A stretch of DNA of 64,000 bases from Planctomycetia bacterium (GTDB lineage: Bacteria; Planctomycetota; Planctomycetia; Pirellulales; UBA1268). Where the stretch lies: assembly GCA_037129475.1 (NCBI GenBank), contig JBAXUY010000002.1, forward strand, positions 50,170 to 114,169. The letters are read 5' to 3'. Positions 1 to 64,000 of this stretch are shown here, piece by piece. The notes beneath the pieces were generated by a model. The model was not told the DNA's origin. It saw only the letters and a list, made by a program, of their open reading frames with translations, and ran no database searches. Position 1 is the first letter of the stretch. Each line of letters opens with the position of its first letter. The position numbers and the translations under genes were made by a program.

Positions 1-729
1 CGGGCGGAACCCGGCCTCGTCGAGCCTGCCCGCGAGCAGCGGCAGGAACGCCGGCACCCACACCGCGCCGTGTCGAAACGTGACCGGCGGCTGGAAGCGT
101 GGGCCCGCCGCCACGAGCGACCCGCGTTGCATGCCGTGCCCTGCCTCCGGGCCCACGACGCCGGCCACGAGCACCGTGCCGGCCCGCAGTTCGAAGGCCG
201 CTGCCGGTCCGCAGTCGCCGCCGATCGCGAGGATGCCGCGTCGCATCCGGGCGCCGGCGAGGCAGCCCGCGTTGCCGGCGATCGTCACGAGCCCGCCGCG
301 CATGCCATGCCGGCTGCCGGGGAGCGCCGCGGCAGCGTTGTCGCCGGCAGCGCCGGCCACGTGCACCGTGCCGCCGGTCATCTCGCAGGCGAGCCAGTCG
401 CCGGCGTCGCCGTGAATCGTGAGCGTGCCGCCCGCCATGCCTTCGCCGGCATGCCGACCCACGTTCCCCGTCACCACGATCTCGCCCCTCGTCATGCCCG
501 CGGCGAGGCGATGCACGCGGGAGAAGTCGCCGCGGCATTCGATCCGGCCGTCGGCCGCATCTCCCGCGATCCGAAACAACGTGCCAAGGTCGGCGGGGCG
601 CTCATCGGCATGAACGACCAGCCTGCCGAGAGCGTCGGCCGACAGCTGCGCGACCCGATCAGGAACGACGCCGGCCAGGTCGATCGACAAGGCTCCGCAG
701 GTGGCGAGCGGTTCGAGGACGAGCGGCAT
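1..729 (-). CDS. fhcC: Formylmethanofuran dehydrogenase subunit C-like protein (FwdC/FhcC family), 3' end cut by window edge
   Basis: Absent from the ORF track because it runs off the window. My minus-strand translation from the ATG at 729..727 stays open to position 1 (243 codons). It begins MPLVLEPLATCGALSIDLAG. It continues with repeated GXGXG-type units (GEIVVTGNVGRHAGEGMAGGTLTIHGDAGDWLACEMTGGTVHVAGAAGD ... MRGGLVTIAGNAGCLAGARMRRGILAIGGD) typical of FwdC. Confidence 0.65.
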   Translation of the reverse strand, partial: MPLVLEPLATCGALSIDLAGVVPDRVAQLSADALGRLVVHADERPADLGTLFRIAGDAADGRIECRGDFSRVHRLAAGMTRGEIVVTGNVGRHAGEGMAGGTLTIHGDAGDWLACEMTGGTVHVAGAAGDNAAAALPGSRHGMRGGLVTIAGNAGCLAGARMRRGILAIGGDCGPAAAFELRAGTVLVAGVVGPEAGHGMQRGSLVAAGPRFQPPVTFRHGAVWVPAFLPLLAGRLDEAGFRP

Positions 730-820
730 GCGGAGGGGCCTTCTCCGGGTAAACGTGCGGGGCCGCGGAGAGGCGTGCTCCCCGCGGCCCCGATGATACC
801 GTGTGCCGGCGTCCGGCAGG

Positions 821-1312
821 CTACTTCGTGAGCACGGGCACCTTCCGCGACGTGGCCGACGGCGACTTCGTGAGTTCGACCATCAGCACGCCCTTGTCGT
901 AACGGGCCGTGACCTTCGCCGGGTCGACCGACTCGGGCAGGGGGATCGCCCGGCTGAAAGCGCCGTAGTGGCTCTCGCAGTGCGACCAGCCCTCGCCCGA
1001 CTCCTCGGTGCACGACTTCTTCTCACCGGAGATCATGAGCCGGTCGCCCGACACGCTCACGTCGACGTCCTTCGGGTCGATGCCCGGCAACTCTGCCCGC
1101 ACGCGGATCTGTTTGTCGGTCTCCGAGAGATCGATCGCCGGCATCCACTGCCCCGGCTCCGAGGCCTCGAACCAGCCGGGCGTAAAGCCCGTCGGCCGGC
1201 TGAAGAAGCCCTCGAACAGACGGTTCATCTCGTTGCGAAAATCGGCCAGGGTGGCGAGGCTGCCCCCCTCCATGCCGGTGGTGCGCTTCGTGCGAAAAGG
1301 AATCAAACTCAT
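821..1312 (-). CDS. Hsp20/alpha-crystallin family small heat-shock protein
   Basis: ORF 821..1417 trimmed to the internal ATG at 1312 (MSLIPFRTKR...), which has AAGGAG 8 nt upstream. Alpha-crystallin core: PAIDLSETDKQIRVRAELPGIDPKDVDVSVSGDRLMISGEKK ... GAFSRAIPLPESVDPAKVTARYDKGVLMVEL. Confidence 0.9.
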   Translation of the reverse strand: MSLIPFRTKRTTGMEGGSLATLADFRNEMNRLFEGFFSRPTGFTPGWFEASEPGQWMPAIDLSETDKQIRVRAELPGIDPKDVDVSVSGDRLMISGEKKSCTEESGEGWSHCESHYGAFSRAIPLPESVDPAKVTARYDKGVLMVELTKSPSATSRKVPVLTK

Positions 1313-1376
1313 GAGACGGTCTCCTTTTCTTCGGAAGGGTGAAACGGAACACGACAAGACAACTGGGCAGGTCGCC

Positions 1377-1396
1377 GGCCCGTGGTTCCACGGGCC
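1377..1396 (-). terminator. GC-rich hairpin just downstream of the middle Hsp20 gene
   Basis: GGCCCGTGG-TT-CCACGGGCC, a perfect 9 bp stem about 20 nt after the stop at 1417..1419. No clear U-tract, so terminator function is uncertain. Confidence 0.3.
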
Positions 1397-1416
1397 CGCG
1401 CCGGGGTCCTCCGACA

Positions 1417-1809
1417 TCAGCCCGCGCGGACCTCGACCTTGCGTGGACGCACGGCCGCGAGCCGCGGCACGTGGATCGTGAGCACGCCGTGGCGATACGT
1501 GGCCGTGATCTGCGAGGCGTCGAAGTCGTCGCCCAAACGGAACGACCGCCGATAGTCGCCGATGCCATATTCCTGACGGATGGCGCGGCCGGGCAGTTCG
1601 CGGGCCGGCACCTTCGCGTGGAGCGAGAGCACGCCGTCCTCGAACGACACGTCGATGCCATCGGTGCGGGCACCGGGGATGTCGGCAACGATCAACACCT
1701 CCGGGCCGCAGTCGCAGATGTCGACGTTGGGCTGGTAGGTGAGGGTGGTTTCAGCCTGGGCCGGCGCGGCTCCGGCCCGTTCTTCGGTCTTCGTGATGGT
1801 GGGAGTCAT
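1417..1809 (-). CDS. Hsp20/alpha-crystallin family small heat-shock protein
   Basis: 130 aa ORF with GGAGA upstream of the ATG. Motifs: NVDICDCGPEVLIVADIPGARTDGIDVSFEDGVLSLHAKV ... YRRSFRLGDDFDASQITATYRHGVLTIHVP. Confidence 0.9.
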   Translation of the reverse strand: MTPTITKTEERAGAAPAQAETTLTYQPNVDICDCGPEVLIVADIPGARTDGIDVSFEDGVLSLHAKVPARELPGRAIRQEYGIGDYRRSFRLGDDFDASQITATYRHGVLTIHVPRLAAVRPRKVEVRAG

Positions 1810-1853
1810 GGATTGTTTCTCCGAACGGGAAAGGTGGGGGTGATGGAACGGGG

Positions 1854-2348
1854 TCAGGCCGAGCGGACCTGCACCTTGTGGGGCTGGGCCTCGGGCGCCT
1901 TCGGGCAGGTCACGGTGAGCACGCCGTCGGTGAGCCGCGCCTCCACCCGGGCGGCGTCGACCGCCACGGGCAGTGTGATCCGCCGCTCGAAGGTGCCGGT
2001 GCCACGTTCGCGACGGTGCCAGGTGACGGCGGGCTTCCGTTCGCCGTTGCCTTTCCCGCCGGTCGGCTCGGTCGTGGGGCCCTGCGGCTCCGGCCGCGAG
2101 CCTTTCAAGACGAGTTCGTCACCCGTCACGGCGATGTCGACACCGCCCGCGTCGAGGCCGGGCACTTCCGCCTCGACCACGATGGCGTCGTCGGTTTCAC
2201 GGACGTTGACGGCGGGGAACGCGGTCGTCGACGGCTGGCTGCCCCAGCCGTGCAACGGCGGGGCCGCCACGAGGTTGCCCCAGAGGCGATCAAACTCGTC
2301 GCGCAGTTCGTCGAGTGGGTGCGCGAAGCCCGTACGGTAGGTCTGCAT
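1854..2348 (-). CDS. Hsp20/alpha-crystallin family small heat-shock protein
   Basis: ORF 1854..2459 trimmed to the ATG at 2348 (MQTYRTGF...), which has GGAG 6 nt upstream. The ATG at 2360 is an alternative. Motifs: PAVNVRETDDAIVVEAEVPGLDAGGVDIAVTGDELVLKG ... GTFERRITLPVAVDAARVEARLTDGVLTVTCPK. Confidence 0.85.
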   Translation of the reverse strand: MQTYRTGFAHPLDELRDEFDRLWGNLVAAPPLHGWGSQPSTTAFPAVNVRETDDAIVVEAEVPGLDAGGVDIAVTGDELVLKGSRPEPQGPTTEPTGGKGNGERKPAVTWHRRERGTGTFERRITLPVAVDAARVEARLTDGVLTVTCPKAPEAQPHKVQVRSA

Positions 2349-2790
2349 CGCTGACTCCATGAACAGGGAGGGAAAGAACAGGCAAAACCGCGGTTCTGCT
2401 TTCCGGCCGCCGTCCATGGAACGCGATGAATCATTCGCGCGGACCGCACCGAAAAACAAATCGCCGCCGGCCGTGGGGCACGAAAAAGCAAAGTCCGTGC
2501 CAACGGCGCGGCGTTGGTGTTCGGCCGTGCACGCGGCAAAAAACCCCCGAAGAAACGGCCGGCGCGCCGCCCCGTCGGCCTCCTCGTGAAACTCTGCGGG
2601 TCGTGACGGCTGTCAGGTTGGCAGCACCCCGAAATCACCTCTGGCAGCCGGAGCGGACGGTTGTGGGGGGGTCGGGAACGCCATAGACTGCTGGCCTGTG
2701 AACGGACTCGCTTGACGCGAGCATGGCATCCACCCGGCGGCGGGTGGTCGTGCCGGCCGGAATCGTCACTCTCGTCGCAATGGATTTCTC

Positions 2791-3375
2791 ATGCGTTTCA
2801 CGCTCCTCGACCGCGTCGTCGCCATCGATCCAGGCAAGAGCATCACCGCGATCAAGACACTCTCGCTCTCCGAGGAATACCTCGCCGACCACTTCCCGCG
2901 GTTTCCCGTGATGCCGGGCGTGCTGATGCTCGAGGCGATGACGCAGGCAGCCGCCTGGACGATCCGGCTTGCCGAAGACTTCGCCCACAGCATCGTGGTG
3001 CTCCGATCGGCGAAGAACGTGAAGTATGGCGATTTCGTCGAGCCGGGCCGGGTGCTCACGGTGACGGCCGAGGTGCTCTCGCAGGACGCGACGACCACGA
3101 AGGTGAAGGCGAGCGGCACCGTCTCGAGCGCCGGCGGCGAGCGCACGAGCCTGACGGCCCGCCTCGTGCTCGAGCGCTACAACATGGCCGACCGTCTCCC
3201 GCACGGCGATGCGATCGACGCCCGCGTGCGATCCGAGATGCGGAAACTGTGGGCCGTTCTCCACCCGGCCGGCCGGTCGGGGGGGACGCCGCGGCGGATG
3301 GTCTACGGAGCGGGTGCAGGAGGTCTCGTCGACGCTCCGCTGCCCGTCGCCGGGGCGGCGACGTTTGCCCGCTGA
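2791..3375 (+). CDS. FabZ/FabA-like 3-hydroxyacyl-ACP dehydratase (hotdog fold)
   Basis: The N-terminal 130 aa resemble FabZ: LSEEYLADHFPRFPVMPGVLMLEAMTQAAAW ... VKYGDFVEPGRVLTVTAEV. The C-terminal 50 aa or so are low-complexity. Confidence 0.7.
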   Translation: MRFTLLDRVVAIDPGKSITAIKTLSLSEEYLADHFPRFPVMPGVLMLEAMTQAAAWTIRLAEDFAHSIVVLRSAKNVKYGDFVEPGRVLTVTAEVLSQDATTTKVKASGTVSSAGGERTSLTARLVLERYNMADRLPHGDAIDARVRSEMRKLWAVLHPAGRSGGTPRRMVYGAGAGGLVDAPLPVAGAATFAR

Positions 3376-3551
3376 GAGGCGCATGGCCCGGCGGAACCGG
3401 CGTCGGCAGGCTGATTTTTGCGGGTTTTTCGCCCACGGGCGTAGAAATCGGTGCTTTTCGGGTTTCCACGTGGCGGCGCCGACATTACCTTGTGTCGCAG
3501 TCAACATGATTCCTGTTTCGTCTCGTTCCCCGTTTTCGAGGTGCCAGTTCG

Positions 3552-3938
3552 ATGCCGTCGCGCGATGAAATTTACGAAAAGGTCAAGGCCGCCCTGGTGG
3601 ACGCCCTCGGCGTCGATGACGACGAAGTCTCGCCCGCGGCGACCATGGTGGGAGATCTCGGTGCCGAGTCGATCGACTTCCTCGACATCGTGTTCCGCCT
3701 CGAGAAGGCCTTCGGCATCAAGATTCCGCGCGGCGAACTGTTTCCCGAAGACGTGCTCTCGAGCTCCGAATTCGTGACCAACGGCAAGGTCAACGCGGCC
3801 GGTATCGCCGCCCTCAAGGCCCGCATGCCGTTCGCCGATCTGGCGAAGTTCGAGGCCAACCCCAGCGTGCAAAACTTTGCCAACACGCTCACCGTGGAAG
3901 ACATGGTGCGCTACGTGCAGGGCAAGTTGGCGGCCTGA
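3552..3938 (+). CDS. Acyl carrier protein, unusually long (128 aa)
   Basis: ACP helix II region GDLGAESIDFLDIVFRLEKAFGIKIP carries the Ser attachment site in an ESID context (DSL-like). It is followed by a C-terminal extension of about 60 aa. GAGGTG lies upstream of the ATG. Confidence 0.8.
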   Translation: MPSRDEIYEKVKAALVDALGVDDDEVSPAATMVGDLGAESIDFLDIVFRLEKAFGIKIPRGELFPEDVLSSSEFVTNGKVNAAGIAALKARMPFADLAKFEANPSVQNFANTLTVEDMVRYVQGKLAA

Positions 3939-3939
3939 C

Positions 3940-4440
3940 ATGCGCTGGTTTTGGATCGATCGTTTCGACGAGTTCGTCCGCGGCAAGCATGCCACGGCCG
4001 TGAAGAACGTGTCGCTCGCCGAAGAGCACATGCACGACCACTTCCCGGGCGTGGCCTTGATGCCGAACTCGCTCGTCGTGGAGGGCATGGCCCAGACGGC
4101 CGGGCTGCTCGTGGCCGACGCCATCGAGTTCAACCGCCGGGTCGTGCTCGCGAAGGTGGCAGGGGCCGAATTTCATTTCGACGCCGTGCCCGGCGACACG
4201 CTGCGGTTCGAGGCGACGATCCTCGACCTCAAGCCGACCGGCTCGCTCTGCAAGGTGACGAGCACGGTGGGTGAGCGGTTGCAGGGCGAGGCGGAGTTGT
4301 TCTTCGCCCACCTCGAGCCGGGGGAAGGGGTGCCGAAACTGTTCGAGCCCGACGAACTGCTCCAGTGGCTCGACCAGATGCACATCTACGACGTGGGGCG
4401 CGACGAAGCCGGGCGGCCGCTCGCGCGGCCCGATTGGTGA
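3940..4440 (+). CDS. FabZ/FabA-like dehydratase (second hotdog-fold protein)
   Basis: ORF 3877..4440 trimmed to the ATG at 3940, 1 nt after the ACP stop. MRWFWIDRFDEF ... LAEEHMHDHFPGVALMPNSLVVEGMAQTAGLL ... matches the FabZ-type active-site region. Confidence 0.7.
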   Translation: MRWFWIDRFDEFVRGKHATAVKNVSLAEEHMHDHFPGVALMPNSLVVEGMAQTAGLLVADAIEFNRRVVLAKVAGAEFHFDAVPGDTLRFEATILDLKPTGSLCKVTSTVGERLQGEAELFFAHLEPGEGVPKLFEPDELLQWLDQMHIYDVGRDEAGRPLARPDW

Positions 4441-4493
4441 GTCATCAGGCCGGCGTGCACGCGAGGCCGTCGGCACGGGAAGGAAGCGAGCGA

Positions 4494-5783
4494 GTGGCCG
4501 GCAGACGCAGGGTGGTGATCACTGGAATGGGGCTCGTCACGCCGCTCGGCGTGCGCGTGGAGGAACTCTGGAAGAATCTCATGGCCGGCGCCTCGGGCGT
4601 GGGCCTGACCACCGTCTTCGACGCCTCGCGGTTTCCCACGAAGATCTCGGCCGAGGTTCGCAACTGGGACATCACCGACGAGGGGCAGGACGCCAAGCAC
4701 TGGCACTTCTGCGGTCGGCATACGAAGTTCGCTGCGGGTGCGGCCCTCCAGGCGATGCGTGATGCCGGCTTGGAGAAGGGCCTGCCCGCCGATCCCACAC
4801 GGCTCGGCGTGTATCTCGGCAGCGGCGAGGGGCAGCAGGATTTCGATTCCTTCACGAGCATGATGATGGCCGCGATCTCGGGCGACACGCTCGACGTGGC
4901 CAAGTTCACGAAGCTCGGCCTCGAGACGCTCCATCCGCTCTCCGAAGTGGAGCAGGAGCCGAACATGCCCGCCGGCCACCTCGCCGGCATGTTCGACGCC
5001 CAGGGTCCGAATCTCAACTGCCTCACGGCCTGTGCCGCGTCGAGCCAGGCGATCGGCGAGGCGGCCGAGCTCGTGCGCCGCGGCGACGCCGACGTGATGC
5101 TCTCCGGCGGCACGCACTCGATGATCCATCCCTTCGGCGTGACGGGCTTCAACCTGCTCACGGCCCTCTCCACCCGCAACGACGAGCCGACGCGGGCGAG
5201 TCGTCCCTTCGACAACGAGCGAGACGGCTTCGTGCTCGGTGAGGGGGCCGCGATGGTGGTGCTCGAGGAGCTCGAGCATGCGAAGAAACGGGGCGCGAAG
5301 ATCCACGGTGAACTGCTCGGCTACGGGTCGACGGCCGACGCCTACCGGATCACCGACACACATCCCGAGGGCCGTGGGGCCGCCGCCTGCATCACGATGG
5401 CGCTCAAGGACGCCGGCCTCGGCACGCACGACATCCACTACATCAACGCCCACGGCACGAGCACCGACGTCAACGACAAGGTCGAGACGCTCGCCATCAA
5501 GAAGGTGTTCGGGGAGCACGCCTACAAGATCCCCGTGTCGAGCACGAAGAGCATGATGGGACACCTGATCGCGGCCGCTGGCGCCACCGAACTGATCGTC
5601 TGCCTGCTGGCGATCCGCGACGGCATGCTGCCGCCGACGATCAACTACGAACATCCCGACCCCAACTGCGACCTCGACTACGTGCCGAACAAGTCGCGCC
5701 CGGGGAAGTGCGACCGCGCCCTCTCCAATAGCTTCGGGTTCGGCGGCCAAAACATCGCGCTGATCGTGGGCCGCTACGCGTAG
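4494..5783 (+). CDS. fabF: Beta-ketoacyl-ACP synthase II-like condensing enzyme
   Basis: Motifs: RRVVITGMGLVTPLG, active-site Cys in LTACAASSQAIGEA, NAHGTSTDVND, SSTKSMMGHLIAAAGA, NSFGFGGQN. Start placed at the GTG at 4494 after GGAAGGAAG. The GTG at 4437 (GTGA overlap with the upstream stop) or 4365 are alternatives. Confidence 0.9.
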   Translation: MAGRRRVVITGMGLVTPLGVRVEELWKNLMAGASGVGLTTVFDASRFPTKISAEVRNWDITDEGQDAKHWHFCGRHTKFAAGAALQAMRDAGLEKGLPADPTRLGVYLGSGEGQQDFDSFTSMMMAAISGDTLDVAKFTKLGLETLHPLSEVEQEPNMPAGHLAGMFDAQGPNLNCLTACAASSQAIGEAAELVRRGDADVMLSGGTHSMIHPFGVTGFNLLTALSTRNDEPTRASRPFDNERDGFVLGEGAAMVVLEELEHAKKRGAKIHGELLGYGSTADAYRITDTHPEGRGAAACITMALKDAGLGTHDIHYINAHGTSTDVNDKVETLAIKKVFGEHAYKIPVSSTKSMMGHLIAAAGATELIVCLLAIRDGMLPPTINYEHPDPNCDLDYVPNKSRPGKCDRALSNSFGFGGQNIALIVGRYA

Positions 5784-5792
5784 GCGCCGTCT

Positions 5793-5838
5793 GGCACGCT
5801 TCCCGCGTGCCGTTTGTGGGGCAAGCGTCCCGCTTGCC
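5793..5838 (+). terminator. Two tandem hairpins after the fabF-like gene
   Basis: GGCACGC-TTCCC-GCGTGCC (5793..5811) and GGCAAGC-GTCCC-GCTTGCC (5820..5838), each followed by GTTYGTG. The C:G to A:T change between copies is compensated. They begin 10 nt after the stop. Confidence 0.4.
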
Positions 5839-5943
5839 GTTCGTGAGCCCCCCAGTCTGCCCAGCCTCGCGCCCGCAGGGTTTTCTCAACCGGTGCGACC
5901 GATGCGGCCGATACAACCCCTGAACCCTCAGGGAACCAGACCC

Positions 5944-6381
5944 ATGAAACGCGCCACCGGGCTTCTTTTGGCTGTCGCCGTGATCGGCATGTCGAGCGGC
6001 TGCTCGATCATCGACCGGCTCTTTCTCCTCAACACCGACGGCCCCTACGGCCACCACGCCCAGGGTGGCGGCGGATGCCGCGACGGGGCGTGCGAGAACG
6101 GCCAGTGCCAGGTCGGCGGGCCGTGCGAATCGTGCGGTCCCGGTGGCTGTCAGCCCGGCTGCCGCGACTGCGCCGCCGGCCACTGCAAGAAGCACGTCGG
6201 GCGGTATGGCGGCCTGGCCAAGCATCATCTTTCGCCCGCCGAGCGGGCGGCGCTCGCGGCCTCCGACTACGGGGCCACGCAGCCGGCCGGCCCGCCCACC
6301 GGCGCCGTCGCCTATCCGTATTACACGACCCGCGGCCCGCGCGACTTCCTCGCGAAGAACCCGCCCTCGATCGGGCCGTGA
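5944..6381 (+). CDS. Cys/Gly-rich lipoprotein, unknown function
   Basis: ORF 5893..6381 trimmed to MKRATGLLLAVAVIGMSSGC (signal peptide plus lipobox-like SSGC). Ten Cys lie in GGGGCRDGACENGQCQVGGPCESCGPGGCQPGCRDCAAGHC. C-terminal motif: YPYYTTRGPRDFLAKNPPSIGP. Confidence 0.6.
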   Translation: MKRATGLLLAVAVIGMSSGCSIIDRLFLLNTDGPYGHHAQGGGGCRDGACENGQCQVGGPCESCGPGGCQPGCRDCAAGHCKKHVGRYGGLAKHHLSPAERAALAASDYGATQPAGPPTGAVAYPYYTTRGPRDFLAKNPPSIGP

Positions 6382-6478
6382 TCGGGCCGCGGCCCGACTG
6401 CTCTCCTTTGCCGTGATCCAGCGCCGCCGATAGGCTTGCCGCCTGTCGGCGGTGTCGTTTTTGCAGGTGGAGGTATCC

Positions 6479-7984
6479 ATGCAGGGGAAGCAGGGCGGCG
6501 GTGTGGCGGCGGACGGTCGGCTTTCATTCACCGGCTGGCTCGTGTGCGCGATCGCGGCGATCGGGTTCGCGTTCGACATCTATGAGCTCCTGATGCTGCC
6601 GCTGATCATCAAGCCGGCGATCCAGGAGCTTTCGAAGCCGGAGATCGCGAGCCTCGTGGCGGGCGGCATGTCGCAGGCCGATGCCACGGCCCTGTGGATC
6701 CCGGGCGGCAAGAGCTACGTCGGCTGGGCGCGGACGCTGTTTTTCGTGCCGGCGATCGCCGGCGGCGTGTTCGGCCTCCTCGGCGGCTACCTCACCGATC
6801 TTCTGGGGCGCCGCCGCGTGCTCACGTTCAGCATCCTGCTCTATGCCTTCGCGGCGCTGGCGGCCGGCTTCGCCACGTCGCTGCCGCAGCTGCTCGTCTT
6901 TCGCTGCCTCGTGTTCATCGGCGTGTGCGTGGAGTTCGTGGCGGCAGTGGCGTGGCTGGCCGAGCTCTTCCCCGACCGCGAGCAGCGCGAGCGGGCCCTC
7001 GGCTGGACGCAGGCGTTTTCATCGCTCGGCGGTCTGCTCGTGGGCACGGCCAACATCCTCGCCGCGCGATTCGCCGACATCCTGCCGGCCATCCACGGCG
7101 GCCACGACGCCTGGCGCTACACGCTGATCTCGGGCGTGATCCCGGCGCTGCCGCTGATCCTCATCCGGCCGTTCCTCCCCGAAAGCCCCGTGTGGGCAGA
7201 GAAGAAGGCGGCCGGCACGCTCAAGCGGCCGAGCATCCGCGAGCTCTTCAGCCCGGCGCTCGTCCGCACGACGGTGCTCACGACGCTCGTGTTCGCGGCC
7301 AGCTACGGCATCGCGTTCGGCGCGATCCAGCAGCTGCCGCAGATCCTCGGCGGCCCGAAGGGGCATGCGGCGATTCTCGCGACCGCGAAGGCGGCGCAAG
7401 ACGAGGCCGTCGCCGCTGCGGAGCAGGCGGGCAAGCCCGCGTTGCCAGCCGGCAAGCTCAAGAGCATCGCGGGCAATGCCACCGACGAGGCGGTGGCCGG
7501 CGTCACGATCTTCCAGGAGGTGGGTGGCCTCGTCGGCCGCGTGCTGCTGGCGTGGGCCGCGCTCCGGGTGCTGAGCCGGCGGGCGCTCCTGCGGATGTTC
7601 CAGATTCCGGCGCTCGTCGTGGTGCCGGCGCTCTTCTGGTGGATTTCCACGCAGCTCACGAATAGCGACTCGCTGCCCTGGATCAAGGCGGGCATCTTCG
7701 TGGCCGGCCTGCTCACGGTGGCCCAGTTCAGCTTCTGGGGCAACTACATCCCGCACGTCTTCCCGACGCACCTTCGCGGCACGGGCGAGAGCTTCGCGGC
7801 CAACATCGGCGGCCGCGTGCTCGGCACGGCTGCCGCCTGGCTCACGCTCACGTTCTCGGCGGCCACGCCGCCCGATCCGATGCGGATCGCCGTCGTGGGC
7901 GCGATCGTGGCCGGCCTCTATGCCCTCATGGGCGCGATCCTCACGCAGTGGCTCCCCGAGCCCGACTCCTCGCTCGAGCACTGA
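6479..7984 (+). CDS. MFS transporter
   Basis: The ATG at 6479 is preceded by GGTGGAGGT. The protein is polytopic and hydrophobic, with an MFS loop motif (GGYLTDLLGRRRVL) and 12 or more predicted helices by eye. Confidence 0.85.
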   Translation: MQGKQGGGVAADGRLSFTGWLVCAIAAIGFAFDIYELLMLPLIIKPAIQELSKPEIASLVAGGMSQADATALWIPGGKSYVGWARTLFFVPAIAGGVFGLLGGYLTDLLGRRRVLTFSILLYAFAALAAGFATSLPQLLVFRCLVFIGVCVEFVAAVAWLAELFPDREQRERALGWTQAFSSLGGLLVGTANILAARFADILPAIHGGHDAWRYTLISGVIPALPLILIRPFLPESPVWAEKKAAGTLKRPSIRELFSPALVRTTVLTTLVFAASYGIAFGAIQQLPQILGGPKGHAAILATAKAAQDEAVAAAEQAGKPALPAGKLKSIAGNATDEAVAGVTIFQEVGGLVGRVLLAWAALRVLSRRALLRMFQIPALVVVPALFWWISTQLTNSDSLPWIKAGIFVAGLLTVAQFSFWGNYIPHVFPTHLRGTGESFAANIGGRVLGTAAAWLTLTFSAATPPDPMRIAVVGAIVAGLYALMGAILTQWLPEPDSSLEH

Positions 7985-8215
7985 GGAGCACAGGATTCAG
8001 ACCGTCAGTGACCGTGGCCGACGTTGAAACGGTGACGGGCTGACGCCCGTCCTCCGTCTGGCGGCGCGGCCTTGCGGTGGAGCGTCGCGGGTTTTCGCCG
8101 GTCGGCTGGGCCGACGTGAGACGGCGTGGCAGTCGTTGATTGCGAGTCGGCGCTCCCGCGGGCTATCCTGCAGGTCGTCACCCATGAGCGGTGACCGCGT
8201 CGTGGGAGTCGATCC

Positions 8216-8782
8216 ATGAGATGGTGTGTGTGCGTCTACTGGGCTTTCATGTGGCTGGCGGTGCCGGTCGGTGGCCGGCTCACGGCCGAGGATGCGGCCC
8301 CTGCGGTCGCTGGCTCCACGCTCGAGGATCTCGACTGGATGGTCGGCGATTGGGTGCTCGTGCCGGACGACGAGGCGAAGACCAAGCAGGCGGGCGCGAT
8401 GCGGATGACGGTGCGGTGGGACGAAGGCCGCGCGTTTCTCATCCGCGAAGCCACGCTCACGCCGCCGGAGGAGTCTGGCGAGCCGGTCGTCACGCTCCAG
8501 CAACGGATCGGCTGGGATCCGCTCGTCGACCGGATCCGGTCGTGGAGCTTTTCGAGTGACGGCAGCCGGGGGGAGGCCACGTGGATTCGGGATGGCGGCT
8601 CGTGGATCGTGCGGGGCACGGCCGTGCTCCCCGATGGCACGCAGACGAGCTCCATCAATATCTACACGTTCGACGGCAAGGACCGCTGCACGTGGCGCGT
8701 CGTGCGGCCGGCGTTGGCCGCCGACGATGATCCGCCCACGCGGGCCACGTGGGTTCGCACCCCTGGGAGCACCGCCCCATGA
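8216..8782 (+). CDS. Hypothetical secreted protein
   Basis: 188 aa ORF with a hydrophobic N-terminus (MRWCVCVYWAFMWLAVPVGG) and a beta-rich body. No family recognised with confidence. Confidence 0.55.
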   Translation: MRWCVCVYWAFMWLAVPVGGRLTAEDAAPAVAGSTLEDLDWMVGDWVLVPDDEAKTKQAGAMRMTVRWDEGRAFLIREATLTPPEESGEPVVTLQQRIGWDPLVDRIRSWSFSSDGSRGEATWIRDGGSWIVRGTAVLPDGTQTSSINIYTFDGKDRCTWRVVRPALAADDDPPTRATWVRTPGSTAP

Positions 8783-9528
8783 GCATCGTGACGACGCTTC
8801 GACGCCGGCTCGCCGCAGGATGGCTGTTCCGTGTCAGCCGCTGCGTAGCCGTGGCCATCGCCATCTTCTCCACGGGTTACCCGGCGGCCGTGGCTGCCGA
8901 CGGCGCGCCCGACCGCGAAGCGTGCGATCTGGTCCGCAAGGCCGACATCATGCACGGGGCCCAGTGGCAGCGGGCGATCGCCGAACTCGGCAGTTGGCTC
9001 ACGACGCAGACCGTCTACACGCCAGCGGAAGTGCGGCGGATCAAGGTGCGGTTCAACGAGCAGGTGGCGGCGATGTCGTCGTACGAGCTCGAGTATCTGC
9101 TCGACTCGGTCGAACAGAAGATGCGGTTGCTCGATACGCCCGAGGCCCGCGACGCCAAGGCCTGGCTCGGCGAATACCTCTCGGCCATGTCCGACGCCCG
9201 GCGGGCCCGTGAGCTGCGCAACGTCCCCAACCTCCTCGACATGAACGCGGCCCAGCTCTGGGAGGAGATCCAGCGGATCGATCGGAAGCGCGGAGCGCTC
9301 CAGCAGCGTCAGCAGGGCGTGGCGGCGCGGCAGAACGCACTCGTCGATCGGGCGACGGCGAATCGCCAAGCGTCGGCCGACGCCGCGCGGGCCACGGCCG
9401 AGCGGCTCCGCGCCACCCCGGCGCAGGCGCCCGCCCGTCAGGGAGGCGGTGCACTGCCGTTCTCCGACGTGCCGCAGCGGCAGATGTCGATCGGCGTGGG
9501 GCCGATGGGCGCCTTCATTCAGATGTGA
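8779..9528 (+). CDS. Hypothetical secreted/coiled-coil protein
   Basis: The ATG at 8779 overlaps the upstream stop (ATGA). N-terminal signal-like segment VAVAIAIFSTGYPAAVAA. The C-terminal half is Gln/Arg/Ala-rich and helical. Confidence 0.5.
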   Translation: MSIVTTLRRRLAAGWLFRVSRCVAVAIAIFSTGYPAAVAADGAPDREACDLVRKADIMHGAQWQRAIAELGSWLTTQTVYTPAEVRRIKVRFNEQVAAMSSYELEYLLDSVEQKMRLLDTPEARDAKAWLGEYLSAMSDARRARELRNVPNLLDMNAAQLWEEIQRIDRKRGALQQRQQGVAARQNALVDRATANRQASADAARATAERLRATPAQAPARQGGGALPFSDVPQRQMSIGVGPMGAFIQM

Positions 9529-10774
9529 CGGGCGGCTGTGACGCGCGGCCGACGTCGAGGCACGTGAGCGTGGTATCGTCGCGCAGGTAGAGCCGCCCGG
9601 AGGCGAGGGCGGGCAGGGCCCGCACGGTGCCGGCGAGCGGCCGGGCGCGGGCGAGGATCGTGACGCCCGCCGGAGTCGCGGTCATGAGCACGAGGTCGCC
9701 ATCGGTCTTCGCGGCGAGCAGTTTGCCGTCGGCGGCGACGAGCGTGCCGTAGCCGAAGTTCGCCTCGCGCCACGCCGCGCGACCGGTGCCGAGATCGACG
9801 CACACGAGATCGGCCGGCGGAAGATCGTCGCGGCCGTCGATGCCATAGGCATGGCCTCCGCTCACGATCGGCGTGCAGTATTGGGTGGCGAGCGCGTCGG
9901 CTCCCTCCCAGCGTTTCGTGAAGCCCGTCGCGTCGAACGTCGCGCACACCGAGCCGATGCCATACGAGGCCGTGACGAGGAGTCGGCCGTCGGGCAGGAC
10001 GACCGGCGTGGCGGCGTTGACCGTCGGTCCGCGCTGGCCGAAGGGAAACTGCCAGCGGATCGCCCCCGATTCGGGGTCGAGAAGCAGGCAGGCGTAGCGC
10101 GTGACCATGAGCACGTGGGGCGTGCCGGCGATCGTGACGGCGACGGGGGCCGCGTAGCTCGCGGGCTCGGCGGTTTTCGTCCATACGGTGTCGCCCGTCG
10201 CCAGGGAAAACGCCACGATCCCCGCCTCGGACCGCGAACCACCCACGTTCACGATCACGTGATCGGCCACGACGAGTGGCGTCGAGCCGGCGCCGAAATA
10301 GCCCTCGGGGGCGCGGAAGTCGCGATGCGTGTCGCGGAGCCAGAGCCGCTTGCCCGTGGCGGCGTCGACACAGCGCAGCGCGCCCTGCGCACCGAACGCG
10401 ATCACGCGGCCGTCGTGGACGAGTGGCACACAGAGCGGCCCGTCGCCGCCACCCACCTGCGGCGCGAACGACGTCGGCTGCTCATCGGCCCAGAGTGATT
10501 CACCCGTGGCGGGATCGAGCGCTTCGAGCACCTCGGCGTCGGCGACGCGGTGCAAGAGCACCACACGGCCGCCGGCCACGGCCACGCCCGCATAGCCACG
10601 GCCCACGGGCTTCGACCACATCGCCCGCGGGCCGCCTGCGGGCCAGGTATCGGCAAGCCGCTCGTCGGCCGCGGCCACGCCGTTGCGCTCGGGCCCGAGG
10701 ATCTGCGGCCACTCGCCGGCACGGCACGCGGCCGTCGCCCACAGCACGGCGGCGAGGCAGGCCGCGGGCCTCAT
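9515..10774 (-). CDS. PQQ-like beta-propeller repeat protein (BamB-like fold)
   Basis: ORF 9515..11239 trimmed to MRPAACLAAVLWATAACRA (signal peptide) at 10774. Repeated units such as GRVVLL...ALDPATGESLW, GRVIAFGAQGALRCVDAATGKRLW and LLLDPESGAIRWQ are typical of PQQ-propeller repeats. Confidence 0.8.
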   Translation of the reverse strand: MRPAACLAAVLWATAACRAGEWPQILGPERNGVAAADERLADTWPAGGPRAMWSKPVGRGYAGVAVAGGRVVLLHRVADAEVLEALDPATGESLWADEQPTSFAPQVGGGDGPLCVPLVHDGRVIAFGAQGALRCVDAATGKRLWLRDTHRDFRAPEGYFGAGSTPLVVADHVIVNVGGSRSEAGIVAFSLATGDTVWTKTAEPASYAAPVAVTIAGTPHVLMVTRYACLLLDPESGAIRWQFPFGQRGPTVNAATPVVLPDGRLLVTASYGIGSVCATFDATGFTKRWEGADALATQYCTPIVSGGHAYGIDGRDDLPPADLVCVDLGTGRAAWREANFGYGTLVAADGKLLAAKTDGDLVLMTATPAGVTILARARPLAGTVRALPALASGRLYLRDDTTLTCLDVGRASQPPVTSE

Positions 10775-11196
10775 TCGACGAGCGTGCGCGGAGCCCGCGG
10801 CGCGTCGTCGGGCAGCGTAGGCACGGTCCAGATCACGTAGAGTCCGCAGGCGACGAGGCCGATCGCGGCATACTTGAGCCACCACGGCAGGCTGTTGAGC
10901 ACGAGGCTCGTGGCTACGACCGCGGCCACGAGGAGGATCGTGCGATACTTCACGCTCTTGCGGATACCGTGGTAGTGCTGCCAGTCGTCGAGCGTGGGGC
11001 CGAACCACTTCGAGCGGTGCAGCCAGGCGTGGATCCGCGGCGAACCGCGGTAGAAGCACCAACTCGCGAGGAGCAAAAACGGCGTAGTGGGCAGGAGCGG
11101 CAGGATCGAGCCGAGCACGGCCAGGCCGACGCACGTCCAGCCGCCCACCACGTAGAGAAAGCTCGTCAGCGGGTCGGTGGTGGGCTTGAGATCCAT
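10771..11196 (-). CDS. YbaN/DUF454 family inner-membrane protein
   Basis: 141 aa with the motif LGSILPLLPTTPFLLLASWCFYRGSPRIHAWL characteristic of DUF454. Its stop overlaps the start of the downstream propeller gene (ATGA). Confidence 0.8.
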   Translation of the reverse strand: MDLKPTTDPLTSFLYVVGGWTCVGLAVLGSILPLLPTTPFLLLASWCFYRGSPRIHAWLHRSKWFGPTLDDWQHYHGIRKSVKYRTILLVAAVVATSLVLNSLPWWLKYAAIGLVACGLYVIWTVPTLPDDAPRAPRTLVE

Positions 11197-11259
11197 GGGC
11201 GTCCAGGCCGGCGAAGCGGGTGTTCGAGCATCGTATCACGCGGACGTGCGCGGGGCTGT

Positions 11260-11288
11260 TTGTGGGAAAAACGCCGAGTTCCTATGCT
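11260..11288 (+). promoter_or_regulatory. Candidate sigma70-type promoter of fba
   Basis: TTGTGG-17 nt-TATGCT about 60 nt upstream of the ATG at 11349. GAGGAG Shine-Dalgarno at 11336..11341. Confidence 0.3.
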
Positions 11289-11348
11289 TTTGCACGGTCT
11301 GCCTGCCCGCCTGCTCGATATCCCGCCTTCGCCTGAGGAGTTTCCACC

Positions 11349-12398
11349 ATGCCGCTCGTCCCCATGCGCATCCTGCTCGACCACGCCGCCGAACATGGCT
11401 ACGGCCTCGCCGCCTTCAACGTCAACGACATGGAGCAGATCCAGGCGATCATGGAGGCGGCCAACGAGACCGACAGCCCCGTGATCGTGCAGGCCTCGCG
11501 GGGCGCGCGCAGCTACAGCCAGGACAACTACCTCCGGCATCTCATGCTCGCCGCGGCGGAACTCTATCCGAAGATCCCGATCGCGATGCACCAGGACCAC
11601 GGCAACTCGCCGGCCACCTGCCAGAGCGCGATCGACAACGGCTTCACGAGCGTGATGATGGACGGCTCGCTCAAGGAAGACGGCAAGACCCCGGCCGACT
11701 TCGACTACAACGTGAAGGTGACGAAGGAGGTCGTGGGGCTGGCCCACCGGCAGGGCGTGTCGGTGGAGGGCGAGCTCGGCTGCCTCGGGTCGCTCGAGAG
11801 CGGCGAGGGCGAGGCCGAGGACGGCCACGGCGCGAGTGGAAAACTCTCCCACGACCAACTGCTCACCGACCCCGACGAGGCGGCGCGATTCGTGGCGTCC
11901 ACCGGCGTCGACGCGCTGGCCGTGGCAATCGGCACGAGCCACGGTGCCTACAAGTTCACCCGCAAGCCCGACGGTGATGTGCTCGCGATGAAGCGGATCG
12001 AGGAGATCCACCGCAAGCTCCCCAACTGCCACCTCGTGATGCACGGCTCGTCGAGCGTGCCGCAGGATCTCCAGGACGTCATCAACAAGTACGGCGGCAA
12101 GATGCCGCAGACATGGGGCGTGCCCGTCGAGGAGATCCAGAAGGGCATCAAGCACGGCGTCCGCAAGATCAACGTCGACACCGACTGCCGCATGGCGATC
12201 ACGGGCGCGATCCGCAAGGTGCTCTTCGAGTCGCCCGAGAAGTTCGACCCGCGCGACTACCTGAAGCCGTCGCGCGAGGCGATGAAGAAGGTGTGCGGCG
12301 AGCGCATGGTGCAATTCGGTCAGGCCGGCAACGCCGGCAAGGTGAAGTGCATCACGCTGGCAGAAATGGCTGGGCGTTACGCGCGCGCCGGCTCGTGA
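11349..12398 (+). CDS. fba: Class II fructose-1,6-bisphosphate aldolase
   Basis: [38 protein letters not shown]...[14 protein letters not shown]...MHQDHG...[14 protein letters not shown]...[10 protein letters not shown]. Full-length match to the class II FBA pattern. Confidence 0.95.
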
Positions 12399-12442
12399 CT
12401 GCCCAGACCCTCTCGCTTGACGTTCGCTGCGTTGGCCGCGCG

Positions 12443-12690
12443 CCGGCTTCGGGCTCCCCATATCCCGTCGCCGGACGTTCACTGCGCCCATCCATGGGCT
12501 CCGTTCACTCGGAGTGACAGGCGCTGCGCCATCCTGGCTCCGCTGGTCACTCACGCCGGCTCCCGGGACGTGGGGAGCCCGAAGCCTCCCCCGTAGCGAC
12601 AGAGCTCCAGCTCTGTCGATCGACAGGCCTGGAGGCCCGTAGCGAACGTCCGGCGAGACGGTACGGGGTAACCCCGAGCCGGCGCACGCG
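12443..12690 (+). repeat. Composite structured intergenic element, copy A (long-range stem, embedded REP, inverted partial arm)
   Basis: The 5' arm GGCTTCGGGCTCCCCA (12445..12460) pairs with TGGGGAGCCCGAAGCC (12571..12586). It is followed by a REP unit. An inverted partial copy of the 5' arm region lies at 12644..12690. About 70 percent identical by eye to 36098..36277. Confidence 0.6.
12593..12648 (+). repeat. REP-like two-hairpin palindromic element (copy a, 3' hairpin degenerate)
   Basis: GTAGCGACAGAGCT-CC-AGCTCTGTCG-AT-CGACAGGCCTGGAGGCCCGTAGCG. Confidence 0.75.
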
Positions 12691-12771
12691 AGTTCGCTGG
12701 AATGTAGATGGCTAGCCGGTGGAAAGCTGCATTGCGGCGGGTTGCCCAGTCGCCCTATAGTCCCGCCCCTC

Positions 12772-13812
12772 ATGGACGCCCCCCGCCCCTCCGCCGACCC
12801 GACGGATGCCGACCTGCTCACGCACGGCCGGGAGATTCTCCGTGCCGAGGGAGAGGCGATCCTGCGGTCGGCGGACGCACTCGGCGATGCGTTCGCCCGC
12901 GCGGTGCGGATCGTGGCCGACTGCACCGGTAGCGTGGTGGTGACGGGCATCGGCAAGGCGGGGCTCGTGGCGCGGAAGATCTCGGCAACGCTCGCGTCCA
13001 CCGGCACGCCGAGCCACTTTCTCCATCCCGCCGAGGCGATGCATGGCGACCTCGGGGCGCTGCGGCGCGACGACGTCGTGCTCGCGCTCTCGCAGTCGGG
13101 TGAGACCGAGGAGATCGTGCGGCTCGTGCCGCACGTGGTGGCCCGCCGCGTGCGGATCGTCGCGCTCACCGGCTCGGCGCAGAGCACGCTTGGCCGTGCG
13201 GCAGACGTCGTCGTGCCGACCGGCAGCGTGCGCGAGGCGTGCACGCTCGGCCTCGCGCCCAGCACGAGCACGTCGCTGATGCTCGCCCTCGGCGACGCGC
13301 TGGCGCTCGTGACGAGCGGCCTGCGGCAGTTCACGCGTGAGGAGTTCGCGGCCCGGCATCCCGGGGGCAGTCTCGGCCGGCAGTTGATGCGCGTCGAGGA
13401 TGCGATGCGGCCGATTGCCCAGTGTCGGACGGCCCACCCGGCCGACACGGTGCGCGACGTCTTCGTACGGCCGCTGCCGGTCCGGCGCACCGGGGCGGTG
13501 ATGATCGTCGACGACGCCGGACGGCTTGCCGGCATCTTCACCGACAGCGACCTGGCCCGGCTCTTCGAACGGCGCAACGACGCGGCCCTCGACCATCCGA
13601 TCGGTCGCGTGATGACCGTCCGGCCCGCGACGATCCCGCATGGCACCCGGCTCAGCGACGCCCTCGCGATCCTCGAGGCGCGGCGCTTGAGCGAACTGCC
13701 GGTGCTCGACGGGGTGGGCCGCGTCGTCGGCCTGCTCGACATCGTCGATCTCGTCGGCATGGTGCCGCCGGAGATGGTGGATCTGCCCCTCACCACGCCC
13801 GCCGCCGCCTGA
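12772..13812 (+). CDS. kdsD: Arabinose-5-phosphate isomerase (KpsF/GutQ/KdsD family; SIS plus tandem CBS domains)
   Basis: VVVTGIGKAGLVARKISATLASTGTPSHFLHPAEAMHGDLG ... SQSGETEE, followed by CBS-like repeats. Start placed at the ATG at 12772 (the ORF track starts at the TTG at 12742). Confidence 0.9.
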   Translation: MDAPRPSADPTDADLLTHGREILRAEGEAILRSADALGDAFARAVRIVADCTGSVVVTGIGKAGLVARKISATLASTGTPSHFLHPAEAMHGDLGALRRDDVVLALSQSGETEEIVRLVPHVVARRVRIVALTGSAQSTLGRAADVVVPTGSVREACTLGLAPSTSTSLMLALGDALALVTSGLRQFTREEFAARHPGGSLGRQLMRVEDAMRPIAQCRTAHPADTVRDVFVRPLPVRRTGAVMIVDDAGRLAGIFTDSDLARLFERRNDAALDHPIGRVMTVRPATIPHGTRLSDALAILEARRLSELPVLDGVGRVVGLLDIVDLVGMVPPEMVDLPLTTPAAA

Positions 13813-13842
13813 TCAGTGGGGCTGCCGGGCACCGACCTTTCC

Positions 13843-14397
13843 ATGAAATCAGCCGCGAATCTTCACGATGCGCTCCACGCGCGGCTCGCGCAGGTGAAGC
13901 TGCTCCTTGTCGACGTCGACGGCGTGCTCACCGAGGGGGGCGTGACGTGGACGAACGAGGGGATCGAGCAGAAGACGTTCCACATCCGTGACGGCCTCGG
14001 CATCCGGCTCTGGCAGCGGGCCGGTGGCCGCACGGGAATCGTCACCGGCCGGGCGAGCCGCGTCGTGCAACTGCGGGCCGAGGAACTCGGGATCGGGATC
14101 GTGAAGCAGGGGGTCGAGGACAAGCTCGACACCACGGCGGCCATCCTCGCCGAGTGCGGTGTGTCGTGGGAGCAGACGGCCTTCGTCGGCGACGACCTCC
14201 CCGACCTCGCCGTGATGATGCGGTGCGGCGTGGGCGTGGCGGTGGCGAATGCGTGCCCCGAGGTGCTCGAGGTGGCGGCGATCGTGACCCGGCTACCCGG
14301 CGGGCAGGGGGCCGTGCGCGAGGTGATCGAGCAATTGCTCAAGGCCCGCGGCAGTTGGGAGGCGATCGTGCGCCGCTATCAGCCGCTGGCGGCCTGA
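13843..14397 (+). CDS. kdsC: KDO-8-phosphate phosphatase (HAD-IIIA, KdsC family)
   Basis: LLLVDVDGVLTEGGV ... HIRDGLGIRLWQRAG...GIVTGR ... KQGVEDKL ... AFVGDDLPDLAVM matches the KdsC pattern. ATG at 13843. Confidence 0.85.
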   Translation: MKSAANLHDALHARLAQVKLLLVDVDGVLTEGGVTWTNEGIEQKTFHIRDGLGIRLWQRAGGRTGIVTGRASRVVQLRAEELGIGIVKQGVEDKLDTTAAILAECGVSWEQTAFVGDDLPDLAVMMRCGVGVAVANACPEVLEVAAIVTRLPGGQGAVREVIEQLLKARGSWEAIVRRYQPLAA

Positions 14398-14421
14398 CGA
14401 AAGCGAAACGGGCGGGCCCTC

Positions 14422-17400
14422 ATGGAACATCGCCTCGGACGCACGCTGCGGGTGTTTCTCATCGCGCTCTGCGCGGCGGGGTTCTACCGGCTGGCCATCG
14501 TGCCGTGGGTGGAGCCGCGGGTCGCGGACACGGCGACGGCGCTCGAACTCTCACCGGAGCAGGCGGCTGCGATCCGGGCACGGGCCGACAAACGGCTGGC
14601 GGCCCTCGGAGACGTGTTTCCCGAGGGTTCCTGGGAACGCGACGATCCGATCGTGCTCGAGAGTCGGCAGATGCGGCTCCTCTTCAAGCAATACCATTCG
14701 CTGCCCGACGGCCGCGTGAATCTCGTGCCGTGCACGCTCGTGATGCTCTCCGATCGCAACCGTTCGGCCGAGGGCGAAGGAGCCGGCCGGACGATCGTGC
14801 TGCGGGCCCCGCAGGGGGCGGTGCTCGAGTTCGACGAGCCGCTCGACCTACGGCAGGGCCGGCTCGCGAAGCTCATCGGCGGCAGCCTCCGGGGGCAGGT
14901 GACGATCCGCGGCACGGCCACGGGCCCCGACGCCGACGACGAGATCGAGATCGTGACCCGCGACGTCGAACTCGCGGAACTCGAGATCCGCACCAGCGAG
15001 ATGGTGCAGTTTCGCTACGGCCGGTCGACCGGCAGCGGCCGGGCCCTCGTGGCGGCCCTGCTGCCGAAGGCGGGCGGTGCGGGCGGCCCCGGGATGAGCG
15101 GTCCGAACATCGGCGGCGTCGATTCGATCCGGCTCGATCGCGACGTGAGGATGCGACTCGAAGGGTTTTCCTCCGGGCTGCTTTCCGGGCCGGACACCCC
15201 GCGGCCGACGGCCACGGGCACCGCCGGGCCGGGCACCGACCAGCCGCCCGTGCTCGTCAGTTGCCGCGGCGCGCTGTGCATGAACGTGTCGGCCAACGTG
15301 ATCACGTTCGAGGACAAGGTCGACGTCGTGCGCACCGCGGCGGGTGGAGCCACCGATCAACTGTCGTGCGATCTGCTGGCGATCATGCTTGCGCGGGGCG
15401 AGGCCGACCCGGGCCCTGGAGCCGCCGCGGGGGGGCTGAAGCCGGTGGAGATTCAGGCGCGCGGCACGCCCGTGATCGCCCGCTCGACCGCGGCGGAGCT
15501 CGAGGCGAAGGGGGCGAGGCTGGGCTACGAGATCGCCACGCGACGGATTCTCCTCGACGGCGAGGAGCCGGTGTCGCTCGTGCTTCAGGGCACCGAGATG
15601 CAGGCCCGCTCGATCGACTATTGCCCCGGCCCGCCGGGTGACCCGGGCTCGCTGATGGCCGTCGGCCCCGGCCTGCTCACGGCGCGGTCGCCGGGGTCGC
15701 CGCCGGTGCAGGCCCGGTGGCAGAAGTGGCTGCGGATGCGGCCCGACGGTGCTGGGCATGTCGCGTCGCTCGCGGGCGAAGCCGACGTGACGATCGAGGG
15801 GCAGGGCCGGCTGAGCGCCGCCGAGATGCACCTCTGGCTCGATGTCACGCGCGGCACGGCCGACGCGCCACCGCGTGCGAACCCTGCCGGTCCGCATCTG
15901 GCCGGCGTGAAACCCGCGCGAATGCTCGCCCGCGGCATGGTGGAGATCGACACCGAGCCGCTGACGGCGCGCACCGAGCGGATGGAGCTGTGGTTCAAGC
16001 ACGTGGCGGCAGCGGCTCCGACGCCGGCCGCCGCAGGGGGAAGCGTGGCCGCACCGCCGGTCGCTGCGGCAGCCGGTGGTGCCGGGCCACAGCCAGTCGC
16101 GCCGGCGAAGCAAGCCGACCCCACACTCCCCGCTCGCGGCAAGATGATTGCCACCGGCGGGCTCGTCCGCGGTCTCATCAGCATGGCCCCGAACAACAAC
16201 CAGATCGAGGAGATCTCGCTCGAGAACCAGGTGCAGCTCGTCGAGGAGCCGCGGGGGCTGGCGGCGGCCGCACCGGCGGAGCCGGCGCTGGCGATCTCGG
16301 GCGACCAGTTGCAACTCTCGCGGCCCACGCGGTTCGACGCGCGGGCCGTGGTCTCGGGGCGGCCGGCGAAGGTGCAGGGCCGCGGCCTCGACCTCGAAGG
16401 GCCGCTCGTCGAGTTTGATCGGGGGCGCAATCGCCTGCTCGTGGACGGAGCCGGTACGCTCGGCCTGCCGATGACGGGCGCAGCGAGTGGGTTTGAATCG
16501 CTGGGCATGATCGGCGGGGCTGCACCGCCGTCGGCTCCCCCCGCGGGCGCCCCTGCCGGCCGGCTCGTCGTGGCCTGGCAGGGACGGATGGACTTCGACG
16601 GACTGACGGCCCGGTTCGTCGATCGCGTGACGACGACGAGCGGTGCGACGGCCCTTCACGCCGGATCGCTCGACGTCGTGTTCACCCAGCCGATGGACTT
16701 CAGCGCCGATGGCATGCAGCGCGGTGCGCCGCGGGCCGACGTGGCGAGGATCGCCTGCGGCAGCGGCGTGCGGATCGAGAGCCAGTCGGCGGCTGCGGAC
16801 GGCTCGCGGTCACTCGAAAAACTGTTCGTGCGCGACCTCGTGCTCGACCGCGCGACGGGCGACGTGTCGGGCACCGGACCGGGCCGGCTCACGAGCACGC
16901 GATTCGGCCAGGGCCCGGCGCTTGGGATGCCGGCAGTCGCCGCGCCGGGTCAGCCCGCTCCGGCGGCCCCTCCGCCGCGGCCCGACGAACTCACGTATCT
17001 GGGCGTCGATTTCCAGAAAGGGCTGCGCGGCAACATGAACCGCCGGCAGATGGAGTTTCATCAGCGGGTGGAGGCGATCTGGGGCCCCGTGGCCGGCTGG
17101 GCTGACACGCTCGACCCGCACGCCCCGGGCGGACTCGCACCGCGGGCGGTGGCGATCACGAGCGACGTGCTCGGCGTGGCCCAGGCCCCGCCCGCGCCGG
17201 GACAGCGGCGCACGAGCATCGAGTTGATGGCCGGCGGCAACGTGCTCGTGGAGGGAGAGTCGTTCACGGCGCGCAGCGCACGCCTCAGTTGGAGCGAGGC
17301 CAAGGACCTGCTCGTGTTCGAGGGCGACGGCCGCAGCGACGCGCAGCTCTTCCGGCAGGTGAAGGTGGGCGCGCCGATGTCGAGCGCGTCGGCCGGCAAG

Positions 17401-17553
17401 ATCCTCTACTGGCGGGCGCTCAACCGTGTCGACGTGGACGACGCCCGGTTCCTCGACCTCGACCAGCTCGGAGGCGGAGCCGGCGGCCCGCGGCTCCCCG
17501 GCTTCGGCTCTGCTCCCGCCCAGCCCGTCAGCCGCCCGCTCCCGGGCACCTGA
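14422..17553 (+). CDS. Giant membrane-anchored periplasmic protein, candidate LptC/LptA (OstA-like) multi-module protein
   Basis: 1,043 aa with an N-terminal TM helix (LRVFLIALCAAGFYRLAIVPWV). Several beta-rich modules are separated by Pro/Ala/Gly linkers (AAAAPTPAAAGGSVAAPPVAAAAGG; APGQPAPAAPPPRPDE). The C-terminal module GGNVLVEGESFTARSARLSWSEAKDLLVFEGDG resembles OstA/LptA. The gene sits directly after kdsD-kdsC. Confidence 0.5.
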   Translation: MEHRLGRTLRVFLIALCAAGFYRLAIVPWVEPRVADTATALELSPEQAAAIRARADKRLAALGDVFPEGSWERDDPIVLESRQMRLLFKQYHSLPDGRVNLVPCTLVMLSDRNRSAEGEGAGRTIVLRAPQGAVLEFDEPLDLRQGRLAKLIGGSLRGQVTIRGTATGPDADDEIEIVTRDVELAELEIRTSEMVQFRYGRSTGSGRALVAALLPKAGGAGGPGMSGPNIGGVDSIRLDRDVRMRLEGFSSGLLSGPDTPRPTATGTAGPGTDQPPVLVSCRGALCMNVSANVITFEDKVDVVRTAAGGATDQLSCDLLAIMLARGEADPGPGAAAGGLKPVEIQARGTPVIARSTAAELEAKGARLGYEIATRRILLDGEEPVSLVLQGTEMQARSIDYCPGPPGDPGSLMAVGPGLLTARSPGSPPVQARWQKWLRMRPDGAGHVASLAGEADVTIEGQGRLSAAEMHLWLDVTRGTADAPPRANPAGPHLAGVKPARMLARGMVEIDTEPLTARTERMELWFKHVAAAAPTPAAAGGSVAAPPVAAAAGGAGPQPVAPAKQADPTLPARGKMIATGGLVRGLISMAPNNNQIEEISLENQVQLVEEPRGLAAAAPAEPALAISGDQLQLSRPTRFDARAVVSGRPAKVQGRGLDLEGPLVEFDRGRNRLLVDGAGTLGLPMTGAASGFESLGMIGGAAPPSAPPAGAPAGRLVVAWQGRMDFDGLTARFVDRVTTTSGATALHAGSLDVVFTQPMDFSADGMQRGAPRADVARIACGSGVRIESQSAAADGSRSLEKLFVRDLVLDRATGDVSGTGPGRLTSTRFGQGPALGMPAVAAPGQPAPAAPPPRPDELTYLGVDFQKGLRGNMNRRQMEFHQRVEAIWGPVAGWADTLDPHAPGGLAPRAVAITSDVLGVAQAPPAPGQRRTSIELMAGGNVLVEGESFTARSARLSWSEAKDLLVFEGDGRSDAQLFRQVKVGAPMSSASAGKILYWRALNRVDVDDARFLDLDQLGGGAGGPRLPGFGSAPAQPVSRPLPGT

Positions 17554-17556
17554 GGC

Positions 17557-18879
17557 TCACGCGCCGAGGCGGGCGGCGAGCTCCTCGAGCGGCACGCCCT
17601 TCGTCTCGGGCACCATCGTGAGCACCCACGCGAGCTGCAGCACCATCATCCCGCAGAAGAACGCGAACACCGCGCTCGGCGGAAAGAGCGTCACGAGCGT
17701 CGGGAACACCGTCGTGATCAGGGCCGCCATGATCCAGTGCGTGGCACAGCCCACCGCCTGTCCCTTCGCCCGGAAGCGATCGGGGAAGATTTCCGAGATA
17801 AACACCCAGATGACCGCCCCCTGGCCCACGGCGTGGGCCGCGATGAAGGCGAAGATGCAGGCCGGCACGATCGCGAACGTGCCCGTGGCGAACGCCCAGG
17901 CGCAGAGGCCGAGCGAGGCGATGTAGCCGAGCGAACCGACCACGAGCAGCGTGCGCCGGCCGAGCCGGTCGATGAGCCACACGCCCACGAACGTGAACAC
18001 GAGATTCGCAATCCCGATGCCCACCGACTGCAGGAGCGCCGCCTTTTCGCCGAGCCCCGCCATCTCGAAGATTCGCGGCGCGAAGTAGAGCACGGCGTTG
18101 ATTCCCGAGAGCTGGTTGAAGAACGCGATCAGAAAGGCGAGCAGGAGCGGCCGCCCGAGTCGCCCGGGGTTCGCGGTGGTGCCTGCGAAGGGTCGCGAGG
18201 CGGCCACGATCCGGTCGGCCGTCGCCGCGCGGTCCACGCTCGACGCCCGCGGATTCATCCGCGCGAGCACCGCGATCGCCCGGTCGCGATCGCCAGGTGC
18301 ATCGCGCAGCAGAAGCCAACGCGGGCTTTCCGGAATCACGAGGACGGCGAGCGTGTAAGCGAACGCGGGAAACGCCTCGGCACCCAGCATCCACCGCCAG
18401 TCGTTCGGTACGCCCTCGAGCAGGTAGTTGGAGAGAAAGGCCGCGAGGATGCCGAGCACGATGTTGAACTGGAACATGCCGGCCAGCCGTCCGCGGGATG
18501 CCGGAGGCGAGATCTCAGAGATGTAGAGAGGCGAGGTGATCGTCGAGATGCCCACGCCGAGACCGCCGATGAACCGGGCCACGATGAACGACCAGACGTC
18601 CGTGGCGAGGCCACTCCACACGGCCGATACGAAGTAGAGGGCACCGATCCAGAAGAGCGTGGGCCGCCGGCCGAGCCGGTCGGTGGGCCAGGCGCCGAAC
18701 ATCGCTCCGAGCACCGTGCCGTAGAGGGCCGAGGCCATCGCCACGCCGTGGAGCGCGGGGCTCAGGCCCCAGAGCGACTGGATGGTCTTCTCCGCGCCAG
18801 AGATCACGACCGTGTCGAATCCGAACAGAAAGCCGGCCAGCGCCGACACGATCGACCAGACGACGATGGATCCGTTCAC
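17557..18879 (-). CDS. MFS sugar porter family transporter
   Basis: LAGFLFGFDTVVISGA, DRLGRRPTL, PESPRWL and a C-terminal PETKG motif are all sugar-porter signatures. Confidence 0.9.
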   Translation of the reverse strand: MNGSIVVWSIVSALAGFLFGFDTVVISGAEKTIQSLWGLSPALHGVAMASALYGTVLGAMFGAWPTDRLGRRPTLFWIGALYFVSAVWSGLATDVWSFIVARFIGGLGVGISTITSPLYISEISPPASRGRLAGMFQFNIVLGILAAFLSNYLLEGVPNDWRWMLGAEAFPAFAYTLAVLVIPESPRWLLLRDAPGDRDRAIAVLARMNPRASSVDRAATADRIVAASRPFAGTTANPGRLGRPLLLAFLIAFFNQLSGINAVLYFAPRIFEMAGLGEKAALLQSVGIGIANLVFTFVGVWLIDRLGRRTLLVVGSLGYIASLGLCAWAFATGTFAIVPACIFAFIAAHAVGQGAVIWVFISEIFPDRFRAKGQAVGCATHWIMAALITTVFPTLVTLFPPSAVFAFFCGMMVLQLAWVLTMVPETKGVPLEELAARLGA

Positions 18880-18909
18880 GGGGCCCCTTTTTTCAAGAAG
18901 CGGAGAAGT

Positions 18910-19740
18910 CTAACCGATCCGACGCGATTCCTTGTCGAGGGCGGCCACGACGAACTCGATCGCCACTCCGCCCATGCGGCGCTCAAAGGCCGCCCGGTCC
19001 TCGCCCGGGGGCCCCTCCAGCACCGCCTCGTGCGGAATGCCGAGCGCCACGAGTTTGCCGTGGAGCCTGCCGGCGCCGTCGTGCCAGTGGAGATCATCCG
19101 GGCTGCTTGCAAACCACTGGTGGCGCGGCCAGTTGAGCGGATGGACGTGGAGGATCGCCGTGTCTTGCCTGGCCCGCTCGACGTCGCCAAACGTTTCCCA
19201 GAGCGTGTCGAAGAGCTCGCCATCATCGCGGTCGGCCGCCTGCCGCATCCCGAGGTGAAAATCGAGGGCCGGCGCGACGGCGGCTGCGATCGGAAACACG
19301 CCGGGATGTCGGTAGGCCAGCCGCAACGCACCCTGGCCCCCCATCCCGACTCCGACGAGCGCGATACCCGGCGGCTGCACGCCGAACCGCGCGTTGATCT
19401 CGGCGACGACGGAGTTGCACACGAACCGCTCAGGCGACATGCCGCGGTCGAACGTGGGCAGGATCCGGTCGAGCCACCAGGAGCGTCCCGCGAGCGGTGC
19501 GATCGTCGGCAGGCCGGCCGACTCCACCGCGGCGCGGAGATCATCGGCCTGTGCGAATGGCACACCGTCGAGGTCATGCAGAAAGATGACCGCCCGGCCC
19601 GGGAGCGCCTCGGGGGGCGCAAACACCTCGCACGAATGGCCGGCGACGGTCACGCGCGACCAGTGCAGACGGGGCGGGATCGTCATGACGGGTGGGTCCT
19701 GGGGCGGCATTCCTGCGGCCCTGAAATCTGATACGCTCAT
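18910..19740 (-). CDS. Esterase D/putative-esterase family alpha/beta-hydrolase-like protein (nucleophile Ser apparently replaced by Gly)
   Basis: GRAVIFLHDLDG ... IALVGVGMGGQGALRLAYRHPGVFP aligns with the family motif G-x-S-M-G-G-x-G-A-L but reads G-V-G-M-G-G. Alternative starts at 19710 or 19686. Confidence 0.65.
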   Translation of the reverse strand: MSVSDFRAAGMPPQDPPVMTIPPRLHWSRVTVAGHSCEVFAPPEALPGRAVIFLHDLDGVPFAQADDLRAAVESAGLPTIAPLAGRSWWLDRILPTFDRGMSPERFVCNSVVAEINARFGVQPPGIALVGVGMGGQGALRLAYRHPGVFPIAAAVAPALDFHLGMRQAADRDDGELFDTLWETFGDVERARQDTAILHVHPLNWPRHQWFASSPDDLHWHDGAGRLHGKLVALGIPHEAVLEGPPGEDRAAFERRMGGVAIEFVVAALDKESRRIG

Positions 19741-19748
19741 GCCCGATC

Positions 19749-20303
19749 ATGCGCACGCTACTCTCGTCCGCACAACTCGCCGAGGGAATTGAACGGCTCG
19801 CGGCCGAGGTGCGCAGCGAAACGATCGAAAAACCGCTCACCGTGATCGGGGTGCTCACCGGGTCGATCATGGTCGTGGCCGACCTGATCCGGCGGCTCGA
19901 GGGGCCCGTGCAGCTCAACATGGTGTGGGCCAGCAGCTACCGCGGCACGGCCACGTCGCCCGGCCGTCTCGACCTGCGGCTTGACCTCCTGCCCGATCTC
20001 ACCGGGCACGACGTGCTCGTCGTCGACGACATTTTCGACTCCGGCCGCACGATGCAGGCGCTCATGGAGGAATTGCGGCGGCTCGGCGCCGCGCGGGTGC
20101 GATCGCTCGTGCTCCTGCGGAAGCAGGGACGGGCCGAGGTGGCGATGGAGCCCGACTTCGTGGGCTTCGACATCCCCGACGCGTTCGTCGTGGGGTATGG
20201 CCTCGATTTCGACGGACTGTGGCGGCACTTGCCGTATCTCGCGGCACTCGACGACGACGACATCGCCCGCCACACCGCAGCCACCGCCGGTGCGGGCGGA
20301 TGA
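19749..20303 (+). CDS. hpt: Hypoxanthine phosphoribosyltransferase
   Basis: VIGVLTGSIMVVADLIR ... SSYRG ... PRPP-binding site VLVVDDIFDSGRTM ... FVVGYGLDF. Confidence 0.9.
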   Translation: MRTLLSSAQLAEGIERLAAEVRSETIEKPLTVIGVLTGSIMVVADLIRRLEGPVQLNMVWASSYRGTATSPGRLDLRLDLLPDLTGHDVLVVDDIFDSGRTMQALMEELRRLGAARVRSLVLLRKQGRAEVAMEPDFVGFDIPDAFVVGYGLDFDGLWRHLPYLAALDDDDIARHTAATAGAGG

Positions 20304-21391
20304 CCGGGCAGCCGCCGAGGGCGATGCTCATGGTCGCGCGCGGGCTCGACCCCGTGGGTACCGGCCGCCAGATCGAACTCGCGGCGGAAGCATTTCGTGC
20401 CGCCGGATGGAATGTGGCACTCGCGGTGGGCACGGTGGACGGCTCCGTGCCCACGCGGCTCGCGGCACGTGGGTTCCCGGTACACCGCATCGGCTTCCGG
20501 CCCGAGTTCGATACTGCCGTGGCGCTGCGGCTTGCGGGATTGTGTCGCAGGCTGAAGCCGTCGGTGATGCACGCCTGGGGCCGATCAGCGGCGCTTTGCA
20601 CGGGCGCGATCCGGCCGCTCGGCGGCCGCGTCGCGGCTGTCGCGCATCTGGCCACGGGGCCTCGATCGCGCCGGCTCGGGTGGGCCCTCGCGCGGCTCGA
20701 CCGCGTGATCACGGTGTCGGCCGGCGTCGCGGGCCGCTGCGAAGCGGTTGGCGTGCGATCGGGCCGGATCGACATCCTGCCACCCGGCATCGACCCTGCT
20801 GAGCCGGCGGGGCTGTCGAGGGAGGAACTGGCCGCACGGCTCGGCCTCCGCACCGACACGCAGTGGACGCTGTGCGTCGCCCCGCTCACGTGGGAAGCCC
20901 GGCTCGAGCGGCTGTTGTGGGCAATCGATCAACTGGCCGTCGTTCACCGTGGCGTCGAGCACGTGCTCGTGGGGCGGGGACCGCTCGCGGCTCGGATGCA
21001 CAGAAGGGCCCGGGTGCAGCATCTCGCCGAACGGCTGCACGTCGTGCCGCACTGCGACGCCCTGCCCGATCTGGTGCGGGCCAGCCAGCTCGTCTGGCAG
21101 TCGGGCGACGTGGCCTACGGCGGTGCGATCCTCGATGCCATGGCTTGCGGCGTGCCGGCCGTCGCCGTGGCGAGTGATGCCGCGCGGCAACTGATCGCCG
21201 ACGGCGTGACGGGGCGCGTCGTGGCGGCCGACCCGGAGAGTGAGTTTCCGCGGCGGGCGTTCAACGTGCTCGAGGATGCAGAGCTGGCCACACGCTACGG
21301 CGACGCGGCACGGGTGCGTGTTGCCGGGCAGTTTTCCGCCGGGCCGGCGCTCGCGCGGCACGTCGAGGCGGTGGAACGGCTGGTGGCGTAG
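20300..21391 (+). CDS. Glycosyltransferase family 1 (GT4-like)
   Basis: The ATG at 20300 overlaps the hpt stop (ATGA). The N-terminal Rossmann half reads LMVARGLDPVGTGRQIELAAEAFRAAGWNV. The C-terminal half carries a GT1-type EX7E-like region (YGGAILDAMACGVPAVAV ... LIADGVTGRVV). Confidence 0.8.
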   Translation: MTGQPPRAMLMVARGLDPVGTGRQIELAAEAFRAAGWNVALAVGTVDGSVPTRLAARGFPVHRIGFRPEFDTAVALRLAGLCRRLKPSVMHAWGRSAALCTGAIRPLGGRVAAVAHLATGPRSRRLGWALARLDRVITVSAGVAGRCEAVGVRSGRIDILPPGIDPAEPAGLSREELAARLGLRTDTQWTLCVAPLTWEARLERLLWAIDQLAVVHRGVEHVLVGRGPLAARMHRRARVQHLAERLHVVPHCDALPDLVRASQLVWQSGDVAYGGAILDAMACGVPAVAVASDAARQLIADGVTGRVVAADPESEFPRRAFNVLEDAELATRYGDAARVRVAGQFSAGPALARHVEAVERLVA

Positions 21392-21442
21392 GGACGGAGC
21401 TCCAGCTCTGTCCGTTCGACAGGCCTGGAGGCCTGTCGCTAC
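21388..21442 (+). repeat. REP-like two-hairpin palindromic element (copy b, most complete in this orientation)
   Basis: GTAGGGACGGAGCT-CC-AGCTCTGTCC-GTT-CGACAGGCCT-GG-AGGCCTGTCG-CTAC. It lies between convergent genes. The TAG of the glycosyltransferase (21389..21391) and the stop of fhcA (CTA on the plus strand, 21439..21441) are both inside it. Confidence 0.85.
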
Positions 21443-22938
21443 GCCGTCAGTGTCTGGCCTGATGGCAGAGCCTTCACCTCGCCGTCCTCGGCCACGAGCA
21501 TGCCTGCCTTGTACGCCCGGGCAGGCATCGAAAACATCCGCGCGAGATCGCTATTCGGCCGATAGAGGGTGATGTCGGCATCGGCCCCGACGCCGAGATG
21601 GCCCTTGTGCGCGAGGCCCGCGATCCGGGCGGGTGCGGCCCGCGTCACGATGCACAGTTCCTGGAGCGAGTATTCGCGGCTGATTCCGGCGAGCGGGCTT
21701 CGCTTCCGCACCGCGGGATGGATGCGAGCGATCGCCTCTCGGCGGAAGGCCTCGTCGCCCAAGAGCTGCATCAGTACGGGATACGCCGTGAAGTGGGCGC
21801 CGTTCGGATGGTCGGTCGAGAGGGCCACCCGCCACGGATCGGTGACGGTGAGAAACCACTCGAGGCCGATCGCCCACTGCCAGGCATGGATCAGGCTCTT
21901 TTCCTTGTACGCGATCGGCAGCACGCCGCAGCCACCCTCGAGATGCAGGTCGTGCGACATCCAGGGCGTGCCGGTGGCATGGGCGAGATGCTCCGCGGCG
22001 GCCGAGTCGCCCGTCATCGCCACCGTGTCGCCGAACAGGATCTGCCCGACGTCGAGCGTAAGTGTGTCATTGGCGTTGAAGTGTTCCACGAGCGGGGCGA
22101 CGCCCGACCCGAACGAGCCCTCGTCGAGATCGCCTCCTGAATAACTGTGGAACTGCACGTGGGCGAGATGGGCAGGCAGACCGTCGAACGTGCGCATCGT
22201 CTCGAGCATCGTCCGCCAGTTGCCCGGTAGTCCAAGATTCGCCGTGTGCACGTGGAGCGGATGCGGCAGGCCGATGGCCTGCACCGCTCGTGCGAGCCGG
22301 TCGAGGATCTGTCGGGGGGTGACCTGCCGGTCAGGGAGCGGCGTGTCGAGATCGTGATGGTCGCCGCGCCGACCGTGCTTCCAGAACGACGGCCCGCCCG
22401 GATTCGCCACCTTCACGGCCCAGCCCCTGCCGGCCCGCACTTTCTTGGCGAGCAGGGCCTCGCAGCGGGGCACGTCGTTGGCCGCGAGGGCGTCGAGCAT
22501 GTCGGCGTCGTCGGCCGCGAGGAGATAGATGCCCTTGTCGAGGATCGGCAGCTCGTCGAGCTCTGCGTGGGCGATCGCAGCCGCGCCGGTGGCGATCGCG
22601 GCGTCGAACACGGTGGTGTAGCCGAGGGCGGCGTAGAGGCCGCCCGTCGCGTGGATCGTGGGCACGGCGGCCGGGTGGGGAGAACGGTGGCGGGCGAGGT
22701 GGGGCGCGATCCGCCGGCCCGCGTTCACCTTCGGGCCCGCGACGTGGCTGTGGAGATCGACGCCACCCGGCATCACGACGAGCCCCGCGGCATCGACGGC
22801 AGTGAAGGCAGCCGGGTCGGTCGGTCGCCCGACGATCTTCCCGCCTTCGATCCAGATGTCAGCCACGACGCCGTCACGGTCGTTGGCCGGATCGTGGATC
22901 GTGCCACCGCGCAGGACGAACCGGTGCGTCGCGTTCAT
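21439..22938 (-). CDS. fhcA: Formylmethanofuran dehydrogenase/formyltransferase-hydrolase complex subunit A (amidohydrolase)
   Basis: ORF 21439..23301 trimmed to MNATHRFVLRGGTIHDPAN ... VVMPGGVDLHSHVAGPKVN ... LPHPLHVHTANLG ... AHLAHVQFHSY ... STDHPNG ... GADADITLY. Full-length FwdA/FhcA pattern. Confidence 0.85.
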   Translation of the reverse strand: MNATHRFVLRGGTIHDPANDRDGVVADIWIEGGKIVGRPTDPAAFTAVDAAGLVVMPGGVDLHSHVAGPKVNAGRRIAPHLARHRSPHPAAVPTIHATGGLYAALGYTTVFDAAIATGAAAIAHAELDELPILDKGIYLLAADDADMLDALAANDVPRCEALLAKKVRAGRGWAVKVANPGGPSFWKHGRRGDHHDLDTPLPDRQVTPRQILDRLARAVQAIGLPHPLHVHTANLGLPGNWRTMLETMRTFDGLPAHLAHVQFHSYSGGDLDEGSFGSGVAPLVEHFNANDTLTLDVGQILFGDTVAMTGDSAAAEHLAHATGTPWMSHDLHLEGGCGVLPIAYKEKSLIHAWQWAIGLEWFLTVTDPWRVALSTDHPNGAHFTAYPVLMQLLGDEAFRREAIARIHPAVRKRSPLAGISREYSLQELCIVTRAAPARIAGLAHKGHLGVGADADITLYRPNSDLARMFSMPARAYKAGMLVAEDGEVKALPSGQTLTA

Positions 22939-23840
22939 CGACGGCCTCCGTGCGTCTGCACGCCGATGGCCGCCAGCAACGCTCGCAGCGGTTCCACGTC
23001 GGCTGGCATGCGGATGACGGTCAGGGCCTCGCCGCGGCGTGTGATGGCATCTGCGACGGCCTCGGCGAGCCGGCCGACGGCGACGACGCAGTCGACCTCG
23101 CCCCGTTCCACGAGCCGGCGGGCCGAAGCTTCGCCGGGAAGGAACCGGCCGCCATCGCGATCGGCCCGCGCGATCGCCCCGGCGGCACCGTACCGCCACG
23201 TGCACGTCGCAGCCGCAGCGGCATGGTCGGCCGCCCCGAGGGGAATCTCGAAGGCAGGTTTTGCATGGGCGATCTCGCGGACGAGATGCGTGATGGCCCA
23301 CGGCTCGAGCCCGAGCGCATCGGCCGAATCATCGGTCACGAGCGCCACACACGAGGCCTTCGCGATCGCCGCCCGTGCGGCGACGCATGCCTCGACCAAC
23401 GGGCCGCGCGCCGTGGGCGGCTCACCGCCGCGCACGAGATGCTGGAGAAGCCGCGCCGCTTCGACCGACGACGCCGGTGTCGGCGGCATCCGCAGAACCA
23501 CGGCACGCTGCGGCAGGAGTGCGGCGACCGCCGGATGCGTGGCAGCCGGGTCGCAGCCCCAGAGGATCACGAGATCGGCGCGATCACGCATTTCTTCGAC
23601 ATCGGCCGTCACGGCCCCGGCCCGGGCGATCGTCGGGCCTGCCGGCCGATCGACGTCGGCTGCCCCGAAGTCGATCGCCGCCCCGAGGGCCTCGGCGAGG
23701 TCGCAGGCCGCCCGGATGGCTTCGGCTGATGCGCCGCGCAGCCCCGTGAGAAGCACACGGCGGGCGTGTGTGAGTTGCGCGGCGCGCCGGTCGGGGTCGC
23801 CCGTGGGAAGCGGAGCCTGAGTCGCCGCGCGCGGCATCAT
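22935..23840 (-). CDS. fhcB: Formylmethanofuran dehydrogenase subunit B-like protein (FhcB/FwdB family)
   Basis: ORF 22935..24131 trimmed to the ATGATG at 23840. It shows the FwdB-like pattern LLTGLRGASAEAIRAACDLAEALGAAIDFG...VTADVEEMRDRADLVILWGCDP. ATGA overlaps link it to both neighbours. Confidence 0.6.
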   Translation of the reverse strand: MMPRAATQAPLPTGDPDRRAAQLTHARRVLLTGLRGASAEAIRAACDLAEALGAAIDFGAADVDRPAGPTIARAGAVTADVEEMRDRADLVILWGCDPAATHPAVAALLPQRAVVLRMPPTPASSVEAARLLQHLVRGGEPPTARGPLVEACVAARAAIAKASCVALVTDDSADALGLEPWAITHLVREIAHAKPAFEIPLGAADHAAAAATCTWRYGAAGAIARADRDGGRFLPGEASARRLVERGEVDCVVAVGRLAEAVADAITRRGEALTVIRMPADVEPLRALLAAIGVQTHGGRR

Positions 23841-24865
23841 GACTTCGGCAGCACCCAGATGTTGCGATAGCGCACGGGATTGGTGTGGTTCTGCAGGTGC
23901 AGCGGCCCCGTGGGCTGCTCTTGTTTCTGAGGGCCGCCGGGGGTGATCTTGGGCACTTCCACGTCGTCCTGGATCACGACACCATTGTGCCGCACGGTCA
24001 TGCGAGCCGGCTTCACCTTGGCGCCGTTCTCGAACCGTGGCGCCGTGAAGTCGATGTCGTAGGTCTGCCACGAAAGCGGCGGCAGGCACATGTTCACGCT
24101 CGGGGCCGCCACGGAGTAGACACCGCCGCACTCGTTGTTTTTCCCTTCGAGCCCGAAGCTGTCGAGCATCTGCACCTCGTAGCAGCCCTGTACGTAGGCC
24201 CCGCTATTGCCGCGCTTCTGGCCGCGCTCGTGCGGCTGATACGGAAGACAAAACTCGACGTGCCAGCGGGCGTCGCCGAAGGAATCGGCCGTCGTGACCC
24301 CTTCCATCAACAGTCCGTCATCGGTGATCCGTGGGCTCACGAGCGTCTTCGTCTCATCGACCGGACCGGCCCCGTCGAAGATCACGATGGCACCGGCCGG
24401 TGGTTTCTCACCGAGCGTGGGGCTCTTCCGCTCGACCTTTGGAAACGACGCCACCGCGTTGCCGTCGTCACCCAGCATCACAACGGCCCCGTCGCGAATC
24501 TCGCCGCGCCGCTTCTGGCCGGTCCAGTCGACACCCTCGAGCGTGACGACGGCCTTGCCCCCGGCGTCGGTCCGCGTGCCCTTGCCAACGACCTTGTTCG
24601 GCCGGCTCCAGCCGTCACCGGGAAGCCCACCGGGATACGCGACCACGTCGAACGCGCCCTCGCCGAGGGCCACGACCTGAATGCCGAGCCGCAGGGGCTG
24701 GCCGTCGATCGACGCCTCGCCGGCGTATTCGCCCTGGAGGGCGAAATCAGCGTCGGCCCTGGAAGCATCCGTGAACACGGGCTTGTCGGCCGCGGCTGCC
24801 GGCGCGAGCGGGGCGATGGATGCCATGAGGCAGACGGCGAGGAACAGCCGGGCGGGCGAAAGCAT
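23837..24865 (-). CDS. DUF1080 (3-keto-disaccharide hydrolase-like, concanavalin-type) secreted protein
   Basis: ORF trimmed to MLSPARLFLAVCLMASIAPLAPAAAA (signal peptide) at 24865. C-terminal DUF1080 signature: WHVEFCLPY...NSGAYVQGCYEVQMLDS...ECGGVYS...WQTYDIDF...ARMTVRHNGVVIQDDVE...GPLHLQNHTNPVRYRNIWV. Confidence 0.8.
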   Translation of the reverse strand: MLSPARLFLAVCLMASIAPLAPAAAADKPVFTDASRADADFALQGEYAGEASIDGQPLRLGIQVVALGEGAFDVVAYPGGLPGDGWSRPNKVVGKGTRTDAGGKAVVTLEGVDWTGQKRRGEIRDGAVVMLGDDGNAVASFPKVERKSPTLGEKPPAGAIVIFDGAGPVDETKTLVSPRITDDGLLMEGVTTADSFGDARWHVEFCLPYQPHERGQKRGNSGAYVQGCYEVQMLDSFGLEGKNNECGGVYSVAAPSVNMCLPPLSWQTYDIDFTAPRFENGAKVKPARMTVRHNGVVIQDDVEVPKITPGGPQKQEQPTGPLHLQNHTNPVRYRNIWVLPKS

Positions 24866-24930
24866 GAAAGATCTCCAGGGAGAAGACAGTATGCGCCACG
24901 CCCGGAGCAGCGAGAAAGGGATGCCGCGAA

Positions 24931-26283
24931 TCAGGCGAGGCCGGTGAGCGGGCCGTCGCCGCAGTAGTCGGGGTTGCCGAACCGCACGAGCGACGTGTGA
25001 CCCATCGCGTGGGCCAGGGCCAGATGGAGCCGGTTGTGCGGCACGCCCGGGAACTGCAGGGCCCGGCCCATCTGGAACCCGAGGCCGTTGCCGATCATCA
25101 CCCAGGGGATGTCGTCGAGGGAATGGGAGTTGCCCTCGCCGAGTTCGTTCGTCCAGAGGATCGTGGTGTGGTCGAGGAGCGAGCCCGAGCTGCCCGGTTC
25201 GGGTGTTTCCGCGAGCCGCTTGGCCAGATGCGCGATCTCGCCCGCATACCAGGTGTTGATCTTCGTGAGCTTCTCCTGGGCGGCTTCGTTCGTATTCGGC
25301 TCGTGGGAGAGCTCGTGCTGCCCCTCGTCGATGCCGAGCCACTTCATGTGGGGCTGGCCGACCGAGTTGGTGAACTGCAGCGTCATGACGCGGGCGAAGT
25401 CGGCCGCCAGCGACGACACGACGAGTTCGATCTGCATCCGGCTGATCTTCGGCATCCGGTCGTTCTGTTCGACGATGCCCTGCTCGAGCACAGGCACGGA
25501 ATGCCCCACACTCTCCGTGTGGTTCGCCAGTTCCTGCTCGAAGTCGCGCACGAGCGCCGTGTGCTCCTCGAGAATCCGTCGGTCTTCGGCCGGCAGCGCC
25601 CCGGCCACCTTGGCCAGGTCTTCACGCAACTCGTCGAGCACGCTCTGCATGCTCTCGCGATCCTTCATCTGGCCGTAGAGTTTGTGGAACATCTGGTAGG
25701 GGTCGTCGATCGGAGCGACGGGCTTGTTGGGCCCGGCGTAGACCATGCGTGTCCACGTGTCGGCACGATTGGGTACGAGCACGCCGAACTCCAGCGAGCC
25801 GAAGCGGGTGGCCGTCTCGGGCCCCGTCTGGAGGTGGTTCTTGATCTCCTGGTCGATCGAGAGGCCGCTCGACCATCCCGCGGGCGTCTCGCCCCCGCCC
25901 TGGATGTTGCCGGGGAACAGTTCGATGCCGGTGAGCAGGCAGCCCATGCCGCGCATGTGGCGGTCGCCGTCGCCGCCGACCTTGTCGTGCACGCCTCGGA
26001 GCGTGAGCAGCCGGTCGCGATACGGTTCGAAGGGCTGGAGGATCGGCGGCAGTTCGGCAGGCACCTGTACGGGGCCGGGCGTGAGAAACGGCCCCGGGGT
26101 CATCGGCCAGAAGTTTTTCTTCACCACGCCGTCGGGGCTGAACACGATCACGAGCCGCCGCTTTTCCGGTGCGCCCGCCGCCGCCGCAAGACTCGGCAGG
26201 TTGCCCAGGAAGGGGAGCACTCCCGCACCGACGCCGAGCGTGCGGAGCAGATCGCGGCGCGAAAGCCGGGCGAATCTGGTCAT
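24931..26283 (-). CDS. DUF1552 family protein with Tat-type signal
   Basis: [26 protein letters not shown] (twin-arginine) ... QHELSHEPN ... [15 protein letters not shown]. This family is typically paired with DUF1592-type proteins in Planctomycetota. Confidence 0.8.
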
Positions 26284-28646
26284 GGCTGTGATTCCGGAGG
26301 CCGAGCCTGCGCCTGGGCCACGTCGAACTTCGGCGGTGTCGCCGCCATGGAAATGATATCGACGAGGAGCCGGCGAATGTCGAATCCGCCTTTTTTGAAC
26401 GACGCACGCAGATTTTCCAGCGTGTCGGGCCCCCAGGCCCGCATCGGCTGCTTCACGAGGGCATGGAACAGGCTTTGCACGAAGGCCTCCTGCGCATCGC
26501 GGCTCGAGGCCACATAGGTGGCGAGTTCGCGGGCCCCCTTGAATGTGGCCTCCGGACCCTCGCGCGGCAGGTAGGAGCCAGAGGCATCGACCGGCTTCTC
26601 CGTGGTGCCGTGCTTCTCCGCGGCGCGATGGCGGCCGATCGCATCGAACTCCTCGAGGGCGAATCCAAGCGGATTGATCATCGTGTGGCAGGTCTGGCAG
26701 GCCACGGCGCTCGTCTGCAGGGCCACGCGCTCACGCGTGGTGAGATCGGGATGCTGCTCGGGCGCGAGGGGGGCCACCGCCTCCTCCGGCGGCTTGAGCA
26801 CGTTGCCGAGCACACTTCGCGCGAGGAACACGCCGCGATGGATCGGGGAGGTCGCGGCCGTGTAGGAGAGCACGCTCATCATGTAGGGATGGGAGAGCAC
26901 ACCACCGCGGCGGCCGTCATCGAGCCGCACCCGCTGAAACGGTGCATCGGCCGGCAGTGTCGCTCCGTAGAGCGGGGCAAGCCGGCCGTTCAGGTAGACC
27001 GTGTCGTCGGTGAAGAGCCGGCGGAAGTCGGTGTCCGACGGCGCCCCGGATGCGCCGAGAACGTCGTCGAGGAAGAGCAGCAGGCTCGTCCGCAGGTCTG
27101 CTGCCACCTCGGGCGAGAAGCCGGCGTAGAGGTCCTTGTCTTTGGCGAGTTCCGGACCGTGGTCGATCCGAAGCCAGGTGAGGAGAAAGTCGCGGAGCTT
27201 GGCCTGCGTGCGTCGGTCGGCCACCATCCGCTCGGCCTGGGCTCGGATCTGCTCGGGCGTGGCGAGTTGGTTGTGGGCGGCGGCCGTCCAGAGCGGCTGG
27301 TCGGGGATCGAATCCCACAGTCCGAACGACAGCCGGGCCGCCGTGTCAAACGGGTCGGTGTCGCCGCCCGCGCCCGGCTCCCGAAACAGGAACCGCGGCG
27401 ACCCGAGGACGAGGAGCAGCGACCGCTTCAAGCCGGTGTCGAGGTCGGGGGCATCGCCGAACGCGCGATCGACGACGAGCGTCTTGAGTTCGGGCGCGAG
27501 CGGCCGGCGGAATGCCCGCTCGGCGAACGTGGCCGCAAAGGCCCGAAGCTTCTCCGCGCGGTCGGCGGCGTCACGCTTCACGCCCGCGAGGTGCTCGATG
27601 TGGTCGAGGACGTAGGCCGCCGTCTCGCTCGCAGCCGCCGTGGCCGCCTGGAACCAGTCCTTCGAGACGGATGTGCCGCGCTCGTACCCGATCGACTTGT
27701 CGTCGGGCGGGAAGGGCGTGGCGAGCACGAACACCTGGGGGCTGTCGCGGGGGATGAGGCAGCTTGCCGGAACCGTTTCAAGGACGCCCGCCGGAGGCTT
27801 CCAGAGAAGCTCGACCGAGGCATGCGCCGGCAGTTCGTGCTTCGTGTTGTCGACGCCCTGGTTGGCTTTCGAGAACTCGAGCCGCAGCGGATACGTCCGG
27901 CCACCGAGCAGGAAGATCGTGCCGCGATGCTCCGTCGCATCGCCCGACTTCACGTAGGCATCGATGAGCGGTGGTTCGTACCAGGCCGTATTGAGCGCGA
28001 GCTTGGCGGAGTGGGCCGTGCGGACCACGAACTCGTAGTGCCCCGTCTCGGGCGGCACGAGCGAGCCCGTCCAGCGGATCGCGAACCGGTTGGGCTCGAA
28101 CCGCTCCGGGTCGGGGCCCTCGACGCCGAAGTCGAAGGCCACCTGCGGATCGACCTGCTCGTAGACGAGGTTCTTGCCGCGGTCGAAGTCGCGGCCCATG
28201 AAATACTCTGCTCGCAGGCCGCGCTGCGCATCGACGCCCGGGCCGCGGCCGCGGAAGCTGGCGACGAGGTCGGCGACGACGTTGCGGTATTGCCGCACGG
28301 TGAGCCGCGAGAGGTCGACACGGGCCGGACGGTTGCGGTCGCGGGCCACCGGCGAATAGAAGGCGCCGTGGATGTATTCGGCGACCTGCCTGGCCGCAAC
28401 GCCGGTCACCTTCGAGGGGTCGTCCTCCGGCATCGTTTCGTCGATGTAGGCAGCGAGTTGGTTGACCGAGCGGTCACCCACGAGCGGGTCGGGGACGTCG
28501 GTCGTGCCGGCGCCCGTGTCGCCATGGCAGCGGGCGCAATGCTCCTTGTAGACGGCCAGGCCGGGATGGTCGGCAGACCATGCCGGGCGGCAGATGATCG
28601 CCGCCATGGCGATGGAGGCCAGCATCAGAATGCAGGTGGAACGCAT
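26280..28646 (-). CDS. Cytochrome c domain / PA14-like / DUF1592-DUF1595-DUF1588-DUF1587-DUF1585 family protein
   Basis: ORF 26280..30101 trimmed to [25 protein letters not shown] at 28646. Heme motif CARCH. PA14-like segment [20 protein letters not shown]...[19 protein letters not shown] second Cys pair reads CQTCH. Its stop overlaps the DUF1552 start (ATGA). Confidence 0.8.
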
Positions 28647-28706
28647 GCGGCAAGACTCGGAATATACTCCATGGTATTGTTCGTCGTTCGCATCGGGAAA
28701 CATCGC

Positions 28707-30035
28707 ATGATTCCGCAGGGCAAGGCTCAGACTGGCAGATTGCGGCGCCGTACGTTCACGGGCTTCGTAGCGGGCTTGCCCGGGTTTTTCGCCACGCACG
28801 GTTTCGGGGCGGCTCCGGCGGAGGGCCCGTCCGACAAGCTCAATCTCGCCATCGTCGGCATCGGCGGGCAGGGAGCCGCGAACCTCAAGGACCTGAAGCA
28901 GCAGAACATCGTCGCCCTCTGTGACGTCGACGAGCAGCGGGGCGCGAAGGCGTTCGAGGAGTTCCCGCAGGCGCGCCGCTTCACCGACTTCCGCACGATG
29001 TTCGACAGCCTCGAGAAGGAGATCGACGGCGTCGTGATCAGCACGCCTGACCACACCCACTTTCATCCCGCCTGGTGGGCGATCGAGCGCGGCAAGCACG
29101 TGTACCTGGAGAAACCACTGGCGCACGAAGTGGACGAGGTGCGGCGGATCACCGAGGCTGCCCGGGCGAAGAAGCTGGCTACGCAGCTTGGTTCGCAGCG
29201 GCACGCGCTCCCGGGGCTGCGGGCTGGGGTCGAGTTCGTGAAGGCCGGCACGATCGGCACCGTGACCGAAGTCCACTCGTGGGTCGCGAGCAAGCGGGGC
29301 ATGCCGAAGCCGCCGGGGCCGGCGGCCCAGCCTCCGGCCACGCTCGACTGGGATCTGTGGCTGGGGCCCGTCGCCGAGCGGCCCTACACCGCCGGCTTTG
29401 CACCGTATGACTGGCGGTTCTGGTGGGAGTTCGGCACTGGCGAAACGGGCAACTGGGGCTGCCACATCCTCGATATCCCGTTTTGGGCGCTCGACCTCGC
29501 GCATCCCGTGCGCGTGTCGGGCAGCGGACCCACGCCAGATCCCGACCGCACGCCGACGCAGCTCACCAGCCGGCTCGACTTCCCGGCCCGCACTGCGGCC
29601 GACGGCAAGGCGCTGCCCGCCGTGAGCGTGCACTGGTATCAGGGGGTGCCACCCGTGATCGCCACATGTGGCATCGACGTCGAAGCGGTCAAGAAGAAAA
29701 ACACACTGTTCATCGGCACACAGGGGATGCTCCTGTGCGGGTTCGACGACTGGCGGCTGCTGCCGGAGCCGAAGTTCACCGACGTGAAGGCCGCGCCGCA
29801 GACACTCCCCCCGTCGCCGGGCTTCCGCCGCGAGTGGGTCGATGCCTGCCGCGGCGGCCCGCCCGCGACCTGCAATTTCGACTACACCGGCCCGCTCTCC
29901 GAGAGCGTGCTCCTCGCGAACATCGCCTACCGCGTGCAGGGCGAGTTCACGTGGGATGCAGCTGCGATGAAAAGCGACCGGGCCGACGTGAACGCGCTCT
30001 TGCGCCGGGCCTACCGCAAGGGCTGGGAGGTCTGA
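28707..30035 (+). CDS. Gfo/Idh/MocA family oxidoreductase with Tat-type signal
   Basis: ORF 26463..30035 trimmed to MIPQGKAQTGRLRRRTFTGFVAG. Rossmann motif LNLAIVGIGGQGAANL. Also ISTPDHTHFHPAWWAIERGKHVYLEKPL. Confidence 0.85.
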   Translation: MIPQGKAQTGRLRRRTFTGFVAGLPGFFATHGFGAAPAEGPSDKLNLAIVGIGGQGAANLKDLKQQNIVALCDVDEQRGAKAFEEFPQARRFTDFRTMFDSLEKEIDGVVISTPDHTHFHPAWWAIERGKHVYLEKPLAHEVDEVRRITEAARAKKLATQLGSQRHALPGLRAGVEFVKAGTIGTVTEVHSWVASKRGMPKPPGPAAQPPATLDWDLWLGPVAERPYTAGFAPYDWRFWWEFGTGETGNWGCHILDIPFWALDLAHPVRVSGSGPTPDPDRTPTQLTSRLDFPARTAADGKALPAVSVHWYQGVPPVIATCGIDVEAVKKKNTLFIGTQGMLLCGFDDWRLLPEPKFTDVKAAPQTLPPSPGFRREWVDACRGGPPATCNFDYTGPLSESVLLANIAYRVQGEFTWDAAAMKSDRADVNALLRRAYRKGWEV

Positions 30036-30036
30036 C

Positions 30037-31524
30037 TCACCGCACCTTCTGGTCGGGCAGCGCCGTCTGGATGCCCTCGTCGAGCGGCATCCGGTCGGCA
30101 TCGGGCGTGAGGCGGTGGGCGGCGAGCAGGGCGGTGAGTCGGCGTTCGAGATCGGCCCGCGTGGCCGCGTGGGCCGGATTGGCGGCGAGATTCACGAGCT
30201 CGCCGGGGTCGGCAGTGAGGTCGTAGAGTTCCGGCAGATGGCGGTCGGGCGTGCCGTCGCCGTGGGGATAGCGGATGAACTTCCAGCGGTCGGTGCGGAT
30301 ACCGCGGATGTTCGGCGTGTACGGAAACTGCTTTTCGTAGTTGTATTCGTAGAGCCATTCCGTGCGCCACGGCGCAGCCGAGCCGGCGAGCAGGCCCAGC
30401 CATGAGCGACCGTCGATGTCGTCGATCGCGGGAGCTCCGCAGGCGGCGAGGATGCTCGGCGCCACGTCGGCCGTGAGCACCTGCTCGCGCACGACCCGGC
30501 CGGCCGGCAGTCCCGGACCGCGGGCGATGAGCGGGATCCGGATGCTTGGCTCGTGCATCGTCCGCTTGTCGACCATCCCGTGTTCCCCTTCGAGGAGCCC
30601 GTTGTCGCCCATGAAAACAATGAGCGTGTTGTCCCACTGATTCGTCGCCTTCAGGAAGTCGACGAGCCGCCCCACGCTGTCGTCGACCGAGAGCACCGTG
30701 CCCCAGTAGGCATGCACCATGTTCTCGAAGTCCTTGACACCTTCCGGGCTCGTGTCCGGAAACGACTTTCGCCAGTCGAAGAGGGGGCCGTAGATGCCGT
30801 GCCATGTGGGAAGCCGCTGCCGGATCCAGTCGGGCTTGCCGTCGAGGCGGAACGCACTGGTGGGATAGGGCACGCGGACGTCGTCGAACGCGTGCTCGTA
30901 CTTGTGCTCGGGAAAATAAAACGAGTGGGGGGCCTTCTGGCCGACGCAGAGCGCCCACGGCTGGCCTGCCTGCCGCCCTTTCAGCCAGTCGAGCGCGTAG
31001 TCGGTGACGACGGTCGTGTAGTAGCCCTCCGGCGTCTCGCGGCGCTTGCCGTTGACGTTCCACTCCGTGTCGAAGTACTTCCCCTGGCCGGCGTGCGACA
31101 CGAACCAGTCGAAGCCGGGCCGCGGGGCGTCGTTGTCTTCGCCCATGTGCCACTTGCCGACATACGCCGTCGCGTAGCCCTGCTCGTGGAGGCGGGATGG
31201 CCAGTGCGGCAGCGCGGCGGGCAGTTCCGTGAAGTTGTTGCGGACGCCGTGGCGATGGGCGTAGAGCCCGGTGAGGATGCTCGCCCGGCTCGGCGAGCAG
31301 AGCGACGTCGTGCAGAACGCGTTGGCGAACCGCGCGCCGTCGGCTGCGAGGGCGTCGATCTGCGGCGTCTTCACGTGCTTCGATCCATAGCAGCCGAGCG
31401 CATCGGGCCGCAGATCGTCGCAGAGGATGAAGAGCACGTTCGGGGCTTGCGTCGGCTCGGCAGCGGTCGCAACCGGGACGAGCAGAGCAACGAGACACCA
31501 GAGGGCCGCAGGCATGGCTCTCAT
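30037..31524 (-). CDS. Sulfatase (formylglycine-dependent, type I)
   Basis: Signal peptide, then NVLFILCDDLRPDALGCYG ... the C-x-P-x-R formylglycine motif in TTSLCSPSRASILTG ... GKWHMG. Confidence 0.9.
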   Translation of the reverse strand: MRAMPAALWCLVALLVPVATAAEPTQAPNVLFILCDDLRPDALGCYGSKHVKTPQIDALAADGARFANAFCTTSLCSPSRASILTGLYAHRHGVRNNFTELPAALPHWPSRLHEQGYATAYVGKWHMGEDNDAPRPGFDWFVSHAGQGKYFDTEWNVNGKRRETPEGYYTTVVTDYALDWLKGRQAGQPWALCVGQKAPHSFYFPEHKYEHAFDDVRVPYPTSAFRLDGKPDWIRQRLPTWHGIYGPLFDWRKSFPDTSPEGVKDFENMVHAYWGTVLSVDDSVGRLVDFLKATNQWDNTLIVFMGDNGLLEGEHGMVDKRTMHEPSIRIPLIARGPGLPAGRVVREQVLTADVAPSILAACGAPAIDDIDGRSWLGLLAGSAAPWRTEWLYEYNYEKQFPYTPNIRGIRTDRWKFIRYPHGDGTPDRHLPELYDLTADPGELVNLAANPAHAATRADLERRLTALLAAHRLTPDADRMPLDEGIQTALPDQKVR

Positions 31525-31578
31525 GACATGATCCGGAAGCCGCCTTCGGGGGGACGGGTACGAAGCCCGACTCTCGCG

Positions 31579-32604
31579 TCAATTGCGGGAGAATTCCGGC
31601 TTCGCGAAGACGAGCTTGCCGGCTGACGTTTGGAGCGTGCTCGTGACGCTCGCGTGCACGAGCCGGCCGATCTGGTCGCGGCCGCCTTCCACCACGACCA
31701 TCGTGCCGTCGTCGAGGTAGCCCACGCCCTGGCCGGGGCCTTCACCGGGCTTCACGAGCCGCACGTCGACCATGTCTCCGGCAACGAACGTGGGCTTGAG
31801 CGAGAGGGCGATGTCGTTGATGTTCAGCGCCTGCACGGAGCGGACGCCTGCGATCTTCACCACGTTCGGATCGTTGGTGATGATCCGCCCGCCGAGCTGC
31901 CGGGCCATCGCCACCACGCGTTGCTCCTCGGAGCTGTCGGCGTCGGTTTCGTCGACCGGTGCGAGCACCTCGATGTCGACCGTCTTGTTTTCCCGCAGGT
32001 GTGCCAGTACGTCGAGGCCGCGGCGGCCCCGCAGCCGCCGCTGCTTGTCGGGCGAATCGGCCGCCTGCTGGAGCTCGTCGACCACGAACGACGGCACGAC
32101 GAACCGGCTTTGAAACAGCCCCGTCTCGGCGAGGTCGGCGACGCGGCCGTCGACGACGGCGCTGGCGTCGAGGATGTTGGGCCGCAGACCCTTCACGTCG
32201 CGGGCGAACTCGACGTAGGGAATCAGGAAGCGGAAGTCGTCGCGGGTCTGGAGGAGCAGGCTTGTGCAGATGTAGCAGAGGATCATGCCGAGGATGAGCG
32301 GGAGCCAGGACGCCACCGGGTTGTCGGAATTCGCGGCCAGAATCGGAGTCAGCGCGAGCACCGCGATGTAGGTGAGAAAGACACCCACGAGCAGGCCGAA
32401 GTAAATGGCCGTGATCACGGTGAGATCCTTGCGCCGCAGCGATGAATCGATGCCGATCACCGTCAGCGGCAGGGCGATCATGCCGAGAAGAACCGCCCAC
32501 GGCACCCAGGCGGGCGCCTGACGGATCATGGGGGTGCTGAACATGAGGACGGCGATGCCGACCGAGACCGCCACGAAGATCGCCCGCAGGACGACGAGTG
32601 CCAT
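31579..32604 (-). CDS. PIN/TRAM domain membrane protein (YacL-like)
   Basis: Four N-terminal TM helices, a PIN-like core (ILDASAVVDGRVADLAETG...VVPSFVVDELQ...ITNDPNV) and a C-terminal TRAM-like beta domain (GDMVDVRLVKPGEGPGQGVGYLDDGTMVVVEGG). Confidence 0.8.
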   Translation of the reverse strand: MALVVLRAIFVAVSVGIAVLMFSTPMIRQAPAWVPWAVLLGMIALPLTVIGIDSSLRRKDLTVITAIYFGLLVGVFLTYIAVLALTPILAANSDNPVASWLPLILGMILCYICTSLLLQTRDDFRFLIPYVEFARDVKGLRPNILDASAVVDGRVADLAETGLFQSRFVVPSFVVDELQQAADSPDKQRRLRGRRGLDVLAHLRENKTVDIEVLAPVDETDADSSEEQRVVAMARQLGGRIITNDPNVVKIAGVRSVQALNINDIALSLKPTFVAGDMVDVRLVKPGEGPGQGVGYLDDGTMVVVEGGRDQIGRLVHASVTSTLQTSAGKLVFAKPEFSRN

Positions 32605-32613
32605 GCCGAAAGT

Positions 32614-33762
32614 CTAGCAGAGGCGCCGGGCATGGTCTTGTTCGAGATATCTGTCAGTCATGCCGGCCAGGTAGTCGGCCGTGCTGCGTGGCACGCCCCA
32701 CTCGGCGGCCCGGGCGCGAAACCTGGCGGGCAACTCGTCGGGATGGGTGACGTACCAGTCGAAGAGTTGTGAAAGTTTTTCCTGGGCGGCGGCCCGCACG
32801 GTCATCACGTGGTCGCTGCGGTAGACCCGTTGGAAGAGAAAGATTTCGAGCTGCTTCTTGCCGGCGGCCACGGCCGGGCTGTGAGACACCACCCGCACGC
32901 CACGGCCACCGTCGAGGCCATCGAACACAGCCCGCACGCGGGCCACCGAGTCGATACCCAGGCGGTCGATCGTGGCTCGGCTCTCGGCCACGAGATCGGC
33001 CACTTGCAGATCGACGAGCTCGTGGAGCATCGCCCGGCGGAGTGTCGCTTCGTCGAGCGATCCTGCCTGATCGCGGGCCCGGGAGGCGGCTTCGGCGATG
33101 AGCGGCAGTTCGAGCAGCTCGTCGAGCCTGACGAGTCCCAGTTCGATGGCGTCGTCGGCATCGTGGGTGTCGTAGGCGATCGAGTCGGCCGCATCGACGG
33201 CCTGCGTTTCGAGAAGGGGCGCCGGGGCCTTGCCGTCGCGCTTCCGCGTGGCCTGGGCGTCGAGCACCTCGCGCGAAAGATTGAGCCCCGGATACCGCGC
33301 GTAACGGATCTCGAGCAACTCCATGATCCGCAGGGCCTGGGCGTTGTGATTGAAGCCGCCCTCGTTCCGGAGCAATTCGGCGAGCGTGTCTTCGCCGGCG
33401 TGGCCGAGCGGCGGATGGCCGATGTCGTGGCCGAGGGCGAGCGTCTCGACGAGGTCTTCGTTGAGCGCGAGCGCCCGGGCGAGCGTGCGGGCGATGCTCG
33501 TCACTTCGAGCGTGTGGGTGAGCCGGCTGCGGTGGTAGTCGCCTTGATTGCCTGTGAACACCTGCGTCTTGTGGGCGAGTCGGCGAAACGCGGCCGAGTG
33601 CACGATCCGATCGCGGTCGCGCTGATACGGGCTGCGAAACGGATGAACCGGCTCGGCGTGCACGCGGCCAGCCGAATCGGCAGAGTGCATCGCCCAGGGC
33701 CCGAGCAGGTGCGCCTCGCGGCGCTTCCAGCTCGTGAGATCCGCCCAGTCGATCGGCGTCAT
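32614..33762 (-). CDS. dGTP triphosphohydrolase-like HD-domain protein
   Basis: ORF 32614..35181 trimmed to MTPIDWADL at 33762. FRSPYQRDRDRIVHSAAFRRLAHKTQVF...RLTHTLEVTSIARTLA...ALGHDIGHPPLGHAGE...DAADSIAYDTHDADD. Confidence 0.85.
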   Translation of the reverse strand: MTPIDWADLTSWKRREAHLLGPWAMHSADSAGRVHAEPVHPFRSPYQRDRDRIVHSAAFRRLAHKTQVFTGNQGDYHRSRLTHTLEVTSIARTLARALALNEDLVETLALGHDIGHPPLGHAGEDTLAELLRNEGGFNHNAQALRIMELLEIRYARYPGLNLSREVLDAQATRKRDGKAPAPLLETQAVDAADSIAYDTHDADDAIELGLVRLDELLELPLIAEAASRARDQAGSLDEATLRRAMLHELVDLQVADLVAESRATIDRLGIDSVARVRAVFDGLDGGRGVRVVSHSPAVAAGKKQLEIFLFQRVYRSDHVMTVRAAAQEKLSQLFDWYVTHPDELPARFRARAAEWGVPRSTADYLAGMTDRYLEQDHARRLC

Positions 33763-34310
33763 CGCGGTGCCTCCGCAGCGGCGGCGACGAGTTGCTCCCA
33801 GAGGCTGTCGAGCGCCTGCGGCAGCACGCGCACGCCCGCGGTGGTCGGCATGAAGTTCACGTCGCCGGGCCAGCGGGGCACGATGTGCCAGTGGAGATGC
33901 CCGGGAAGGCCGGCCCCCGCCACGCTGCCGAGGTTGAGCCCGAGGTTGAATCCCTGGGCCTGCATCGAGCGTTCGATGACGCCGCACCAGCGCACGAGCC
34001 CATGCTGCAGGTCGAGCAGTTCGTCGGCGGAGAGGGCCTCGAGCGTGGCCCGGTGGTCGAGCGGGGCGACGAGCAGGTGGCCGTTGGAGTAGGGAAAGCG
34101 GTTGACCACCACGACGCTCCTCGGCGTCGTGCCGACGACACCGAGCGCCCGGTGATCGGTCGGTGCCGCCGCCGCCGCCCGGCAGAGAAAACAGTCGCGA
34201 TCGGCCCCCGCACGCCAGGCTGCCGGCTCCACCGGTTCCGGCGGCGTGCCCTTCTCGTGCCCCTGCACGTATCCCAGCCGCCACGGTGCCCAGAGGGTTT
34301 CGAAGGACAT
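33759..34310 (-). CDS. HIT family protein (Ap4A phosphorylase-like)
   Basis: ORF trimmed to MSFETLWAPWRLGYV at 34310. Histidine triad GLPGHLHWHIVPRW. Its stop overlaps the dGTPase-like start (ATGA). Confidence 0.85.
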   Translation of the reverse strand: MSFETLWAPWRLGYVQGHEKGTPPEPVEPAAWRAGADRDCFLCRAAAAAPTDHRALGVVGTTPRSVVVVNRFPYSNGHLLVAPLDHRATLEALSADELLDLQHGLVRWCGVIERSMQAQGFNLGLNLGSVAGAGLPGHLHWHIVPRWPGDVNFMPTTAGVRVLPQALDSLWEQLVAAAAEAPR

Positions 34311-34330
34311 GGGGATGATGGTACCGGCAC

Positions 34331-34406
34331 GTAGGGACAGGGCTCCAGCCCTGTCCACCGACCACGTAGGGACGGAGCTCCAGTTGGCCTGGAGGCCTGT
34401 CGCGAC
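34331..34406 (+). repeat. REP-like element (copy c, rearranged/duplicated)
   Basis: GTAGGGACAGGGCT-CC-AGCCCTGTCC is a perfect 10 bp stem carrying an A>G and T>C compensated pair relative to other copies. It is followed by GTAGGGACGGAGCTCCAG fused to TTGGCCTGGAGGCCTGTCGCGAC. It lies in the divergent HIT/scpA intergenic region. Confidence 0.75.
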
Positions 34407-34452
34407 GGGCTTCGGCATTGACACGCCGACGCCGCGGGCGGCAAATGGCCCC

Positions 34453-35223
34453 ATGGAATTCAAGGTTGCCACCGACGTCTTCTCCGGGCCGATGGACCTG
34501 CTGCTCTACCTCGTGAAGAAGCACGAAGTCGACGTCACGCAGGTGCCGATCGCCCGGATCGCCGAGGAGTTCGTGGCCTACCTCGACGTGCTCGAGGATC
34601 TGGCGATCGACCAGGTGGGTGAGTTCGTGGAATTCGCGAGCGTGCTCCTCGAGATCAAGGCCCGGGCGCTCGTGCCGCGGCCCGAAGAGCAGCCGGAGGA
34701 GACGGTGGAGCCGGCTCGCGAAGACCTCGTGCGCCGGCTCCTCGAATACAAGCAATACCGCGACGCCGCCGTGATGCTCGAAGATCGGGCCCGGCAGTGG
34801 GAATTGCGGTTTCCGCGCCTGGCGACCGACGAGCCCACCCGGCGCTCGAACCCTGTGGAGGTGACGATCGGCGACGTGCAGGTGTGGGATCTCGTGGGGG
34901 CGATGGCCCGCGTGCTCCGCAAGCGCGAGAAAAGGAAGCCCCGCCAGATCGTCCAGGACGACACCCCGATCGAAGTGCACATCGAACGGGTCGACGCCCT
35001 CGTGCACGAGCGAGGAAGGGTCGCTTTCTCGGAGTTGCTCGATGCCGATATGCCGCGGAGCCGGCTGATGGGTATCTTTCTGGCGGTGCTCGAGCTCACG
35101 CGCCGGGGCCGGCTCTCGACGCGACAGGACAAACTGTTCGACGAGATCTGGCTCGAGCCGCGGGCGGCCGCACCCGTGCACGCTGCCGCCGCGCCGGCGA
35201 ACCCGTCCCCAGAGCCCTCATGA
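34453..35223 (+). CDS. scpA: Segregation and condensation protein A
   Basis: ORF 34246..35223 trimmed to MEFKVATDVFSGPMDLLLYLVKKHEVDVTQVPIARIAEEFVAYL ... EFASVLLEIKARALVP ... IFLAVLELTRRG. Confidence 0.85.
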   Translation: MEFKVATDVFSGPMDLLLYLVKKHEVDVTQVPIARIAEEFVAYLDVLEDLAIDQVGEFVEFASVLLEIKARALVPRPEEQPEETVEPAREDLVRRLLEYKQYRDAAVMLEDRARQWELRFPRLATDEPTRRSNPVEVTIGDVQVWDLVGAMARVLRKREKRKPRQIVQDDTPIEVHIERVDALVHERGRVAFSELLDADMPRSRLMGIFLAVLELTRRGRLSTRQDKLFDEIWLEPRAAAPVHAAAAPANPSPEPS

Positions 35224-36059
35224 TCGACAACGCCCCGCTCCGCTCGCTCGTCCACAAGGGGCTCACGATCGAGGGCTACTCCCGCGCGGCGGTGCAGAGC
35301 TACTGGCGGATCCCTGAATTGAAATTGGGGTTCGACCTGGGCGCGCAGCCGTGGAGCTTCATGGCCACGAGCACGTGGTTTCTCACCCACACGCACCTCG
35401 ATCACATCGCGGCCCTGCCCGTGTACGTGGCCCGGCGGCGAATGATGAAGATGGAGCCGCCCACGATCTACATGCCGGAGAGCGCGATCGAGCCGATCGA
35501 GAAGCTCTTGAAGGCGGTGAGCCGGCTCGACCGCGGCCGCCTCCCCTGCACGCTCCTGCCCGCCCGGCCGGGCGACGAGATCGAGCTCTCGCGGGAGCAC
35601 GTGGTGACGGTGTCGGGCACCTGCCACACGCTGCCGAGCGTGGGATTCGTGGTGTGGGAGCGGCGGCGGAAGCTCAAGCACGAGTTTCAGGGGCTGCCCG
35701 GCGACAAGATCCGTGATCTCCGGCTCTCGGGGGTCGACGTGACGCACGAGGTGCGCACGCCGCTCGTGGCCTATCTCGGCGACAGCTCCCCGGAGGGGCT
35801 CGACCGCTGTCCGGCGATGTTCGAGGCCATGGTATTGATCACGGAGCTCACCTTCGTGGCCCACGCCCACCGCAAGGAGAAGATCCACAAGTTCGGCCAC
35901 ATGCACCTCGACGACCTGCTCGCCCGCCGCGAGCGGTTTCACAACGAGGTGATCATCGCCACGCACTTCTCCACGCGCTACACCGACGACCGCATCCGCC
36001 GGATCCTCGCCAAGAAGCTCCCCGACATGCTCGACGGCCGCCTGCACGTTTGGCTCTAG
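35220..36059 (+). CDS. MBL-fold metallo-hydrolase (RNase Z-like)
   Basis: The ATG at 35220 overlaps the scpA stop (ATGA). HxHxDH motif in WFLTHTHLDHIAALP. Further His/Asp ligands lie in TCHTLPSVGF and KFGHMHLDD. Confidence 0.8.
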   Translation: MIDNAPLRSLVHKGLTIEGYSRAAVQSYWRIPELKLGFDLGAQPWSFMATSTWFLTHTHLDHIAALPVYVARRRMMKMEPPTIYMPESAIEPIEKLLKAVSRLDRGRLPCTLLPARPGDEIELSREHVVTVSGTCHTLPSVGFVVWERRRKLKHEFQGLPGDKIRDLRLSGVDVTHEVRTPLVAYLGDSSPEGLDRCPAMFEAMVLITELTFVAHAHRKEKIHKFGHMHLDDLLARRERFHNEVIIATHFSTRYTDDRIRRILAKKLPDMLDGRLHVWL

Positions 36060-36097
36060 AACGGGCTTCAGCGTGGCTTGGCCTCGACGCGCCCAGT

Positions 36098-36277
36098 CCG
36101 GCTCGGGGCTACCCATGCTCCATCGCCGGACGTTCGCCGCGGCCCTCCCGGCCTCGGCTCACTCGACTTCGACTGCGCTTCGGCATCCTGCCTGCGCTTG
36201 TCTGCATACGCCGGCGATTGGAGCACGGATAGCCCCGAGCCTCCCCTCTTCGTAGCGACAGAGCTCCAGTTCTGTCG
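36098..36277 (+). repeat. Composite structured intergenic element, copy B (ends in a single REP hairpin)
   Basis: The 5' arm GGCTCGGGGCTA (36100..36111) pairs with TAGCCCCGAGCC (36230..36241), the same 142 nt span as copy A. It ends with GTAGCGACAGAGCT-CC-AGTTCTGTCG (36252..36277). Confidence 0.6.
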
Positions 36278-36295
36278 GTCTGTCACAATGCACGC

Positions 36296-37450
36296 ATGAA
36301 CGCTCCCCGCCATGCCTACGTGCACGTCCCGTTCTGTCGCCACCGGTGCGGCTATTGCGATTTCACGCTCGTGGCGGGGCGAGACGATCTGATCGAGCGG
36401 TATTTCGCGGCGCTCGCGATCGAAATCGAGCGAATCTCGAATGTGCCCGACGCGACGTCTGCTTCGGCGTGTCTGGAGCTAGACACGCTCTATCTTGGCG
36501 GCGGCACGCCTTCGCATCTCGGGCCCGACGGTCTACGGAAGCTCTTTGCATTGCTGCGCGAGCGGCTCGTGCCTGCCGCAGGGGCGGAGGTGACCGTGGA
36601 GGCGAATCCACTCGATGTGACCGGCGACTTCGTAACCGCCTGTCGCGATCTCGGCGTTACGCGCGTGAGTCTCGGGGGGCAGTCGCTCGATGCCGCCACG
36701 CTCCGGGCGCTCGACCGCGATCATGCGCCCGCCGACGTGCAGGGGGCCGTGAGCCGGCTGATCGACGCCGGCCTCGTCGTGAGCCTCGACCTGATGACGG
36801 CCGCGCCGGGGCAGACGCTCGCCGGGGCGGAAGGCGATCTGGCTGCCGCGGCTGCGCTCGACGTACAGCATGTGTCGGTCTACTGCCTCACGTGGGAGCA
36901 GGGGACGGCGTTCGAGTCGGCGCGGCGGCGGGGTGACCTCGTGCCGGCAGAGGAGTCGCTCGAGCGGGCAATGTTCGAGACGGCGATCGATCGGCTCGAG
37001 GCCGCCGGCTTCGAGCACTACGAGGTGAGCAACTTCGCCCGTTCGGGCTTCCGCTGCCGGCACAACGAGGCCTACTGGGACTGCCGGCCGTGGGAGGCGT
37101 TTGGCCCGGGAGCGGCCCGCTTCGACGGCCGGACGCGGATCACGAACCATCGCAGCACGACGACCTGGATCGCGAAGACGCTCGCGGGGGAGGATGCGAC
37201 GGGCGAGATCGACGCGATGACCGCCGAACAGGCGGCCCGGGAGCGGATCGTGGTGGGGTTGCGCCGCCGCGATGGCATCGACCGCGAGGCCTTTCACGCG
37301 GTGAGCGGGTTCGACCTCGACGTGCTGGCCGGACCGGCGATCGCCCGCTGGGTGGAGCGAGGGCTGGCGACCGACGATGGCGCGCGCGTGCGGCTCACGC
37401 GGGCGGGGCTGCTCGTGTCCGACGCGCTGTGGGCCGACGTGCTCACGTAG
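36296..37450 (+). CDS. hemW: Radical SAM heme chaperone HemW (oxygen-independent coproporphyrinogen oxidase-like)
   Basis: YVHVPFCRHRCGYCDF (CxxxCxxC) ... LYLGGGTPS ... EANP ... RVSLGGQS ... YEVSNFAR...CRHNEAYW. Confidence 0.9.
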   Translation: MNAPRHAYVHVPFCRHRCGYCDFTLVAGRDDLIERYFAALAIEIERISNVPDATSASACLELDTLYLGGGTPSHLGPDGLRKLFALLRERLVPAAGAEVTVEANPLDVTGDFVTACRDLGVTRVSLGGQSLDAATLRALDRDHAPADVQGAVSRLIDAGLVVSLDLMTAAPGQTLAGAEGDLAAAAALDVQHVSVYCLTWEQGTAFESARRRGDLVPAEESLERAMFETAIDRLEAAGFEHYEVSNFARSGFRCRHNEAYWDCRPWEAFGPGAARFDGRTRITNHRSTTTWIAKTLAGEDATGEIDAMTAEQAARERIVVGLRRRDGIDREAFHAVSGFDLDVLAGPAIARWVERGLATDDGARVRLTRAGLLVSDALWADVLT

Positions 37451-40400
37451 GGACGGAGCTCCAGCTCTGTCCTCCGACAGGCCTGGAGGCCCGTCGCTGC
37501 GCCCGGCGTCGCCGGGCCGCCCACGCCGCACAGGCTGCTCCGATTCCGACGAGCACGATCGTGGCCGGCTCGGGCACCACGATGATGTCGAGCGACGTGC
37601 CGCTTGCACCCACGCGCACGTAGACGTCCTTGCTTGGCAGAGCGGTGCCGCTCCAGCCGCCGGTGCCGTTCGTACCGCTGAGATTGATCGTGAACAGGCT
37701 CGTCAGGTTCATGCCCGCCGTGGCCGAGCCGAAGCCACCGGGCAGCACGAGGCTCGACAGGCTGTCGAAGCGAACGATCGGGAACACATACTGAGTGTTC
37801 GCGACGAAGTTCTGCGGCGCACCGTTCACGTCCGGTCCCGTCGAGGAGAGCGTCCAGAGGTTGAGGTTGAACGTGGACGAGTTCGACAGCCCTGACAGGT
37901 CGAGCGTGCCGCCCGTGCCGACCTGGATCAGGTCCCAGCCATTCACGTTGCCGGCGGTGCCCGAGACATCGAACAACTGCCAGTTGTAATTGCCGCCGGC
38001 CGCAAACACGGCGCCCGCACTCGTGATCGTGCCGGGCGAGTTGCCCGGCGTGATCGTGCCGCCGCTGCCCACCGTGATCGTGCCCACCGTGCCGCTGCCG
38101 GCGAGGATCGCCCCCGCGTTGATGTCGACCGCCGAGGCGAGGCTCGCGCCGGACTGCACGAACACCGTACCGGCATTGATGTCGAGCGGCCCGGTGAACG
38201 TGCTCGCTCCGGTGAACCTCACGAGGCCCGCACCGTTCTTGGCGAGCGTCCGCCCCGAGCCGGTCTCGCCGAGCGACGCGATCGTGACGTTGGTCACGGC
38301 GTTGATCGCCGAGTTGGCGGTGAGCGTGCCCGAGCCGGTGAAGGTAAAGGCGCCGTTCTCGGTCTCGTTGCCGATCGCCACACTGCCACCGAGCGACCAG
38401 GGGGTCGAGATGGTGCGTGCATCGGTGCCCGTGCTCGACAGCGTGCCGCCGTTGAGGGCGGCGGCCAAGCCGAGGGCGGCGTCGGCGCCGATCCGGATTC
38501 GGCCCGCGGAGAGCGTCGTCCCGGCCTGCGAGTTGGGAGTCGTGAGCGTGAGCGTCGCGGCCCCCGCCTTGGTGAGCGTGTAGCCGCTCACGGCGTTCAT
38601 CGAGACGTCACTGTCGAGCGTGACCGTGCTCGCGGCGAGCAGCTGGACGCCGTTGGAGAACGAGAGCAGGCCCGAGTCGGTCGTGTCGCCGAGCGTCGTG
38701 CTGCCGTTCAGGGCGACGAGATTCGCGAGGTCGCGGGGCGCGGTGCCGGTGCTCGAGAGCCGGCCGCCGGCGAGCGTGACGGTGCCGGCCGTGCCGAGCG
38801 CGTTGTCGGCGCCCAGCCGCAGCCGGCCCTCGGTGAGCGTCGTGCCGCCGGAGTAGCTGCTCGCGGCGGTGAGCGTGAGCGTGCCCGCGCCCGCCTTCGT
38901 GAGCGAGTACGTGCTGCCGGCGGCCTGGGTGATCTGGCCCATCTGTACCTCGCTCAGGAGCGCGAGGGTGCTGCTTGAGAGCAGCGTCGAGGTGCCGGTG
39001 AACGCGAGCGGGCCGTTGTCGACCGTGTCGCCGAGCGTCGAGCTCCCGTTGAGCGTCATGGCGTTGGCGATCGTGCGGGTGGCCGAGCCGGTGCCGGAGA
39101 GCGTGCCGCCGGCGAGCGACACGGTGCCGGTGCTCAAGGCGCCGTCGTTGCCCGCCCGTACGCGGCCCGCGGCGAGGATCGTGTTGCCGTGGGTGTTGGA
39201 GCCCGTCAGCGTGAGCGTGCCCGTGCCCGACTTCGTGAACGCCTGGCTCGTGCCGGCGAGCTTGGCCATCGTCACGTCGCTCACGAAGCTCACCGTCGAG
39301 GTCGTGGTGAGCGTCGTCGTGCCGGTGAACGCGAGGGGCGCGATGTCGGTGGCGTCCCCGAACGTGGCCAGGCCCGTGAGCGACACGGCGTTGCCGATCG
39401 TGCGGGCCGCGGAGCCCGTGCCAGACAGGATGCCGCCGGTGGTGAGCGTGAGCGTGCCGGTGGCGCCGAGGGCGTAGTCGTCGCCGAGCTGGAGCCGGCC
39501 CGCGTTCACGGTCGTGTTGCCGTAGGCGTTGGAGCCGGTGAGCGTGAGCGAGCCGGTGCCGCTCTTCGTGAGGGCGAACGTGCTGCCCGAGGTCTGGGTG
39601 AGCGAACCGATCGTCACGTTGCTCAGGGCGCCGATCGTGGAGCTGGCGACGAGCCGGAGCTGGTTGAGCGTCAGGTCGCCCGTGTCGGCGGCGTCGCCGA
39701 GCGTCACCGAGCCGGTGAGCGTGACCTGGTTGGCGATCGTCCGGGCGGCGGCGCCGTCGCTCGACAGGGCCCCGGTGGTGAGCGCGACCGTGCCAGACGA
39801 GCCGAAGGCGGCGTCGCTGGCGACGCGGATCCGGCCGGCGGTGAGCGTGGTGTTGCCGTAGTCGCCGGTGCCGGTGAGCGTGAGCGCGGCCGTGCCGGCC
39901 TTCGTCAGGTTGAAGCCCTGCCCCGCGATCGGGCCCATCGTCACGCTGCTGGCGATGCCCACCGTGGAGCTGGCGAGCAGGGTCGTCGTGCCGGTGAGGG
40001 CGAGCGTGCCGGAGTCGGTCGTATTCCCGAGCGTCACGCTGCCGCTTTGGATCGTGATCGCATTGGCGATCGAGCGGGCGACCGTGCCGGTGCCGGAGAG
40101 CGTGGTGCCGGCGGCGAGCGAGAGCGTGCCGGAGCCGAGGGCCGTGTCGCTGCCGAGCCGGAGAATGCCCGTGCTCAAGATCGTGTTTCCGTAGTTGCCG
40201 GAGCCGATGAGCGTGAGCGTGGCTGAACCGCTCTTCGTGAGGTCGAATCCGGCAGACGTGCCCGTGACGTTCGCGAGCGTGACGCCGCTCAACACCGTGA
40301 GCGTCCGGCTGCCGGTGAGCGTGGACGTGCCGGCGAACGTGAGGGCCGCCGTGTCGGTGGCCGCACCGAGTGTCACGTTGCCGTCGAACACGACCGGCCG

Positions 40401-43400
40401 GGAGATCGTGCGGGCGGTCGTGCCGGTGCCCGTCACCGTGACGCCCCCCGCGAACGTCGCCGTGCCGGTCGTGCCGAGCGCGTTGTCGTTGCCGAGACGG
40501 AGCACGCCGGCATTCACCACCGTGTTGCCGTAGGCATTGGAGGCGGAGAGCGTGAGCGTGCCGTTGCCCGCCTTCGTGAGCGCGTTCGAGCCGCCCGAGA
40601 CGGCGCCCGAGAGCGTCACGCTGCTCGACACCGTGAGCGTACGGTCGGCCGAGAACGAGGTCGTGCTCGAGAACGTGAGCGGCGCGGTGTCGCCCGAGGC
40701 GGCGCCGAGCGTGGCATTGCCGGCGAGCACGAGCGGCCGGGCGACGATGAGGGCGGTGGCGCCCGTGCCGGTGAGCGTGACGCCCTGGTTGAGCGTGACG
40801 GTTCCGGAACCGCCGAGGGACGTCGCATTGCCGATCCGTACCGTGCCTTCAGCGATCGTGGTGCCCGCCTGCCCGCCCGTCCCCGTGATCGTGAGCGTGC
40901 CCAGGCCCGCCTTCGTGAACAGGTACGTTCCGGAGACGACGTTCATCGTGGCGTTGCTCGCGAACGTCACCGTGCTCGCGGCGGTGAGCGTCGAGGTGCC
41001 CGTGAAGGAGAGCGCGCCGTTGTTGGTCGCGTCGCCGACCGTGACGGTGCCGCCGAGCGACACGGGGTTGGCGACCGAGCGGGCCGTGGCCCCGTCGCTC
41101 GAAAGCGTGCCGCCCGCGAGCGTCACCGCGCCGGTGCTGCCGAGGGCGAAGTCGCCGCCGAGCAGGATCCGGCCGGCTGAGAGCGTCGTGCCGCCGTAGG
41201 AGTTCGACCCGGAGAGCGTGAGCGTGCCGGCGCCGGCCTTCGTGAGCGTGCGGCTCGTGCCGTCGTTGCCGATGTTGCCCGAGAACACCACGTCGCTCGG
41301 CAGCGTGATCGTGGCGTTGGCCGTCATCGTCGCCGGGCCGGTGAACGAGAGCGTGGCGTTGTCGGTCGTGTCGCCGAGGGTCACGCTGCCGGCGAGGCCG
41401 ACCGAGTTGCCGAACGACCGCGGGTCGGAGCCGACGCCGGAGAGCGTGCCGCTCGTGAGCGTGAGCGTGCCCGAGCCGAAGGCGGTGTTCGAGCCCGCGC
41501 GAACCTCGCCGGCCGCGAGCGTGAAGCCGCCCGTGAAGGTGTTGCCGCCGTTGATCGTGAGCGAGCCGGCCCCCGACTTCGAGAGGCCGAGCCCGCCCGA
41601 GAGCGTGCCCGACAGGACGGCGTCGCTCGCCGCGACGAGCGACTGCACGCCCGAGCCGGTGCCGTTGCCGGAGAGCGTGAGCGTGCCCGAGTTGACGGCG
41701 TCGCCGAGCGTCGTGGTGGCCGAGATCACGAAGTCGTTGGCGAGCGTGCGGGCGGTCGTGCCGTCGCTCGTGAGGCCGCCGCCGGCGAACGTCACCGTGC
41801 CCGACCCGAGCGGGCTGTCGGCCCCGAGCTGGAGCAGGCCGCCCTGCACGTTCACGGCGCCGCTGCCGCTGCTCGTGCCGCTGGCGAGCAGCGTGCCCGA
41901 GGCGAGCGTCGTGGGGCCGCCGTAGGTGTTGGTGCCCGAGAGCACGAGCAGGCCCGCGCCCGTCTTCGTGAAGCCGTTCGCGTCACCAGTGCCGCTGCCG
42001 ATGGGGCCGGAGAGCCTCACGGTGCCGTCGTTGGAAATCGTGGTGGTCGTGACGAGCGTCGTCGGCCCGGCGAACGTGAGGCTGCCGGTCGAGGTGCCGC
42101 CGAGCGTGACGGGGCCCTCCACGCGAAACTCGCCGCCGTAGGTGCGGGCCCCCGCGTCGGTGCTCTGGATCACGACGGTGCCGGTGGAGCCCGAGAGCGC
42201 CGTGCCCTTCGCGGTGAGCGAGCCGGCCACGCCGCCGAGCACGTTCGACCCGGGGCCGATCGCGAGCACGCCCTGCTGGATCTCGGTGCCGCCGACGTAG
42301 GTGTTGGCGGTGTTGGTCATCGTGAGCACCTGGCTCGCATCGGAGCCGCTGAAGACGAGCTTCAGGCTGCCGGCGGAACCCGAGTCGGTGAACGTGGGCG
42401 TGAGCGTGCCGCCGGCGGTGAGCGTGAGCGTGCTCGCGGAGCCACTCGAGTTGGTGACGATGCCCGTGCCGCTCACCGATTCGAACGAGTCGGAGTAGCC
42501 GGCGAGGTCGAACGTGCCGGAGAGGCCGCTCACGCCCGTGAGGATCTGGTTCGACGCCCCGAGCTTCACGGTCGCGCCGGCCGCCACGGAGGCGATCGCG
42601 TCGGTCTGGCCGGCCCTGGTGCTCGAGAGCACGAGCGTGCCGCCCTTCACCGTCCAGTCGGTTTCCACGGCATTCGTCGACGAGCCGGAGAATTCGACCG
42701 TGCCCCCGGTGACGCGGAGTTCCCCCGGAAGGTTCGCCGTGCCCGTCGTCCGGTTGATCGCGCCCGAGAGCGTGAGCCTGCTGCCCGGGGCGCTCGACAG
42801 TTCCACGATTCCGCCCGCCGTCTGGTAGACGGTGCCGGTGACCGTCTGATCGACGGGCGTGGAGAGTTGCAGCGTGCCGACGTTGCCCGAGTAACTCGAC
42901 GCCGTGAACTGGCCCGTCGGGGCGGGGGCCGTGGCCGAGAGCGACAGGACGAGCGTGCCATAGTCGACTTTCGTCGCACCCGAGTATGCGGCCGTGGCCG
43001 AGAGCGTTCCGGCACCGGTCTTGGAGAGACCACCTGAGCCGGTGATCGGCGTGGCGAAGTTCACCGTCTGGCCGTTGGTGTGGATGCTCGCCTGCTTGCC
43101 GCTGGCCACCGCGGCGAACTTGCCCGAGAGGTCGGTGTTCGTGCCGCTGTAGAAGAGCGTGCCGCCTTGGAAGTCGATTTCGTTGCCCGTGGCACCGGTC
43201 ACGTTCGCGAGCTGGTTGTCGTTCGAGAAGTCGAGATAGCCGGAGATGAGCGTGACGTCGCCCGTGAACGTGTTGGCCGAGCCGAGCCGGACGCGGCCGC
43301 CGCCGCCGTCGCCGCGGATCACGACCTGCGTGGGGTTCGTTCCGTCGGCGATCGCCGGGGCGAACGTGAGCACGCCCTGGCCGCCGCCGAGCCGGTAGGT

Positions 43401-44033
43401 CTGCGTGCCGCCCGCGTCGGTGTAGGGCGTGAACGATCCGTTGTAGGTGAGCGTGGAGGCCGAGCCAAGCGACAGGTTCGCGATGTTCGTGAGCCCGGCG
43501 TAGTCGCGTTTGTTGAAGTCGATCGTTTCGTTCGTGCTGCTCGCCGTGATCGCGAGGGCGCCGTTGGGGTTGTCGTTGATCCGGTTGCTGGCGAGCCATG
43601 AGGTGACGCTGCCGTAGGGGCCCGACGCGGAGAGGGCACCTCCGGAGAGGGTCACGTTGCCCTCCGCGGGGAACGCGGTGCCGGACGAGAACGTGACCAG
43701 ACCGTTGCCGATCACGGTGCCGCCGGAGTACGTGTTCGTGCCGGAGAGCGTGAGCGACGAGCCCCCCAGCTTCTGGAGCGTCGCGGAGCCCGACACCGGT
43801 CCTGAAATCGTGATCGAGTTGCCGGCGTTGATCGTGCGGGTGCCGGTGCCGGCGAGCGCGAACGGGCCGGTGAACGTGAGCCCGCCCGACACGCCGCTGC
43901 CTGTCGATCCGGCGGTGATGCTGCCGGACAGCGTCACGCCGTTGGCGATCGTGCGGTTCGAGCCGGTGGAGTAGATGTAGCCGCTCGAGAGCACGAGCGC
44001 GTCGGATCCGAGCGCGGCGTCGTTGCCGAGCAC
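37443..44033 (-). CDS. Giant autotransporter-associated beta-strand repeat protein, C-terminal portion with PEP-CTERM anchor (downstream part of a frameshifted gene)
   Basis: 2,196 aa ORF with no signal peptide and a GTG start inside repeat sequence. Dozens of units of the type LTKxGxGTLTLSGSNxYxGxTxxxxGxLxLG. C-terminus VVPEPATIVLVGIGAACAAWAARRRR is a PEP-CTERM motif. It is contiguous with the upstream ORF if one G is added at 44041..44048. Confidence 0.85.
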   Translation of the reverse strand: MLGNDAALGSDALVLSSGYIYSTGSNRTIANGVTLSGSITAGSTGSGVSGGLTFTGPFALAGTGTRTINAGNSITISGPVSGSATLQKLGGSSLTLSGTNTYSGGTVIGNGLVTFSSGTAFPAEGNVTLSGGALSASGPYGSVTSWLASNRINDNPNGALAITASSTNETIDFNKRDYAGLTNIANLSLGSASTLTYNGSFTPYTDAGGTQTYRLGGGQGVLTFAPAIADGTNPTQVVIRGDGGGGRVRLGSANTFTGDVTLISGYLDFSNDNQLANVTGATGNEIDFQGGTLFYSGTNTDLSGKFAAVASGKQASIHTNGQTVNFATPITGSGGLSKTGAGTLSATAAYSGATKVDYGTLVLSLSATAPAPTGQFTASSYSGNVGTLQLSTPVDQTVTGTVYQTAGGIVELSSAPGSRLTLSGAINRTTGTANLPGELRVTGGTVEFSGSSTNAVETDWTVKGGTLVLSSTRAGQTDAIASVAAGATVKLGASNQILTGVSGLSGTFDLAGYSDSFESVSGTGIVTNSSGSASTLTLTAGGTLTPTFTDSGSAGSLKLVFSGSDASQVLTMTNTANTYVGGTEIQQGVLAIGPGSNVLGGVAGSLTAKGTALSGSTGTVVIQSTDAGARTYGGEFRVEGPVTLGGTSTGSLTFAGPTTLVTTTTISNDGTVRLSGPIGSGTGDANGFTKTGAGLLVLSGTNTYGGPTTLASGTLLASGTSSGSGAVNVQGGLLQLGADSPLGSGTVTFAGGGLTSDGTTARTLANDFVISATTTLGDAVNSGTLTLSGNGTGSGVQSLVAASDAVLSGTLSGGLGLSKSGAGSLTINGGNTFTGGFTLAAGEVRAGSNTAFGSGTLTLTSGTLSGVGSDPRSFGNSVGLAGSVTLGDTTDNATLSFTGPATMTANATITLPSDVVFSGNIGNDGTSRTLTKAGAGTLTLSGSNSYGGTTLSAGRILLGGDFALGSTGAVTLAGGTLSSDGATARSVANPVSLGGTVTVGDATNNGALSFTGTSTLTAASTVTFASNATMNVVSGTYLFTKAGLGTLTITGTGGQAGTTIAEGTVRIGNATSLGGSGTVTLNQGVTLTGTGATALIVARPLVLAGNATLGAASGDTAPLTFSSTTSFSADRTLTVSSSVTLSGAVSGGSNALTKAGNGTLTLSASNAYGNTVVNAGVLRLGNDNALGTTGTATFAGGVTVTGTGTTARTISRPVVFDGNVTLGAATDTAALTFAGTSTLTGSRTLTVLSGVTLANVTGTSAGFDLTKSGSATLTLIGSGNYGNTILSTGILRLGSDTALGSGTLSLAAGTTLSGTGTVARSIANAITIQSGSVTLGNTTDSGTLALTGTTTLLASSTVGIASSVTMGPIAGQGFNLTKAGTAALTLTGTGDYGNTTLTAGRIRVASDAAFGSSGTVALTTGALSSDGAAARTIANQVTLTGSVTLGDAADTGDLTLNQLRLVASSTIGALSNVTIGSLTQTSGSTFALTKSGTGSLTLTGSNAYGNTTVNAGRLQLGDDYALGATGTLTLTTGGILSGTGSAARTIGNAVSLTGLATFGDATDIAPLAFTGTTTLTTTSTVSFVSDVTMAKLAGTSQAFTKSGTGTLTLTGSNTHGNTILAAGRVRAGNDGALSTGTVSLAGGTLSGTGSATRTIANAMTLNGSSTLGDTVDNGPLAFTGTSTLLSSSTLALLSEVQMGQITQAAGSTYSLTKAGAGTLTLTAASSYSGGTTLTEGRLRLGADNALGTAGTVTLAGGRLSSTGTAPRDLANLVALNGSTTLGDTTDSGLLSFSNGVQLLAASTVTLDSDVSMNAVSGYTLTKAGAATLTLTTPNSQAGTTLSAGRIRIGADAALGLAAALNGGTLSSTGTDARTISTPWSLGGSVAIGNETENGAFTFTGSGTLTANSAINAVTNVTIASLGETGSGRTLAKNGAGLVRFTGASTFTGPLDINAGTVFVQSGASLASAVDINAGAILAGSGTVGTITVGSGGTITPGNSPGTITSAGAVFAAGGNYNWQLFDVSGTAGNVNGWDLIQVGTGGTLDLSGLSNSSTFNLNLWTLSSTGPDVNGAPQNFVANTQYVFPIVRFDSLSSLVLPGGFGSATAGMNLTSLFTINLSGTNGTGGWSGTALPSKDVYVRVGASGTSLDIIVVPEPATIVLVGIGAACAAWAARRRRAQRRASRPVGGQSWSSVPT
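37447..37500 (+). repeat. REP-like two-hairpin element (copy e)
   Basis: GTAGGGACGGAGCT-CC-AGCTCTGTCC-TC-CGACAGGCCTGGAGGCCCGTCGCTGC. It contains the hemW TAG (37448..37450). On the other strand it is translated as the last 18 codons of the giant protein. Confidence 0.85.
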
Positions 44034-47000
44034 GAGCGAGCCCCCCCCTGCACGTTCGTCGTGCCGTTCTTACCAGCTCCGGCCGACGCACTGACGATGA
44101 GGGTGCCGGCTGACACGTTCGTGGTGCCGCTGTAGGTGTTGGCTCCGTTGAGCGTGAGCGTCGAGTTGCCGGCCTTCGTGAAGCCGTAGCTGCCGGTGAG
44201 CGGGCCCGTGAGCGTCACGTCGGCGCCGAGGGTGAGCGTGCGGTCGCCGGTGAGCACGCCCGTGCTGGAGAGCGTGAGGGCGGCGTTGTTCGTGCCGCTG
44301 CCGAACGTCGTGTTGCCGTCGAAGCTCACGCGCGAGTTGCCGAGCGCCTGGGCCACGGTGCCCGACGTGGCCAGCGTGCCGCCCCCGAGCGAGAGGGTGC
44401 CCGTGCCGAGAGCCGTGCCCGAGCCCACGAGCGTGGTGCCGGCGTTCAGCGACACCGGGCCGGAGTAGCCCGTGTTGGTGCCGGTGACGAGGAGCGTGCC
44501 GGCCCCGGCGTGCACGAACGTGCCGCTCCCGGCGAGCGTGGTGGCGAGCGTGGTCGTACCCGAGGCGGCCGTGGCGGTGCCCGAGGTGAACCGGAGCGTG
44601 CCGGTGTTCACGAGGTCGCCGGGGCCGGAGAGCGCGAGCGTGGTGACGGTGGTGTTGCCGGAGCCGGAGAACGTGCCGCCGGCGACCGTGAGGCTCGTGG
44701 CGGTGTTGGTGACCATGTTGGCGAACACGCCGCCGGCGTTGATCGTCACGTCGCCCGCGACGCCGTTGGTCGCGGAGTTGAGGAGCGTGCCCGAGCCGCT
44801 CACCGCGATCGCCCCGTTGAGCTTCGTGCCCGAGCCACTCACGGCGAGCGTGCCTTCGCTGACGGTGCCGCCGCCACCGAACGAACTCGTGCCGTTCAGG
44901 GTGAGCGTGCCGGTGCCTGTCTTCGTGAACGCGTTGCTGCCGGTGAGGCCGCGGGTGAAGAGCACGTCGCTGGCGAACGAGAGGGTGCCGCTGCCGACGA
45001 GCGAGCTCGTGCCGGTGAACGTGAGCGAGCCGGTGTTGACGGCGTCGCCGAGCGTCGAGTTGCCCGTGAACTGCACGGAGTTGTTGGCAATGCTGCGTGC
45101 CGTCGCCCCGTTGGAAGAGAGCTGGATCCCGCCGATCGAGAGGGCTCCGGTGCCGAAGGCCGTGCCCGTGGCGAGTTGCACGAGACCTGAACCGCCGAGC
45201 GTGGCGGTGCCCGAGTAGCCGGTGTTGGCCGTGTTCATCACGAGCGTGGCGCTGCCGCTGCGGTCGAAGCTGCTCGTGCCGCTGATCGGCGCGGTGAATG
45301 CGACCGTGCCACTGGTCGCCGTGACGTTGATCCCGTTCGTGGCCGTGATCGTGCCGGTGTTGAGCAGCGAGCCGCCGGCGCCCTGAACCTGGAGCCGGCC
45401 GACCGTCGTGCTCACGGTGGTCGCGAACGCGCCGCCGTCGAGCGTGACCGTGCCTGAGAGGGCATTCGCCCCAGCCGACGAATTCGTCAGTGTGCCGGAC
45501 GTGTTGACCAAGACGTTGCCAGTGAGCGTGGAAGAGGCGGCCAAGGTGAGCCCGCCACCAGTGATCGTCGTGCCACCAAAGCCGTTGGAGCCGCTCAGGG
45601 TGAGCGTGCCGGCCCCGGCCTTCGTGAAGGCGCCGGTGCCCGAGAGCCGGGTGAACGCGACGTCGCTCGCGAGCGTGAGCGTGCGGTCGCCGACGAGCGT
45701 GCCGGTGCCGGAGGCGAACGTGAGCGTGCCGGTGTTCACGGCGTCGCCGAGCATCGTGTCGGCGACGACCCGGATCTGCGTGTTGGCGAACGTGCGGGCC
45801 GTCGTGGAGTTCGACGAGAGCTGGGCGCCCTCGAGCGTGAGGAGGCCCGTGCCGAGCGAGGAGTTGTTGCCGGCCTGCACGAGTCCTGCGCTCCCGGTCG
45901 ACACGGTGGCCGTGTATGCGGCGAGGCTGCCGCTCATCACGAGCGTGCCGGTGCCGGTGCGGGTGAAGGAGCCGCTCGATCCGGACAGCGGCGCCGAGAA
46001 CGTGGTCGTGCCGCTCGCCGCCGTGACGTTGATCGCCGTGGCGGTGAGCGTGCCCGTGTTCGTCACCGCGCCGCCGCCGCCGCCGAGGGTGAGCGTGCCG
46101 AGCGAGGTGGCGCTCGCCCCGGTAAACGTGCCGCCATTCACCGTGACGTTGCCCGTGATGCCGTTGGCGACGCTGTTGGTGAGCGTGCCGGCCTTGAGCG
46201 TGACGGAGCCTGACACCGAGCCGCCCGCGCCGATCGTGAGGTTGCCCGCGCCGTCCTTCGTGAGCGTGCCGCCGTTGCCCAGCACGGAGTTGATCGCCGC
46301 GGCACCGGCGTTGTTGACCGCGTAGGAGCCGGCGGAGAGCGTGCCGGTGGAGACCGTGCCGCCCGTCAGCGAAAACGACGCGAGCGTCTGGGAGAAGCCG
46401 CCGAGGTCGAACGTGCCGCCCGACATCGAGAGCGTGCCGGTCGTCAGGAGCCTGTCGGCACCGCCGAGCTTGAGCGTGCCGGCGGAGATCGACGTCGAGC
46501 CGGTGTAGGTGTTGGCCGCGTTCAGGAGCAGGAGGCCGGCGCCGTTGTTCGCCAGCGACATCGATCCTGTGAGGACGCTGCCGATCGTGGCCGTGCCGGA
46601 GGCGAAGTTGGCCGTGAAGGGCCCGTTGACCGTGAGCGTGCCGCTCGTGATCGCGCTCGTGCCGCTCGTCACCGACCCCGAGGCGAGCGTCTGGGAGTTG
46701 CCCGCCCCGAGGTCGAACGTGCCGGCGCCCGTGATCGAGAGCGTGCCGGTGCTGGCCAGTACGTTGCTGCCCCCGAGTTTCAGCGTGCCGCCGGCGAGCG
46801 TGGTCGCGCCGGTGTAGGTGCTCGTGCCGTTGAGCAGGAGCGTGCCGGCGCCGCTCTTCGTGAGCCCGGCGGCACCGGCCAGTGTGGCATTCACCGTGGC
46901 CGTGCCCGTGGCGACGCTGGCGGAGAAGGAGCCCGTTGCGGTCAGCGTGCCGCTCGTGATCGTGCTCGTGCCGCTCGTGATGTTCAGGGCGGCAAGCTGC

Positions 47001-48568
47001 TGCGACTTGGCGTTTAGATCGAGTGTCGCGGCGCCCAGCGACAGCGTGCCGGTCGTGATGAGCCTGTTGTTGTCGCCCAGTTGCAGGGTGCCGGCACTCA
47101 CCGTCGTGAGGCCGGTATAGGTGTTGGAGCCATTGAGCAGGAGCGTGCCGGCGCCGGTCTTCGTGAGCGTCTTGCCTGAACCCGCGAGGACGGTACCCAC
47201 GGTGACGGTGCCCGAGGCGTTGCTGAAACTGAAGCCGGTGCTTCCGGTCGTCAGCGTTCCGCCCGTCACCGTGCCCGCCCCGGTGGCGCTGAAATTGCCG
47301 ATCGTCTCGGAGAAGCCGCCGAGATCGAACGTGCCGCTGGCCAGCGTGACGTTCGCCGTGTCGGCGATCCGGTTGCTCGCGCCCAGCTTGAGCGACCCCG
47401 CATTGATCGTGTAGTCGCCCGTGGACGTGTTGCTGCCGGACAGCACGAGCGTGCCGGCGCCGCTCTTGGCGAACGTGCCCGACCCCGCGAGGACCGTCGC
47501 GAGCGTGTTCGTGCCGGAGTCGATCTGGAACGAAAATCCGTTCGAGGCCGAGATCGTGCCGGAGCCGATGCCGACGTTCGTGGCGTTGAACTGGGCGAAC
47601 GACTGGGTGCCGGTCATCACGAGCGAGCCGCTCGTCATCGTGAGCGTGCCGCTGCCGGAGCCGAGGGCGTTGGCGACGCCGAGCGTGAGCGTGCCGCCGC
47701 CGCTCACGGTGGTCGTGTCCGTGTAGGTGTTGGTCGCGCTCAGCGTGAGGTTGCCGGAGCCCGTCTTCGTGAGGCCGCCCGAGCCGGCGAGGACGGTGCC
47801 GACCGTGGCCGTGCCGGCGTCGTTCGTGAATGAGTAGTTGCTGGCGGTGAGCGAGCCCCCGACGAGGCCGACGCCGGCGGACGCGGAGAACGTGCCTGAC
47901 GAGACGTTGAAACCCGTGAGATCGAGCACGCCGCCCGACATCGTGACGGCGCCGGTCGAGGGAAGCGCGACGTCCGAGGCCGCCTTCAGCGTGCCCGACG
48001 TGATCGTCGTGCCGCCCGAGTAGGAGTTGTTGCCGGAGAGCGCGAGCGTGCCCGGCCCGCTCAGCGTGAGCCCTCCCGCTCCGGCGATCACGCCCGACAG
48101 CGTGAGGGCGTTCGCGGAACTGTTGGTCACGAGGAGCGTGTCGTTGAGGCGCAGTTCCGCCGAAATCGTGTTGCTGCCGCTCGCGGCCGTCTGGTTCAGG
48201 ATGGCCGAGCCGGACGACGTGACGTCGAACGTGAGCTTGTTCGCGGGGGCCGCCGACGAGATCGTGTACGCCGCCGTCCCGGTGGGATCGCCGAGATCGA
48301 GCCTGCCGAGCGTCACAGGCCCGTTGAGCGAGATCGTTTGCCCACCAGTGATGTCGGCCGTGACGCTCGCCCAAGCGCCGACAGCATTCGGCGCAGTGCC
48401 GGTGCTCCACAACGAACCCGTTGTCCAAAGAAATGCACCACTGCCCGTCTGCAGCCACGTCACCTGCGCACTCGCCTCCGGCAGCCCCACGAGGGCCGCG
48501 ATCGCAAGGAGCAGGCCGCGGAGGGAGGCGGAGCGGAGGAAACCCATCCGTCGAAGGTCGTATGGCAT
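43934..48568 (-). CDS. Giant autotransporter-associated beta-strand repeat protein, N-terminal portion with signal peptide (upstream part of a frameshifted gene)
   Basis: ORF 43934..48691 with the start placed at MPYDLRRMGFLRSASLRGLLLAIAALVGLPEASAQ (ATG at 48568, alternative at 48547). The same repeat family continues throughout. The last 37 aa or so after the G8 tract (ARSCSATTPRSDPTRSCSRAATSTPPARTARSPTA) look like out-of-frame translation. Confidence 0.85.
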   Translation of the reverse strand: MPYDLRRMGFLRSASLRGLLLAIAALVGLPEASAQVTWLQTGSGAFLWTTGSLWSTGTAPNAVGAWASVTADITGGQTISLNGPVTLGRLDLGDPTGTAAYTISSAAPANKLTFDVTSSGSAILNQTAASGSNTISAELRLNDTLLVTNSSANALTLSGVIAGAGGLTLSGPGTLALSGNNSYSGGTTITSGTLKAASDVALPSTGAVTMSGGVLDLTGFNVSSGTFSASAGVGLVGGSLTASNYSFTNDAGTATVGTVLAGSGGLTKTGSGNLTLSATNTYTDTTTVSGGGTLTLGVANALGSGSGTLTMTSGSLVMTGTQSFAQFNATNVGIGSGTISASNGFSFQIDSGTNTLATVLAGSGTFAKSGAGTLVLSGSNTSTGDYTINAGSLKLGASNRIADTANVTLASGTFDLGGFSETIGNFSATGAGTVTGGTLTTGSTGFSFSNASGTVTVGTVLAGSGKTLTKTGAGTLLLNGSNTYTGLTTVSAGTLQLGDNNRLITTGTLSLGAATLDLNAKSQQLAALNITSGTSTITSGTLTATGSFSASVATGTATVNATLAGAAGLTKSGAGTLLLNGTSTYTGATTLAGGTLKLGGSNVLASTGTLSITGAGTFDLGAGNSQTLASGSVTSGTSAITSGTLTVNGPFTANFASGTATIGSVLTGSMSLANNGAGLLLLNAANTYTGSTSISAGTLKLGGADRLLTTGTLSMSGGTFDLGGFSQTLASFSLTGGTVSTGTLSAGSYAVNNAGAAAINSVLGNGGTLTKDGAGNLTIGAGGSVSGSVTLKAGTLTNSVANGITGNVTVNGGTFTGASATSLGTLTLGGGGGAVTNTGTLTATAINVTAASGTTTFSAPLSGSSGSFTRTGTGTLVMSGSLAAYTATVSTGSAGLVQAGNNSSLGTGLLTLEGAQLSSNSTTARTFANTQIRVVADTMLGDAVNTGTLTFASGTGTLVGDRTLTLASDVAFTRLSGTGAFTKAGAGTLTLSGSNGFGGTTITGGGLTLAASSTLTGNVLVNTSGTLTNSSAGANALSGTVTLDGGAFATTVSTTVGRLQVQGAGGSLLNTGTITATNGINVTATSGTVAFTAPISGTSSFDRSGSATLVMNTANTGYSGTATLGGSGLVQLATGTAFGTGALSIGGIQLSSNGATARSIANNSVQFTGNSTLGDAVNTGSLTFTGTSSLVGSGTLSFASDVLFTRGLTGSNAFTKTGTGTLTLNGTSSFGGGGTVSEGTLAVSGSGTKLNGAIAVSGSGTLLNSATNGVAGDVTINAGGVFANMVTNTATSLTVAGGTFSGSGNTTVTTLALSGPGDLVNTGTLRFTSGTATAASGTTTLATTLAGSGTFVHAGAGTLLVTGTNTGYSGPVSLNAGTTLVGSGTALGTGTLSLGGGTLATSGTVAQALGNSRVSFDGNTTFGSGTNNAALTLSSTGVLTGDRTLTLGADVTLTGPLTGSYGFTKAGNSTLTLNGANTYSGTTNVSAGTLIVSASAGAGKNGTTNVQGGARSCSATTPRSDPTRSCSRAATSTPPARTARSPTA
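44041..44048 (-). repeat. G8 homopolymer (C8 on the plus strand) at the junction of the two giant ORFs
   Basis: The coding strand reads AAC GTG CAG GGG GGG GCT CGC TCG. With 9 G it reads Q G G G S L V L G N D A A L G, which is exactly the frame of ORF 37443..44033. Confidence 0.9.
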
Positions 48569-48918
48569 GGTGGAACGCGGGAGGTGGGGTCGGGGCGGGA
48601 TTGAGGGGTGGGCAAGACGAACGGGCTGGGCTGACAACTCTGCCCGGTAAAACTCTGCGGTGTCGTTCATGGCTCGAGAATCAGCGATCACGCACCCGAA
48701 GGCGTGAACTGACGAGCGAAACGAGGGCCGACGACCGCGGGGAGAGGCTTACAACCAGAACGACCGGAACAATCCGTTCCGATCACACCGGCTATCGCCG
48801 ATAAGAACACTGCCGCAAAAGAAGGCCAGCGATTCTGCTCAGGCAGAACACGTTGACGGGTGCGTGCAGTAGCGTTTCCTTGGGAATCTTGGGGGCGGAT
48901 CGTTCCGCCGACCCATGT

Positions 48919-48946
48919 AGGGTACGTGGCCATTCCGGTGTGTCAA
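48919..48946 (-). promoter_or_regulatory. Candidate promoter of the giant surface-protein gene
   Basis: The minus strand reads TTGACA-16 nt-TACCCT, with an A/T-rich stretch (AAAATCAATTTCAGGCAATCCAAATTC) directly upstream. It lies in the least GC-rich patch of the window, about 350 nt upstream of the start codon. Confidence 0.35.
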
Positions 48947-49232
48947 GAATTTGGATTGCCTGAAATTGATTTTGCGCGATCCGACAATCCCGTGCGCAAA
49001 CCGTTGCTGTGCAATGCTTTCCGGGGGCGCCGCCCTGCCGAATTCACCCGCGAGAGGGGGTGATGGCTATGCTCGCGCATCCGATTGCCCCGCTGTGCGC
49101 GGCCTGCGGCTGCGGGGGTTCATCGACCTCGATTCTGATGGCTTCGTGGCCGAGGTGAAGAAGATCCGCGGCAAGAAAAACCCGCTCTCCACGGCCGCAG
49201 TCACAAGCCTGCGGGAGGAGTTCGCCGGCGCC

Positions 49233-49346
49233 GCGATCGCCCGCCGGGTGGAGCAGGGGCTTGCCACCGACGACGGCTCGCGCGTGCGGCTCACGCGGGC
49301 GGGGCTGCTCGTGTCCGACGCGCTGTGGGCCGACGTGCTCACGTAG
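49233..49346 (+). pseudogene. Duplicated 3' fragment of hemW (last 37 or so codons), fused to unrelated upstream sequence
   Basis: It encodes AIARRVEQGLATDDGSRVRLTRAGLLVSDALWADVLT, against AIARWVERGLATDDGARVRLTRAGLLVSDALWADVLT at the hemW C-terminus. The DNA is identical over 49279..49368 versus 37383..37472. No hemW-like sequence lies upstream of 49233. Confidence 0.7.
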
Positions 49347-49454
49347 GGACGGAGCTCCAGCTCTGTCCATCCGACAGGCCTGGAGGCCCGTCGCTACGTT
49401 CATTCGACAGGCCTGGAGGCCTGTCGCTACGTCGGTCTGGAGGCCCGTCGCTAC
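49343..49454 (+). repeat. REP-like element cluster (copy f: hairpin 1 plus three copies of hairpin 2)
   Basis: GTAGGGACGGAGCTCCAGCTCTGTCC, then CGACAGGCCTGGAGGCCCGTCGCTAC, CGACAGGCCTGGAGGCCTGTCGCTAC and a truncated GGTCTGGAGGCCCGTCGCTAC. The pntB stop (CTA on the plus strand, 49451..49453) is inside the last unit. Confidence 0.85.
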
Positions 49455-50881
49455 GAGAGGGCGGCGGTGAGGTCGAGAATCGCCTTCTTGCCGTCGGCGA
49501 AGTACATGAGCGTGTTGTCGGCGGCGAAGAGGGGATTGGGGATCCCCGCGAAGCCGGGCGAGAGCGATCGCTTCACCACGACCACTGTCTTCGCCTTGTC
49601 GACGTCGAGGATCGGCATCCCTGCGATCGGGCTCTTGGGGTCGGTGCGGGCCGATGGGTTCACCACGTCGTTGGCCCCGATCACGATCGCCACGTCGGTC
49701 TCCGGGAACGTGGGGTTGATGTCGTCCATCTCCCGGAGCTTCTCGTAGGGGATGTCGGCCTCCGCGAGGAGCACGTTCATGTGGCCCGGCATCCGGCCGG
49801 CTACGGGATGGATCGCGTACTCCACCGTCGTGCCCCGCTTCTCGAGGGCGTTCGCCAGCTCGCGGACGGCGTGCTGGGCCTGGGCCACGGCGAGGCCGTA
49901 GCCGGGCACGATCACCACCCGCTCGGCCCCTTCGAGCACCATCGCGATCTCCTCGGCGCTCGCGCTCTTCACCTTGCCCGCGTAGACGTCGTCGGCGTTC
50001 GCCGCCGTCGTCGTGCCGAGGCCACCGAAGAGCACGCCTGCGAGCGAGCGGTTCATCGCCTGGCACATGATCGCCGTGAGGATCAGCCCCGAGGCACCCA
50101 CCAGCGAGCCGGCGATCACGAGCACCGAGTTGTCGATCACGAAGCCGGCCGCGGCCGCGGCGAGGCCCGAATAACTGTTGAGAAGACAGATCACGACCGG
50201 CATGTCGGCCCCGCCGATCGGCATCGTGAGCGTGCAGCCCAAGGCGCTGCCCACGATCACGAGCAGCCAGAAGAGCAGGTTCGACGACGGGTTGGCACAC
50301 ACGCCCCAGATGAGCAGGAGCGTGGCGACGGCGAGGCCGAGGTTGATCCAATGGCGGTTGGGATCGGTCCACGCCTTCTTGAACTGCGGCAGCTCCTCGA
50401 GCTTGCCGAAGGCCACGAGGCTGCCCCAGAACGTGACGGCGCCGATCAGGCCGGTGAGCGCCGTGGCGATCGCGAACTGCGTCCAGGCGGGGAGCGGCGT
50501 GGCTGCGGCCTTGGCCGCGGCCGTGGCGTTCCAGAGCTCGGCGCCGGCCACGAGCGTGGAGGCCGCGCCGCCGAAGCCGTTCAAGAGCGCCACCATCTGC
50601 GGCATGCCCGTCATCGGATACTTGAGCGCCATCACCGCCCCGATCGCGCCGCCGATCGCTGCGGCAATCCCGAGCATCACGAGCGGCCAGGCGCCCTGGG
50701 CCGCCACGCTCTGCATCACGGGCTTCTCGAAGCAGGCTGCGAGGATCGCGATCGCCATGCCGGCGGCGCCGAGGTAGTTGCCCTTCACGGCCGTGCGTGG
50801 GCCCGTCATGAGCTTGAACGCCACGATGAACAGCATCGAGGCGGTGAGATACGCGAGGTTGATCCAGGCTTGGCTCGACAT
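49451..50881 (-). CDS. pntB: NAD(P) transhydrogenase subunit beta
   Basis: Full-length PntB pattern: an N-terminal polytopic domain and a C-terminal NADP(H) domain (VIVPGYGLAVAQAQH...HPVAGRMPGHMNVLLAEA...VIGANDVVNP). Confidence 0.95.
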   Translation of the reverse strand: MSSQAWINLAYLTASMLFIVAFKLMTGPRTAVKGNYLGAAGMAIAILAACFEKPVMQSVAAQGAWPLVMLGIAAAIGGAIGAVMALKYPMTGMPQMVALLNGFGGAASTLVAGAELWNATAAAKAAATPLPAWTQFAIATALTGLIGAVTFWGSLVAFGKLEELPQFKKAWTDPNRHWINLGLAVATLLLIWGVCANPSSNLLFWLLVIVGSALGCTLTMPIGGADMPVVICLLNSYSGLAAAAAGFVIDNSVLVIAGSLVGASGLILTAIMCQAMNRSLAGVLFGGLGTTTAANADDVYAGKVKSASAEEIAMVLEGAERVVIVPGYGLAVAQAQHAVRELANALEKRGTTVEYAIHPVAGRMPGHMNVLLAEADIPYEKLREMDDINPTFPETDVAIVIGANDVVNPSARTDPKSPIAGMPILDVDKAKTVVVVKRSLSPGFAGIPNPLFAADNTLMYFADGKKAILDLTAALS

Positions 50882-50902
50882 GCTGGTCTACTTCTTCCTG
50901 GG

Positions 50903-51250
50903 CTACTTCTTTTTGGGCTGGAACATTTCGAGCATGCGGTGGGTGACGACGAAGCCGCCCGCCACGTTGATCATCGCGAGCACGACGGCGAGGAACCCGA
51001 GCAGCGTGCCGGCACCGGTCGCGAGGGCGCCTGCCACCACGATCGCGCCCACGGCCGTGATCCCCGAGATCGCGTTCGAACCGCTCGTGAGCGGCGTGTG
51101 GAGCCGCTGCGGCACTTTCGTGATCACCTCGAAGCCCACCCACATCGCGAGCAGGAACACGGTGAGCAGCCGGATGAACCGCGAGGCGGAATCCTCGGGC
51201 AGGGCAGCCTCGGCGAAAAGCAGGGGAACGATGAGCGACGGCATCGGCAA
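50903..51250 (-). CDS. pntAB: NAD(P) transhydrogenase subunit alpha, part 2 (membrane)
   Basis: 115 aa with three TM helices. HTPLMS-like TPLTSGSNAISGI ... NVAGGFVVTHRMLEMF. Confidence 0.9.
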   Translation of the reverse strand: MPMPSLIVPLLFAEAALPEDSASRFIRLLTVFLLAMWVGFEVITKVPQRLHTPLTSGSNAISGITAVGAIVVAGALATGAGTLLGFLAVVLAMINVAGGFVVTHRMLEMFQPKKK

Positions 51251-51292
51251 GGCTCCGCGGACAAATGGACGAGGGAGGTTCTCAGGTGCTGG

Positions 51293-52483
51293 CTAGGCGG
51301 CGGGGGCGGGGACGAGTGGCGGCAGGCCGGCCCGCTCGCGGACCTTCGGGTGCACGAGCTGCCCGCCTTTCGCCACGAGCGTGTCGCGGTAGATCTCGTC
51401 GTCGGCCGAGACGTCGGGGAAGCCGCACTTGGCGAGATGGCCGAGGAACGTGGCCACGTTCTTGGCGTACAGCTGGCTCGTGTGAAACGGCACCTCCGCG
51501 GCGAGGTTCGTGGGGCCGAGGATCGTGACGCCGTCGAGGATCACGGAGTCATCGGCGACGGAGCCCTCGCAGTTGCCGCCGCGCTCGGCCGCCATGTCGA
51601 CGATCACGCTGCCCGGCCGCATCCGGGCCACCATCTCGCGGGTCACGAGCACCGGGGCCTTTTGGCCGGGGATCAAGGCCGTGCAGATCACGATGTCGCT
51701 GTCGGCCACGACCTTGCCGAGGAGCTCACGCTGCTTCGCGTAAAACTCCTCGCCCATCGCCTTCGCATACCCGCCGGCCGCTTCGCTCGCGCCCGTCTCG
51801 AGCGGCAGCTCCACGAACTTCGCCCCGAGGCTCTGCACCTGCTCCTTCACGGCGGGCCGCACGTCGTAGGCGCTCACTTGCGCCCCGAGCCGCTTGGCCG
51901 TGGCGATCGCCTGGAGGCCGGCGACGCCGGCGCCCAGGATCAGCGCCTTCGCGGGCGTGACGGTGCCGGCGGCCGTCGTCATCATGGGCAGGATGCGGGG
52001 CAGGGCGGTGGCGGCCACGAGCACGGCGCGATAGCCCGCGATGTTGGCCTGGCTCGAGAGCACGTCCATGCTCTGGGCCCGCGTGATCCGCGGCACGAGT
52101 TCGAGCGAGAAGAGCGTGGCGCCTTTTTCAGCCGCCTCGCGGCAGGCGTCGGGCGTGGAGAGCGGGTCGCAGAGGCCGATGATCACGAGGCCGGGGCGGA
52201 TGCGGTCGCGGTCGGCGCACCACGAGTCGCCGCAGGCGCCGGCCGTGCGGATCGCGAGCACGCAGTCGGACGCGAACACGGCCTCGTGCGACACGATCTC
52301 GGCGCCGGCCGCGCGATAGGCGTCGTCGGAGAAGCCGGCGGCGGCGCCTGCTCCGCTCTCGACGAGGATCTCGATCCCGCCGGGCAGCGTGGCGCAGGCC
52401 TTCTTCAAGGGCGCGATGGCGGCCGGCACGAGGGCCACGCGGCGCTCCCCCGGAAATGTCTCTTTCGCGACGGCAACCTTCAT
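51293..52483 (-). CDS. pntAA: NAD(P) transhydrogenase subunit alpha, part 1 (NAD(H)-binding)
   Basis: MKVAVAKETFPGERRVALVP ... RITRAQSMDVLSSQANIAGYRAV ... ILGAGVAGLQAIATAKRLGA. Confidence 0.95.
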   Translation of the reverse strand: MKVAVAKETFPGERRVALVPAAIAPLKKACATLPGGIEILVESGAGAAAGFSDDAYRAAGAEIVSHEAVFASDCVLAIRTAGACGDSWCADRDRIRPGLVIIGLCDPLSTPDACREAAEKGATLFSLELVPRITRAQSMDVLSSQANIAGYRAVLVAATALPRILPMMTTAAGTVTPAKALILGAGVAGLQAIATAKRLGAQVSAYDVRPAVKEQVQSLGAKFVELPLETGASEAAGGYAKAMGEEFYAKQRELLGKVVADSDIVICTALIPGQKAPVLVTREMVARMRPGSVIVDMAAERGGNCEGSVADDSVILDGVTILGPTNLAAEVPFHTSQLYAKNVATFLGHLAKCGFPDVSADDEIYRDTLVAKGGQLVHPKVRERAGLPPLVPAPAA

Positions 52484-52645
52484 GGCAGCACAGCCTGTGG
52501 CAGGAGGAACGAACGGCGGAGACGCCTCGGGGATTGGCGGCCAGTGTGATCCGCCGCACCGAGGCTGGCAACACCGCGGCCGGCCGGCGGTTTTCCACGG
52601 CGGAAAGAGGCGTTTTCAGTCTTCGCCGCGTGGCGTCGTGGCCGC

Positions 52646-52674
52646 TTGCCGGGGTGTCGGGGCATTGGTAGCAT
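52646..52674 (+). promoter_or_regulatory. Candidate sigma70-type promoter of rplM-rpsI
   Basis: TTGCCG-17 nt-TAGCAT, about 65 nt upstream of the rplM ATG. Confidence 0.35.
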
Positions 52675-52738
52675 CCGGGGCTCTCCGAGAAGAGCGGCGA
52701 AGGCCGCACCATCCGCAGTCAGGACAGGTACGAGATCG

Positions 52739-53173
52739 ATGAAGACATTCATGGCGAAGCCGGGCGAGGTCGAGCAGCGATGGTGGCTGGTCGATGCCAA
52801 CGACAAGATCGTCGGCCGGCTGGCGAGCGAGATCGCGATGCTGCTCATGGGCAAGCACCGCCCCACCTACACCCCCCACGTCGACACCGGCGACTTCGTC
52901 GTGGTGATCAACGCCGACAAGGTGCAGTTCACCGGCAAGAAGTGGCAGCAGAAGGAATACCGCTGGTACACGGGATACCAAGGTCTGAAGTCGGAAACCG
53001 CGGAGCACCGGCTGCAGCGGCGGCCCGAGCTGATCCTCGAGGAGGCCGTGCGGCGCATGCTGCCAAAGTCACGTCTCGGTCGCGTGATGCTCGACAAGCT
53101 CAAGGTCTACGCCGGCACCGATCATCCGCACCAGGCCCAGCAGCCCGAGGCCCTCGAGATCGGCGCGAAGTAG
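52739..53173 (+). CDS. rplM: 50S ribosomal protein L13
   Basis: [62 protein letters not shown]... Confidence 0.97.
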
Positions 53174-53223
53174 TCCACCAGTCACCTCCGGAATTCACGC
53201 GAAGGAATCAAAGGAATCATTCG

Positions 53224-53643
53224 ATGGCCGCCGAGCAGACCGCAAAATCCGTCCGCACCACCGACATCCTGGCCACGGGCCGCCGCAAGACGGCCGTCGC
53301 TCGCGTGCGGCTTCGCAACGGTTCGGGCAAGATCTCGGTCAACGGCCGCGCGTTGGACGCATATTTTCCGGCAGTGAAGGATCGCGTGCTCGTCTCGGGA
53401 GCGCTCGAGACGGTCGGCAAGCAGTCGGCCGTGAACATCGACATCACGGTGGACGGCGGTGGGGCATCCGGCCAGGCCGGCGCCTGCCGCCTCGGCATCG
53501 CCCGGGCGCTGAAGGCGTTCGACTCGGAACTCGCCGAGCCGCTTCGCCACAGCAAACTGCTGACGCGCGACGGCCGCATGAAGGAACGCAAGAAGTACGG
53601 CCTCCGTGGCGCCCGCCGCGGCACGCAGTTCAGCAAGCGATAG
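53224..53643 (+). CDS. rpsI: 30S ribosomal protein S9
   Basis: ATGRRKTAVARVRL ... GGGASGQAGACRLGIARAL ... LTRDGRMKERKKYGLRGARRGTQFSKR. Confidence 0.97.
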   Translation: MAAEQTAKSVRTTDILATGRRKTAVARVRLRNGSGKISVNGRALDAYFPAVKDRVLVSGALETVGKQSAVNIDITVDGGGASGQAGACRLGIARALKAFDSELAEPLRHSKLLTRDGRMKERKKYGLRGARRGTQFSKR

Positions 53644-53893
53644 CCTTTCGAGATTCTCGGCGGATTGCCATCGAGAAGGCCGGGCAGCCGATAACGACCC
53701 GCCCTCGGAGCCGAAGAGAGGCATGCTCGAGGGATGCTTCACGGAACGGCATGGCATCCTGCCGTCCGTTCCTTGGCCGACCTCCGTTGGCTGGTGCTGA
53801 CCCGGCCCTCCGGCCCTGGCGCGGAACAAGTCCTCAACGACTCCCTTCGTCTGCGCGTGCCCCCGACCGACTCCGCCGAACGTTCTTGGCGCT

Positions 53894-53947
53894 GTAGCGA
53901 CAGGCCTCCAGGCCTGTCGCTCGACAGAGCTGGAGCTCTGTCGCTAC
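53894..53947 (-). repeat. REP-like two-hairpin element (copy g, inverted orientation, both stems perfect)
   Basis: The plus strand reads GTAGCGACAGGCCT-CC-AGGCCTGTCGC-T-CGACAGAGCT-GG-AGCTCTGTCGCTAC, the reverse complement of the arrangement at the other loci. Confidence 0.85.
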
Positions 53948-54083
53948 GGAGCCGGCGCAGGCTTCGAAGAGCGCCGGGCGGCACAACCGGCATATCTGGC
54001 CCAGAGGGCGGATTTCTTCCGGTCGGATGCCGAAGGCATACTCATGGGGTAGGCCGACCCCAGTTCCCGGAGGATGCCCTGCC

Positions 54084-54911
54084 ATGTCGATTTCCACGCG
54101 GCTTGCCGCCGTCGCCGCCGCGATCGTTGTCGCCGGAGCTGCGATTCCCGCCGCGGCCCGTGAGCCGGCCGCCCGCTCGCTCGCCTCGCCGGCCGCCGAC
54201 GTGCAGGACGTGCTCGAAGCCGAGGCAGCCGGGCTCGTGGCCGTGCGCTACGTGCCGAACGACTCGCGCTCGGCCCAGATCATCGTCACCAATCGTTCGC
54301 AGAAGCCGCTCACGCTGCGGCTGCCCACCGCCTTCGCCGGCGTGCCGGTGCTCGCCCAGATGATGGGCATGGGTGGCGGTGGTGGTGGTGGCGCCGGGTT
54401 CGGGGCCGGCGGCATCGGCGGCGGCGCCCAGGCGATGGGGGGTGGCGGTATGGGCGGCGGCATGGGGGGCATGGGCGGCGGCATGGGCGGCGGCGGCATG
54501 GGCGGCATGGGTGGCGGTGCGTTTTCGATTCCGCCCCAGAAGACCCGCGTGCTCCGGGTGACGACCGTGTGTTTGGAACACGGCAAGCCGGAGCCCTCGC
54601 CCAGGTATCCCTACAAACTCACTGAAGTCGAGAGCTTTTCGAACGATCCGAAGCTCGCGCTCGTGCTCGAGCGGCTCGGTCGTGGTGAACTGCCGCAGAA
54701 GGTCGCGCAGGCTGCGGCCTGGCATCTCTCGAGCGGGCTTTCGTGGGAGCAGTTGGCGGCTGAGAAGATCGACCACGCCGGCGGCGTGCCCGACGAGGCC
54801 TATTTCAATCCGGCCGAACTGCTCGCCGCCCACCGGGTCGTCGAGCAGGTGACGCAGACCGTCGCCCAGAGGCAGCCTGCGGCCGTCTCATCCGCGACGG
54901 GCGCTCAGTAG
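54084..54911 (+). CDS. Secreted protein with an internal Gly/Met-rich low-complexity insert
   Basis: ORF 54027..54911 trimmed to MSISTRLAAVAAAIVVAGAAIPAAA (signal peptide). Nucleotides 54360..54518 encode QMMGMGGGGGGGAGFGAGGIGGGAQAMGGGGMGGGMGGMGGGMGGGGMGGMGGG between ordinary globular-looking sequence. Confidence 0.7.
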   Translation: MSISTRLAAVAAAIVVAGAAIPAAAREPAARSLASPAADVQDVLEAEAAGLVAVRYVPNDSRSAQIIVTNRSQKPLTLRLPTAFAGVPVLAQMMGMGGGGGGGAGFGAGGIGGGAQAMGGGGMGGGMGGMGGGMGGGGMGGMGGGAFSIPPQKTRVLRVTTVCLEHGKPEPSPRYPYKLTEVESFSNDPKLALVLERLGRGELPQKVAQAAAWHLSSGLSWEQLAAEKIDHAGGVPDEAYFNPAELLAAHRVVEQVTQTVAQRQPAAVSSATGAQ

Positions 54912-55954
54912 TCGCCGCCGATCGCTTCGCCGCCGGCCCGCGAGCCGAGGGCCTGCCATGTCGCGAGGTCGATTCCTGAGCCGATCGACCGGACCGAGCC
55001 GTCCATCATCGCCGCATTCACCATGTCGCGATGATGGCTCCGCGAGGTGACGACGGCCCGAGTGACTGCTGTCGCCGTGGTGCCCTCGCGCGGGCCGCAG
55101 ACGTCGACGTCGTACTCGCGTCCGTCAGAGTGCGTGTATGGGACGGCTGTGTTGGGCGGAAACGTCGTGGTGAGGCCGATGTGAAGCGCACGGCCGCAGA
55201 CCCATTCGGTGTGCCCCAACTCTGCAAAGGTGCCGCCGGCTGCGAGGGCACCGGCGGCGGCGGGGCTCGTCGGCGTCGACGTCGGCATGCTTGAAACCTC
55301 CTGCGATCGGGGCGTCCGCGCCTTCACCTCAGCGAGCGCGAGCGTCTTGCTCAGGCCGTCGACGTAGGCCGCGGGCCGAAGCCTTTTGAAGGGAGCGAAT
55401 GCCCCGCCGCCGTCGGGCCGCGATGCGACGCTGGCGTCGAGCACCAGATACGGCCCGACGTTGAGGCCGTAGTTCAGCGGGAAGTGCTTGGGTAAGCCGT
55501 TGGCATCAAGCACGGGCGTGGCTTTGGTCTCACCCGGGCAGACGAGCACGTCGACACGGAGGGCGGCGACGCCGTTGGGTGGGAACAGGCTCATGTTGGA
55601 GCCGCTGCTGTAAGGCTGCGAGAAATCGATCTTTCGAAATAGCGTGTCGCCCTCGAGGTAGGGCAGCATCACCGACTGGCCCGACCACGGCGCCGAGCCC
55701 ACCGCGACGCCGTCCTGGCACGACGGCGGAAACACACGCTGGGAGTTCTCGTAGGTATGGAGCGCCATGCCCAGCTGCCGGAGATTGTTCTGGCAGGCGC
55801 TGCGTCTGGCCGCCTCCCTGGCACTCTGCACGGCCGGGAGCAAGAGCCCCACCAGCATGCCGATGATCGCGATCACGACGAGCAGTTCAACGAGACTGAA
55901 GCCCGTCTTGGCTCCCGTGCACCAGGTCGCGGAGGCGGCGCTGTTTTTTCGCAT
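54905..55954 (-). CDS. DUF1559 protein with prepilin-type N-terminal cleavage/methylation domain
   Basis: GFSLVELLVVIAIIGMLVGLLLPAVQSAREAARRSACQNNLRQLGMALHTYE ... the C-terminal part includes HHRDMVNAAMMDGSV (H-x9-DG-like). This is a hallmark planctomycetal family. Confidence 0.9.
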   Translation of the reverse strand: MRKNSAASATWCTGAKTGFSLVELLVVIAIIGMLVGLLLPAVQSAREAARRSACQNNLRQLGMALHTYENSQRVFPPSCQDGVAVGSAPWSGQSVMLPYLEGDTLFRKIDFSQPYSSGSNMSLFPPNGVAALRVDVLVCPGETKATPVLDANGLPKHFPLNYGLNVGPYLVLDASVASRPDGGGAFAPFKRLRPAAYVDGLSKTLALAEVKARTPRSQEVSSMPTSTPTSPAAAGALAAGGTFAELGHTEWVCGRALHIGLTTTFPPNTAVPYTHSDGREYDVDVCGPREGTTATAVTRAVVTSRSHHRDMVNAAMMDGSVRSIGSGIDLATWQALGSRAGGEAIGGDY

Positions 55955-56126
55955 CGGTTGGTTCCGAAAATACGCAACGCAAAGAAATTGAGAATCAATC
56001 TCAACTCGCGTATTCTAGGTTTGTCGTCGATCGTGTCAACAACGCTTGACGCGAGCCCTTCACTCTCGAGCGTTTGCCGGTACAACGAAAGCACTTACGT
56101 CAACACCGCAGCGGGGACTGACAAGC

Positions 56127-57053
56127 ATGCATGCCGAGCCGGGAACGAGCCGCGGTGCCGGCGATCAGGAAGTGATCGTCGCGGCCCGCAACCTCTCGAA
56201 GACCTACCGGGATTTCTGGGGCCGCAGCAAAAAGGTGGCGCTCAAACCGCTCGACCTCGAGATTCGTCGCGGCGAGATCTTCGGTCTCTTGGGCCCCAAC
56301 GGCTCGGGCAAGACCACCACGATGAAACTCCTGCTCGGACTCATCTTCCCGACATCCGGCGAGGCGCTCGTGTTCGGCCGCGACGCCACCGACGTCTCGA
56401 AGAACGAACGGATCGGCTACCTGCCGGAGGAGACGTATCTCTACAAGTTTCTTGACGCCGAAGAGACGCTCGACTTCTACGGCCGGCTCTTCGACATGCC
56501 GCCGGAGGAACGGAAGCGCCGGGCCGATGCCCTGATCGCGATGGTGGGGTTGTCGCGCGACAAGAAGCGGCAGCTCAAGGAATACTCCAAGGGCATGACG
56601 CGCCGCATCGGCATCGCCCAGGCCCTGATCAACGATCCGGAGCTGGTCCTGCTCGACGAGCCGACGAGCGGTCTCGATCCGATCGGCACCCGTGAGATGA
56701 AGGATCTCATCATCGACCTCAAGAAGCGGGGCAAGACGGTGATCATGTCGTCGCACCTGCTCGCCGACGTGGAAGACGTGTGCGATCGCATCGCCGTCCT
56801 CCACCAGGGAGAGCTCAAGGAGCTCGGTCGGGTGGAGGATCTGCTGCGCGTCACCGACGTCACGCAGATTCGGGCCCGCGGACTGCCGGCCGCGGCCGTG
56901 GACGAGGTGCGGGCGGTGCTCCAGCGGCACGGTGGTGCCGACATCGAGATCGGCAACCCCACCACGACGCTCGAGGAGCTGTTTCTCGAGGTGGTGCGCG
57001 ACACGGAGGCCCGCCCCGGCCGGCGGGCCCGGCAGGCCGACAAACACGGGTGA
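56127..57053 (+). CDS. ABC transporter ATP-binding protein
   Basis: Walker [14 protein letters not shown]-loop, signature YSKGMTRR, Walker [13 protein letters not shown] and the H-loop SSHLL. Start placed at the ATG at 56127. Confidence 0.9.
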
Positions 57054-57089
57054 GCGGAGGGCCCACCGGCCCGGCGCTGCGGACGACAC

Positions 57090-58916
57090 ATGGTGCTCGA
57101 AGAGGAAATCCCGAAGTTCACCGCCTGGATCGGGCCCGCGCTCGTCTCCTGGCTGTTCGTGGCCGGCCTCGTGGCGGTGTTCGCCGCCGCCCTCGCCTGG
57201 CTCGTGCAGTCGGCGCTCTACGGGCCGCTGGCCGCCGGCGACCGCGTCTATCGCGGCGTGCTCGGCACACTCGCCGATCTGGCCGGAATGTCGCCGCGAC
57301 GCATCTGGGCGCTGGCACGGCTGGCTGTGCAGGAGTCGCTGCGGCGCAACGTGCTCGTGGTGCTCGGCCTGTTTGCCGTGATCGTGCTCTTCGCCGGCTG
57401 GTTTCTCGACCCGGCGAGCGTGAACCCCGGCAAGCTCTATCTCGGGTTCATCCTTTCGGCGACGAACCTGCTCGTGTGCCTCGTCGTGCTCGTGCTCTCG
57501 GTCTTCAGCCTGCCGGCCGACATCAAGGCGAAGGCGATCCAGACGGTGACCACGAAGCCCGTGCGCACCGGCGAGATCGTGCTGGGCCGGATGCTCGGCT
57601 TCGCGCTCGTCGGCACCGTGCTGCTCGCCTTGATGGGGGGCGTCGGCTGGGCATTCGTCGTGCGCAGCGTGCGGCACGAACATGATCTGCTTGCCGATGA
57701 CGTGCTCGACATGAAGGCCGACGATGGCTCTGTCACCGGCTTCGAGGGCCGCACGAGCCTCGCCCGCGGCCATCGCCACCGCGTGGACCTCGGCCCCGAC
57801 GGCACGGGTCGCACCGACACCGTCCAGGGGCATCGGCACACCGTCCGCGCCGTCGAGACGGCGGCCGGCAGGGCCTACGAGGTGGGGCCGCCGGAAGGCC
57901 TGCTCGAAGCCCGCAAGCCGCTGCGCGGCACGCTCCGGTTTCTGGATCGCCAGGGGAAGCCGAGCACGAAGGGGATCAGCGTCGGCGCCGAGTGGTCGTA
58001 TCGCCAATACATCGAGGGCGGATCGCTCGCAGCCGCGATCTGGACGTTCGACGGCGTGACGGAGCGGGAGTTTCCCGACGGCCTGCCGCTCGAGATGATC
58101 GTGCGGGTGTTCCGCACCTACAAGGGCGAGATCGAGAAGGGGATCGCCGGCAGCGTGCGGGTGCGCAATCCGGCCAACGGGCTCCAGTGCGACCCGATCT
58201 ACTTCACCGCCAAGGAGTTCACGATCGACTCGCTGTTGATTCCGCGGCAACTCGCCGCGACCACCACCGACGGCGGCACGCGGCAGGTCGACCTGTTCGG
58301 CGACATCGTCACCGACGGCCGCGTCGAGGTCGTGCTCCAGTGCCTCGAGCCCGCGCAGTACTACGGCGTCGCCCAGGCCGACTTCTACCTCCGCCGGGGC
58401 AGCGGGTCGTTTCTGGCCAACTACGCCAAGAGCTGTCTCGGCATCTGGTTCTCGATGCTCATCGTCACGGCCCTCGGCGTGATGTTCAGCACGTTCCTCG
58501 CCGGGCCGGTCGCCCTCCTGGCGGCGCTGTCGGTCGTGCTCGTCGGGCAGTTTCGCGAGTTTATCCAGCGGCTCTTCGAAAGCCAGGTGACCGGGGACAG
58601 CAAGATCGTGCCCGGGGGCGGCCCGATCGAGTCGCTCTACCGGATCGTGACGCAGACGAGCATCACGCTCGAGCTCGATCCGAGCCCGGCAGTGACCGCG
58701 ATGAAGGCGATCGACACGGTGCTGCTCGCCCCGATGCGACTGGGGGCGGCGCTGTTTCCATCGCTCTCGTCGCTTGGAACGGGCGATTTTTTGGCGGGCG
58801 GATTCGACATCCCATGGGACCTCCTCGGGGCCCACGCCATGGAGACGCTCGGCTATCTCGTCGCCTTCTTCATCGTGGGTGCGGTGTGCCTCAAGGCCCG
58901 GGAGGTGGCGGCATGA
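57090..58916 (+). CDS. ABC-2-type permease-like polytopic membrane protein with a large extracytoplasmic insert
   Basis: 608 aa. TM clusters at both ends flank an insert of about 250 aa that contains the duplicated motif RGHRHRVDLGPDGTGRTDTVQGHRHTV. It directly follows the ATPase gene. Confidence 0.65.
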   Translation: MVLEEEIPKFTAWIGPALVSWLFVAGLVAVFAAALAWLVQSALYGPLAAGDRVYRGVLGTLADLAGMSPRRIWALARLAVQESLRRNVLVVLGLFAVIVLFAGWFLDPASVNPGKLYLGFILSATNLLVCLVVLVLSVFSLPADIKAKAIQTVTTKPVRTGEIVLGRMLGFALVGTVLLALMGGVGWAFVVRSVRHEHDLLADDVLDMKADDGSVTGFEGRTSLARGHRHRVDLGPDGTGRTDTVQGHRHTVRAVETAAGRAYEVGPPEGLLEARKPLRGTLRFLDRQGKPSTKGISVGAEWSYRQYIEGGSLAAAIWTFDGVTEREFPDGLPLEMIVRVFRTYKGEIEKGIAGSVRVRNPANGLQCDPIYFTAKEFTIDSLLIPRQLAATTTDGGTRQVDLFGDIVTDGRVEVVLQCLEPAQYYGVAQADFYLRRGSGSFLANYAKSCLGIWFSMLIVTALGVMFSTFLAGPVALLAALSVVLVGQFREFIQRLFESQVTGDSKIVPGGGPIESLYRIVTQTSITLELDPSPAVTAMKAIDTVLLAPMRLGAALFPSLSSLGTGDFLAGGFDIPWDLLGAHAMETLGYLVAFFIVGAVCLKAREVAA

Positions 58917-60433
58917 CCACGCCGACGACATCGTGGCTTGGACTGCGGCGGGAAACGCTGGTCGCACTCGTCGCGATCGCGGTGCTGCTCGTGCCGCTCT
59001 CGGTCTTGAGCCAGCCGGCCGATTCGTCGAGCCCCGGCGGCTTTCTGGCGCGGCAGCGGGCGAAGTTCGGCCTCTCGCAAGCGAACCTCGGAGAGGTCGA
59101 TCCCACGAGCGAGACGATGCGGCTGGCGACGCTCGGCCTCAAGAACGTGGCCGTGACGCTGCTCTGGGACCGGGCCAACCACTACAAGAAGGTGGAGGAT
59201 TGGACGAACCTCTCGGCGGCGCTCGAGCAGATGACGAAGCTCCAGCCCAACTTCTATTCCGTGTGGGACTTCCAGGCCCACAATCTCTCCTACAACATCT
59301 CCGTCGAGTTCGACGACTACCACGATCGCTACGCCTGGGTCATGAAGGGGATCGAGTTTCTCCGGCAGGGCATCGCCCTCAACCAGCGTGAGCCACGCCT
59401 GCTCGGCCGGATGGGCTGGTTCATCGGCCAGAAGATCGGCCGGGCCGACGAGAAGAAGCAGTATCGGCGGCTGTTCAAGGCCGACGACGACTTCCACGAG
59501 CGCGACCGCCCCGGCCGCACGCTCCCCGAACGCGACAACTGGCTCGTGGCACGGGAAAAATACCTGGCCGCGCAGCAACTGGCCGATTCCGGTGCGCCGC
59601 TCAAGACGACGCCGCTCATCTTCCACAGCGAGCCGATGATGACCGCGATCAACTACGCCCGGGCTCTCGAAGAGGAAGGCGTGTTCGGCGAGACGGCCCG
59701 CGAGGCCTGGAAACTGGCCGGCGACGAGATGCGGCGGTTTTCGGTGCGGGAGATTCCGACGAGCTGGGACGTGCCGATTCGGCTCGGCATGCGGGAGGCC
59801 GAACTGGCCCGTGCCACAAAGCTCGGCGAGGAACTCGAGACGCTGCTCCCCGGCCTCTTCAAGGAAATCCAGGATCGCAAGCGGTCGGCGCTGTCCGCCG
59901 ATCAGCGCAAGGCGATCGACACGCCCGCGATCGATCGGACCGAGGCCCAGCAGCAGACCGCCGCGGAGGCCGAGGCGTCCCTCGCCGTGACGTGGCCGAT
60001 GGTGGCCCGCGAGGCGCCGGCCGACGTCCGCGACAAGGCCCGGGAACTCTCCCGCCAATACACGGAGGCCTCCGAAACGGCCGAGATCATCGCCCGCTAC
60101 CGCGACATCGTGAACTTCGATTTTTGGCGGGCGTCCTGCGAGGTGGAGGTGACGGAGCCGGCGCTCCGGGCCCGCGAGATGGTGTGGCAGGCGGAACGTG
60201 AGTTCGAAAACGCGCGGCTCCTGCCCGCGAAACAAGCCTACGAGCAGGCCTTCGCGGCCTGGCGCGAGGTGCTCGACGCCTCCTCCGTGCTCAAGGCCGA
60301 CGACCTCACGGGGGACGACCTCACGGAGATGATCGATCGCTACCGCAAGGTGCTCGACCAGCTCGACGAGAAGTTTCCACAGCCGTTCATCCTCCAGGAC
60401 GTGCTCGACAGATCGAGGCGAACGGGCCAGTGA
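58913..60433 (+). CDS. Membrane-anchored helical protein of unknown function
   Basis: The ATG at 58913 overlaps the permease stop (ATGA). N-terminal TM (LVALVAIAVLLVPLSVL), then an alpha-helical body. The C-terminal motifs RYRDIVNFDFW, AWREVLD, IDRYRKVL and FILQDVLDRS are shared with the next gene. Confidence 0.7.
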   Translation: MTTPTTSWLGLRRETLVALVAIAVLLVPLSVLSQPADSSSPGGFLARQRAKFGLSQANLGEVDPTSETMRLATLGLKNVAVTLLWDRANHYKKVEDWTNLSAALEQMTKLQPNFYSVWDFQAHNLSYNISVEFDDYHDRYAWVMKGIEFLRQGIALNQREPRLLGRMGWFIGQKIGRADEKKQYRRLFKADDDFHERDRPGRTLPERDNWLVAREKYLAAQQLADSGAPLKTTPLIFHSEPMMTAINYARALEEEGVFGETAREAWKLAGDEMRRFSVREIPTSWDVPIRLGMREAELARATKLGEELETLLPGLFKEIQDRKRSALSADQRKAIDTPAIDRTEAQQQTAAEAEASLAVTWPMVAREAPADVRDKARELSRQYTEASETAEIIARYRDIVNFDFWRASCEVEVTEPALRAREMVWQAEREFENARLLPAKQAYEQAFAAWREVLDASSVLKADDLTGDDLTEMIDRYRKVLDQLDEKFPQPFILQDVLDRSRRTGQ

Positions 60434-60567
60434 CGGCCGGCTCGTCGGCACGGCGATGTGCCAGGTGTCCGGCATCACGGATCCCGCATGATTTCAGCGG
60501 TGGCGATGCATTGATTGCCGGCGCGCGAACTTTCCCTGGCCGTGATCCGTAGAGTTGCCATCACAGC

Positions 60568-60602
60568 AGACGGACACATGACCTGGGGCAGGTCGTCCGT
60601 CT
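60568..60602 (+). terminator. Imperfect hairpin between the two paralogous genes
   Basis: AGACGGAC-ACAT-GACCTG-GGG-CAGGTC-GTCCGTCT followed by TGATT. The next gene has its own AAAGGAG Shine-Dalgarno. Confidence 0.3.
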
Positions 60603-60639
60603 TGATTGGGGACCCACGCTTTCGCGAAAGGAGTGCGCC

Positions 60640-61482
60640 ATGGCCACCGTCGTCGCCCCTGCTCACCGCCACCATGCCTTCTGGTTGAGAATCGTCGAGG
60701 ATCTCGCGTTGGTATTCACCGTTGCGGCCGTCGCCTGGTTTGGCTTCGTCGGCGTCGTCGTCAAGCCCACGTCGTGGCGGGACGCGTTGCCGCGGTTGGG
60801 CATGAACGCCAGTCCTCAGGCCATCGAGCCGCTCTCGATCGTCGCCGCCAGCAGGCCGATGCTGGCCGCCGTGGCGGCCGCCACGTCGCTCGAGGAGCGC
60901 GGTGTCTTCGGAGCGGAGGCCGCGGCCGCCTGGCGATCGGCCCTCGACGAGTGCCGCAGGTTGGCAGTGCAGCCGATCGCGCGGTCCCACGGGGAGCCGG
61001 TGCTCTTGTGGCTGCTGGAGGCTGAACGCGAGCGGGCGGAGGAACTCGCCGGGCTCATCTCCGCGGCCGCGACATCTCCGGAGAACGTCGCGGCGTTGAC
61101 CGTGCTGCGTGCCGAGGCGATTTCCAACGCGGACCACATCCAGCGCTACCGGGACATCGTGAATTTCGACCACTGGAAGGCCGTCTGCGAACTCGGTGTC
61201 TCGGCGGACGGGCTGGAGGCGCGGGAGGCGGGCTGGATGGCGACGCACGCCGATGACGAGGGCCGGCTGGGCGAGGCGCAGGATGCCCACGAGGCCTCGT
61301 TCAGAGCATGGCGGCGGGTGCTCGATGCACAACCAACGCTCCTCGACGACGCGCTCGTGGTGGAGGACCTTGCGGGTCAGATCGACCGCTATCGCACGGT
61401 ACTCGCCGAGAAGGGCGTCGCGTTTCCCGCGTCGTTCATCCTCCAGGATGTCGTCGCTCGCAGCAGTGCGCCTGCCGGCTGA
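60640..61482 (+). CDS. Truncated paralog of the preceding gene (C-terminal-half homolog)
   Basis: 280 aa. It shares EERGVFG-E-A--AW, RYRDIVNFDHW, AWRRVLDA, IDRYRTVL and FILQDVVARS, in the same order, with residues 270..506 or so of the 58913..60433 product. Confidence 0.65.
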   Translation: MATVVAPAHRHHAFWLRIVEDLALVFTVAAVAWFGFVGVVVKPTSWRDALPRLGMNASPQAIEPLSIVAASRPMLAAVAAATSLEERGVFGAEAAAAWRSALDECRRLAVQPIARSHGEPVLLWLLEAERERAEELAGLISAAATSPENVAALTVLRAEAISNADHIQRYRDIVNFDHWKAVCELGVSADGLEAREAGWMATHADDEGRLGEAQDAHEASFRAWRRVLDAQPTLLDDALVVEDLAGQIDRYRTVLAEKGVAFPASFILQDVVARSSAPAG

Positions 61483-62772
61483 TCAGGCCCGCGTCACCAG
61501 GAGCTTGTCGATCCGGCGGCCGTCCATGTCGACGACCTCGATCGACAGGCCCTGCCACTGCGTCTTGTCGCCGGTGGCGGGAATCCGCTCCAGCAGCGCG
61601 AGCACGAGGCCGGACACGGTGGAGTAGTCGCGGGGCAGGGCGTCGAGCTTGATCTCGAACCGCTCGGCAAGCGCCTCGATGCCGGCACCGCCGTCGACGA
61701 GCCATGAGCCGTCGTCGCGCCGCACGAAGGCGGTCTCCTTGTCACCCCGGTGCTCGTCGTGGATCTCGCCGACGAGTTCCTCGAGCACGTCCTCGAGCGT
61801 CACGAGCCCCTCGGTGCCGCCGTATTCATCGAGCACGATCGCGAGCTGGTTCTTCTCCTTCTGGAAGAGCTCGAGCAGCCGGTCGAGCGGCATCGTTTCG
61901 GGCACGAACACCGCCCGGTGCATCATCTTGCGGAGTTCGATCGGCCAGCCCATCCAGTTGTTCCGCAGCACGTCCTTGAGCGACACGTAGCCGAGGATGT
62001 GATCGAGCGACCCCTCGTAGACGGGCAGCCGCGAGTAGCCCGCCATGGCGATTGCGCCGAGCACCTCTCCCGGCGGCGTGTCGATGTCGAGGGCGTCGAG
62101 GTCGATGCGCGGACGCATGATGTCACGAACCGTCCGCTCGCCGAGCCGCAGGGCCTCCGTCGCCACCGCCTGCTCCACCGCCTCGAGCACCCCCTCGGCA
62201 CGGCCGGCCTCCAGCAGGTGCTCGATGTCGTCCACCGACACGCTCGGCCCGTCGTGCTTGTGCGCACCGAGCAGGAACAGCACGGCCGAGGTGGCGGAGC
62301 TGAGCCCCCACACGAGCGGCTTGGTCAAGCCGGCGAATCGTTGCATGAAGGGGGCGACGAGTCGGGCGATCGACTCGGCCTGGCGCAACGCGAGCCGTTT
62401 CGGCACGAGCTCGCCGAGCAGAAGCGTGAAGAAGGAGAAGATCGCCACGAACACCGTGAGGGCGATCGGCTGGGCCGCACCCGCGAGGCCGCGCGGGCTG
62501 TTCGCGGCGATCAGCGCCGCCATGTCGCTCACGAGCCGGTCGCCGCCGTAGGCGGCCGCGAGGGTGCCGACGAGCGTGATGCCGATCTGCACCGTGGGCA
62601 AAAACTTGTCGGGGCTCGAGGCGAGTTCGAGTGCCTTGCGCGCGGCGTCGTCGCCGCCATCGGCCATCTGTCGCAGCCGCCCGCGGCGGCTGGCCACGAT
62701 CGCCATCTCCGCCCCGGAAAAAAATCCGTTGGCCAGGATGAGCGCGAGAACGATGAGCAGTTCCTGGAGCAT
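61483..62772 (-). CDS. Hemolysin-family/CNNM protein (DUF21-CBS pair-CorC_HlyC)
   Basis: LALILANGFFSGAEMAIVS-type DUF21 N-terminus ... VRDIMRPR ... a CBS pair ... C-terminal transporter-associated domain (GDKTQWQGLSIEVVDMDGRRIDKLLV). Confidence 0.9.
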   Translation of the reverse strand: MLQELLIVLALILANGFFSGAEMAIVASRRGRLRQMADGGDDAARKALELASSPDKFLPTVQIGITLVGTLAAAYGGDRLVSDMAALIAANSPRGLAGAAQPIALTVFVAIFSFFTLLLGELVPKRLALRQAESIARLVAPFMQRFAGLTKPLVWGLSSATSAVLFLLGAHKHDGPSVSVDDIEHLLEAGRAEGVLEAVEQAVATEALRLGERTVRDIMRPRIDLDALDIDTPPGEVLGAIAMAGYSRLPVYEGSLDHILGYVSLKDVLRNNWMGWPIELRKMMHRAVFVPETMPLDRLLELFQKEKNQLAIVLDEYGGTEGLVTLEDVLEELVGEIHDEHRGDKETAFVRRDDGSWLVDGGAGIEALAERFEIKLDALPRDYSTVSGLVLALLERIPATGDKTQWQGLSIEVVDMDGRRIDKLLVTRA

Positions 62773-62784
62773 GGTGGTGCGGCG

Positions 62785-63942
62785 TCAGCCGGCGGCGTGG
62801 TCGCGGCGCGTGATTGCGAGGTTGTCGCGGTGAATCACCTCGTCGTACGGGCAATAGCCGAGCGCGTCGGCGATGCGTTCCGTCTTGAGGCCTGCGATCC
62901 GCCGGAGCTCGGCGACGGAATAGTTGACGAGTCCCCGGGCGAACTCGCTGCCGTTTTCGGCGGCGAGGGCGACCACGTCGCCCGTGGCGAAGTCGCCCTC
63001 CAGTCGCCGCACGCCCGCAGCCAGAAGGCTGCGCCCGTGGGCGACGACGGCGTCGCGGGCCCCGTCATCGACGATCACCCGCCCGCGGGCGTCGGCAGAC
63101 CAGCCGAGCCAGCGCTTCCAGGCGGGCATCGTGACGCCCCTGGCGAGGAACGCGGTGCCGACGTCCTCCGCGGCCATCAACCGCTCGAGCACGCGGTCGT
63201 CGCGGCCGGAGGCGATCACGCAGTGGCTGCCCGCCTCGGTGGCGATGCGGGCAGCCGCGATCTTGCTCGCCATGCCCCCTTTCGACACACCCCCGAGCCG
63301 GTCGCGGGCGAGCGCCTCGATGCGGCCGTCGATCCGCTCGACGACGGGCACCCGGGCCGCACCCGGATCGGAGGGATGGCGGTCGAACACGCCGTCGACG
63401 TCCGACAGGAGCACGAGCAGGTCGGCCCCGAGGAGCGTCGTCACGAGGGCGGCGAGGCGGTCGTTGTCGCCGAAACTCGTGCGGAGTTCCTCGACGCTGA
63501 CGGTGTCGTTCTCGTTGATGACCGGGATCACGCCGTAGTCGAGCAGGGCCCGGAGCGTATTGCGGATGTTGAGATAGCGGACCCGGTCCTGGAAGTCGTC
63601 GGCAACCAGGAGCACCTGCGCGGCGTGCCGATTCCGCCCACGGAACGCCCGCTCGTAGGCCTCGATCAGGCTGCTCTGGCCGATCGCCGCCACGGCCTGC
63701 AGGTGGGCGAGTTCCTGGGGCCGCGTCGAGAGGCCCATCCGGCCCATGCCCGCTCCGACCGCACCGGAGCTCACGAGCACGACACGCCTCCCCTGTGCGA
63801 GGAGGGCGTCGAACTGCCGGCCGAGTGACTCGATCCGGGCACCGTCGAGCAAGCCGTCGCTGCCGGTGAGCACGCGAGTGCCGACCTTCACGATGACCAG
63901 TCGGGAGGTGTCGGCGAGGGTCCGGCGCGACGGATCAGCCAT
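62785..63942 (-). CDS. proB: Glutamate 5-kinase (with C-terminal PUA domain)
   Basis: LVIVKVGTRVLT ... VLVSSGAVGAGMG ... PVINENDTV ... FGDNDRLAALV ... GGMASKIAAARIA ... PUA-like GDVVAL...ARGLVNYS. Confidence 0.95.
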   Translation of the reverse strand: MADPSRRTLADTSRLVIVKVGTRVLTGSDGLLDGARIESLGRQFDALLAQGRRVVLVSSGAVGAGMGRMGLSTRPQELAHLQAVAAIGQSSLIEAYERAFRGRNRHAAQVLLVADDFQDRVRYLNIRNTLRALLDYGVIPVINENDTVSVEELRTSFGDNDRLAALVTTLLGADLLVLLSDVDGVFDRHPSDPGAARVPVVERIDGRIEALARDRLGGVSKGGMASKIAAARIATEAGSHCVIASGRDDRVLERLMAAEDVGTAFLARGVTMPAWKRWLGWSADARGRVIVDDGARDAVVAHGRSLLAAGVRRLEGDFATGDVVALAAENGSEFARGLVNYSVAELRRIAGLKTERIADALGYCPYDEVIHRDNLAITRRDHAAG

Positions 63943-64000
63943 GGACGTTGAAACGACGGAGAATCGAGCCGCAGGAAAACCCGAATCCTACCCACCCGGT

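Follow-up and report, generated by a model that had tools for sequence, protein, structure and literature searches.

Does a small group of fatty-acid synthesis genes in a planctomycete genome belong to the organism's main fatty-acid machinery, or does it form a branch of its own? This question is raised by a cassette of four neighbouring plus-strand genes, encoding a FabZ-like hotdog dehydratase (HD1), a long acyl carrier protein (ACP), a second FabZ-like hotdog (HD2) and a FabF-type ketosynthase (KS), which was analyzed within a 64-kb stretch of DNA from an uncultured Pirellulales-like planctomycete, hereafter called the window. Planctomycetes are known for unusual envelopes and lipids. A preliminary description, prepared from the sequence alone, had suggested that the four genes form a dedicated branch rather than housekeeping fatty acid synthesis (FAS). 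Their common direction is upheld, as are, by Pfam and NCBIfam profile scores, the identities given there. We consider it about an even bet (roughly 50%) that this cassette, which is conserved in Planctomycetia and Phycisphaerae, works as an auxiliary, self-contained FAS-like module of type II.

Organization of the cassette

The ACP stop and the HD2 start are indeed just 1 nt apart, while HD1 and ACP are separated by 176 nt and, hence, linkage of the four genes is not uniformly tight. The HD1-ACP spacer contains a conserved motif, TTCGGGTTYCCA-N14-GACATTAC (3457-3488, plus strand), which precedes the ACP start by about 65-95 nt. When 82 non-identical upstream regions of close relatives were aligned, the columns of this motif showed at least 80% identity. 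It gave no match to the sigma-70 consensus or in Rfam and is possibly a promoter or regulator site. Also kept in this alignment is a Shine-Dalgarno-like A/GAGGTG, present in the window as GAGGTG (3538-3543, plus strand) 8 nt ahead of the ACP ATG. At the other end, the cassette had been taken to extend from 2791 to 5838; the KS stop, however, is at 5783, and 5838 is the end of two tandem G+C-rich hairpins 3' of it (5792-5812 and 5820-5838, plus strand). These have a fold energy of -31.8 kcal/mol, a z-score of just -1.68 and weak U tracts, and were not called by a terminator scan; they are possible terminators.

The reported GTGA overlap between HD2 and KS exists insofar as the KS reading frame is open from 4365 and an alternative GTG at 4437 overlaps the HD2 stop. 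In relatives, however, KS starts align with GTG 4494 (M-V/G-A-G-R-R-R-V-V-I-T), preceded by a purine-rich ribosome binding site, and several have in-frame stops upstream; hence, GTG 4437 is probably not the real start. As judged from these alignments, translation most likely begins at GTG 4494, which makes a 53-nt spacer between HD2 and KS likely.

A scan of the window's open reading frames against Pfam gave no further FAS-type genes in the 64 kb, in line with the earlier statement that fabD, fabG, fabI, fabH, an acyltransferase or a thioesterase are not adjacent, and no Lip_A_acyltrans or ADH gene either. KdsD- and KdsC-like genes, which count as envelope-related neighbours, are located 7-8 kb downstream of the cassette. 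In databases, the cassette genes carry generic names only ('acyl carrier protein', 'beta-hydroxyacyl-ACP dehydratase').

A long carrier protein with an internal insert

The ACP (3552-3938, plus strand) matches the PP-binding family (PF00550) with 45.7 bits. Its length of 128 aa and its ESID attachment site are as previously described: the predicted attachment residue, Ser40 (codon 3669-3671), lies within LGAESIDFLD at the N-terminus of helix II of a four-helix bundle, as in other PF00550 carriers, and Ser40, Ile41 and Asp42 are invariant across 31 family members. A C-terminal extension of about 60 aa, which had also been assigned to this protein, proved to be wrong. According to the AlphaFold model (pLDDT 92.7) and Foldseek, a folded insert of ~45 residues (about residues 71-113) is instead placed internally, with helix III before it and a normal helix IV at the C-terminus behind it. 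With this model, Foldseek matched only ACPs of 75-80 aa, which span the entire query across a gap (TM 0.85 on target, 0.54 on query), and the insert is absent from every solved ACP found in this search. Clustered at 50% identity, the family of the long ACP numbers 58 clusters with E<=1e-30 and 759 with E<=1e-10.

Housekeeping AcpP proteins were defined by a score above cut-off, a four-helix fold of ~78 aa and a strongly acidic helix II. The long ACP departs from this in score (TIGR00517 53.2 bits vs. a cut-off of 70.45; best-scoring other model 61.2 vs. 66), in length, in its insert and in helix II, which carries 3 acidic and 2 basic residues compared to 6 and 0 in E. coli AcpP. For Rhodopirellula baltica, a related Pirellulales species, canonical fabD (RB314), an 81-aa acpP (RB318) and fabB/F (RB320) have been reported (PMC2754498), and hence the long ACP is most likely a second, specialised carrier. 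Canonical acpP clusters have also been reported in anammox planctomycetes (PMC2649909; PMC10139942). The proposal of a dedicated branch is therefore supported by the subthreshold scores of the ACP and both hotdogs, the conserved insert, the much less acidic helix II and the canonical gene set of R. baltica.

Two different hotdog dehydratases

HD1 (194 aa; 2791-3375, plus strand) and HD2 (166 aa; 3940-4440, plus strand) match Pfam FabA (PF07977) with 65 and 40 bits, respectively, and share 33% identity; the conserved core of HD1 covers approximately residues 1-160, while its tail past ~160 varies among relatives. PF07977 is characterized by a hotdog domain with a catalytic His in an HFP motif and a Glu in an xEAxAQ motif. 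Both proteins keep these residues, so that a loss of catalytic His/Glu, which would have spoken against the earlier proposal, did not materialise. Among relatives, His34 is found in 140/140 and Glu48 in 134/140 HD1 sequences, and in 120 and all 132, respectively, of the HD2 sequences.

In profile searches, both hotdogs are FabZ-like and not FabA-like (17 bits with the FabA model NF003509), but stay below the FabZ equivalog cut-offs of NF000582 (113 bits; HD1 89.2, HD2 79.7) and TIGR01750 (155.15 bits; HD1 85.2, HD2 73.8). The ApeI-like profile PF22818 did not match window HD1 at E<=1 and reached 12.8-13 bits on relatives, compared to a gathering cut-off of 28.5. Unmarked 'ApeI-like' tags in precomputed tables are not reproduced by this search. 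The best solved relative of HD2 is Kuenenia amxFabZ 8AYD (51 bits), with an ordinary FabZ at 48 bits; the HD2 monomer model itself is poor (pLDDT 61.7). HD1 and HD2, which co-occur at the loci, may form a heteromeric dehydratase.

Two different FabZ-type proteins adjoining a FabF-type KS would also fit an oxygen-independent unsaturated-fatty-acid branch, in which one hotdog acts as dehydratase/isomerase and the KS elongates the cis-3 intermediate in FabA/FabB or enterococcal FabN/FabO style. To our knowledge, however, known branches of this kind use the housekeeping ACP, which counts against this explanation; moreover, it leaves the dedicated, insert-bearing ACP and the CLF-like KS partner described below unexplained, and no sequence feature in the cassette marks an isomerase. 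Although fabA was not found in Kuenenia (PMC2649909), and planctomycetes are rich in monounsaturated acids with very-long-chain hydroxy acids that are partly monounsaturated (PMC3327967), such a branch is quite unlikely.

The ketosynthase and a Cys-less paralogue

The KS (429 aa from GTG 4494; 4494-5783, plus strand) contains ketoacyl-synt N and C domains and keeps Cys, His, His and Lys, in agreement with the intact Cys-His-His region described earlier. With 498 bits, it exceeds the cut-off of TIGR03150 (fabF; 493.75) by a narrow margin, while its orthologues at distant loci remain below it (461-488 bits). The best PDB match is a B. subtilis-type FabF (382 bits), with ~13 residues inserted behind the GSG loop.

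In most distant lineages, an extra ketosynthase paralogue, in which Cys is replaced by Glu/Asp, lies between HD2 and the active KS; both ketosynthases are closest to FabF. Among the distant loci with at least 3.6 kb of downstream sequence (n=33), 23 contain the E/D-KS and, next to it, the Cys-KS; another 3 have the Cys-KS alone. By tblastn, the window contains just the one KS and hence no KS/CLF pair, and this single-KS form occurs in 52/52 close relatives. Due to the absence of the CLF-like partner, the window lineage may work differently. The fifth gene of most relatives is missing from the preliminary description.

A KS/CLF-like pair that is organised as a type II system with two different dehydratases and its own ACP resembles aryl-polyene systems (ApeI/ApeP, ApeO/ApeC, ApeE/F), and the cassette could accordingly be imagined as a builder of polyene or polyunsaturated chains that omits enoyl reduction on the special ACP, yielding a pigment-type lipid or a C31:9 precursor. 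The layout of PfaC, KS-CLF-DH-DH, is similar as well, which favours such a builder, while Pfa-type synthases are thought to supply C31:9, which counts against it. The aryl-polyene analogy drawn previously is not supported: PF22818 gives ~13 bits vs. 28.5, both hotdogs are FabZ-like and not FabA-like, and neither aryl-polyene accessory genes (ApeQ reductase, ApeH, ApeK, LolA-like, MMPL) nor a dedicated ketoreductase, thioesterase, adenylating enzyme or LolA/MMPL-type exporter was found in the ~25 contexts examined. On the other side, the C31:9 hydrocarbon is widespread in planctomycetes (PMC3327967), Rattray et al. connected the polyunsaturated hydrocarbons of Desulfotalea with unusual FabF clusters (PMC2649909), and a published catalogue of type II PKS-like loci from outside the actinobacteria includes planctomycete KS-CLF pairs (PMC10132072). 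Taken together, a polyene builder appears unlikely. An inactive KS directly before the active one, as in 23/33 distant loci, is also reminiscent of KS-alpha/KS-beta of type II PKS; here, however, the dead KS has Glu/Asp and not Gln at the Cys position, the cassette comes without cyclases or aromatases, and the partner is absent from the window.

Conservation and genomic neighbourhoods

The arrangement of the cassette is not a matter of chance. Its order is the same in all informative close relatives (HD1 80/80, HD2 82/82, KS 52/52), and at distant loci HD1 is found upstream of the ACP in 57/61 and HD2 downstream in 55/61 cases. The cassette recurs in Thermoguttaceae and Phycisphaerae, and both Planctomycetota classes examined (Planctomycetia, Phycisphaerae) carry it; the taxa named in the source records are Pirellulales/Planctomycetia, Thermoguttaceae, Phycisphaerales and Tepidisphaeraceae/Humisphaera.

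Several neighbourhoods point to the cell envelope. LpxA, two LpxL-like genes and LpxB adjoin the cassette at L093/L094, the only loci with adjacent Lip_A_acyltrans genes, and LpxK lies 6 kb away at L088. ArnT-like PMT_2, PAP2 and GT2 genes follow directly downstream at L153, HlyD and a MacB-type ABC exporter are found downstream at L112, and GT11 and a Wzx-type flippase occur at L001. In about a dozen other lineages, however, the cassette is flanked by unrelated genes of housekeeping type (SerS, S1 ribosomal protein, RF, aminotransferases, TPR-GT41); hence, the envelope link is modest and could be due to chance. The cassette is not consistently accompanied by any product-specific enzyme (acyltransferase, thioesterase, LpxXL-type gene).

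Core-gene surroundings of this sort (rpsL/rpsG, Hsp20, SerS and YidC in different lineages) and the high conservation of the cassette over the loci examined would be expected if it were part of a scattered housekeeping FAS II and, thus, of the organism's main fatty-acid machinery. The KS may have a housekeeping role, as it passes the FabF equivalog threshold, and fabZ is a classic neighbour of lpxA, matching the position of the hotdogs at L093. Nevertheless, this explanation is rather unlikely considering that the ACP and the hotdogs miss their equivalog cut-offs (53 vs. 70.45 and 89 and 80 vs. 113 bits), that a 45-aa insert and an atypical helix II set the ACP apart, that canonical sets are reported in R. 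baltica and anammox planctomycetes, and that a dead Cys-to-Glu/Asp KS partner, present in most relatives, is foreign to housekeeping FAS.

Comparison with dedicated elongation systems

The rhizobial acpXL-fabZXL-fabF2XL-fabF1XL-adhA2XL-lpxXL cluster makes the very-long-chain 27-OH-C28 fatty acid of lipid A. Like the cassette, it combines a dedicated ACP with its own FabZ-type dehydratase and a FabF paralogue pair beside the housekeeping FAS, without its own ketoreductase or enoyl reductase (PMC11901934), and some cassette relatives adjoin lipid A genes. Unlike this cluster, the cassette has two dehydratases flanking the ACP and an internal ACP insert, and comes without a linked LpxXL-type acyltransferase or alcohol dehydrogenase. 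Membership in the AcpXL cluster was rejected, since no LpxXL/AdhA2XL is linked in the window and both KS and KSa miss the rhizobial-type cut-offs (for the window KS, PRK06501 359 vs. 629 and PRK06519 68 vs. 320); the resemblance is one of analogy, not orthology.

Mycobacterial FAS-II, which elongates very long chains with AcpM, KasA/KasB and heterodimeric HadAB/HadBC, likewise combines two ketosynthases with an ACP of increased size and a dehydratase of two different hotdog subunits. AcpM, however, has a C-terminal tail and not an internal insert, and the Had proteins belong to the MaoC type and not to the FabZ type; NCBIfam scores for AcpM (29 vs. 146) and KasA/B (293 vs. 560) are far below cut-off.

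Within the phylum, the anammox cluster (Kuenenia kuste3603-3606, Scalindua) combines an active with an active-site-deviant KS (PMC10139942; PMC2649909) and a dedicated ACP and FabZ whose orthogonality to the canonical ACP has been demonstrated: amxFabZ dehydrates amxACP-bound substrates, but not those on the same organism's canonical ACP (PMC10139942). This selectivity sets a precedent within the phylum for orthogonality, and the cassette may be similarly orthogonal to the housekeeping FAS. It is nonetheless highly improbable that the cassette represents a non-anammox version of amxACP-amxFabZ-FabF2-FabF, the proposed 'ladderane' cluster. The architecture of ACP, FabZ, inactive KS and active KS is similar and 8AYD is the best solved HD2 relative, but only by ~3 bits over ordinary FabZs; the cassette has two hotdogs, not one, its hosts are not anammox bacteria, and the ACP insert is absent from solved ACPs, among which the published amxACP structure should have been searched. 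Membership was also rejected on account of the absence of B12-radical-SAM or phytoene-dehydrogenase-like (phytoene-desaturase-like) genes from the window and the loci.

Proposed function and significance

In the auxiliary module that we favour, the growing chain would be held by the dedicated ACP with its four normal helices, folded ~45-residue insert and weakly acidic recognition helix, and extended with malonyl units by the FabF-type KS. The 3-hydroxyacyl intermediates would be dehydrated by the paralogous hotdogs HD1 and HD2, perhaps as a heteromer. Genes for malonyl loading, ketoreduction or enoyl reduction do not accompany the cassette; hence, these steps would be borrowed from the housekeeping FAS, with reductases presumably shared. 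The Cys-to-Glu/Asp KS, where present, is probably a chain-length-factor-type partner of the active KS.

The product would most likely be a specialised acyl chain that is destined for an envelope lipid and possibly very long and/or hydroxylated, like the non-extractable (omega-1)-hydroxy acids of C26-C32 length reported in planctomycetes. In Telmatocola and Zavarzinella, C26-C32 (omega-1)-hydroxy fatty acids are solely residue-bound (PMC3327967). [quoted passage not shown] A bolder reading takes the conserved insert as a new carrier-protein specificity domain that defines an orthogonal second fatty-acid line throughout Planctomycetota, and HD1-ACP-HD2-(KS-beta)-KS as the hitherto missing synthase of bound very-long-chain (omega-1)-hydroxy acids (C26-C32) in the planctomycete outer membrane and lipid A; it is doubtful.

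As a conserved module with a structurally distinctive carrier, the cassette offers a concrete genetic handle on planctomycete lipid biosynthesis. It would be the third natural example, after AcpXL and AcpM/amxACP, of insulating specialised elongation from housekeeping FAS. Here, insulation may stem from an ACP insert not seen in solved ACP structures, which could make it useful for orthogonal FAS/PKS engineering.

Gene content of the cassette

Four plus-strand genes at 2791-5783 make up the cassette, and Pfam and NCBIfam profile scores agree with the identities proposed for them in the preliminary description, namely a FabZ-like hotdog dehydratase (HD1), a long acyl carrier protein (ACP), a second FabZ-like hotdog dehydratase (HD2) and a FabF-type ketosynthase (KS). 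HD1 (2791-3375, 194 aa) reaches 65 bits with Pfam FabA and 89 bits with NCBIfam FabZ (cut-off 113), while HD2 (3940-4440, 166 aa) reaches 40 and 80 bits with the same models. The ACP (3552-3938, 128 aa) scores 46 bits with PP-binding and 53-61 bits with the best AcpP models, all below their cut-offs. KS, with an intact Cys/His/His/Lys set, scores 498 bits with TIGR03150 (fabF; cut-off 493.75). That no FAS gene, acyltransferase or thioesterase lies next to these genes was likewise confirmed, as Pfam scans of the called ORFs detected no further gene of these kinds across the 64-kb window.

The tight linkage ascribed to all four genes does not extend to HD1 and ACP, which are 176 nt apart. This spacer holds the motif TTCGGGTTYCCA-N14-GACATTAC (3457-3488), at least 80% conserved among 82 non-identical upstream regions, followed by a conserved Shine-Dalgarno sequence GAGGTG before the ACP, which suggests that the ACP may own a separate promoter or regulatory site. 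A sigma-70 promoter scan and an Rfam scan of 2300-6500 gave no match. The cluster had been thought to end at 5838, whereas the KS stop is at 5783; the former coordinate marks the end of two hairpins (5792-5838) trailing that stop.

The window has a G+C content of about 70% and a gene content typical of Planctomycetota (DUF1552/DUF1592/DUF1588, DUF1559 with N-methylation motif, sulfatases and PATR/PEP-CTERM giants). Upstream of HD1, two divergent Hsp20/alpha-crystallin genes are found on the minus strand (821-1417 and 1854-2348); many relatives carry one to three Hsp20 copies in the same position, with rpsL-rpsG beyond. A 162-aa protein without a Pfam match (5893-6381, plus strand), which bears a lipoprotein-type signal (…GMSSGC) and is rich in Cys/Gly over one segment, follows KS directly in most close relatives (55-88% identity) and is absent there in distant lineages; a strong terminator-like hairpin (6421-6455) comes after its gene. 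Two adjacent giant ORFs of 2196 and 1585 aa (37443-48691, minus strand) each contain nine matched Passenger-associated-transport repeat stretches, the first also a PEP-CTERM anchor, and this region yields many shadow ORFs of about 100 aa with high GC3 on the plus strand.

Occurrence in planctomycetes

An exact-sequence look-up of the window's ACP returned no record, and the long ACP is found at 84-97% identity in hundreds of MAGs and metagenome contigs from uncultured Pirellulales/Planctomycetia. Among the informative cases of 87 close loci, HD1 lies upstream (80/80), HD2 downstream (82/82) and a single Cys-type KS next (52/52); hence, the co-occurrence check proposed earlier shows the cassette kept in all informative close relatives. 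Several of these MAG records, titled 'Candidatus Kuenenia stuttgartiensis' or 'Chitinophagaceae', carry the Pirellulales-type cassette and look like mislabelled bins.

An exhaustive HMMER search over 1.8 billion cluster representatives assigned 58 clusters to the long-ACP family at a threshold of E<=1e-30, rising to 759 when this was relaxed to E<=1e-10, the full-length proteins being about 126-136 aa long and down to about 44% identical. Named members include Phycisphaerales (56% identity; HD1-ACP only in one MAG) and Thermoguttaceae (48%; HD1-ACP-HD2-KS). In 23 of the 33 distant loci with enough downstream sequence, a five-gene unit HD1-ACP-HD2-KSa-KS occurs, where KSa is a chain-length-factor-like KS paralogue; one KSa clade belongs to Tepidisphaeraceae/Humisphaera (Phycisphaerae), and one distant cassette sits on a 5.04-Mb contig. 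The cassette is conserved in both planctomycete classes examined, and databases give its genes generic labels only. Planctomycete KS-CLF pairs appear in a type II PKS catalogue as uncharacterised, with no analysis beyond the mention (PMC10132072).

Dehydratases and long ACP

HD1 and HD2 share 33% identity. Loss of the FabZ catalytic residues would have counted against the preliminary reading, yet both are kept in each protein: His in 140/140 and Glu in 134/140 relatives for HD1, and His in 120/132 and Glu in 132/132 for HD2. In FabZ, the active site combines His from one subunit with Glu from the other, so a putative HD1:HD2 heterodimer would hold two non-equivalent active sites, an idea made attractive by the invariable co-occurrence of both hotdogs around the ACP. 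The AlphaFold model of HD2, built from a shallow alignment, reached a pLDDT of 61.7, a quality considered too low for a fold search.

A builder of polyene or polyunsaturated chains, in line with the aryl-polyene (APE) likeness proposed earlier, appears unlikely, since no APE accessory genes occur in the contexts examined and membership in the APE dehydratases ApeI/ApeP was rejected on profile score. An oxygen-independent branch for unsaturated fatty acids is improbable, and a homologue of the ladderane-type cluster very much more so.

The ACP had been credited with a C-terminal extension of about 60 aa. Its AlphaFold model, built from 31 family members (pLDDT 92.7, pTM 0.84), places helices at 4-19, 40-54 and 66-70, then a short hairpin with three helices (~75-112) and a last helix at 115-127, which has the sequence of an ordinary ACP helix IV. 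Foldseek matched this model in the PDB only to ACPs of 75-80 residues, in alignments spanning about 120 query columns (TM 0.85 target-normalised, 0.54 query-normalised). By helix order and alignment span, the extra ~45 residues of the predicted structure are inserted after helix III and before helix IV rather than added at the C-terminus. This insert, absent from every solved ACP in the Foldseek comparison with the PDB, has positions conserved family-wide (e.g., R-x-P-F-A-D-L). Recognition helix II carries three acidic and two basic residues, compared with six and none in E. coli AcpP.

Ketosynthase and its probable KSa partner

The overlap with the HD2 stop, as first described, does exist for a GTG at 4437, but the relatives point to a later start: their KS conservation begins at M-(V/G)-A-G-R-R-R-V-V-I-T, the position of GTG 4494 behind a purine-rich ribosome-binding site, and several have in-frame stops upstream of it. 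The KS gene likely spans 4494-5783 (429 aa); KS proteins of relatives are called at 430-431 aa. At residues ~130-175 (about 4880-5020), just after the GSG loop, KS shows an insertion of about 13 residues relative to solved FabFs; it reads GSGEGQQ, against GSGFGGL in B. subtilis FabF. This part of the enzyme lines the acyl pocket.

In KSa of the distant loci, the position of the active-site Cys always holds Glu or Asp, and only two of the sequences retain the second His. Judged from sequence, KSa is FabF-derived and matches no named family; orthology to FabF2XL (PRK06519) was ruled out (66-87 bits, cut-off 320). No KSa was detected in the window by tblastn or in the cassettes of close relatives. 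A FabF paralogue of R. baltica tabulated by Rattray et al. (NP_866153; Glu163, His298, Leu300, Lys328, Asn333; PMC2649909) matches the residue pattern of KSa, which suggests that Pirellulales may encode such a partner elsewhere in the genome.

Dedicated branch or housekeeping synthesis

The cassette might represent part of a scattered housekeeping FAS, as KS narrowly exceeds the FabF threshold and the cassette's neighbours are core genes. This explanation is nevertheless rather unlikely, because the ACP and both hotdogs miss the curated equivalog thresholds, helix II of the ACP is only weakly acidic, and KS has a dead partner in most relatives. These features point to a dedicated role as the likely one, in agreement with the preliminary reading. 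Further, fabD (RB314), an 81-aa acpP (RB318) and fabB (RB320) are reported for R. baltica, also within Pirellulales (PMC2754498), and anammox planctomycetes hold a canonical acpP-fabF-fabD-fabH cluster besides their special one (PMC2649909). In Scalindua, the anammox-specific dehydratase amxFabZ is active on substrates bound to the anammox-specific amxACP and inactive on those bound to canonical ACP (PMC10139942); hence, orthogonal ACP/dehydratase pairs exist within the phylum. An E. coli AcpP query against the window and 1.63 Mb of loci, which are silent on a second ACP elsewhere in the genomes, retrieved long ACPs only, and literature searches gave nothing usable on RB4527/RB3714 neighbours or planctomycete essential-gene data. 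Type II FAS-like branches that are dedicated and have an ACP of their own are already known (AcpXL, AcpM, amxACP); the cassette differs from each in gene set and ACP insert.

Possible product

Linked genes for ketoreductase, enoyl reductase or malonyl transferase were absent from the ~25 independent contexts examined, so these steps would be supplied from elsewhere, most simply by housekeeping FabG, FabI and FabD. Mycobacterial FAS-II follows the same logic with an enlarged AcpM, KasA/KasB and heterodimeric Had dehydratases, and both it and the rhizobial system of the very-long-chain ACP AcpXL produce very long chains. The AcpXL cluster works by this principle with its own ACP, FabZ and two FabFs (PMC11901934). 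In Gemmata-group planctomycetes, C26-C32 (omega-1)-hydroxy fatty acids, some saturated and others monounsaturated, are present in the non-extractable residue only (PMC3327967), a chemical class shared with the AcpXL product; a limited literature search found no biosynthetic pathway assigned to them. Telmatocola and Zavarzinella have these bound acids, and G. obscuriglobus has omega-OH-C24 in their place.

Envelope-related genes lie near several cassettes: LpxA, two LpxL-like genes and LpxB (L093/L094), LpxK (L088), ArnT-like PMT_2, PAP2 and GT2 (L153), a HlyD/MacB-type exporter (L112), GT11 and a Wzx-type flippase (L001), and, 7-8 kb downstream in the window, KdsD- and KdsC-like genes. In the stretch 12742-17553 (plus strand), these last two, of which the first is KdsD/KpsF-like (SIS+CBS) and the second encodes a KdsC-like HAD phosphatase, precede an ORF of 1043 aa that matches no Pfam family and has no homologue near distant cassettes. 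In L093 (280-5920) and L094 (934-6574), HD1-ACP-HD2 is convergent with the LpxA-like gene, two Lip_A_acyltrans genes and LpxB; the KSa/KS pair is 8 kb away, and the His region of HD2 is altered in this lineage (…SHGTHPDFPH…).

A very-long-chain acyl chain of the envelope or lipid A is therefore a reasonable guess at the product, with a probability of roughly 0.25-0.3. It is held weakly because about 12 other lineages show unrelated housekeeping neighbours only and the genes flanking the cassette in the window do not recur beside distant cassettes. About 20 further flanking proteins were annotated, mostly as unrelated housekeeping genes, and ORF clustering over 32 long loci returned only SerS in one lineage and shadow ORFs.

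Natural HD-ACP fusions were sought as possible docking evidence, but the long 'fusions' proved to be mis-called starts or frameshifts, with one exception of another kind. This is a 539-aa protein (P0295/P0224; L092, 10001-11620) in which a membrane Acyl_transf_3 domain is fused to a long, insert-bearing ACP; its locus holds many sulfatase and sulfotransferase genes. If real, this fusion hints that the long ACP can hand acyl groups to an O-acyltransferase.

Follow-up and report, generated by a model that had tools for sequence, protein, structure and literature searches.

A family of structured palindromic repeats, probably mobile, at gene ends in freshwater Planctomycetia

The spacer between fba and kdsD in a planctomycete genome contains a long structured element, and a similar element lies upstream of hemW in the same 64,000-nt stretch of DNA, which we refer to as the window. 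A sequence-only reading of the window had proposed that the pair is either a functional RNA (a small RNA, or a processing or termination module) or a structured MITE. The locus therefore raises the question of whether the element is an RNA tied to the genes beside it or a repeat that spreads between loci.

Two full copies and two truncated halves in the window

The first copy (copy A) is flanked by fba (class II aldolase) and kdsD (SIS and CBS domains), with a HAD phosphatase gene after kdsD. The second (copy B) is flanked by a gene with no Pfam match, when the ORF is taken from its first start codon, and by hemW (radical SAM and HemN_C domains). Both spacers, as first read, separate plus-strand genes: fba then kdsD, and the gene upstream of hemW then hemW. 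When aligned, the fba-kdsD spacer and the second spacer, termed MBL-hemW in that reading, are colinear with a mean column identity of 75%, against an estimate by eye of about 70 percent. The features of the two loci, and the separate REP sites in the window, are as follows:

12381..12442, plus strand: truncated 5' half-copy of a different subfamily (leader GCGCGC, 5' arm CCGGCTCGTGACTGCCCAGACCC, variant box CTCGCTTGACGTTCGC, junction TGCGTTGGCCGCGCGC)
12443..12590, plus strand: copy A, a full unit; hairpin 12445-12586 with long stem P1 and two internal hairpins, and trailer UCCC
12592..12643, plus strand: GTAG-tagged REP doublet, REPIN-like (GTAGCGACAGAGCTCCAGCTCTGTCG, AT, CGACAGGCCTGGAGGCC...), from pattern matches and inverted-repeat families I1 and I2
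12625..12690, minus strand: truncated inverted 5' half-copy, subfamily CCGGCTCGGGGTTACCCCGTACCGTCTCGCCGGACGTTCGCTAC, remnant of a tail-to-tail partner
36057..36097, plus strand: decayed GTAG-type REP (TAGAACGGGCTTCAGCGTGGCT) and element leader CTCGACGCGCCCAGTC; 33 of 41 positions match module GTAGGACAGGCTTCAGCCTGTCATGCCTCAACTCGCCCAATC, by eye
36098..36249, plus strand: copy B, a full unit; hairpin 36100-36241, then trailer UCCCCUCUU
36251..36277, plus strand: single GTAG-tagged REP (CGTAGCGACAGAGCTCCAGTTCTGTCG), outside the element
12593, 21388-21449, 34331-34400, 36252, 37447-37498, 49343-49455 and 53894-53956: GTAG REP sites, mostly inverted doublets or clusters in the style of REPINs/BIMEs

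Direct reading of the sequence confirmed the arm pairings proposed for both copies: GGCTTCGGGCTCCCCA (12445-12460) pairs with TGGGGAGCCCGAAGCC (12571-12586) in copy A, and GGCTCGGGGCTA (36100-36111) pairs with TAGCCCCGAGCC (36230-36241) in copy B. The hairpin spans 142 nt in both, and the A and B arms differ at positions 5, 6 and 12, every time with a compensating change, again as claimed. We found that the stem extends inward to ~31 pairs in both copies and that there are six compensated differences in total rather than three, the additional ones being in the inner stem (UCCCG/CGGGA in copy A vs CUCCA/UGGAG in copy B). The inner end of the stem is a conserved GCCGG-A-CGU/ACGCCGGC helix that encloses two small hairpins. 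Predicted minimum free energies were -107.5 kcal/mol for copy A (z -7.0 vs shuffles) and -104 kcal/mol for copy B (z -8.7 vs shuffles), and an nhmmer profile of A and B matched the copies with E values of 1.9e-39 and 4.4e-40, respectively. The box TCGCCGGACGTTC, earlier singled out as conserved, occurs exactly three times in the window, compared to an expectation of 0.48, with the third occurrence in the inverted partial copy at 12644-12690. In the window, the family profile detects two units in full and two 5' halves, both truncated.

The truncated halves both flank copy A. The plus-strand half-copy, which is absent from the sequence-only reading, overlaps the fba stop codon; its arm matched the profile at 12389-12431 (E 3e-9), and the family profile gave E 6e-6. 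The same junction, "half arm + GCTGCGTTGATCGCGCGC + full copy", is also present in loci L012, L050 and L002. The inverted half-copy matched the family profile at 12681-12625 on the minus strand (E 3e-11), with a box match at 12644-12656 on the minus strand. An inverted partial copy with a box is thus present at 12644..12690, as had been noted; it is the remnant of a neighboring unit, however, and not a duplicate of copy A's own arm, since the window and L108 share the same two subfamilies. At the orthologous site, subfamilies "GTGACTGCCC" on the plus strand and "GGGGTTACCCC" on the minus strand form a doublet that is intact in L108. In the window, only the outer 5' ends of both remain (12381-12442, and 12625-12690 on the minus strand), and copy A and the REP doublet lie between these two remnants.

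Both spacers had been described as ending in a REP hairpin. A GTAG-tagged REP does follow both copies, but we ruled out the terminal REP as part of the element because other modules occupy that position in other genomes. The REP doublet at 12592..12643 belongs to a separate repeat family and lies between copy A and the remnant of its inverted partner. Upstream of copy B, the stop codon of the preceding gene is the TAG of the decayed REP; the module that this REP and leader resemble, GTAGGACAGGCTTCAGCCTGTCATGCCTCAACTCGCCCAATC, precedes many copies of the element elsewhere.

The window contains several other repeats. The GTAG REP family, with consensus GTAG[CG]GAC[AG]G-NNNN-CCAG-NNNN-CTGTC[CG], is separate from the element, and 8 of 13 heads are on the plus strand. 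Several of these REPs overlap stop codons; the hemW TAG (37448-37450) is inside a GTAG. The last ~115 nt of hemW together with a REP doublet (37330-37450) are repeated ~12 kb downstream at 49228-49345, at the 3' end of a different ORF. The two copies differ at 11 of 119 nt, and it looks as if the end of a gene had been copied along with its REP. An ~85-nt module (...GGGCCGGAGGCCCGGGTGAACACCAGCCGACAGAGGTCGGCCAAGCGAACAGCGGCACGATGCC...) is present at 53737-53821 on the minus strand of the window and in L012, L016, L032, L054, L063, L080 and L085. It occurs solo and, when joined to a second module of ~70 nt, also nested in a hairpin loop of some copies of the element. Lastly, ~10 kb of the window (about 38000-48100) consists of imperfect ~330-nt repeats with many direct-repeat families; the first part is spanned by a minus-strand ORF of 2196 aa (37443-44033) that looks like a giant repeat protein.

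A repeat family with a maintained fold

We searched for further members of the family with a pattern scan, CCGGCTN{15,25}TCGCCGGACGTTC, using one genome per species, and found at least 105 loci. Among the loci listed, 96 belong to 27 planctomycete assemblies by record title; the assemblies are mostly labeled Planctomycetia, Pirellulales or Planctomycetaceae and come from lakes, with a few under other labels such as Candidatus Kuenenia and Chitinophagaceae. On the loci listed, nhmmer with the profile of A and B gave 155 matches, about 92 of them full length, and a covariance model built from 85 full copies gave 134 matches, scoring copies A and B at 132.7 and 132.8 bits, respectively. Sixteen of the 134 are truncated at a contig end, in keeping with a repeat that breaks short-read assemblies. 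The covariance model had no match in nine non-planctomycete and five viral-contig pattern matches, which are hence chance hits, and we found no real matches to the element in plasmid and phage collections. A search of the window against Rfam gave no match at the gathering score, and two permissive local searches gave only chance-level matches (E at least 3.8). In the literature we found no description of the element, only a general report of GTAG REPs in Planctomycetes (PMC3733652).

The similarity between copies A and B is far beyond chance, since the element recurs 134 times in related genomes, with copies at different loci of one genome being up to 98.6% identical. We conclude that A and B very likely belong to a dispersed repeat family with a selected fold. 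They are probably members of an undescribed family of ~145-nt structured palindromic repeats found only in a freshwater clade labeled Planctomycetia/Pirellulales. A shorter relative of ~90 nt with the same termini (CCGGCUUCGGGGGAG...CUCCCCCGCAGCCUCC) is present at L106 4200-4290 and in L092 and L096, and replaces the inverted partner in some doublets.

Each unit consists of a leader (GCGCGC or CGCCCAAnC), a long stem, two internal hairpins with a UCC loop, and a CCUCC trailer. The arms, CCGGCU...GCCGGACGU, are ~35 nt long and surround a 72-nt core. The base of the long stem (CCGGCU/AGCC) and its tip (the GCCGG-A-CGU helix) are conserved, and the ~20 pairs between them vary and covary. We derived this structure from a MAFFT alignment of 85 copies and a majority vote of the individual folds, which replaced an RNAalifold consensus that was fragmentary owing to indels, and later from a covariance-model alignment of all 134 copies. 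In the 85 copies, 82.8% of cells were paired, compared to 72.5% for shuffled sequences and 31-48% when the partner was slid by one to three columns, and 35 of 54 pairs had double changes. In the 134 copies, 83.4% of cells were paired (slid controls 25-50% overall), with double changes in 41 of 54 pairs and 739 double-change cells; this alignment is model-fitted and so biased toward structure by construction, and many double-change cells are inherited within subfamilies and so are not independent events.

Covariation was widespread in the long stem, with three or four pair types at several pairs. The small hairpins also covaried: for example, 27 copies had CG in place of GC, 39 had GC in place of CG and 44 had UA in place of AU. 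By contrast, the stem base (GGC/GCC) and the inner GCCGG/CCGGC helix were hardly variable, and the terminal loops were near-invariant UCC (113 and 120 of the 134 copies). Given how many different pair types occur and how the slid controls behave, there is little doubt that pairing is maintained across the family. The covariation proposed from two copies is thus statistically supported on both 85 and 134.

Placement at gene ends and polymorphic sites

We determined the placement of the copies using crude gene calls from the G+C content of codon positions (GC3), checked against the known genes of the window. Copies are intergenic and downstream of gene 3' ends, often abutting stop codons. Where both neighbors could be called, none of 22 copies was between divergent genes, as compared to about a quarter expected from random placement; 14 were between co-directional and eight between convergent genes. 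About a third of copies are in tail-to-tail doublets, mixed with GTAG REPs and other modules. All 23 adjacent pairs were tail-to-tail, with gaps of 10-54 nt and none tandem or head-to-head, and the partners were always unlike (63-76% identity). A GTAG REP of another type frequently lies in front of a unit. Truncated and nested copies also occur, and some hold other repeat modules inside the hairpin loop.

We compared the fba site across relatives, starting from 80 metagenome loci that encode fba relatives and using the subset whose protein is 90-95% identical. Copies occupy the site in the window, in L106 and L115 (single copy) and in L108 and L109 (inverted doublet). The site is empty in L107, L110-L112, L114 and L116-L120, where the spacer is ~30 nt and leads straight into a conserved block. 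Insertion has changed the end of the fba gene: codons 345-349 (A-R-A-G-S) and the TGA stop (12396-12398) derive from the left half-copy, and the ARAGS* type of ending is common to the window, L106 and L108, as opposed to RYGRS*, RYGRG* or RYANA* in empty-site relatives. Flank matching identified two further polymorphic sites, for a total of three filled/empty orthologous sites. L008, L012 and L076 carry elements at the orthologous site of copy B, from different subfamilies and in different arrangements. No target-site duplication was definable from filled and empty sites, whose flanks are only 80-92% identical. TCAACT on both sides was ruled out as a duplication because copies with the GCGCGC leader lack TCAACT on the 5' side, and the leaders GCGCGC and CGCCCAAnC were rejected because they are recurrent and part of the element.

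The conserved block, TTGCGG-N18-TATAGT, lies at 12732-12761, ten bases upstream of the kdsD ATG (12772). It is kept in every fba-kdsD relative examined (L106-L122), including those of low G+C content, and elements at the fba site lie upstream of it and leave it intact. Judged from its sequence, the block is promoter-like and would imply a nearly leaderless kdsD mRNA; our promoter scan makes no call on it. We dropped an alternative promoter before kdsD, TTGCCC-N17-TATAGT, since the spacing fits TTGCGG-N18-TATAGT.

Placement after genes could mean that the element is mainly a host-beneficial 3'-end module, in which the hairpin halts transcription or protects mRNA 3' ends and mobility is secondary. 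Its absence between divergent genes and its frequent contact with stop codons are consistent with such a role, as are the very stable RNA folds of the sense strand (mean -77 kcal/mol) and the precedent of ERIC and Correia elements, which affect mRNA stability (PMC3184786). However, purifying selection against promoter insertions would equally account for the absence from divergent spacers, and a plain hairpin role leaves unexplained the UCC loops, the conserved base and tip of the stem, the strict tail-to-tail pairing, and the strand asymmetry described below. Scans for intrinsic terminators (a G+C-rich hairpin and U tract) found no sites; the trailers are UCCCC or UCCUCAACU. We consider a primary 3'-end function quite unlikely.

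We also considered a cis-acting or small regulatory RNA that acts on the flanking genes, by modulating read-through from fba to kdsD or through sRNA processing. The strong fold, the covariation and the conserved loops would all be expected of such an RNA, and single copies after a gene 3' end have their pyrimidine-rich strand in the sense of the upstream gene more often than not (37 vs 17; binomial p 0.009). Nonetheless, the element is missing from this spacer in relatives whose fba is 90-95% identical, and the TTGCGG-N18-TATAGT block before kdsD is retained there, the genes beside the 134 copies are unrelated with no recurrent protein family, and both orientations and truncated pieces occur. 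In addition, scans detected neither a sigma-70-type promoter nor a U-tract terminator, and there was no Rfam match. A regulatory RNA for the flanking genes is therefore very unlikely.

Strand asymmetry and the route of spread

Mismatches within the fold are distributed unevenly between the two strands. In paired columns of the aligned strand (the plus strand for copies A and B), we counted 312 A:C vs 44 G:U combinations, and 449 C:U vs 67 G:A, so that the complement has G.U and G.A where the aligned strand has C.A and C.U. Arm-to-arm pairwise alignments had a mismatch bias in the same direction (166 vs 12), and A:C exceeded G:U in 30 columns, with the reverse in 10 (sign test p 0.002). Unpaired positions of the aligned strand were 79% pyrimidine. 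The complement folds better as RNA, by a mean of 10.8 kcal/mol, in 84 of 85 copies; with DNA parameters, too, it has the better fold. A strand-symmetric process acting on duplex DNA does not predict this asymmetry, suggesting that the purine-rich strand, i.e. the complement of the strand folded in the sequence-only reading, is the one whose fold is selected. Given the orientation of single copies, the better-folding strand is usually antisense to the upstream gene, which fits neither simple lagging-strand transposition of single-stranded DNA nor a co-transcribed RNA.

These observations bear on the possibility that the element is a DNA palindrome with no single-stranded function, kept either by intra-element gene conversion or cruciform repair, or as a duplex to which a nucleoid protein or gyrase binds, as in BIMEs. 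Strict maintenance of Watson-Crick pairing would give the near absence of G-U pairs from the aligned strand and the low number of one-sided changes (at most six per pair). It does not predict strand-asymmetric mismatches, the 79% pyrimidine content of unpaired positions or the better fold of the complement, nor does it explain covarying small internal hairpins with conserved loops, making this possibility highly improbable. Least credible is a decoy or regulator RNA acting through its loops, either as a sponge of the CsrA/RsmA type (GGA loops AGGAU and UGGAG) or by pairing of UCC/CCUCC loops with Shine-Dalgarno sequences: the near-invariant UCC (GGA on the other strand) of both terminal loops, the CCUCC trailer, the purine-rich loops and better fold of the complement, and what we take to be a resemblance to CsrA sites and UCCC-loop sRNAs are set against the mixed orientation relative to genes and the fact that conserved loops are equally expected of a transposase recognition site.

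We favor as likely that the copies form a new structured repeat family of the MITE/REPIN/bcr1 kind, with selection acting on its fold in single-stranded form. To a similar degree, we think it likely that the element transposes, even though presence and absence at a site could also stem from deletion or recombination between repeats, and near-identical copies in different species fit long-term conservation as well as recent movement. Of the two earlier readings of the window, the structured MITE fits these results, with copies that are dispersed, polymorphic, truncated, nested, paired and contig-breaking, and an RNA tied to fba/kdsD or hemW is not supported.

As a mobile repeat, the element would be non-autonomous and propagated in trans, with the fold rather than the stem sequence being recognized, so that the relevant form would be single-stranded. 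The likeliest route would be single-stranded DNA handled by a hairpin-recognizing HUH/Y1 enzyme of the RAYT or IS200-IS605 kind; we regard this particular route as possible if doubtful, and the form in question could instead be RNA. GTAG REPs coexist with the element in the same genomes and are abundant in the window. GTAG REPs are the classical substrates of RAYTs and accompany RAYTs elsewhere. A tblastn search of the window and 185 loci (~1.1 Mb) with an approximate E. coli RayT query found nothing, a weak test given that RAYT genes are typically single-copy. In the same ~1.1 Mb, no pair of arms encloses a gene, longer variants carry only non-coding modules, and clustering of the proteins neighboring the copies revealed no recurrent family and no transposase beside any copy. 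Once inserted, a copy can rewrite gene termini, as at fba; it would probably be co-transcribed at the gene end and may happen to serve as a 3' hairpin. ERIC and Correia elements make a secondary role of this kind for mRNAs plausible by analogy (PMC3184786).

The family shares features with several known systems and matches none of them fully. REPINs/BIMEs are REP doublets associated with RAYT/TnpA-REP (Bertels and Rainey, 2011, PMC3116915; Di Nocera et al., 2013, PMC3733652). As in those, inverted arms and a spacer form one long hairpin that is preserved across copies; hundreds of extragenic copies lie after genes, arranged as inverted pairs and combined with other modules into mosaics; and classical GTAG REPs adjoin the elements in the window. 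Whereas a REP is a tagged, imperfect palindrome of 20-40 nt, the element has ~35-nt arms rather than short palindromes, and its ends (CCGGCU... and ...AGCCUCC) lack the GTAG or CGTC tag that the neighboring 26-nt REPs have. Unlike in REPINs, the 72-nt "spacer" is conserved and structured, with two covarying hairpins with UCC loops, and no RAYT flanked by element arms was found in ~1.1 Mb.

The bcr1 element of the Bacillus cereus group is about 155 bp long, transcribed and flanked by 5-bp direct repeats (PMC3184786). The planctomycete element resembles it in size, in a chromosomal distribution that varies between strains, and in a multi-branch fold kept by compensatory changes; it differs in having no definable target duplication, no sequence relationship to bcr1 and a host from another phylum. 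ERIC/IRU, Correia (nemis) and RUP elements are likewise imperfect intergenic palindromes of 100-160 bp that are polymorphic between relatives and alter gene ends; they are often co-transcribed at 3' ends, and have TIRs that match a transposase family and defined TA or similar duplications (PMC3184786). Terminal inverted repeats, a size within 50-500 bp and insertion polymorphism are all as in classical MITEs, but a parent IS with matching TIRs was not found in the ~1.1 Mb searched. In addition, the middle of the element's "TIR", unlike that of a MITE, varies freely if pairing is kept, indicating that the fold would be recognized rather than a duplex TIR sequence. Lastly, PATEs derived from IS200/IS605 and the TIR repeats of TIRYT genes are non-autonomous and have single-stranded DNA hairpins read by HUH/Y1 enzymes, for which strand-specific behavior is expected, as we propose for the element (PMC3733652, PMC6006769). 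These have distinct subterminal left and right hairpins, whereas the element has one end-to-end stem, and no linked Y1 gene was found here.

A more specific version of the mobile-repeat reading, which we consider unlikely, is that the element makes up the non-coding part of a REPIN-like pair that is new to Planctomycetes; a three-way-junction hairpin with GGA/UCC loops and its stem ends would then be read strand-specifically by a dedicated candidate protein. The reader could be a hairpin-recognizing HUH-type transposase or, if the purine-rich strand is transcribed, an RNA-binding protein. If this were the case, the tail-to-tail pairing of unlike copies and the six- to seven-fold excess of mismatches that are G.U/G.A on the complement would be direct footprints of a single-stranded intermediate.

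The family has practical consequences for the study of these genomes: copies of the element break metagenome assemblies (16 of 134 at contig ends), and elements of this kind could be mistaken for riboswitches or sRNAs since they pass covariation tests. It opens no new category of element, and is well suited to finding out whether repeats that depend on their fold move as single-stranded DNA or in RNA form. It also represents a large structured family in a phylum where mobile non-coding DNA has barely been described, and because long metagenome series exist from lakes that harbor the same lineages, new insertions would be directly observable.

Follow-up and report, generated by a model that had tools for sequence, protein, structure and literature searches.

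The window analysed here, a stretch of 64,000 nucleotides from an uncultured Planctomycetia lineage, carries short hairpin-forming repeats with GTAG and CTAC at their ends, and the question raised by these repeats is whether they are mobile DNA, signals selected by the host, or parts of some larger element. In the reading that we consider probable, they are GTAG-tagged REPs arranged in REPIN-like doublets, a non-autonomous mobile DNA that is likely mobilised by a RAYT and has a secondary role in transcripts.

Repeat unit and loci in the window

The repeat unit is 26 nt long: an unpaired GTAG tag at the 5' end precedes a 10-bp stem that is closed by a 2-nt CC loop (a 22-nt palindrome). Two stem variants occur, A (..AGCT/AGCT..) and B (..GCCT/AGGC..), and both hairpins, read from their own tag, follow the consensus GTAG-S-GACRG-(AG/GC)CT-CC-AG(CT/GC)-CTGTC-S. 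In the doublet, A and B stand in opposite orientations (A→←B) with their tags outward and a gap of 1-5 nt, for a total of 54 bp. The original prediction of a two-hairpin unit with GTAG...CTAC ends was right about the ends and the hairpins, and the hairpins prove to be two opposed variants of one REP, which it had not noticed. The units of this family (family 1), the second REP family and the direct repeat that affects two of the loci are as follows.

Locus 1, 12593..12646, forward strand: REP doublet, A then inverted B, with a degenerate 3' tag (GTAGCGAA for GTCGCTAC)
Locus 2, 21388..21442, forward strand: canonical REP doublet, GTAG-A, 5-nt spacer, B-CTAC
Locus 3, 34331..34356, forward strand: lone REP unit, A variant, with a compensatory GG/CC change in the stem
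Locus 3, 34366..34406, forward strand: doublet with internal deletion, the tag, left arm and loop of A being joined to the loop, right arm and tag of B; tag GCGAC
Locus 4, 36252..36277, forward strand: lone A unit of the REP, its stem including one G.T, 10 nt past the 3' end of the long structured repeat LE
Locus 5, 37447..37500, forward strand: REP doublet; its GTAG is the hemW stop and its end CTAC is mutated to CTGC
Locus 6, 49343..49454, forward strand: REP cluster A, B, B, truncated B; the final CTAC is the pntB stop
Locus 7, 53894..53947, reverse strand: reverse-orientation REP doublet, B then inverted A, with perfect stems in both
5789..5838, forward strand: second REP family, two tandem units, one degenerate, GTGG-GGCAAGCG-TCC-CGCTTGCC
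37328..37498, forward strand: 172-bp direct repeat, copy 1, hemW 3' end plus doublet
49224..49395, forward strand: 172-bp direct repeat, copy 2, including a hemW 3' pseudo-fragment

The window thus contains 13 intact and two partial 26-nt units at seven intergenic loci. With up to three mismatches, the 22-nt hairpin patterns gave 6 and 7 matches in the window and 0 in 100 dinucleotide-preserving shuffles, and no extra family-1 copies appeared in the window when the mismatch limit was loosened to six. The sequences proposed for the seven loci are all present, at the coordinates given for them. The site at 34331..34406, described as rearranged, comprises an intact A unit and an internally deleted doublet; the single hairpin at 36252..36277 is an A unit, and the inverted copy at 53894..53947 reads B then A, as proposed. 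At locus 6, the claim of a triplicated second hairpin holds in that A is followed by repeated B units, but the third B is truncated. A CRISPR-like array at 49343-49454 was considered and rejected, since the units number three and a half, lack unique spacers of regular length between them, and also occur dispersed elsewhere.

The 172-bp direct repeat is composed of the final 120 bp of hemW and the doublet. Because copies 37447 and 49343 both lie inside it, they are not independent, and the high density claimed for seven loci in 64 kb, which stands against the shuffled sequences, includes one duplication. A REP-bounded duplication adjoins an 11-kb gene indel. Rfam 15 returned nothing at the gathering score across the window and nothing at E <= 1 in 12380-12720, the region of locus 1; the tRNA/tmRNA scan found none, and the A core had no copy among viral contigs. 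Collectively, the assignment of these elements to a GTAG-class REP family in REPIN-like or "HH heterodimer" doublets is well supported.

Copies, turnover and flanking modules in relatives

A genome-collection scan with the 20-nt A core alone (tag excluded) yielded at least 56 loci, at least 50 of them from one MAG. The MAG with the most matches listed is Planctomycetaceae C1_MAG_00073, which is 81-87% identical to the window and syntenic with it. A methylotroph origin of the window, which fhcA had suggested, is ruled out by such synteny with planctomycete MAGs together with a HemW match of 100% to a Planctomycetia MAG. Further copies, as expected for a dispersed family, are abundant there, with 186 units in 342 kb of loci retrieved with the A core. 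The tag directly 5' of the unit is GTAG in 155 of the 186 (83%) and GTGG in 13 (7%), so that GT[AG]G accounts for 90%. Among them are 53 A/B doublets with outward tags and 32 lone units; an isolated pair with inward tags does not occur. GATC separates the two cores in 17 of 25 doublets. Lone units are common, and so are single hairpins in tandem arrays. Doublets predominate and singlets look like their decay products, as seen from these numbers (53 versus 32), the internally deleted doublet at locus 3 and the decayed units in the relatives L058 and L060. The orientation of doublets showed no significant link with the sign of GC skew (p = 0.15).

Comparison with syntenic relatives revealed no family-1 unit in L058 and L059 and only decayed ones in L060 and L061. 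These relatives carry a second REP family (GTGG-GGCAASCG...), which is present at four of the five shared sites: between HIT and scpA, upstream of hemW, at the hemW 3' end and downstream of rpsI. At the fifth, the pntB 3' end, L060 has decayed family-1-like REPs and not the GTGG-tagged family. At the shared sites, the conserved flanks reach right up to the REP tags, and at locus 3, between HIT and scpA, the entire tag-to-tag REP block differs between genomes while the flanks align. Moreover, breaks between synteny blocks, which are 79-93% identical in the genomes compared, coincide exactly with REP loci. Occupancy of the same sites by family 1 or by the GTGG family therefore differs between relatives, as anticipated for mobile repeats, and the presence of a second family at the same intergenic sites indicates that REP elements turn over as units. 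In particular, the alignments point to the doublet as the unit of gain or loss. Some REP sites are conserved over 13-18% nucleotide divergence; decayed REP A remnants lie upstream of hemW in L060, and the doublet of locus 1 has a counterpart at the orthologous site in L004. Several copies are thus old and positionally conserved, which leaves present-day activity unproven.

Copies 1, 4 and 7 are embedded in larger multi-copy, BIME-like mosaics built with the following modules.

12438..12592, forward strand: LE, a long structured repeat of about 150 nt, its 3' end adjoining the doublet GTAG
12643-12690: partial inverted LE copy, after the doublet
36093..36250, forward strand: second LE copy, adjoining the lone REP A
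53725..53827, forward strand: R3, a repeat of about 100 nt, multi-copy in the related MAG
53829..53893, forward strand: R4, a 65-nt repeat adjoining the B side of the doublet

LE, R3 and R4 recur beside doublets with fixed junctions. The junction of R4 with the doublet (53829..53893) is found again at five related loci (L004, L014, L035, L003 and L113), and LE-doublet-R4 junctions recur in L003, L004, L113 and L014. LE has its own conserved fold, with 95% of positions paired and compensatory change in 12 of 35 pairs, values reached by 0 of 500 shuffles. Such arrangements suggest that the mobile or selected unit could be the larger mosaic, in which LE, doublet and R4 travel or recombine together and the REP is one module; this we hold to be possible, although on balance rather improbable. 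Among LE copies with an intact 3' end, 21 of 28 have a REP within the next 40 nt, GTAG side first and A about as often as B, a co-occurrence that is inflated because the loci were chosen for containing REP A, whereas the other 7 have no REP. LE ends in inverted orientation, or LE on one side and R4 on the other, enclose many doublets, so the moving unit may exceed 54 bp. However, the doublets at window loci 2, 5 and 6 have unique flanks without LE or R4, and at locus 3 only the tag-bounded REP cluster differs between genomes. A bolder version, which we regard as unlikely, would make the REP doublets the hinge of an undescribed larger composite. In it the 3' end of LE, a module structured as RNA or ssDNA that has no Rfam match, would attach specifically to a REP on its GTAG side, and tagged REP families would replace one another in the same intergenic slots through tag-to-tag cassette exchange instead of inserting at random.

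Folding of the doublets and the ends of neighbouring genes

Based on 52 distinct sequences, 93% of stem positions are paired and three of the ten stem pairs change on both sides, values that 0 of 500 shuffles reached, in agreement with the proposal that stems keep pairing despite sequence change through selection on structure. At one stem pair, G.T occurs in 20 distinct sequences and A.C in only 2; the fold is therefore selected on the tag-bearing strand. Additionally, doublets fold far better than their shuffles (z = -5.5 to -7.2). In the minimum-energy fold, loci 5 and 7 each form one long hairpin, and locus 2 forms two tag-closed hairpins.

The stop codon of four genes is the TAG in GTAG, or the CTA in CTAC, and the gene coordinates agree with the earlier claim about these four.

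20219-21391: GT4 glycosyltransferase, stop in tag
21439-23301: FhcA/FwdA-type protein (TIGR03121, 549 bits), stop in tag
36296-37450: HemW, stop in tag
49451-50881: PntB, stop in tag

At 21388..21442, the TAG and CTA of one doublet end the convergent GT4 glycosyltransferase and FhcA-type genes. The giant PATR/PEP-CTERM ORF on the minus strand extends 18 codons into copy 5 (37447..37500), as had been noticed, and it reads through because the terminal CTAC is mutated to CTGC. All seven loci are indeed intergenic, but of the three said to lie between convergent gene ends only two are strictly so; at locus 6 the only convergent partner is the hemW pseudo-fragment. Three other loci have co-directional genes on either side, and locus 3 lies between the divergent starts of HIT and scpA.

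These positions bear on the reading that the host selects the hairpins as structural signals and that recombination or gene conversion, not transposition, has spread them, with candidate roles as a 3'-end stabiliser or terminator, a translation-coupled regulator at the stop codon, or a binding site for a protein or gyrase. Since four genes end exactly in the tag, the hairpins are in 3' UTRs, and two loci separate convergent genes. E. coli REPs stabilise mRNA and, near a stop codon, lower translation. The retention of some sites across 13-18% divergence fits this reading as well, and the 172-bp duplication of hemW and REP shows recombination or conversion at REPs. We nevertheless find it doubtful, because a terminator would make no sense at the locus between divergent starts or at the three upstream of genes, and because the conserved unpaired GTAG, the strict outward doublets and the wholesale exchange for another tagged family at the same sites are typical of what a transposase acts on and not of a generic hairpin. 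An intrinsic (Rho-independent) terminator was rejected: no T-run, and hence no U-tract in the transcript, follows any copy, and the terminator scan reports none.

Classical MITEs, with GTAG...CTAC as terminal inverted repeats used by the DDE transposase of a full-length IS, would account for the whole doublet as an imperfect inverted repeat that spans about 54 bp and has defined ends, but they are highly improbable, because 25 doublets have no target-site duplications (match lengths of 0, 1 and 2 nt in 22, 2 and 1 cases, the same as shuffled flank pairs), lone units and tandem single-hairpin arrays are not yielded by a TIR-pair mechanism, and no IS-like parent with these ends was seen in about 1 Mb of related DNA. 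Of the REP/MITE-like designation first given, the REP part is thus retained on the basis of tag, inverted doublet, compensatory pairing, copy number and variable occupancy, and the classical MITE part is dropped.

Proposed mobilisation, known systems and significance

For the GTAG-tagged REP doublets, we propose the following mechanism. The 54-bp doublet, which can form either two hairpins or a single long one, would be mobilised by a single-copy RAYT, a Y1 HUH enzyme of the IS200/IS605 superfamily, presumably encoded elsewhere in the genome. This enzyme would recognise the hairpin in one strand of the DNA during its single-stranded state and cleave at the GTAG tag, and units would be excised or copied without target-site duplication. 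Doublets inserted beside gene ends would be transcribed and would probably act secondarily as 3' hairpins, in mRNA end protection or termination, and the TAG of the tag could turn into the stop codon of the adjoining gene.

The link between family 1 and a RAYT is indirect. A profile from 17 published RAYT/TIRYT sequences detected no RAYT/Y1 transposase in the window, nor in the 460 kb that the 60 related loci comprise. Similarly, phmmer with E. coli RayT and an HUH...Y..NP regular expression found no RAYT in the window or related loci, and the ORFs between neighbouring REPs had no resemblance to transposases. Two metagenome contigs, L140 and L144, have Y1_Tnp/RAYT genes abutted by GTAG-tagged REPs, which are sister types and not proven family-1 A/B. 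L144 carries a full RAYT with a B-core REP 120 bp away, and L140 (GC 0.69) carries a RAYT C-terminus beside a tandem array of GTAG-GAYAGGCT REPs and a doublet with the B core. The L144 RAYT has relatives that carry Acidobacteria labels, and a two-sequence profile search was dominated by this Acidobacteria-like protein; a homologue search with the 48-aa L140 fragment found nothing.

GTAG REPs in outward-tagged heterodimers 1-5 bp apart that donate TAG stops have been described (Di Nocera et al. 2013, PMC3733652), as have REP/RAYT pairs in the planctomycete R. baltica (PMC3733652), and REPINs and RAYTs are described in PMC3116915 (Bertels and Rainey 2011) and PMC5581495. The GTAG "HH" heterodimer families of PMC3733652 (Opitutus terrae GTAG-17, Rhodopirellula baltica GTAG-20/21) belong, like the present one, to the PVC superphylum. 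According to its text, they share with it a stem of 6-13 bp that has an unpaired GTAG, in some cases GTGG, on one side, outward tags, a 1-5 bp gap, two stem variants, a mostly extragenic location and a TAG stop that is often donated. The stems GACRGAGCT and GACRGGCCT are absent from that text, its consensus figure aside. In contrast to the families described there, the host here is an uncultured Planctomycetia lineage, and the frequent attachment of a 150-nt structured element is specific to it.

Similar to the REPINs of P. fluorescens and E. coli (PMC3116915), a hairpin-capable unit is built here from two REPs in inverted orientation, there are more doublets than singlets, the singlets resemble doublets in decay, the population is specific to its lineage, and a single-copy RAYT is the presumed mobiliser. 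Unlike in P. fluorescens REPINs (PMC3116915), however, the spacer is 1-5 nt here instead of tens of nucleotides, and the halves are fixed as different variants. As in E. coli BIMEs, the mosaics join REPs of alternating orientation with further intergenic motifs that are conserved, and occupancy of orthologous sites tracks the lineage-specific REP sequence; the modules here (LE of about 150 nt with a covarying fold, R3 and R4) are much longer than the BIME linker motifs and unrelated to them in sequence. The subterminal hairpins of IS200/IS605 likewise combine a single-strand hairpin with an adjacent tetranucleotide and no target-site duplication, and recognition and cleavage by a Y1 HUH enzyme is predicted here; unlike in those elements, no transposase lies between the hairpins, and the copies are bare hairpins or doublets and not element ends. 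Correia/NEMIS or ERIC repeats are also short, intergenic, transcribed and hairpin-forming, but they have longer TIRs and, in Correia, TA duplications, and they are without a GTAG tag or single-hairpin units.

The finding is real but ordinary in kind: miniature mobile DNA of this type is well known in bacteria, and it is the family that is new, in an uncultured planctomycete. With it, the GTAG-REP/REPIN class now reaches an uncultured, high-GC lineage of Planctomycetia, and REP dynamics gain a clean natural example, in which two tagged families occupy the same intergenic sites in synteny blocks that are 79-93% identical. The tag donates stop codons, and in one gene a single CTAC-to-CTGC change has abolished the stop. 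For annotation, knowledge of these repeats avoids spurious ORFs and wrongly set gene ends. The attached 150-nt structured element is the sole part that may go beyond the routine; if the composite reading were true, it would imply site-specific replacement chemistry of the RAYT type and new structured mobile RNA/DNA modules in Planctomycetes.

Copies, unit plan and folding of family 1

The two hairpin patterns of family 1, the GTAG-tagged repeat, gave 7 and 6 matches in the window (69% G+C) at ≤3 mismatches, and every match lay at the seven loci of the original prediction, as compared with 0 matches in 100 dinucleotide-preserving shuffles of the window. A looser scan of the 64 kb (≤6 mismatches, with tags) revealed no additional family-1 copy. 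The predicted details of the rearranged, lone, multiplied and inverted copies all hold as well. Family 1 is a genuine family of structured repeats with a non-random occurrence.

Family-1 loci in the window and their neighboring genes (A and B, stem variants)
Locus 1, from 12593: class-II aldolase gene and kpsF, co-directional neighbors
Locus 2, 21388-21442: canonical doublet, GTAG-GGACGGAGCT-CC-AGCTCTGTCC-GTT-CGACAGGCCT-GG-AGGCCTGTCG-CTAC; GT4 glycosyltransferase and FhcA/FwdA-type protein (TIGR03121, 549 bits) genes, convergent, both stop codons within tags
Locus 3, 34331-34406: rearranged, intact variant unit plus doublet with internal deletion; HIT gene and scpA, divergent, with the locus between their starts
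Locus 4, 36252-36277: single unit; RNase Z-like gene and hemW
Locus 5, from 37447: hemW (stop in GTAG) and the giant PATR/PEP-CTERM gene
Locus 6, 49343-49454: A, B, B, truncated B; hemW pseudo-fragment and pntB (stop in CTAC)
Locus 7, 53894-53947: inverted pair; downstream of rpsI

Read from its own tag, each hairpin follows one plan, namely GTAG, one S, GACRG, two variable bases, CT, the loop CC, and then the complement. The variable stem positions are AG/CT in type A and GC/GC in type B, and A and B stand back to back with their tags outward and 1-5 nt separating the palindromes. Therefore, the structure of the predicted "two-hairpin element" is borne out, but its hairpins are not distinct parts; they are two opposed variants of one REP (repetitive extragenic palindrome) unit. 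The doublet can form two hairpins closed by paired tags or a single long hairpin, and its fold is much more stable than those of shuffled controls, both as RNA (-38 to -44 kcal/mol, z = -4.3 to -7.0) and as DNA (z = -5.5 to -7.2).

Pairing is also kept despite sequence change, as predicted: among 52 distinct tagged sequences, collected with a pattern leaving the inner 10 nt free, the stems are paired in 93% of cells (shuffles, 85%; none of 500 as high as observed), and both-side changes occur at three stem pairs. This covariation mostly reflects a few subfamilies rather than many independent events. At one stem pair, 29 sequences have A-T and 20 have G.T, whereas just 2 have A.C. Since G.T on the tag strand is A.C on the opposite strand, it is the tag-bearing strand that maintains pairing.

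Abundance and mosaic arrangement

A one-genome-per-species scan, with the 20-nt A core as the only query, found at least 56 loci. Among the matches listed, 50 of 56 are contigs of the Planctomycetaceae MAG C1_MAG_00073, and the remainder include further planctomycete MAGs. One contig of this MAG (L004) shows synteny with window 5910-13988 (81-87% identity), including the doublet at the place equivalent to locus 1. In the window and the A-core-retrieved loci (~406 kb), 186 units were counted, with the 5′ tag GTAG in 83% and GTGG in 7%, the tag being absent from the search pattern. The same DNA holds 53 outward-tagged A/B doublets, 32 lone units, and a few arrays, and no isolated inward-tagged pair occurs among the 186 units. 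A GATC junction is common to 17 of 25 exact doublets. The tag, the palindromic unit, the outward doublets, and this abundance support the predicted REP-like status. The MITE-like status proposed with it fails in the TIR/TSD sense, because no target-site duplications flank 25 doublets. An intrinsic terminator was rejected, since no copy has a T-run 3′ of it.

Repeats associated with family-1 copies
12438-12592 and 36093-36250, with a partial inverted copy at 12643-12690: LE, ~150 nt, multi-copy, preceding copies 1 and 4; also in related planctomycete loci (L002-L054, L058, L060, L113)
53725-53827: R3, ~100 nt, many copies in a related MAG, preceding copy 7
53829-53893: R4, ~65 nt, many copies in a related MAG, preceding copy 7
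37328-37498 and 49224-49395: 172-bp direct repeat, 94% identity, last 120 bp of hemW plus doublet

LE folds into a 20-bp outer stem with inner hairpins and has G.U pairs on one strand; 95% of its cells are paired, with compensatory changes in 12 of 35 pairs (0 of 500 shuffles), and it has no match in Rfam. Of 28 LE 3′ ends, 21 have the GTAG (tag) side of a REP after them, and R4 abuts the B side of doublets at at least five other loci. Because LE, R3, and R4 adjoin REP copies, family 1 forms mosaics similar to BIMEs (REP-containing mosaics).

Stop codons and turnover between relatives

As proposed, the tag supplies the stop codon of four genes, those of the glycosyltransferase, the FhcA-type protein, hemW, and pntB. 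The giant gene indeed enters copy 5 by 18 codons, because the CTAC of this copy is CTGC; the single change (window 37497-37500) removes the tag-supplied stop and thereby adds 18 REP-encoded codons to the giant protein, 3′ of the PEP-CTERM signal. The stop at the corresponding position is kept in the duplicate copy and in the L058 ortholog.

In the window, the giant gene consists of two overlapping minus-strand ORFs, 37443-44033 (2196 aa) and 43934-48691 (1585 aa), both PATR-rich, which are either the product of a frameshift or assembly error or two genes. The L058 ortholog is a single gene (2259 aa).

The HemW of the window is 100% identical to a protein encoded on a 120-kb contig of an NCBI "Planctomycetia bacterium" MAG. 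The related contigs L058-L061, which encode HemW at 90% (L058/L059) and 87% (L060/L061) identity, align collinearly with the window (79-93% nucleotide identity), with interruptions exactly where the REP loci lie. At ≤3 mismatches, these contigs contain no family-1 units except one decayed B. They carry family 2, a GTGG-tagged REP (GTGG-GGCAASCG-TCC-CGSTTGCC; L058 7885-7935, 9569-9591, 11171-11231; L060 4943-4965, 11569-11660), at sites where the window has family 1, namely HIT|scpA, upstream of hemW, the hemW 3′ end, and downstream of rpsI. Family 2 is rare in the window, with two units (5789-5838). At HIT|scpA, the flanks are alignable to the outer tag edges, and the difference is confined to the tag-to-tag block. 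Moreover, decayed family-1 remnants adjoin hemW in the relatives: in L058, the hemW TAG is a remnant tag, and in L060 (6360-6400), it is changed to GAG and the ORF extends 8 codons into the decayed REP. These remnants indicate that family 1 is old in the clade; it is lost or replaced in some lineages.

Copies 5 and 6 are not independent, as both lie within the 172-bp direct repeat, and the repeat pair brackets the 11-kb giant-gene region. L058/L059 have the giant gene and L060/L061 lack it, and a 142-aa gene before pntB in the relatives is missing from the window. The repeat-bracketed region suggests REP-associated recombination or gene conversion.

Association with RAYTs and class assignment

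The conserved tag, the strand-specific fold, and the lone units and tandem single-hairpin arrays fit hairpins that a Y1 HUH transposase would recognize in single-stranded form, an action shown for the E. coli RAYT (REP-associated tyrosine transposase) and its REPs (reviewed in PMC3733652, PMC3116915, PMC5581495). Neither the window nor 460 kb of related DNA yielded a RAYT in a search with a profile from published RAYT/TIRYT sequences. Among metagenome contigs, a GT[AG]G-tagged B-type core (GACAGGCCTCCAGGCCTGTC) is widespread; the scan yielded 120 loci (L062-L181, 45-71% G+C), mostly lone GT[AG]G-tagged units, and the A/B heterodimer is also found in several metagenome contigs (60-71% G+C). Y1 transposase genes occur in three of these 120 loci. 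In L144 (RAYT/REP site 3721-4545), a full RAYT, whose relatives are labeled Acidobacteria, has GTAG-GACAGGCGT... REPs on its flanks, and a B-core REP lies 120 bp from it. L140 (69% G+C; sites 1665-1706, 3575-3798) contains a B-core doublet, and a tandem array of GTAG-GAYAGGCT REPs, a type also present at the pntB end of L060, abuts the C-terminus of a RAYT there. In L087, the Y1 transposase lies ~5.8 kb from the B-core unit, and no flanking REP was found. Collectively, the REP superfamily is linked to RAYTs, with no particular gene linked to family 1 in the window genome. The B-core REP beside an Acidobacteria-labeled RAYT suggests cross-phylum REP/RAYT sharing or convergence.

All testable features that define GTAG-class REPs and REPIN-like doublets (REPIN, inverted REP pair) are present in family 1. 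GTAG-class REPs, tag-donated stop codons, and closely spaced heterodimers have already been described, also in the PVC group (PMC3733652), and family 1 adds to these described REPs and REPIN-like doublets.
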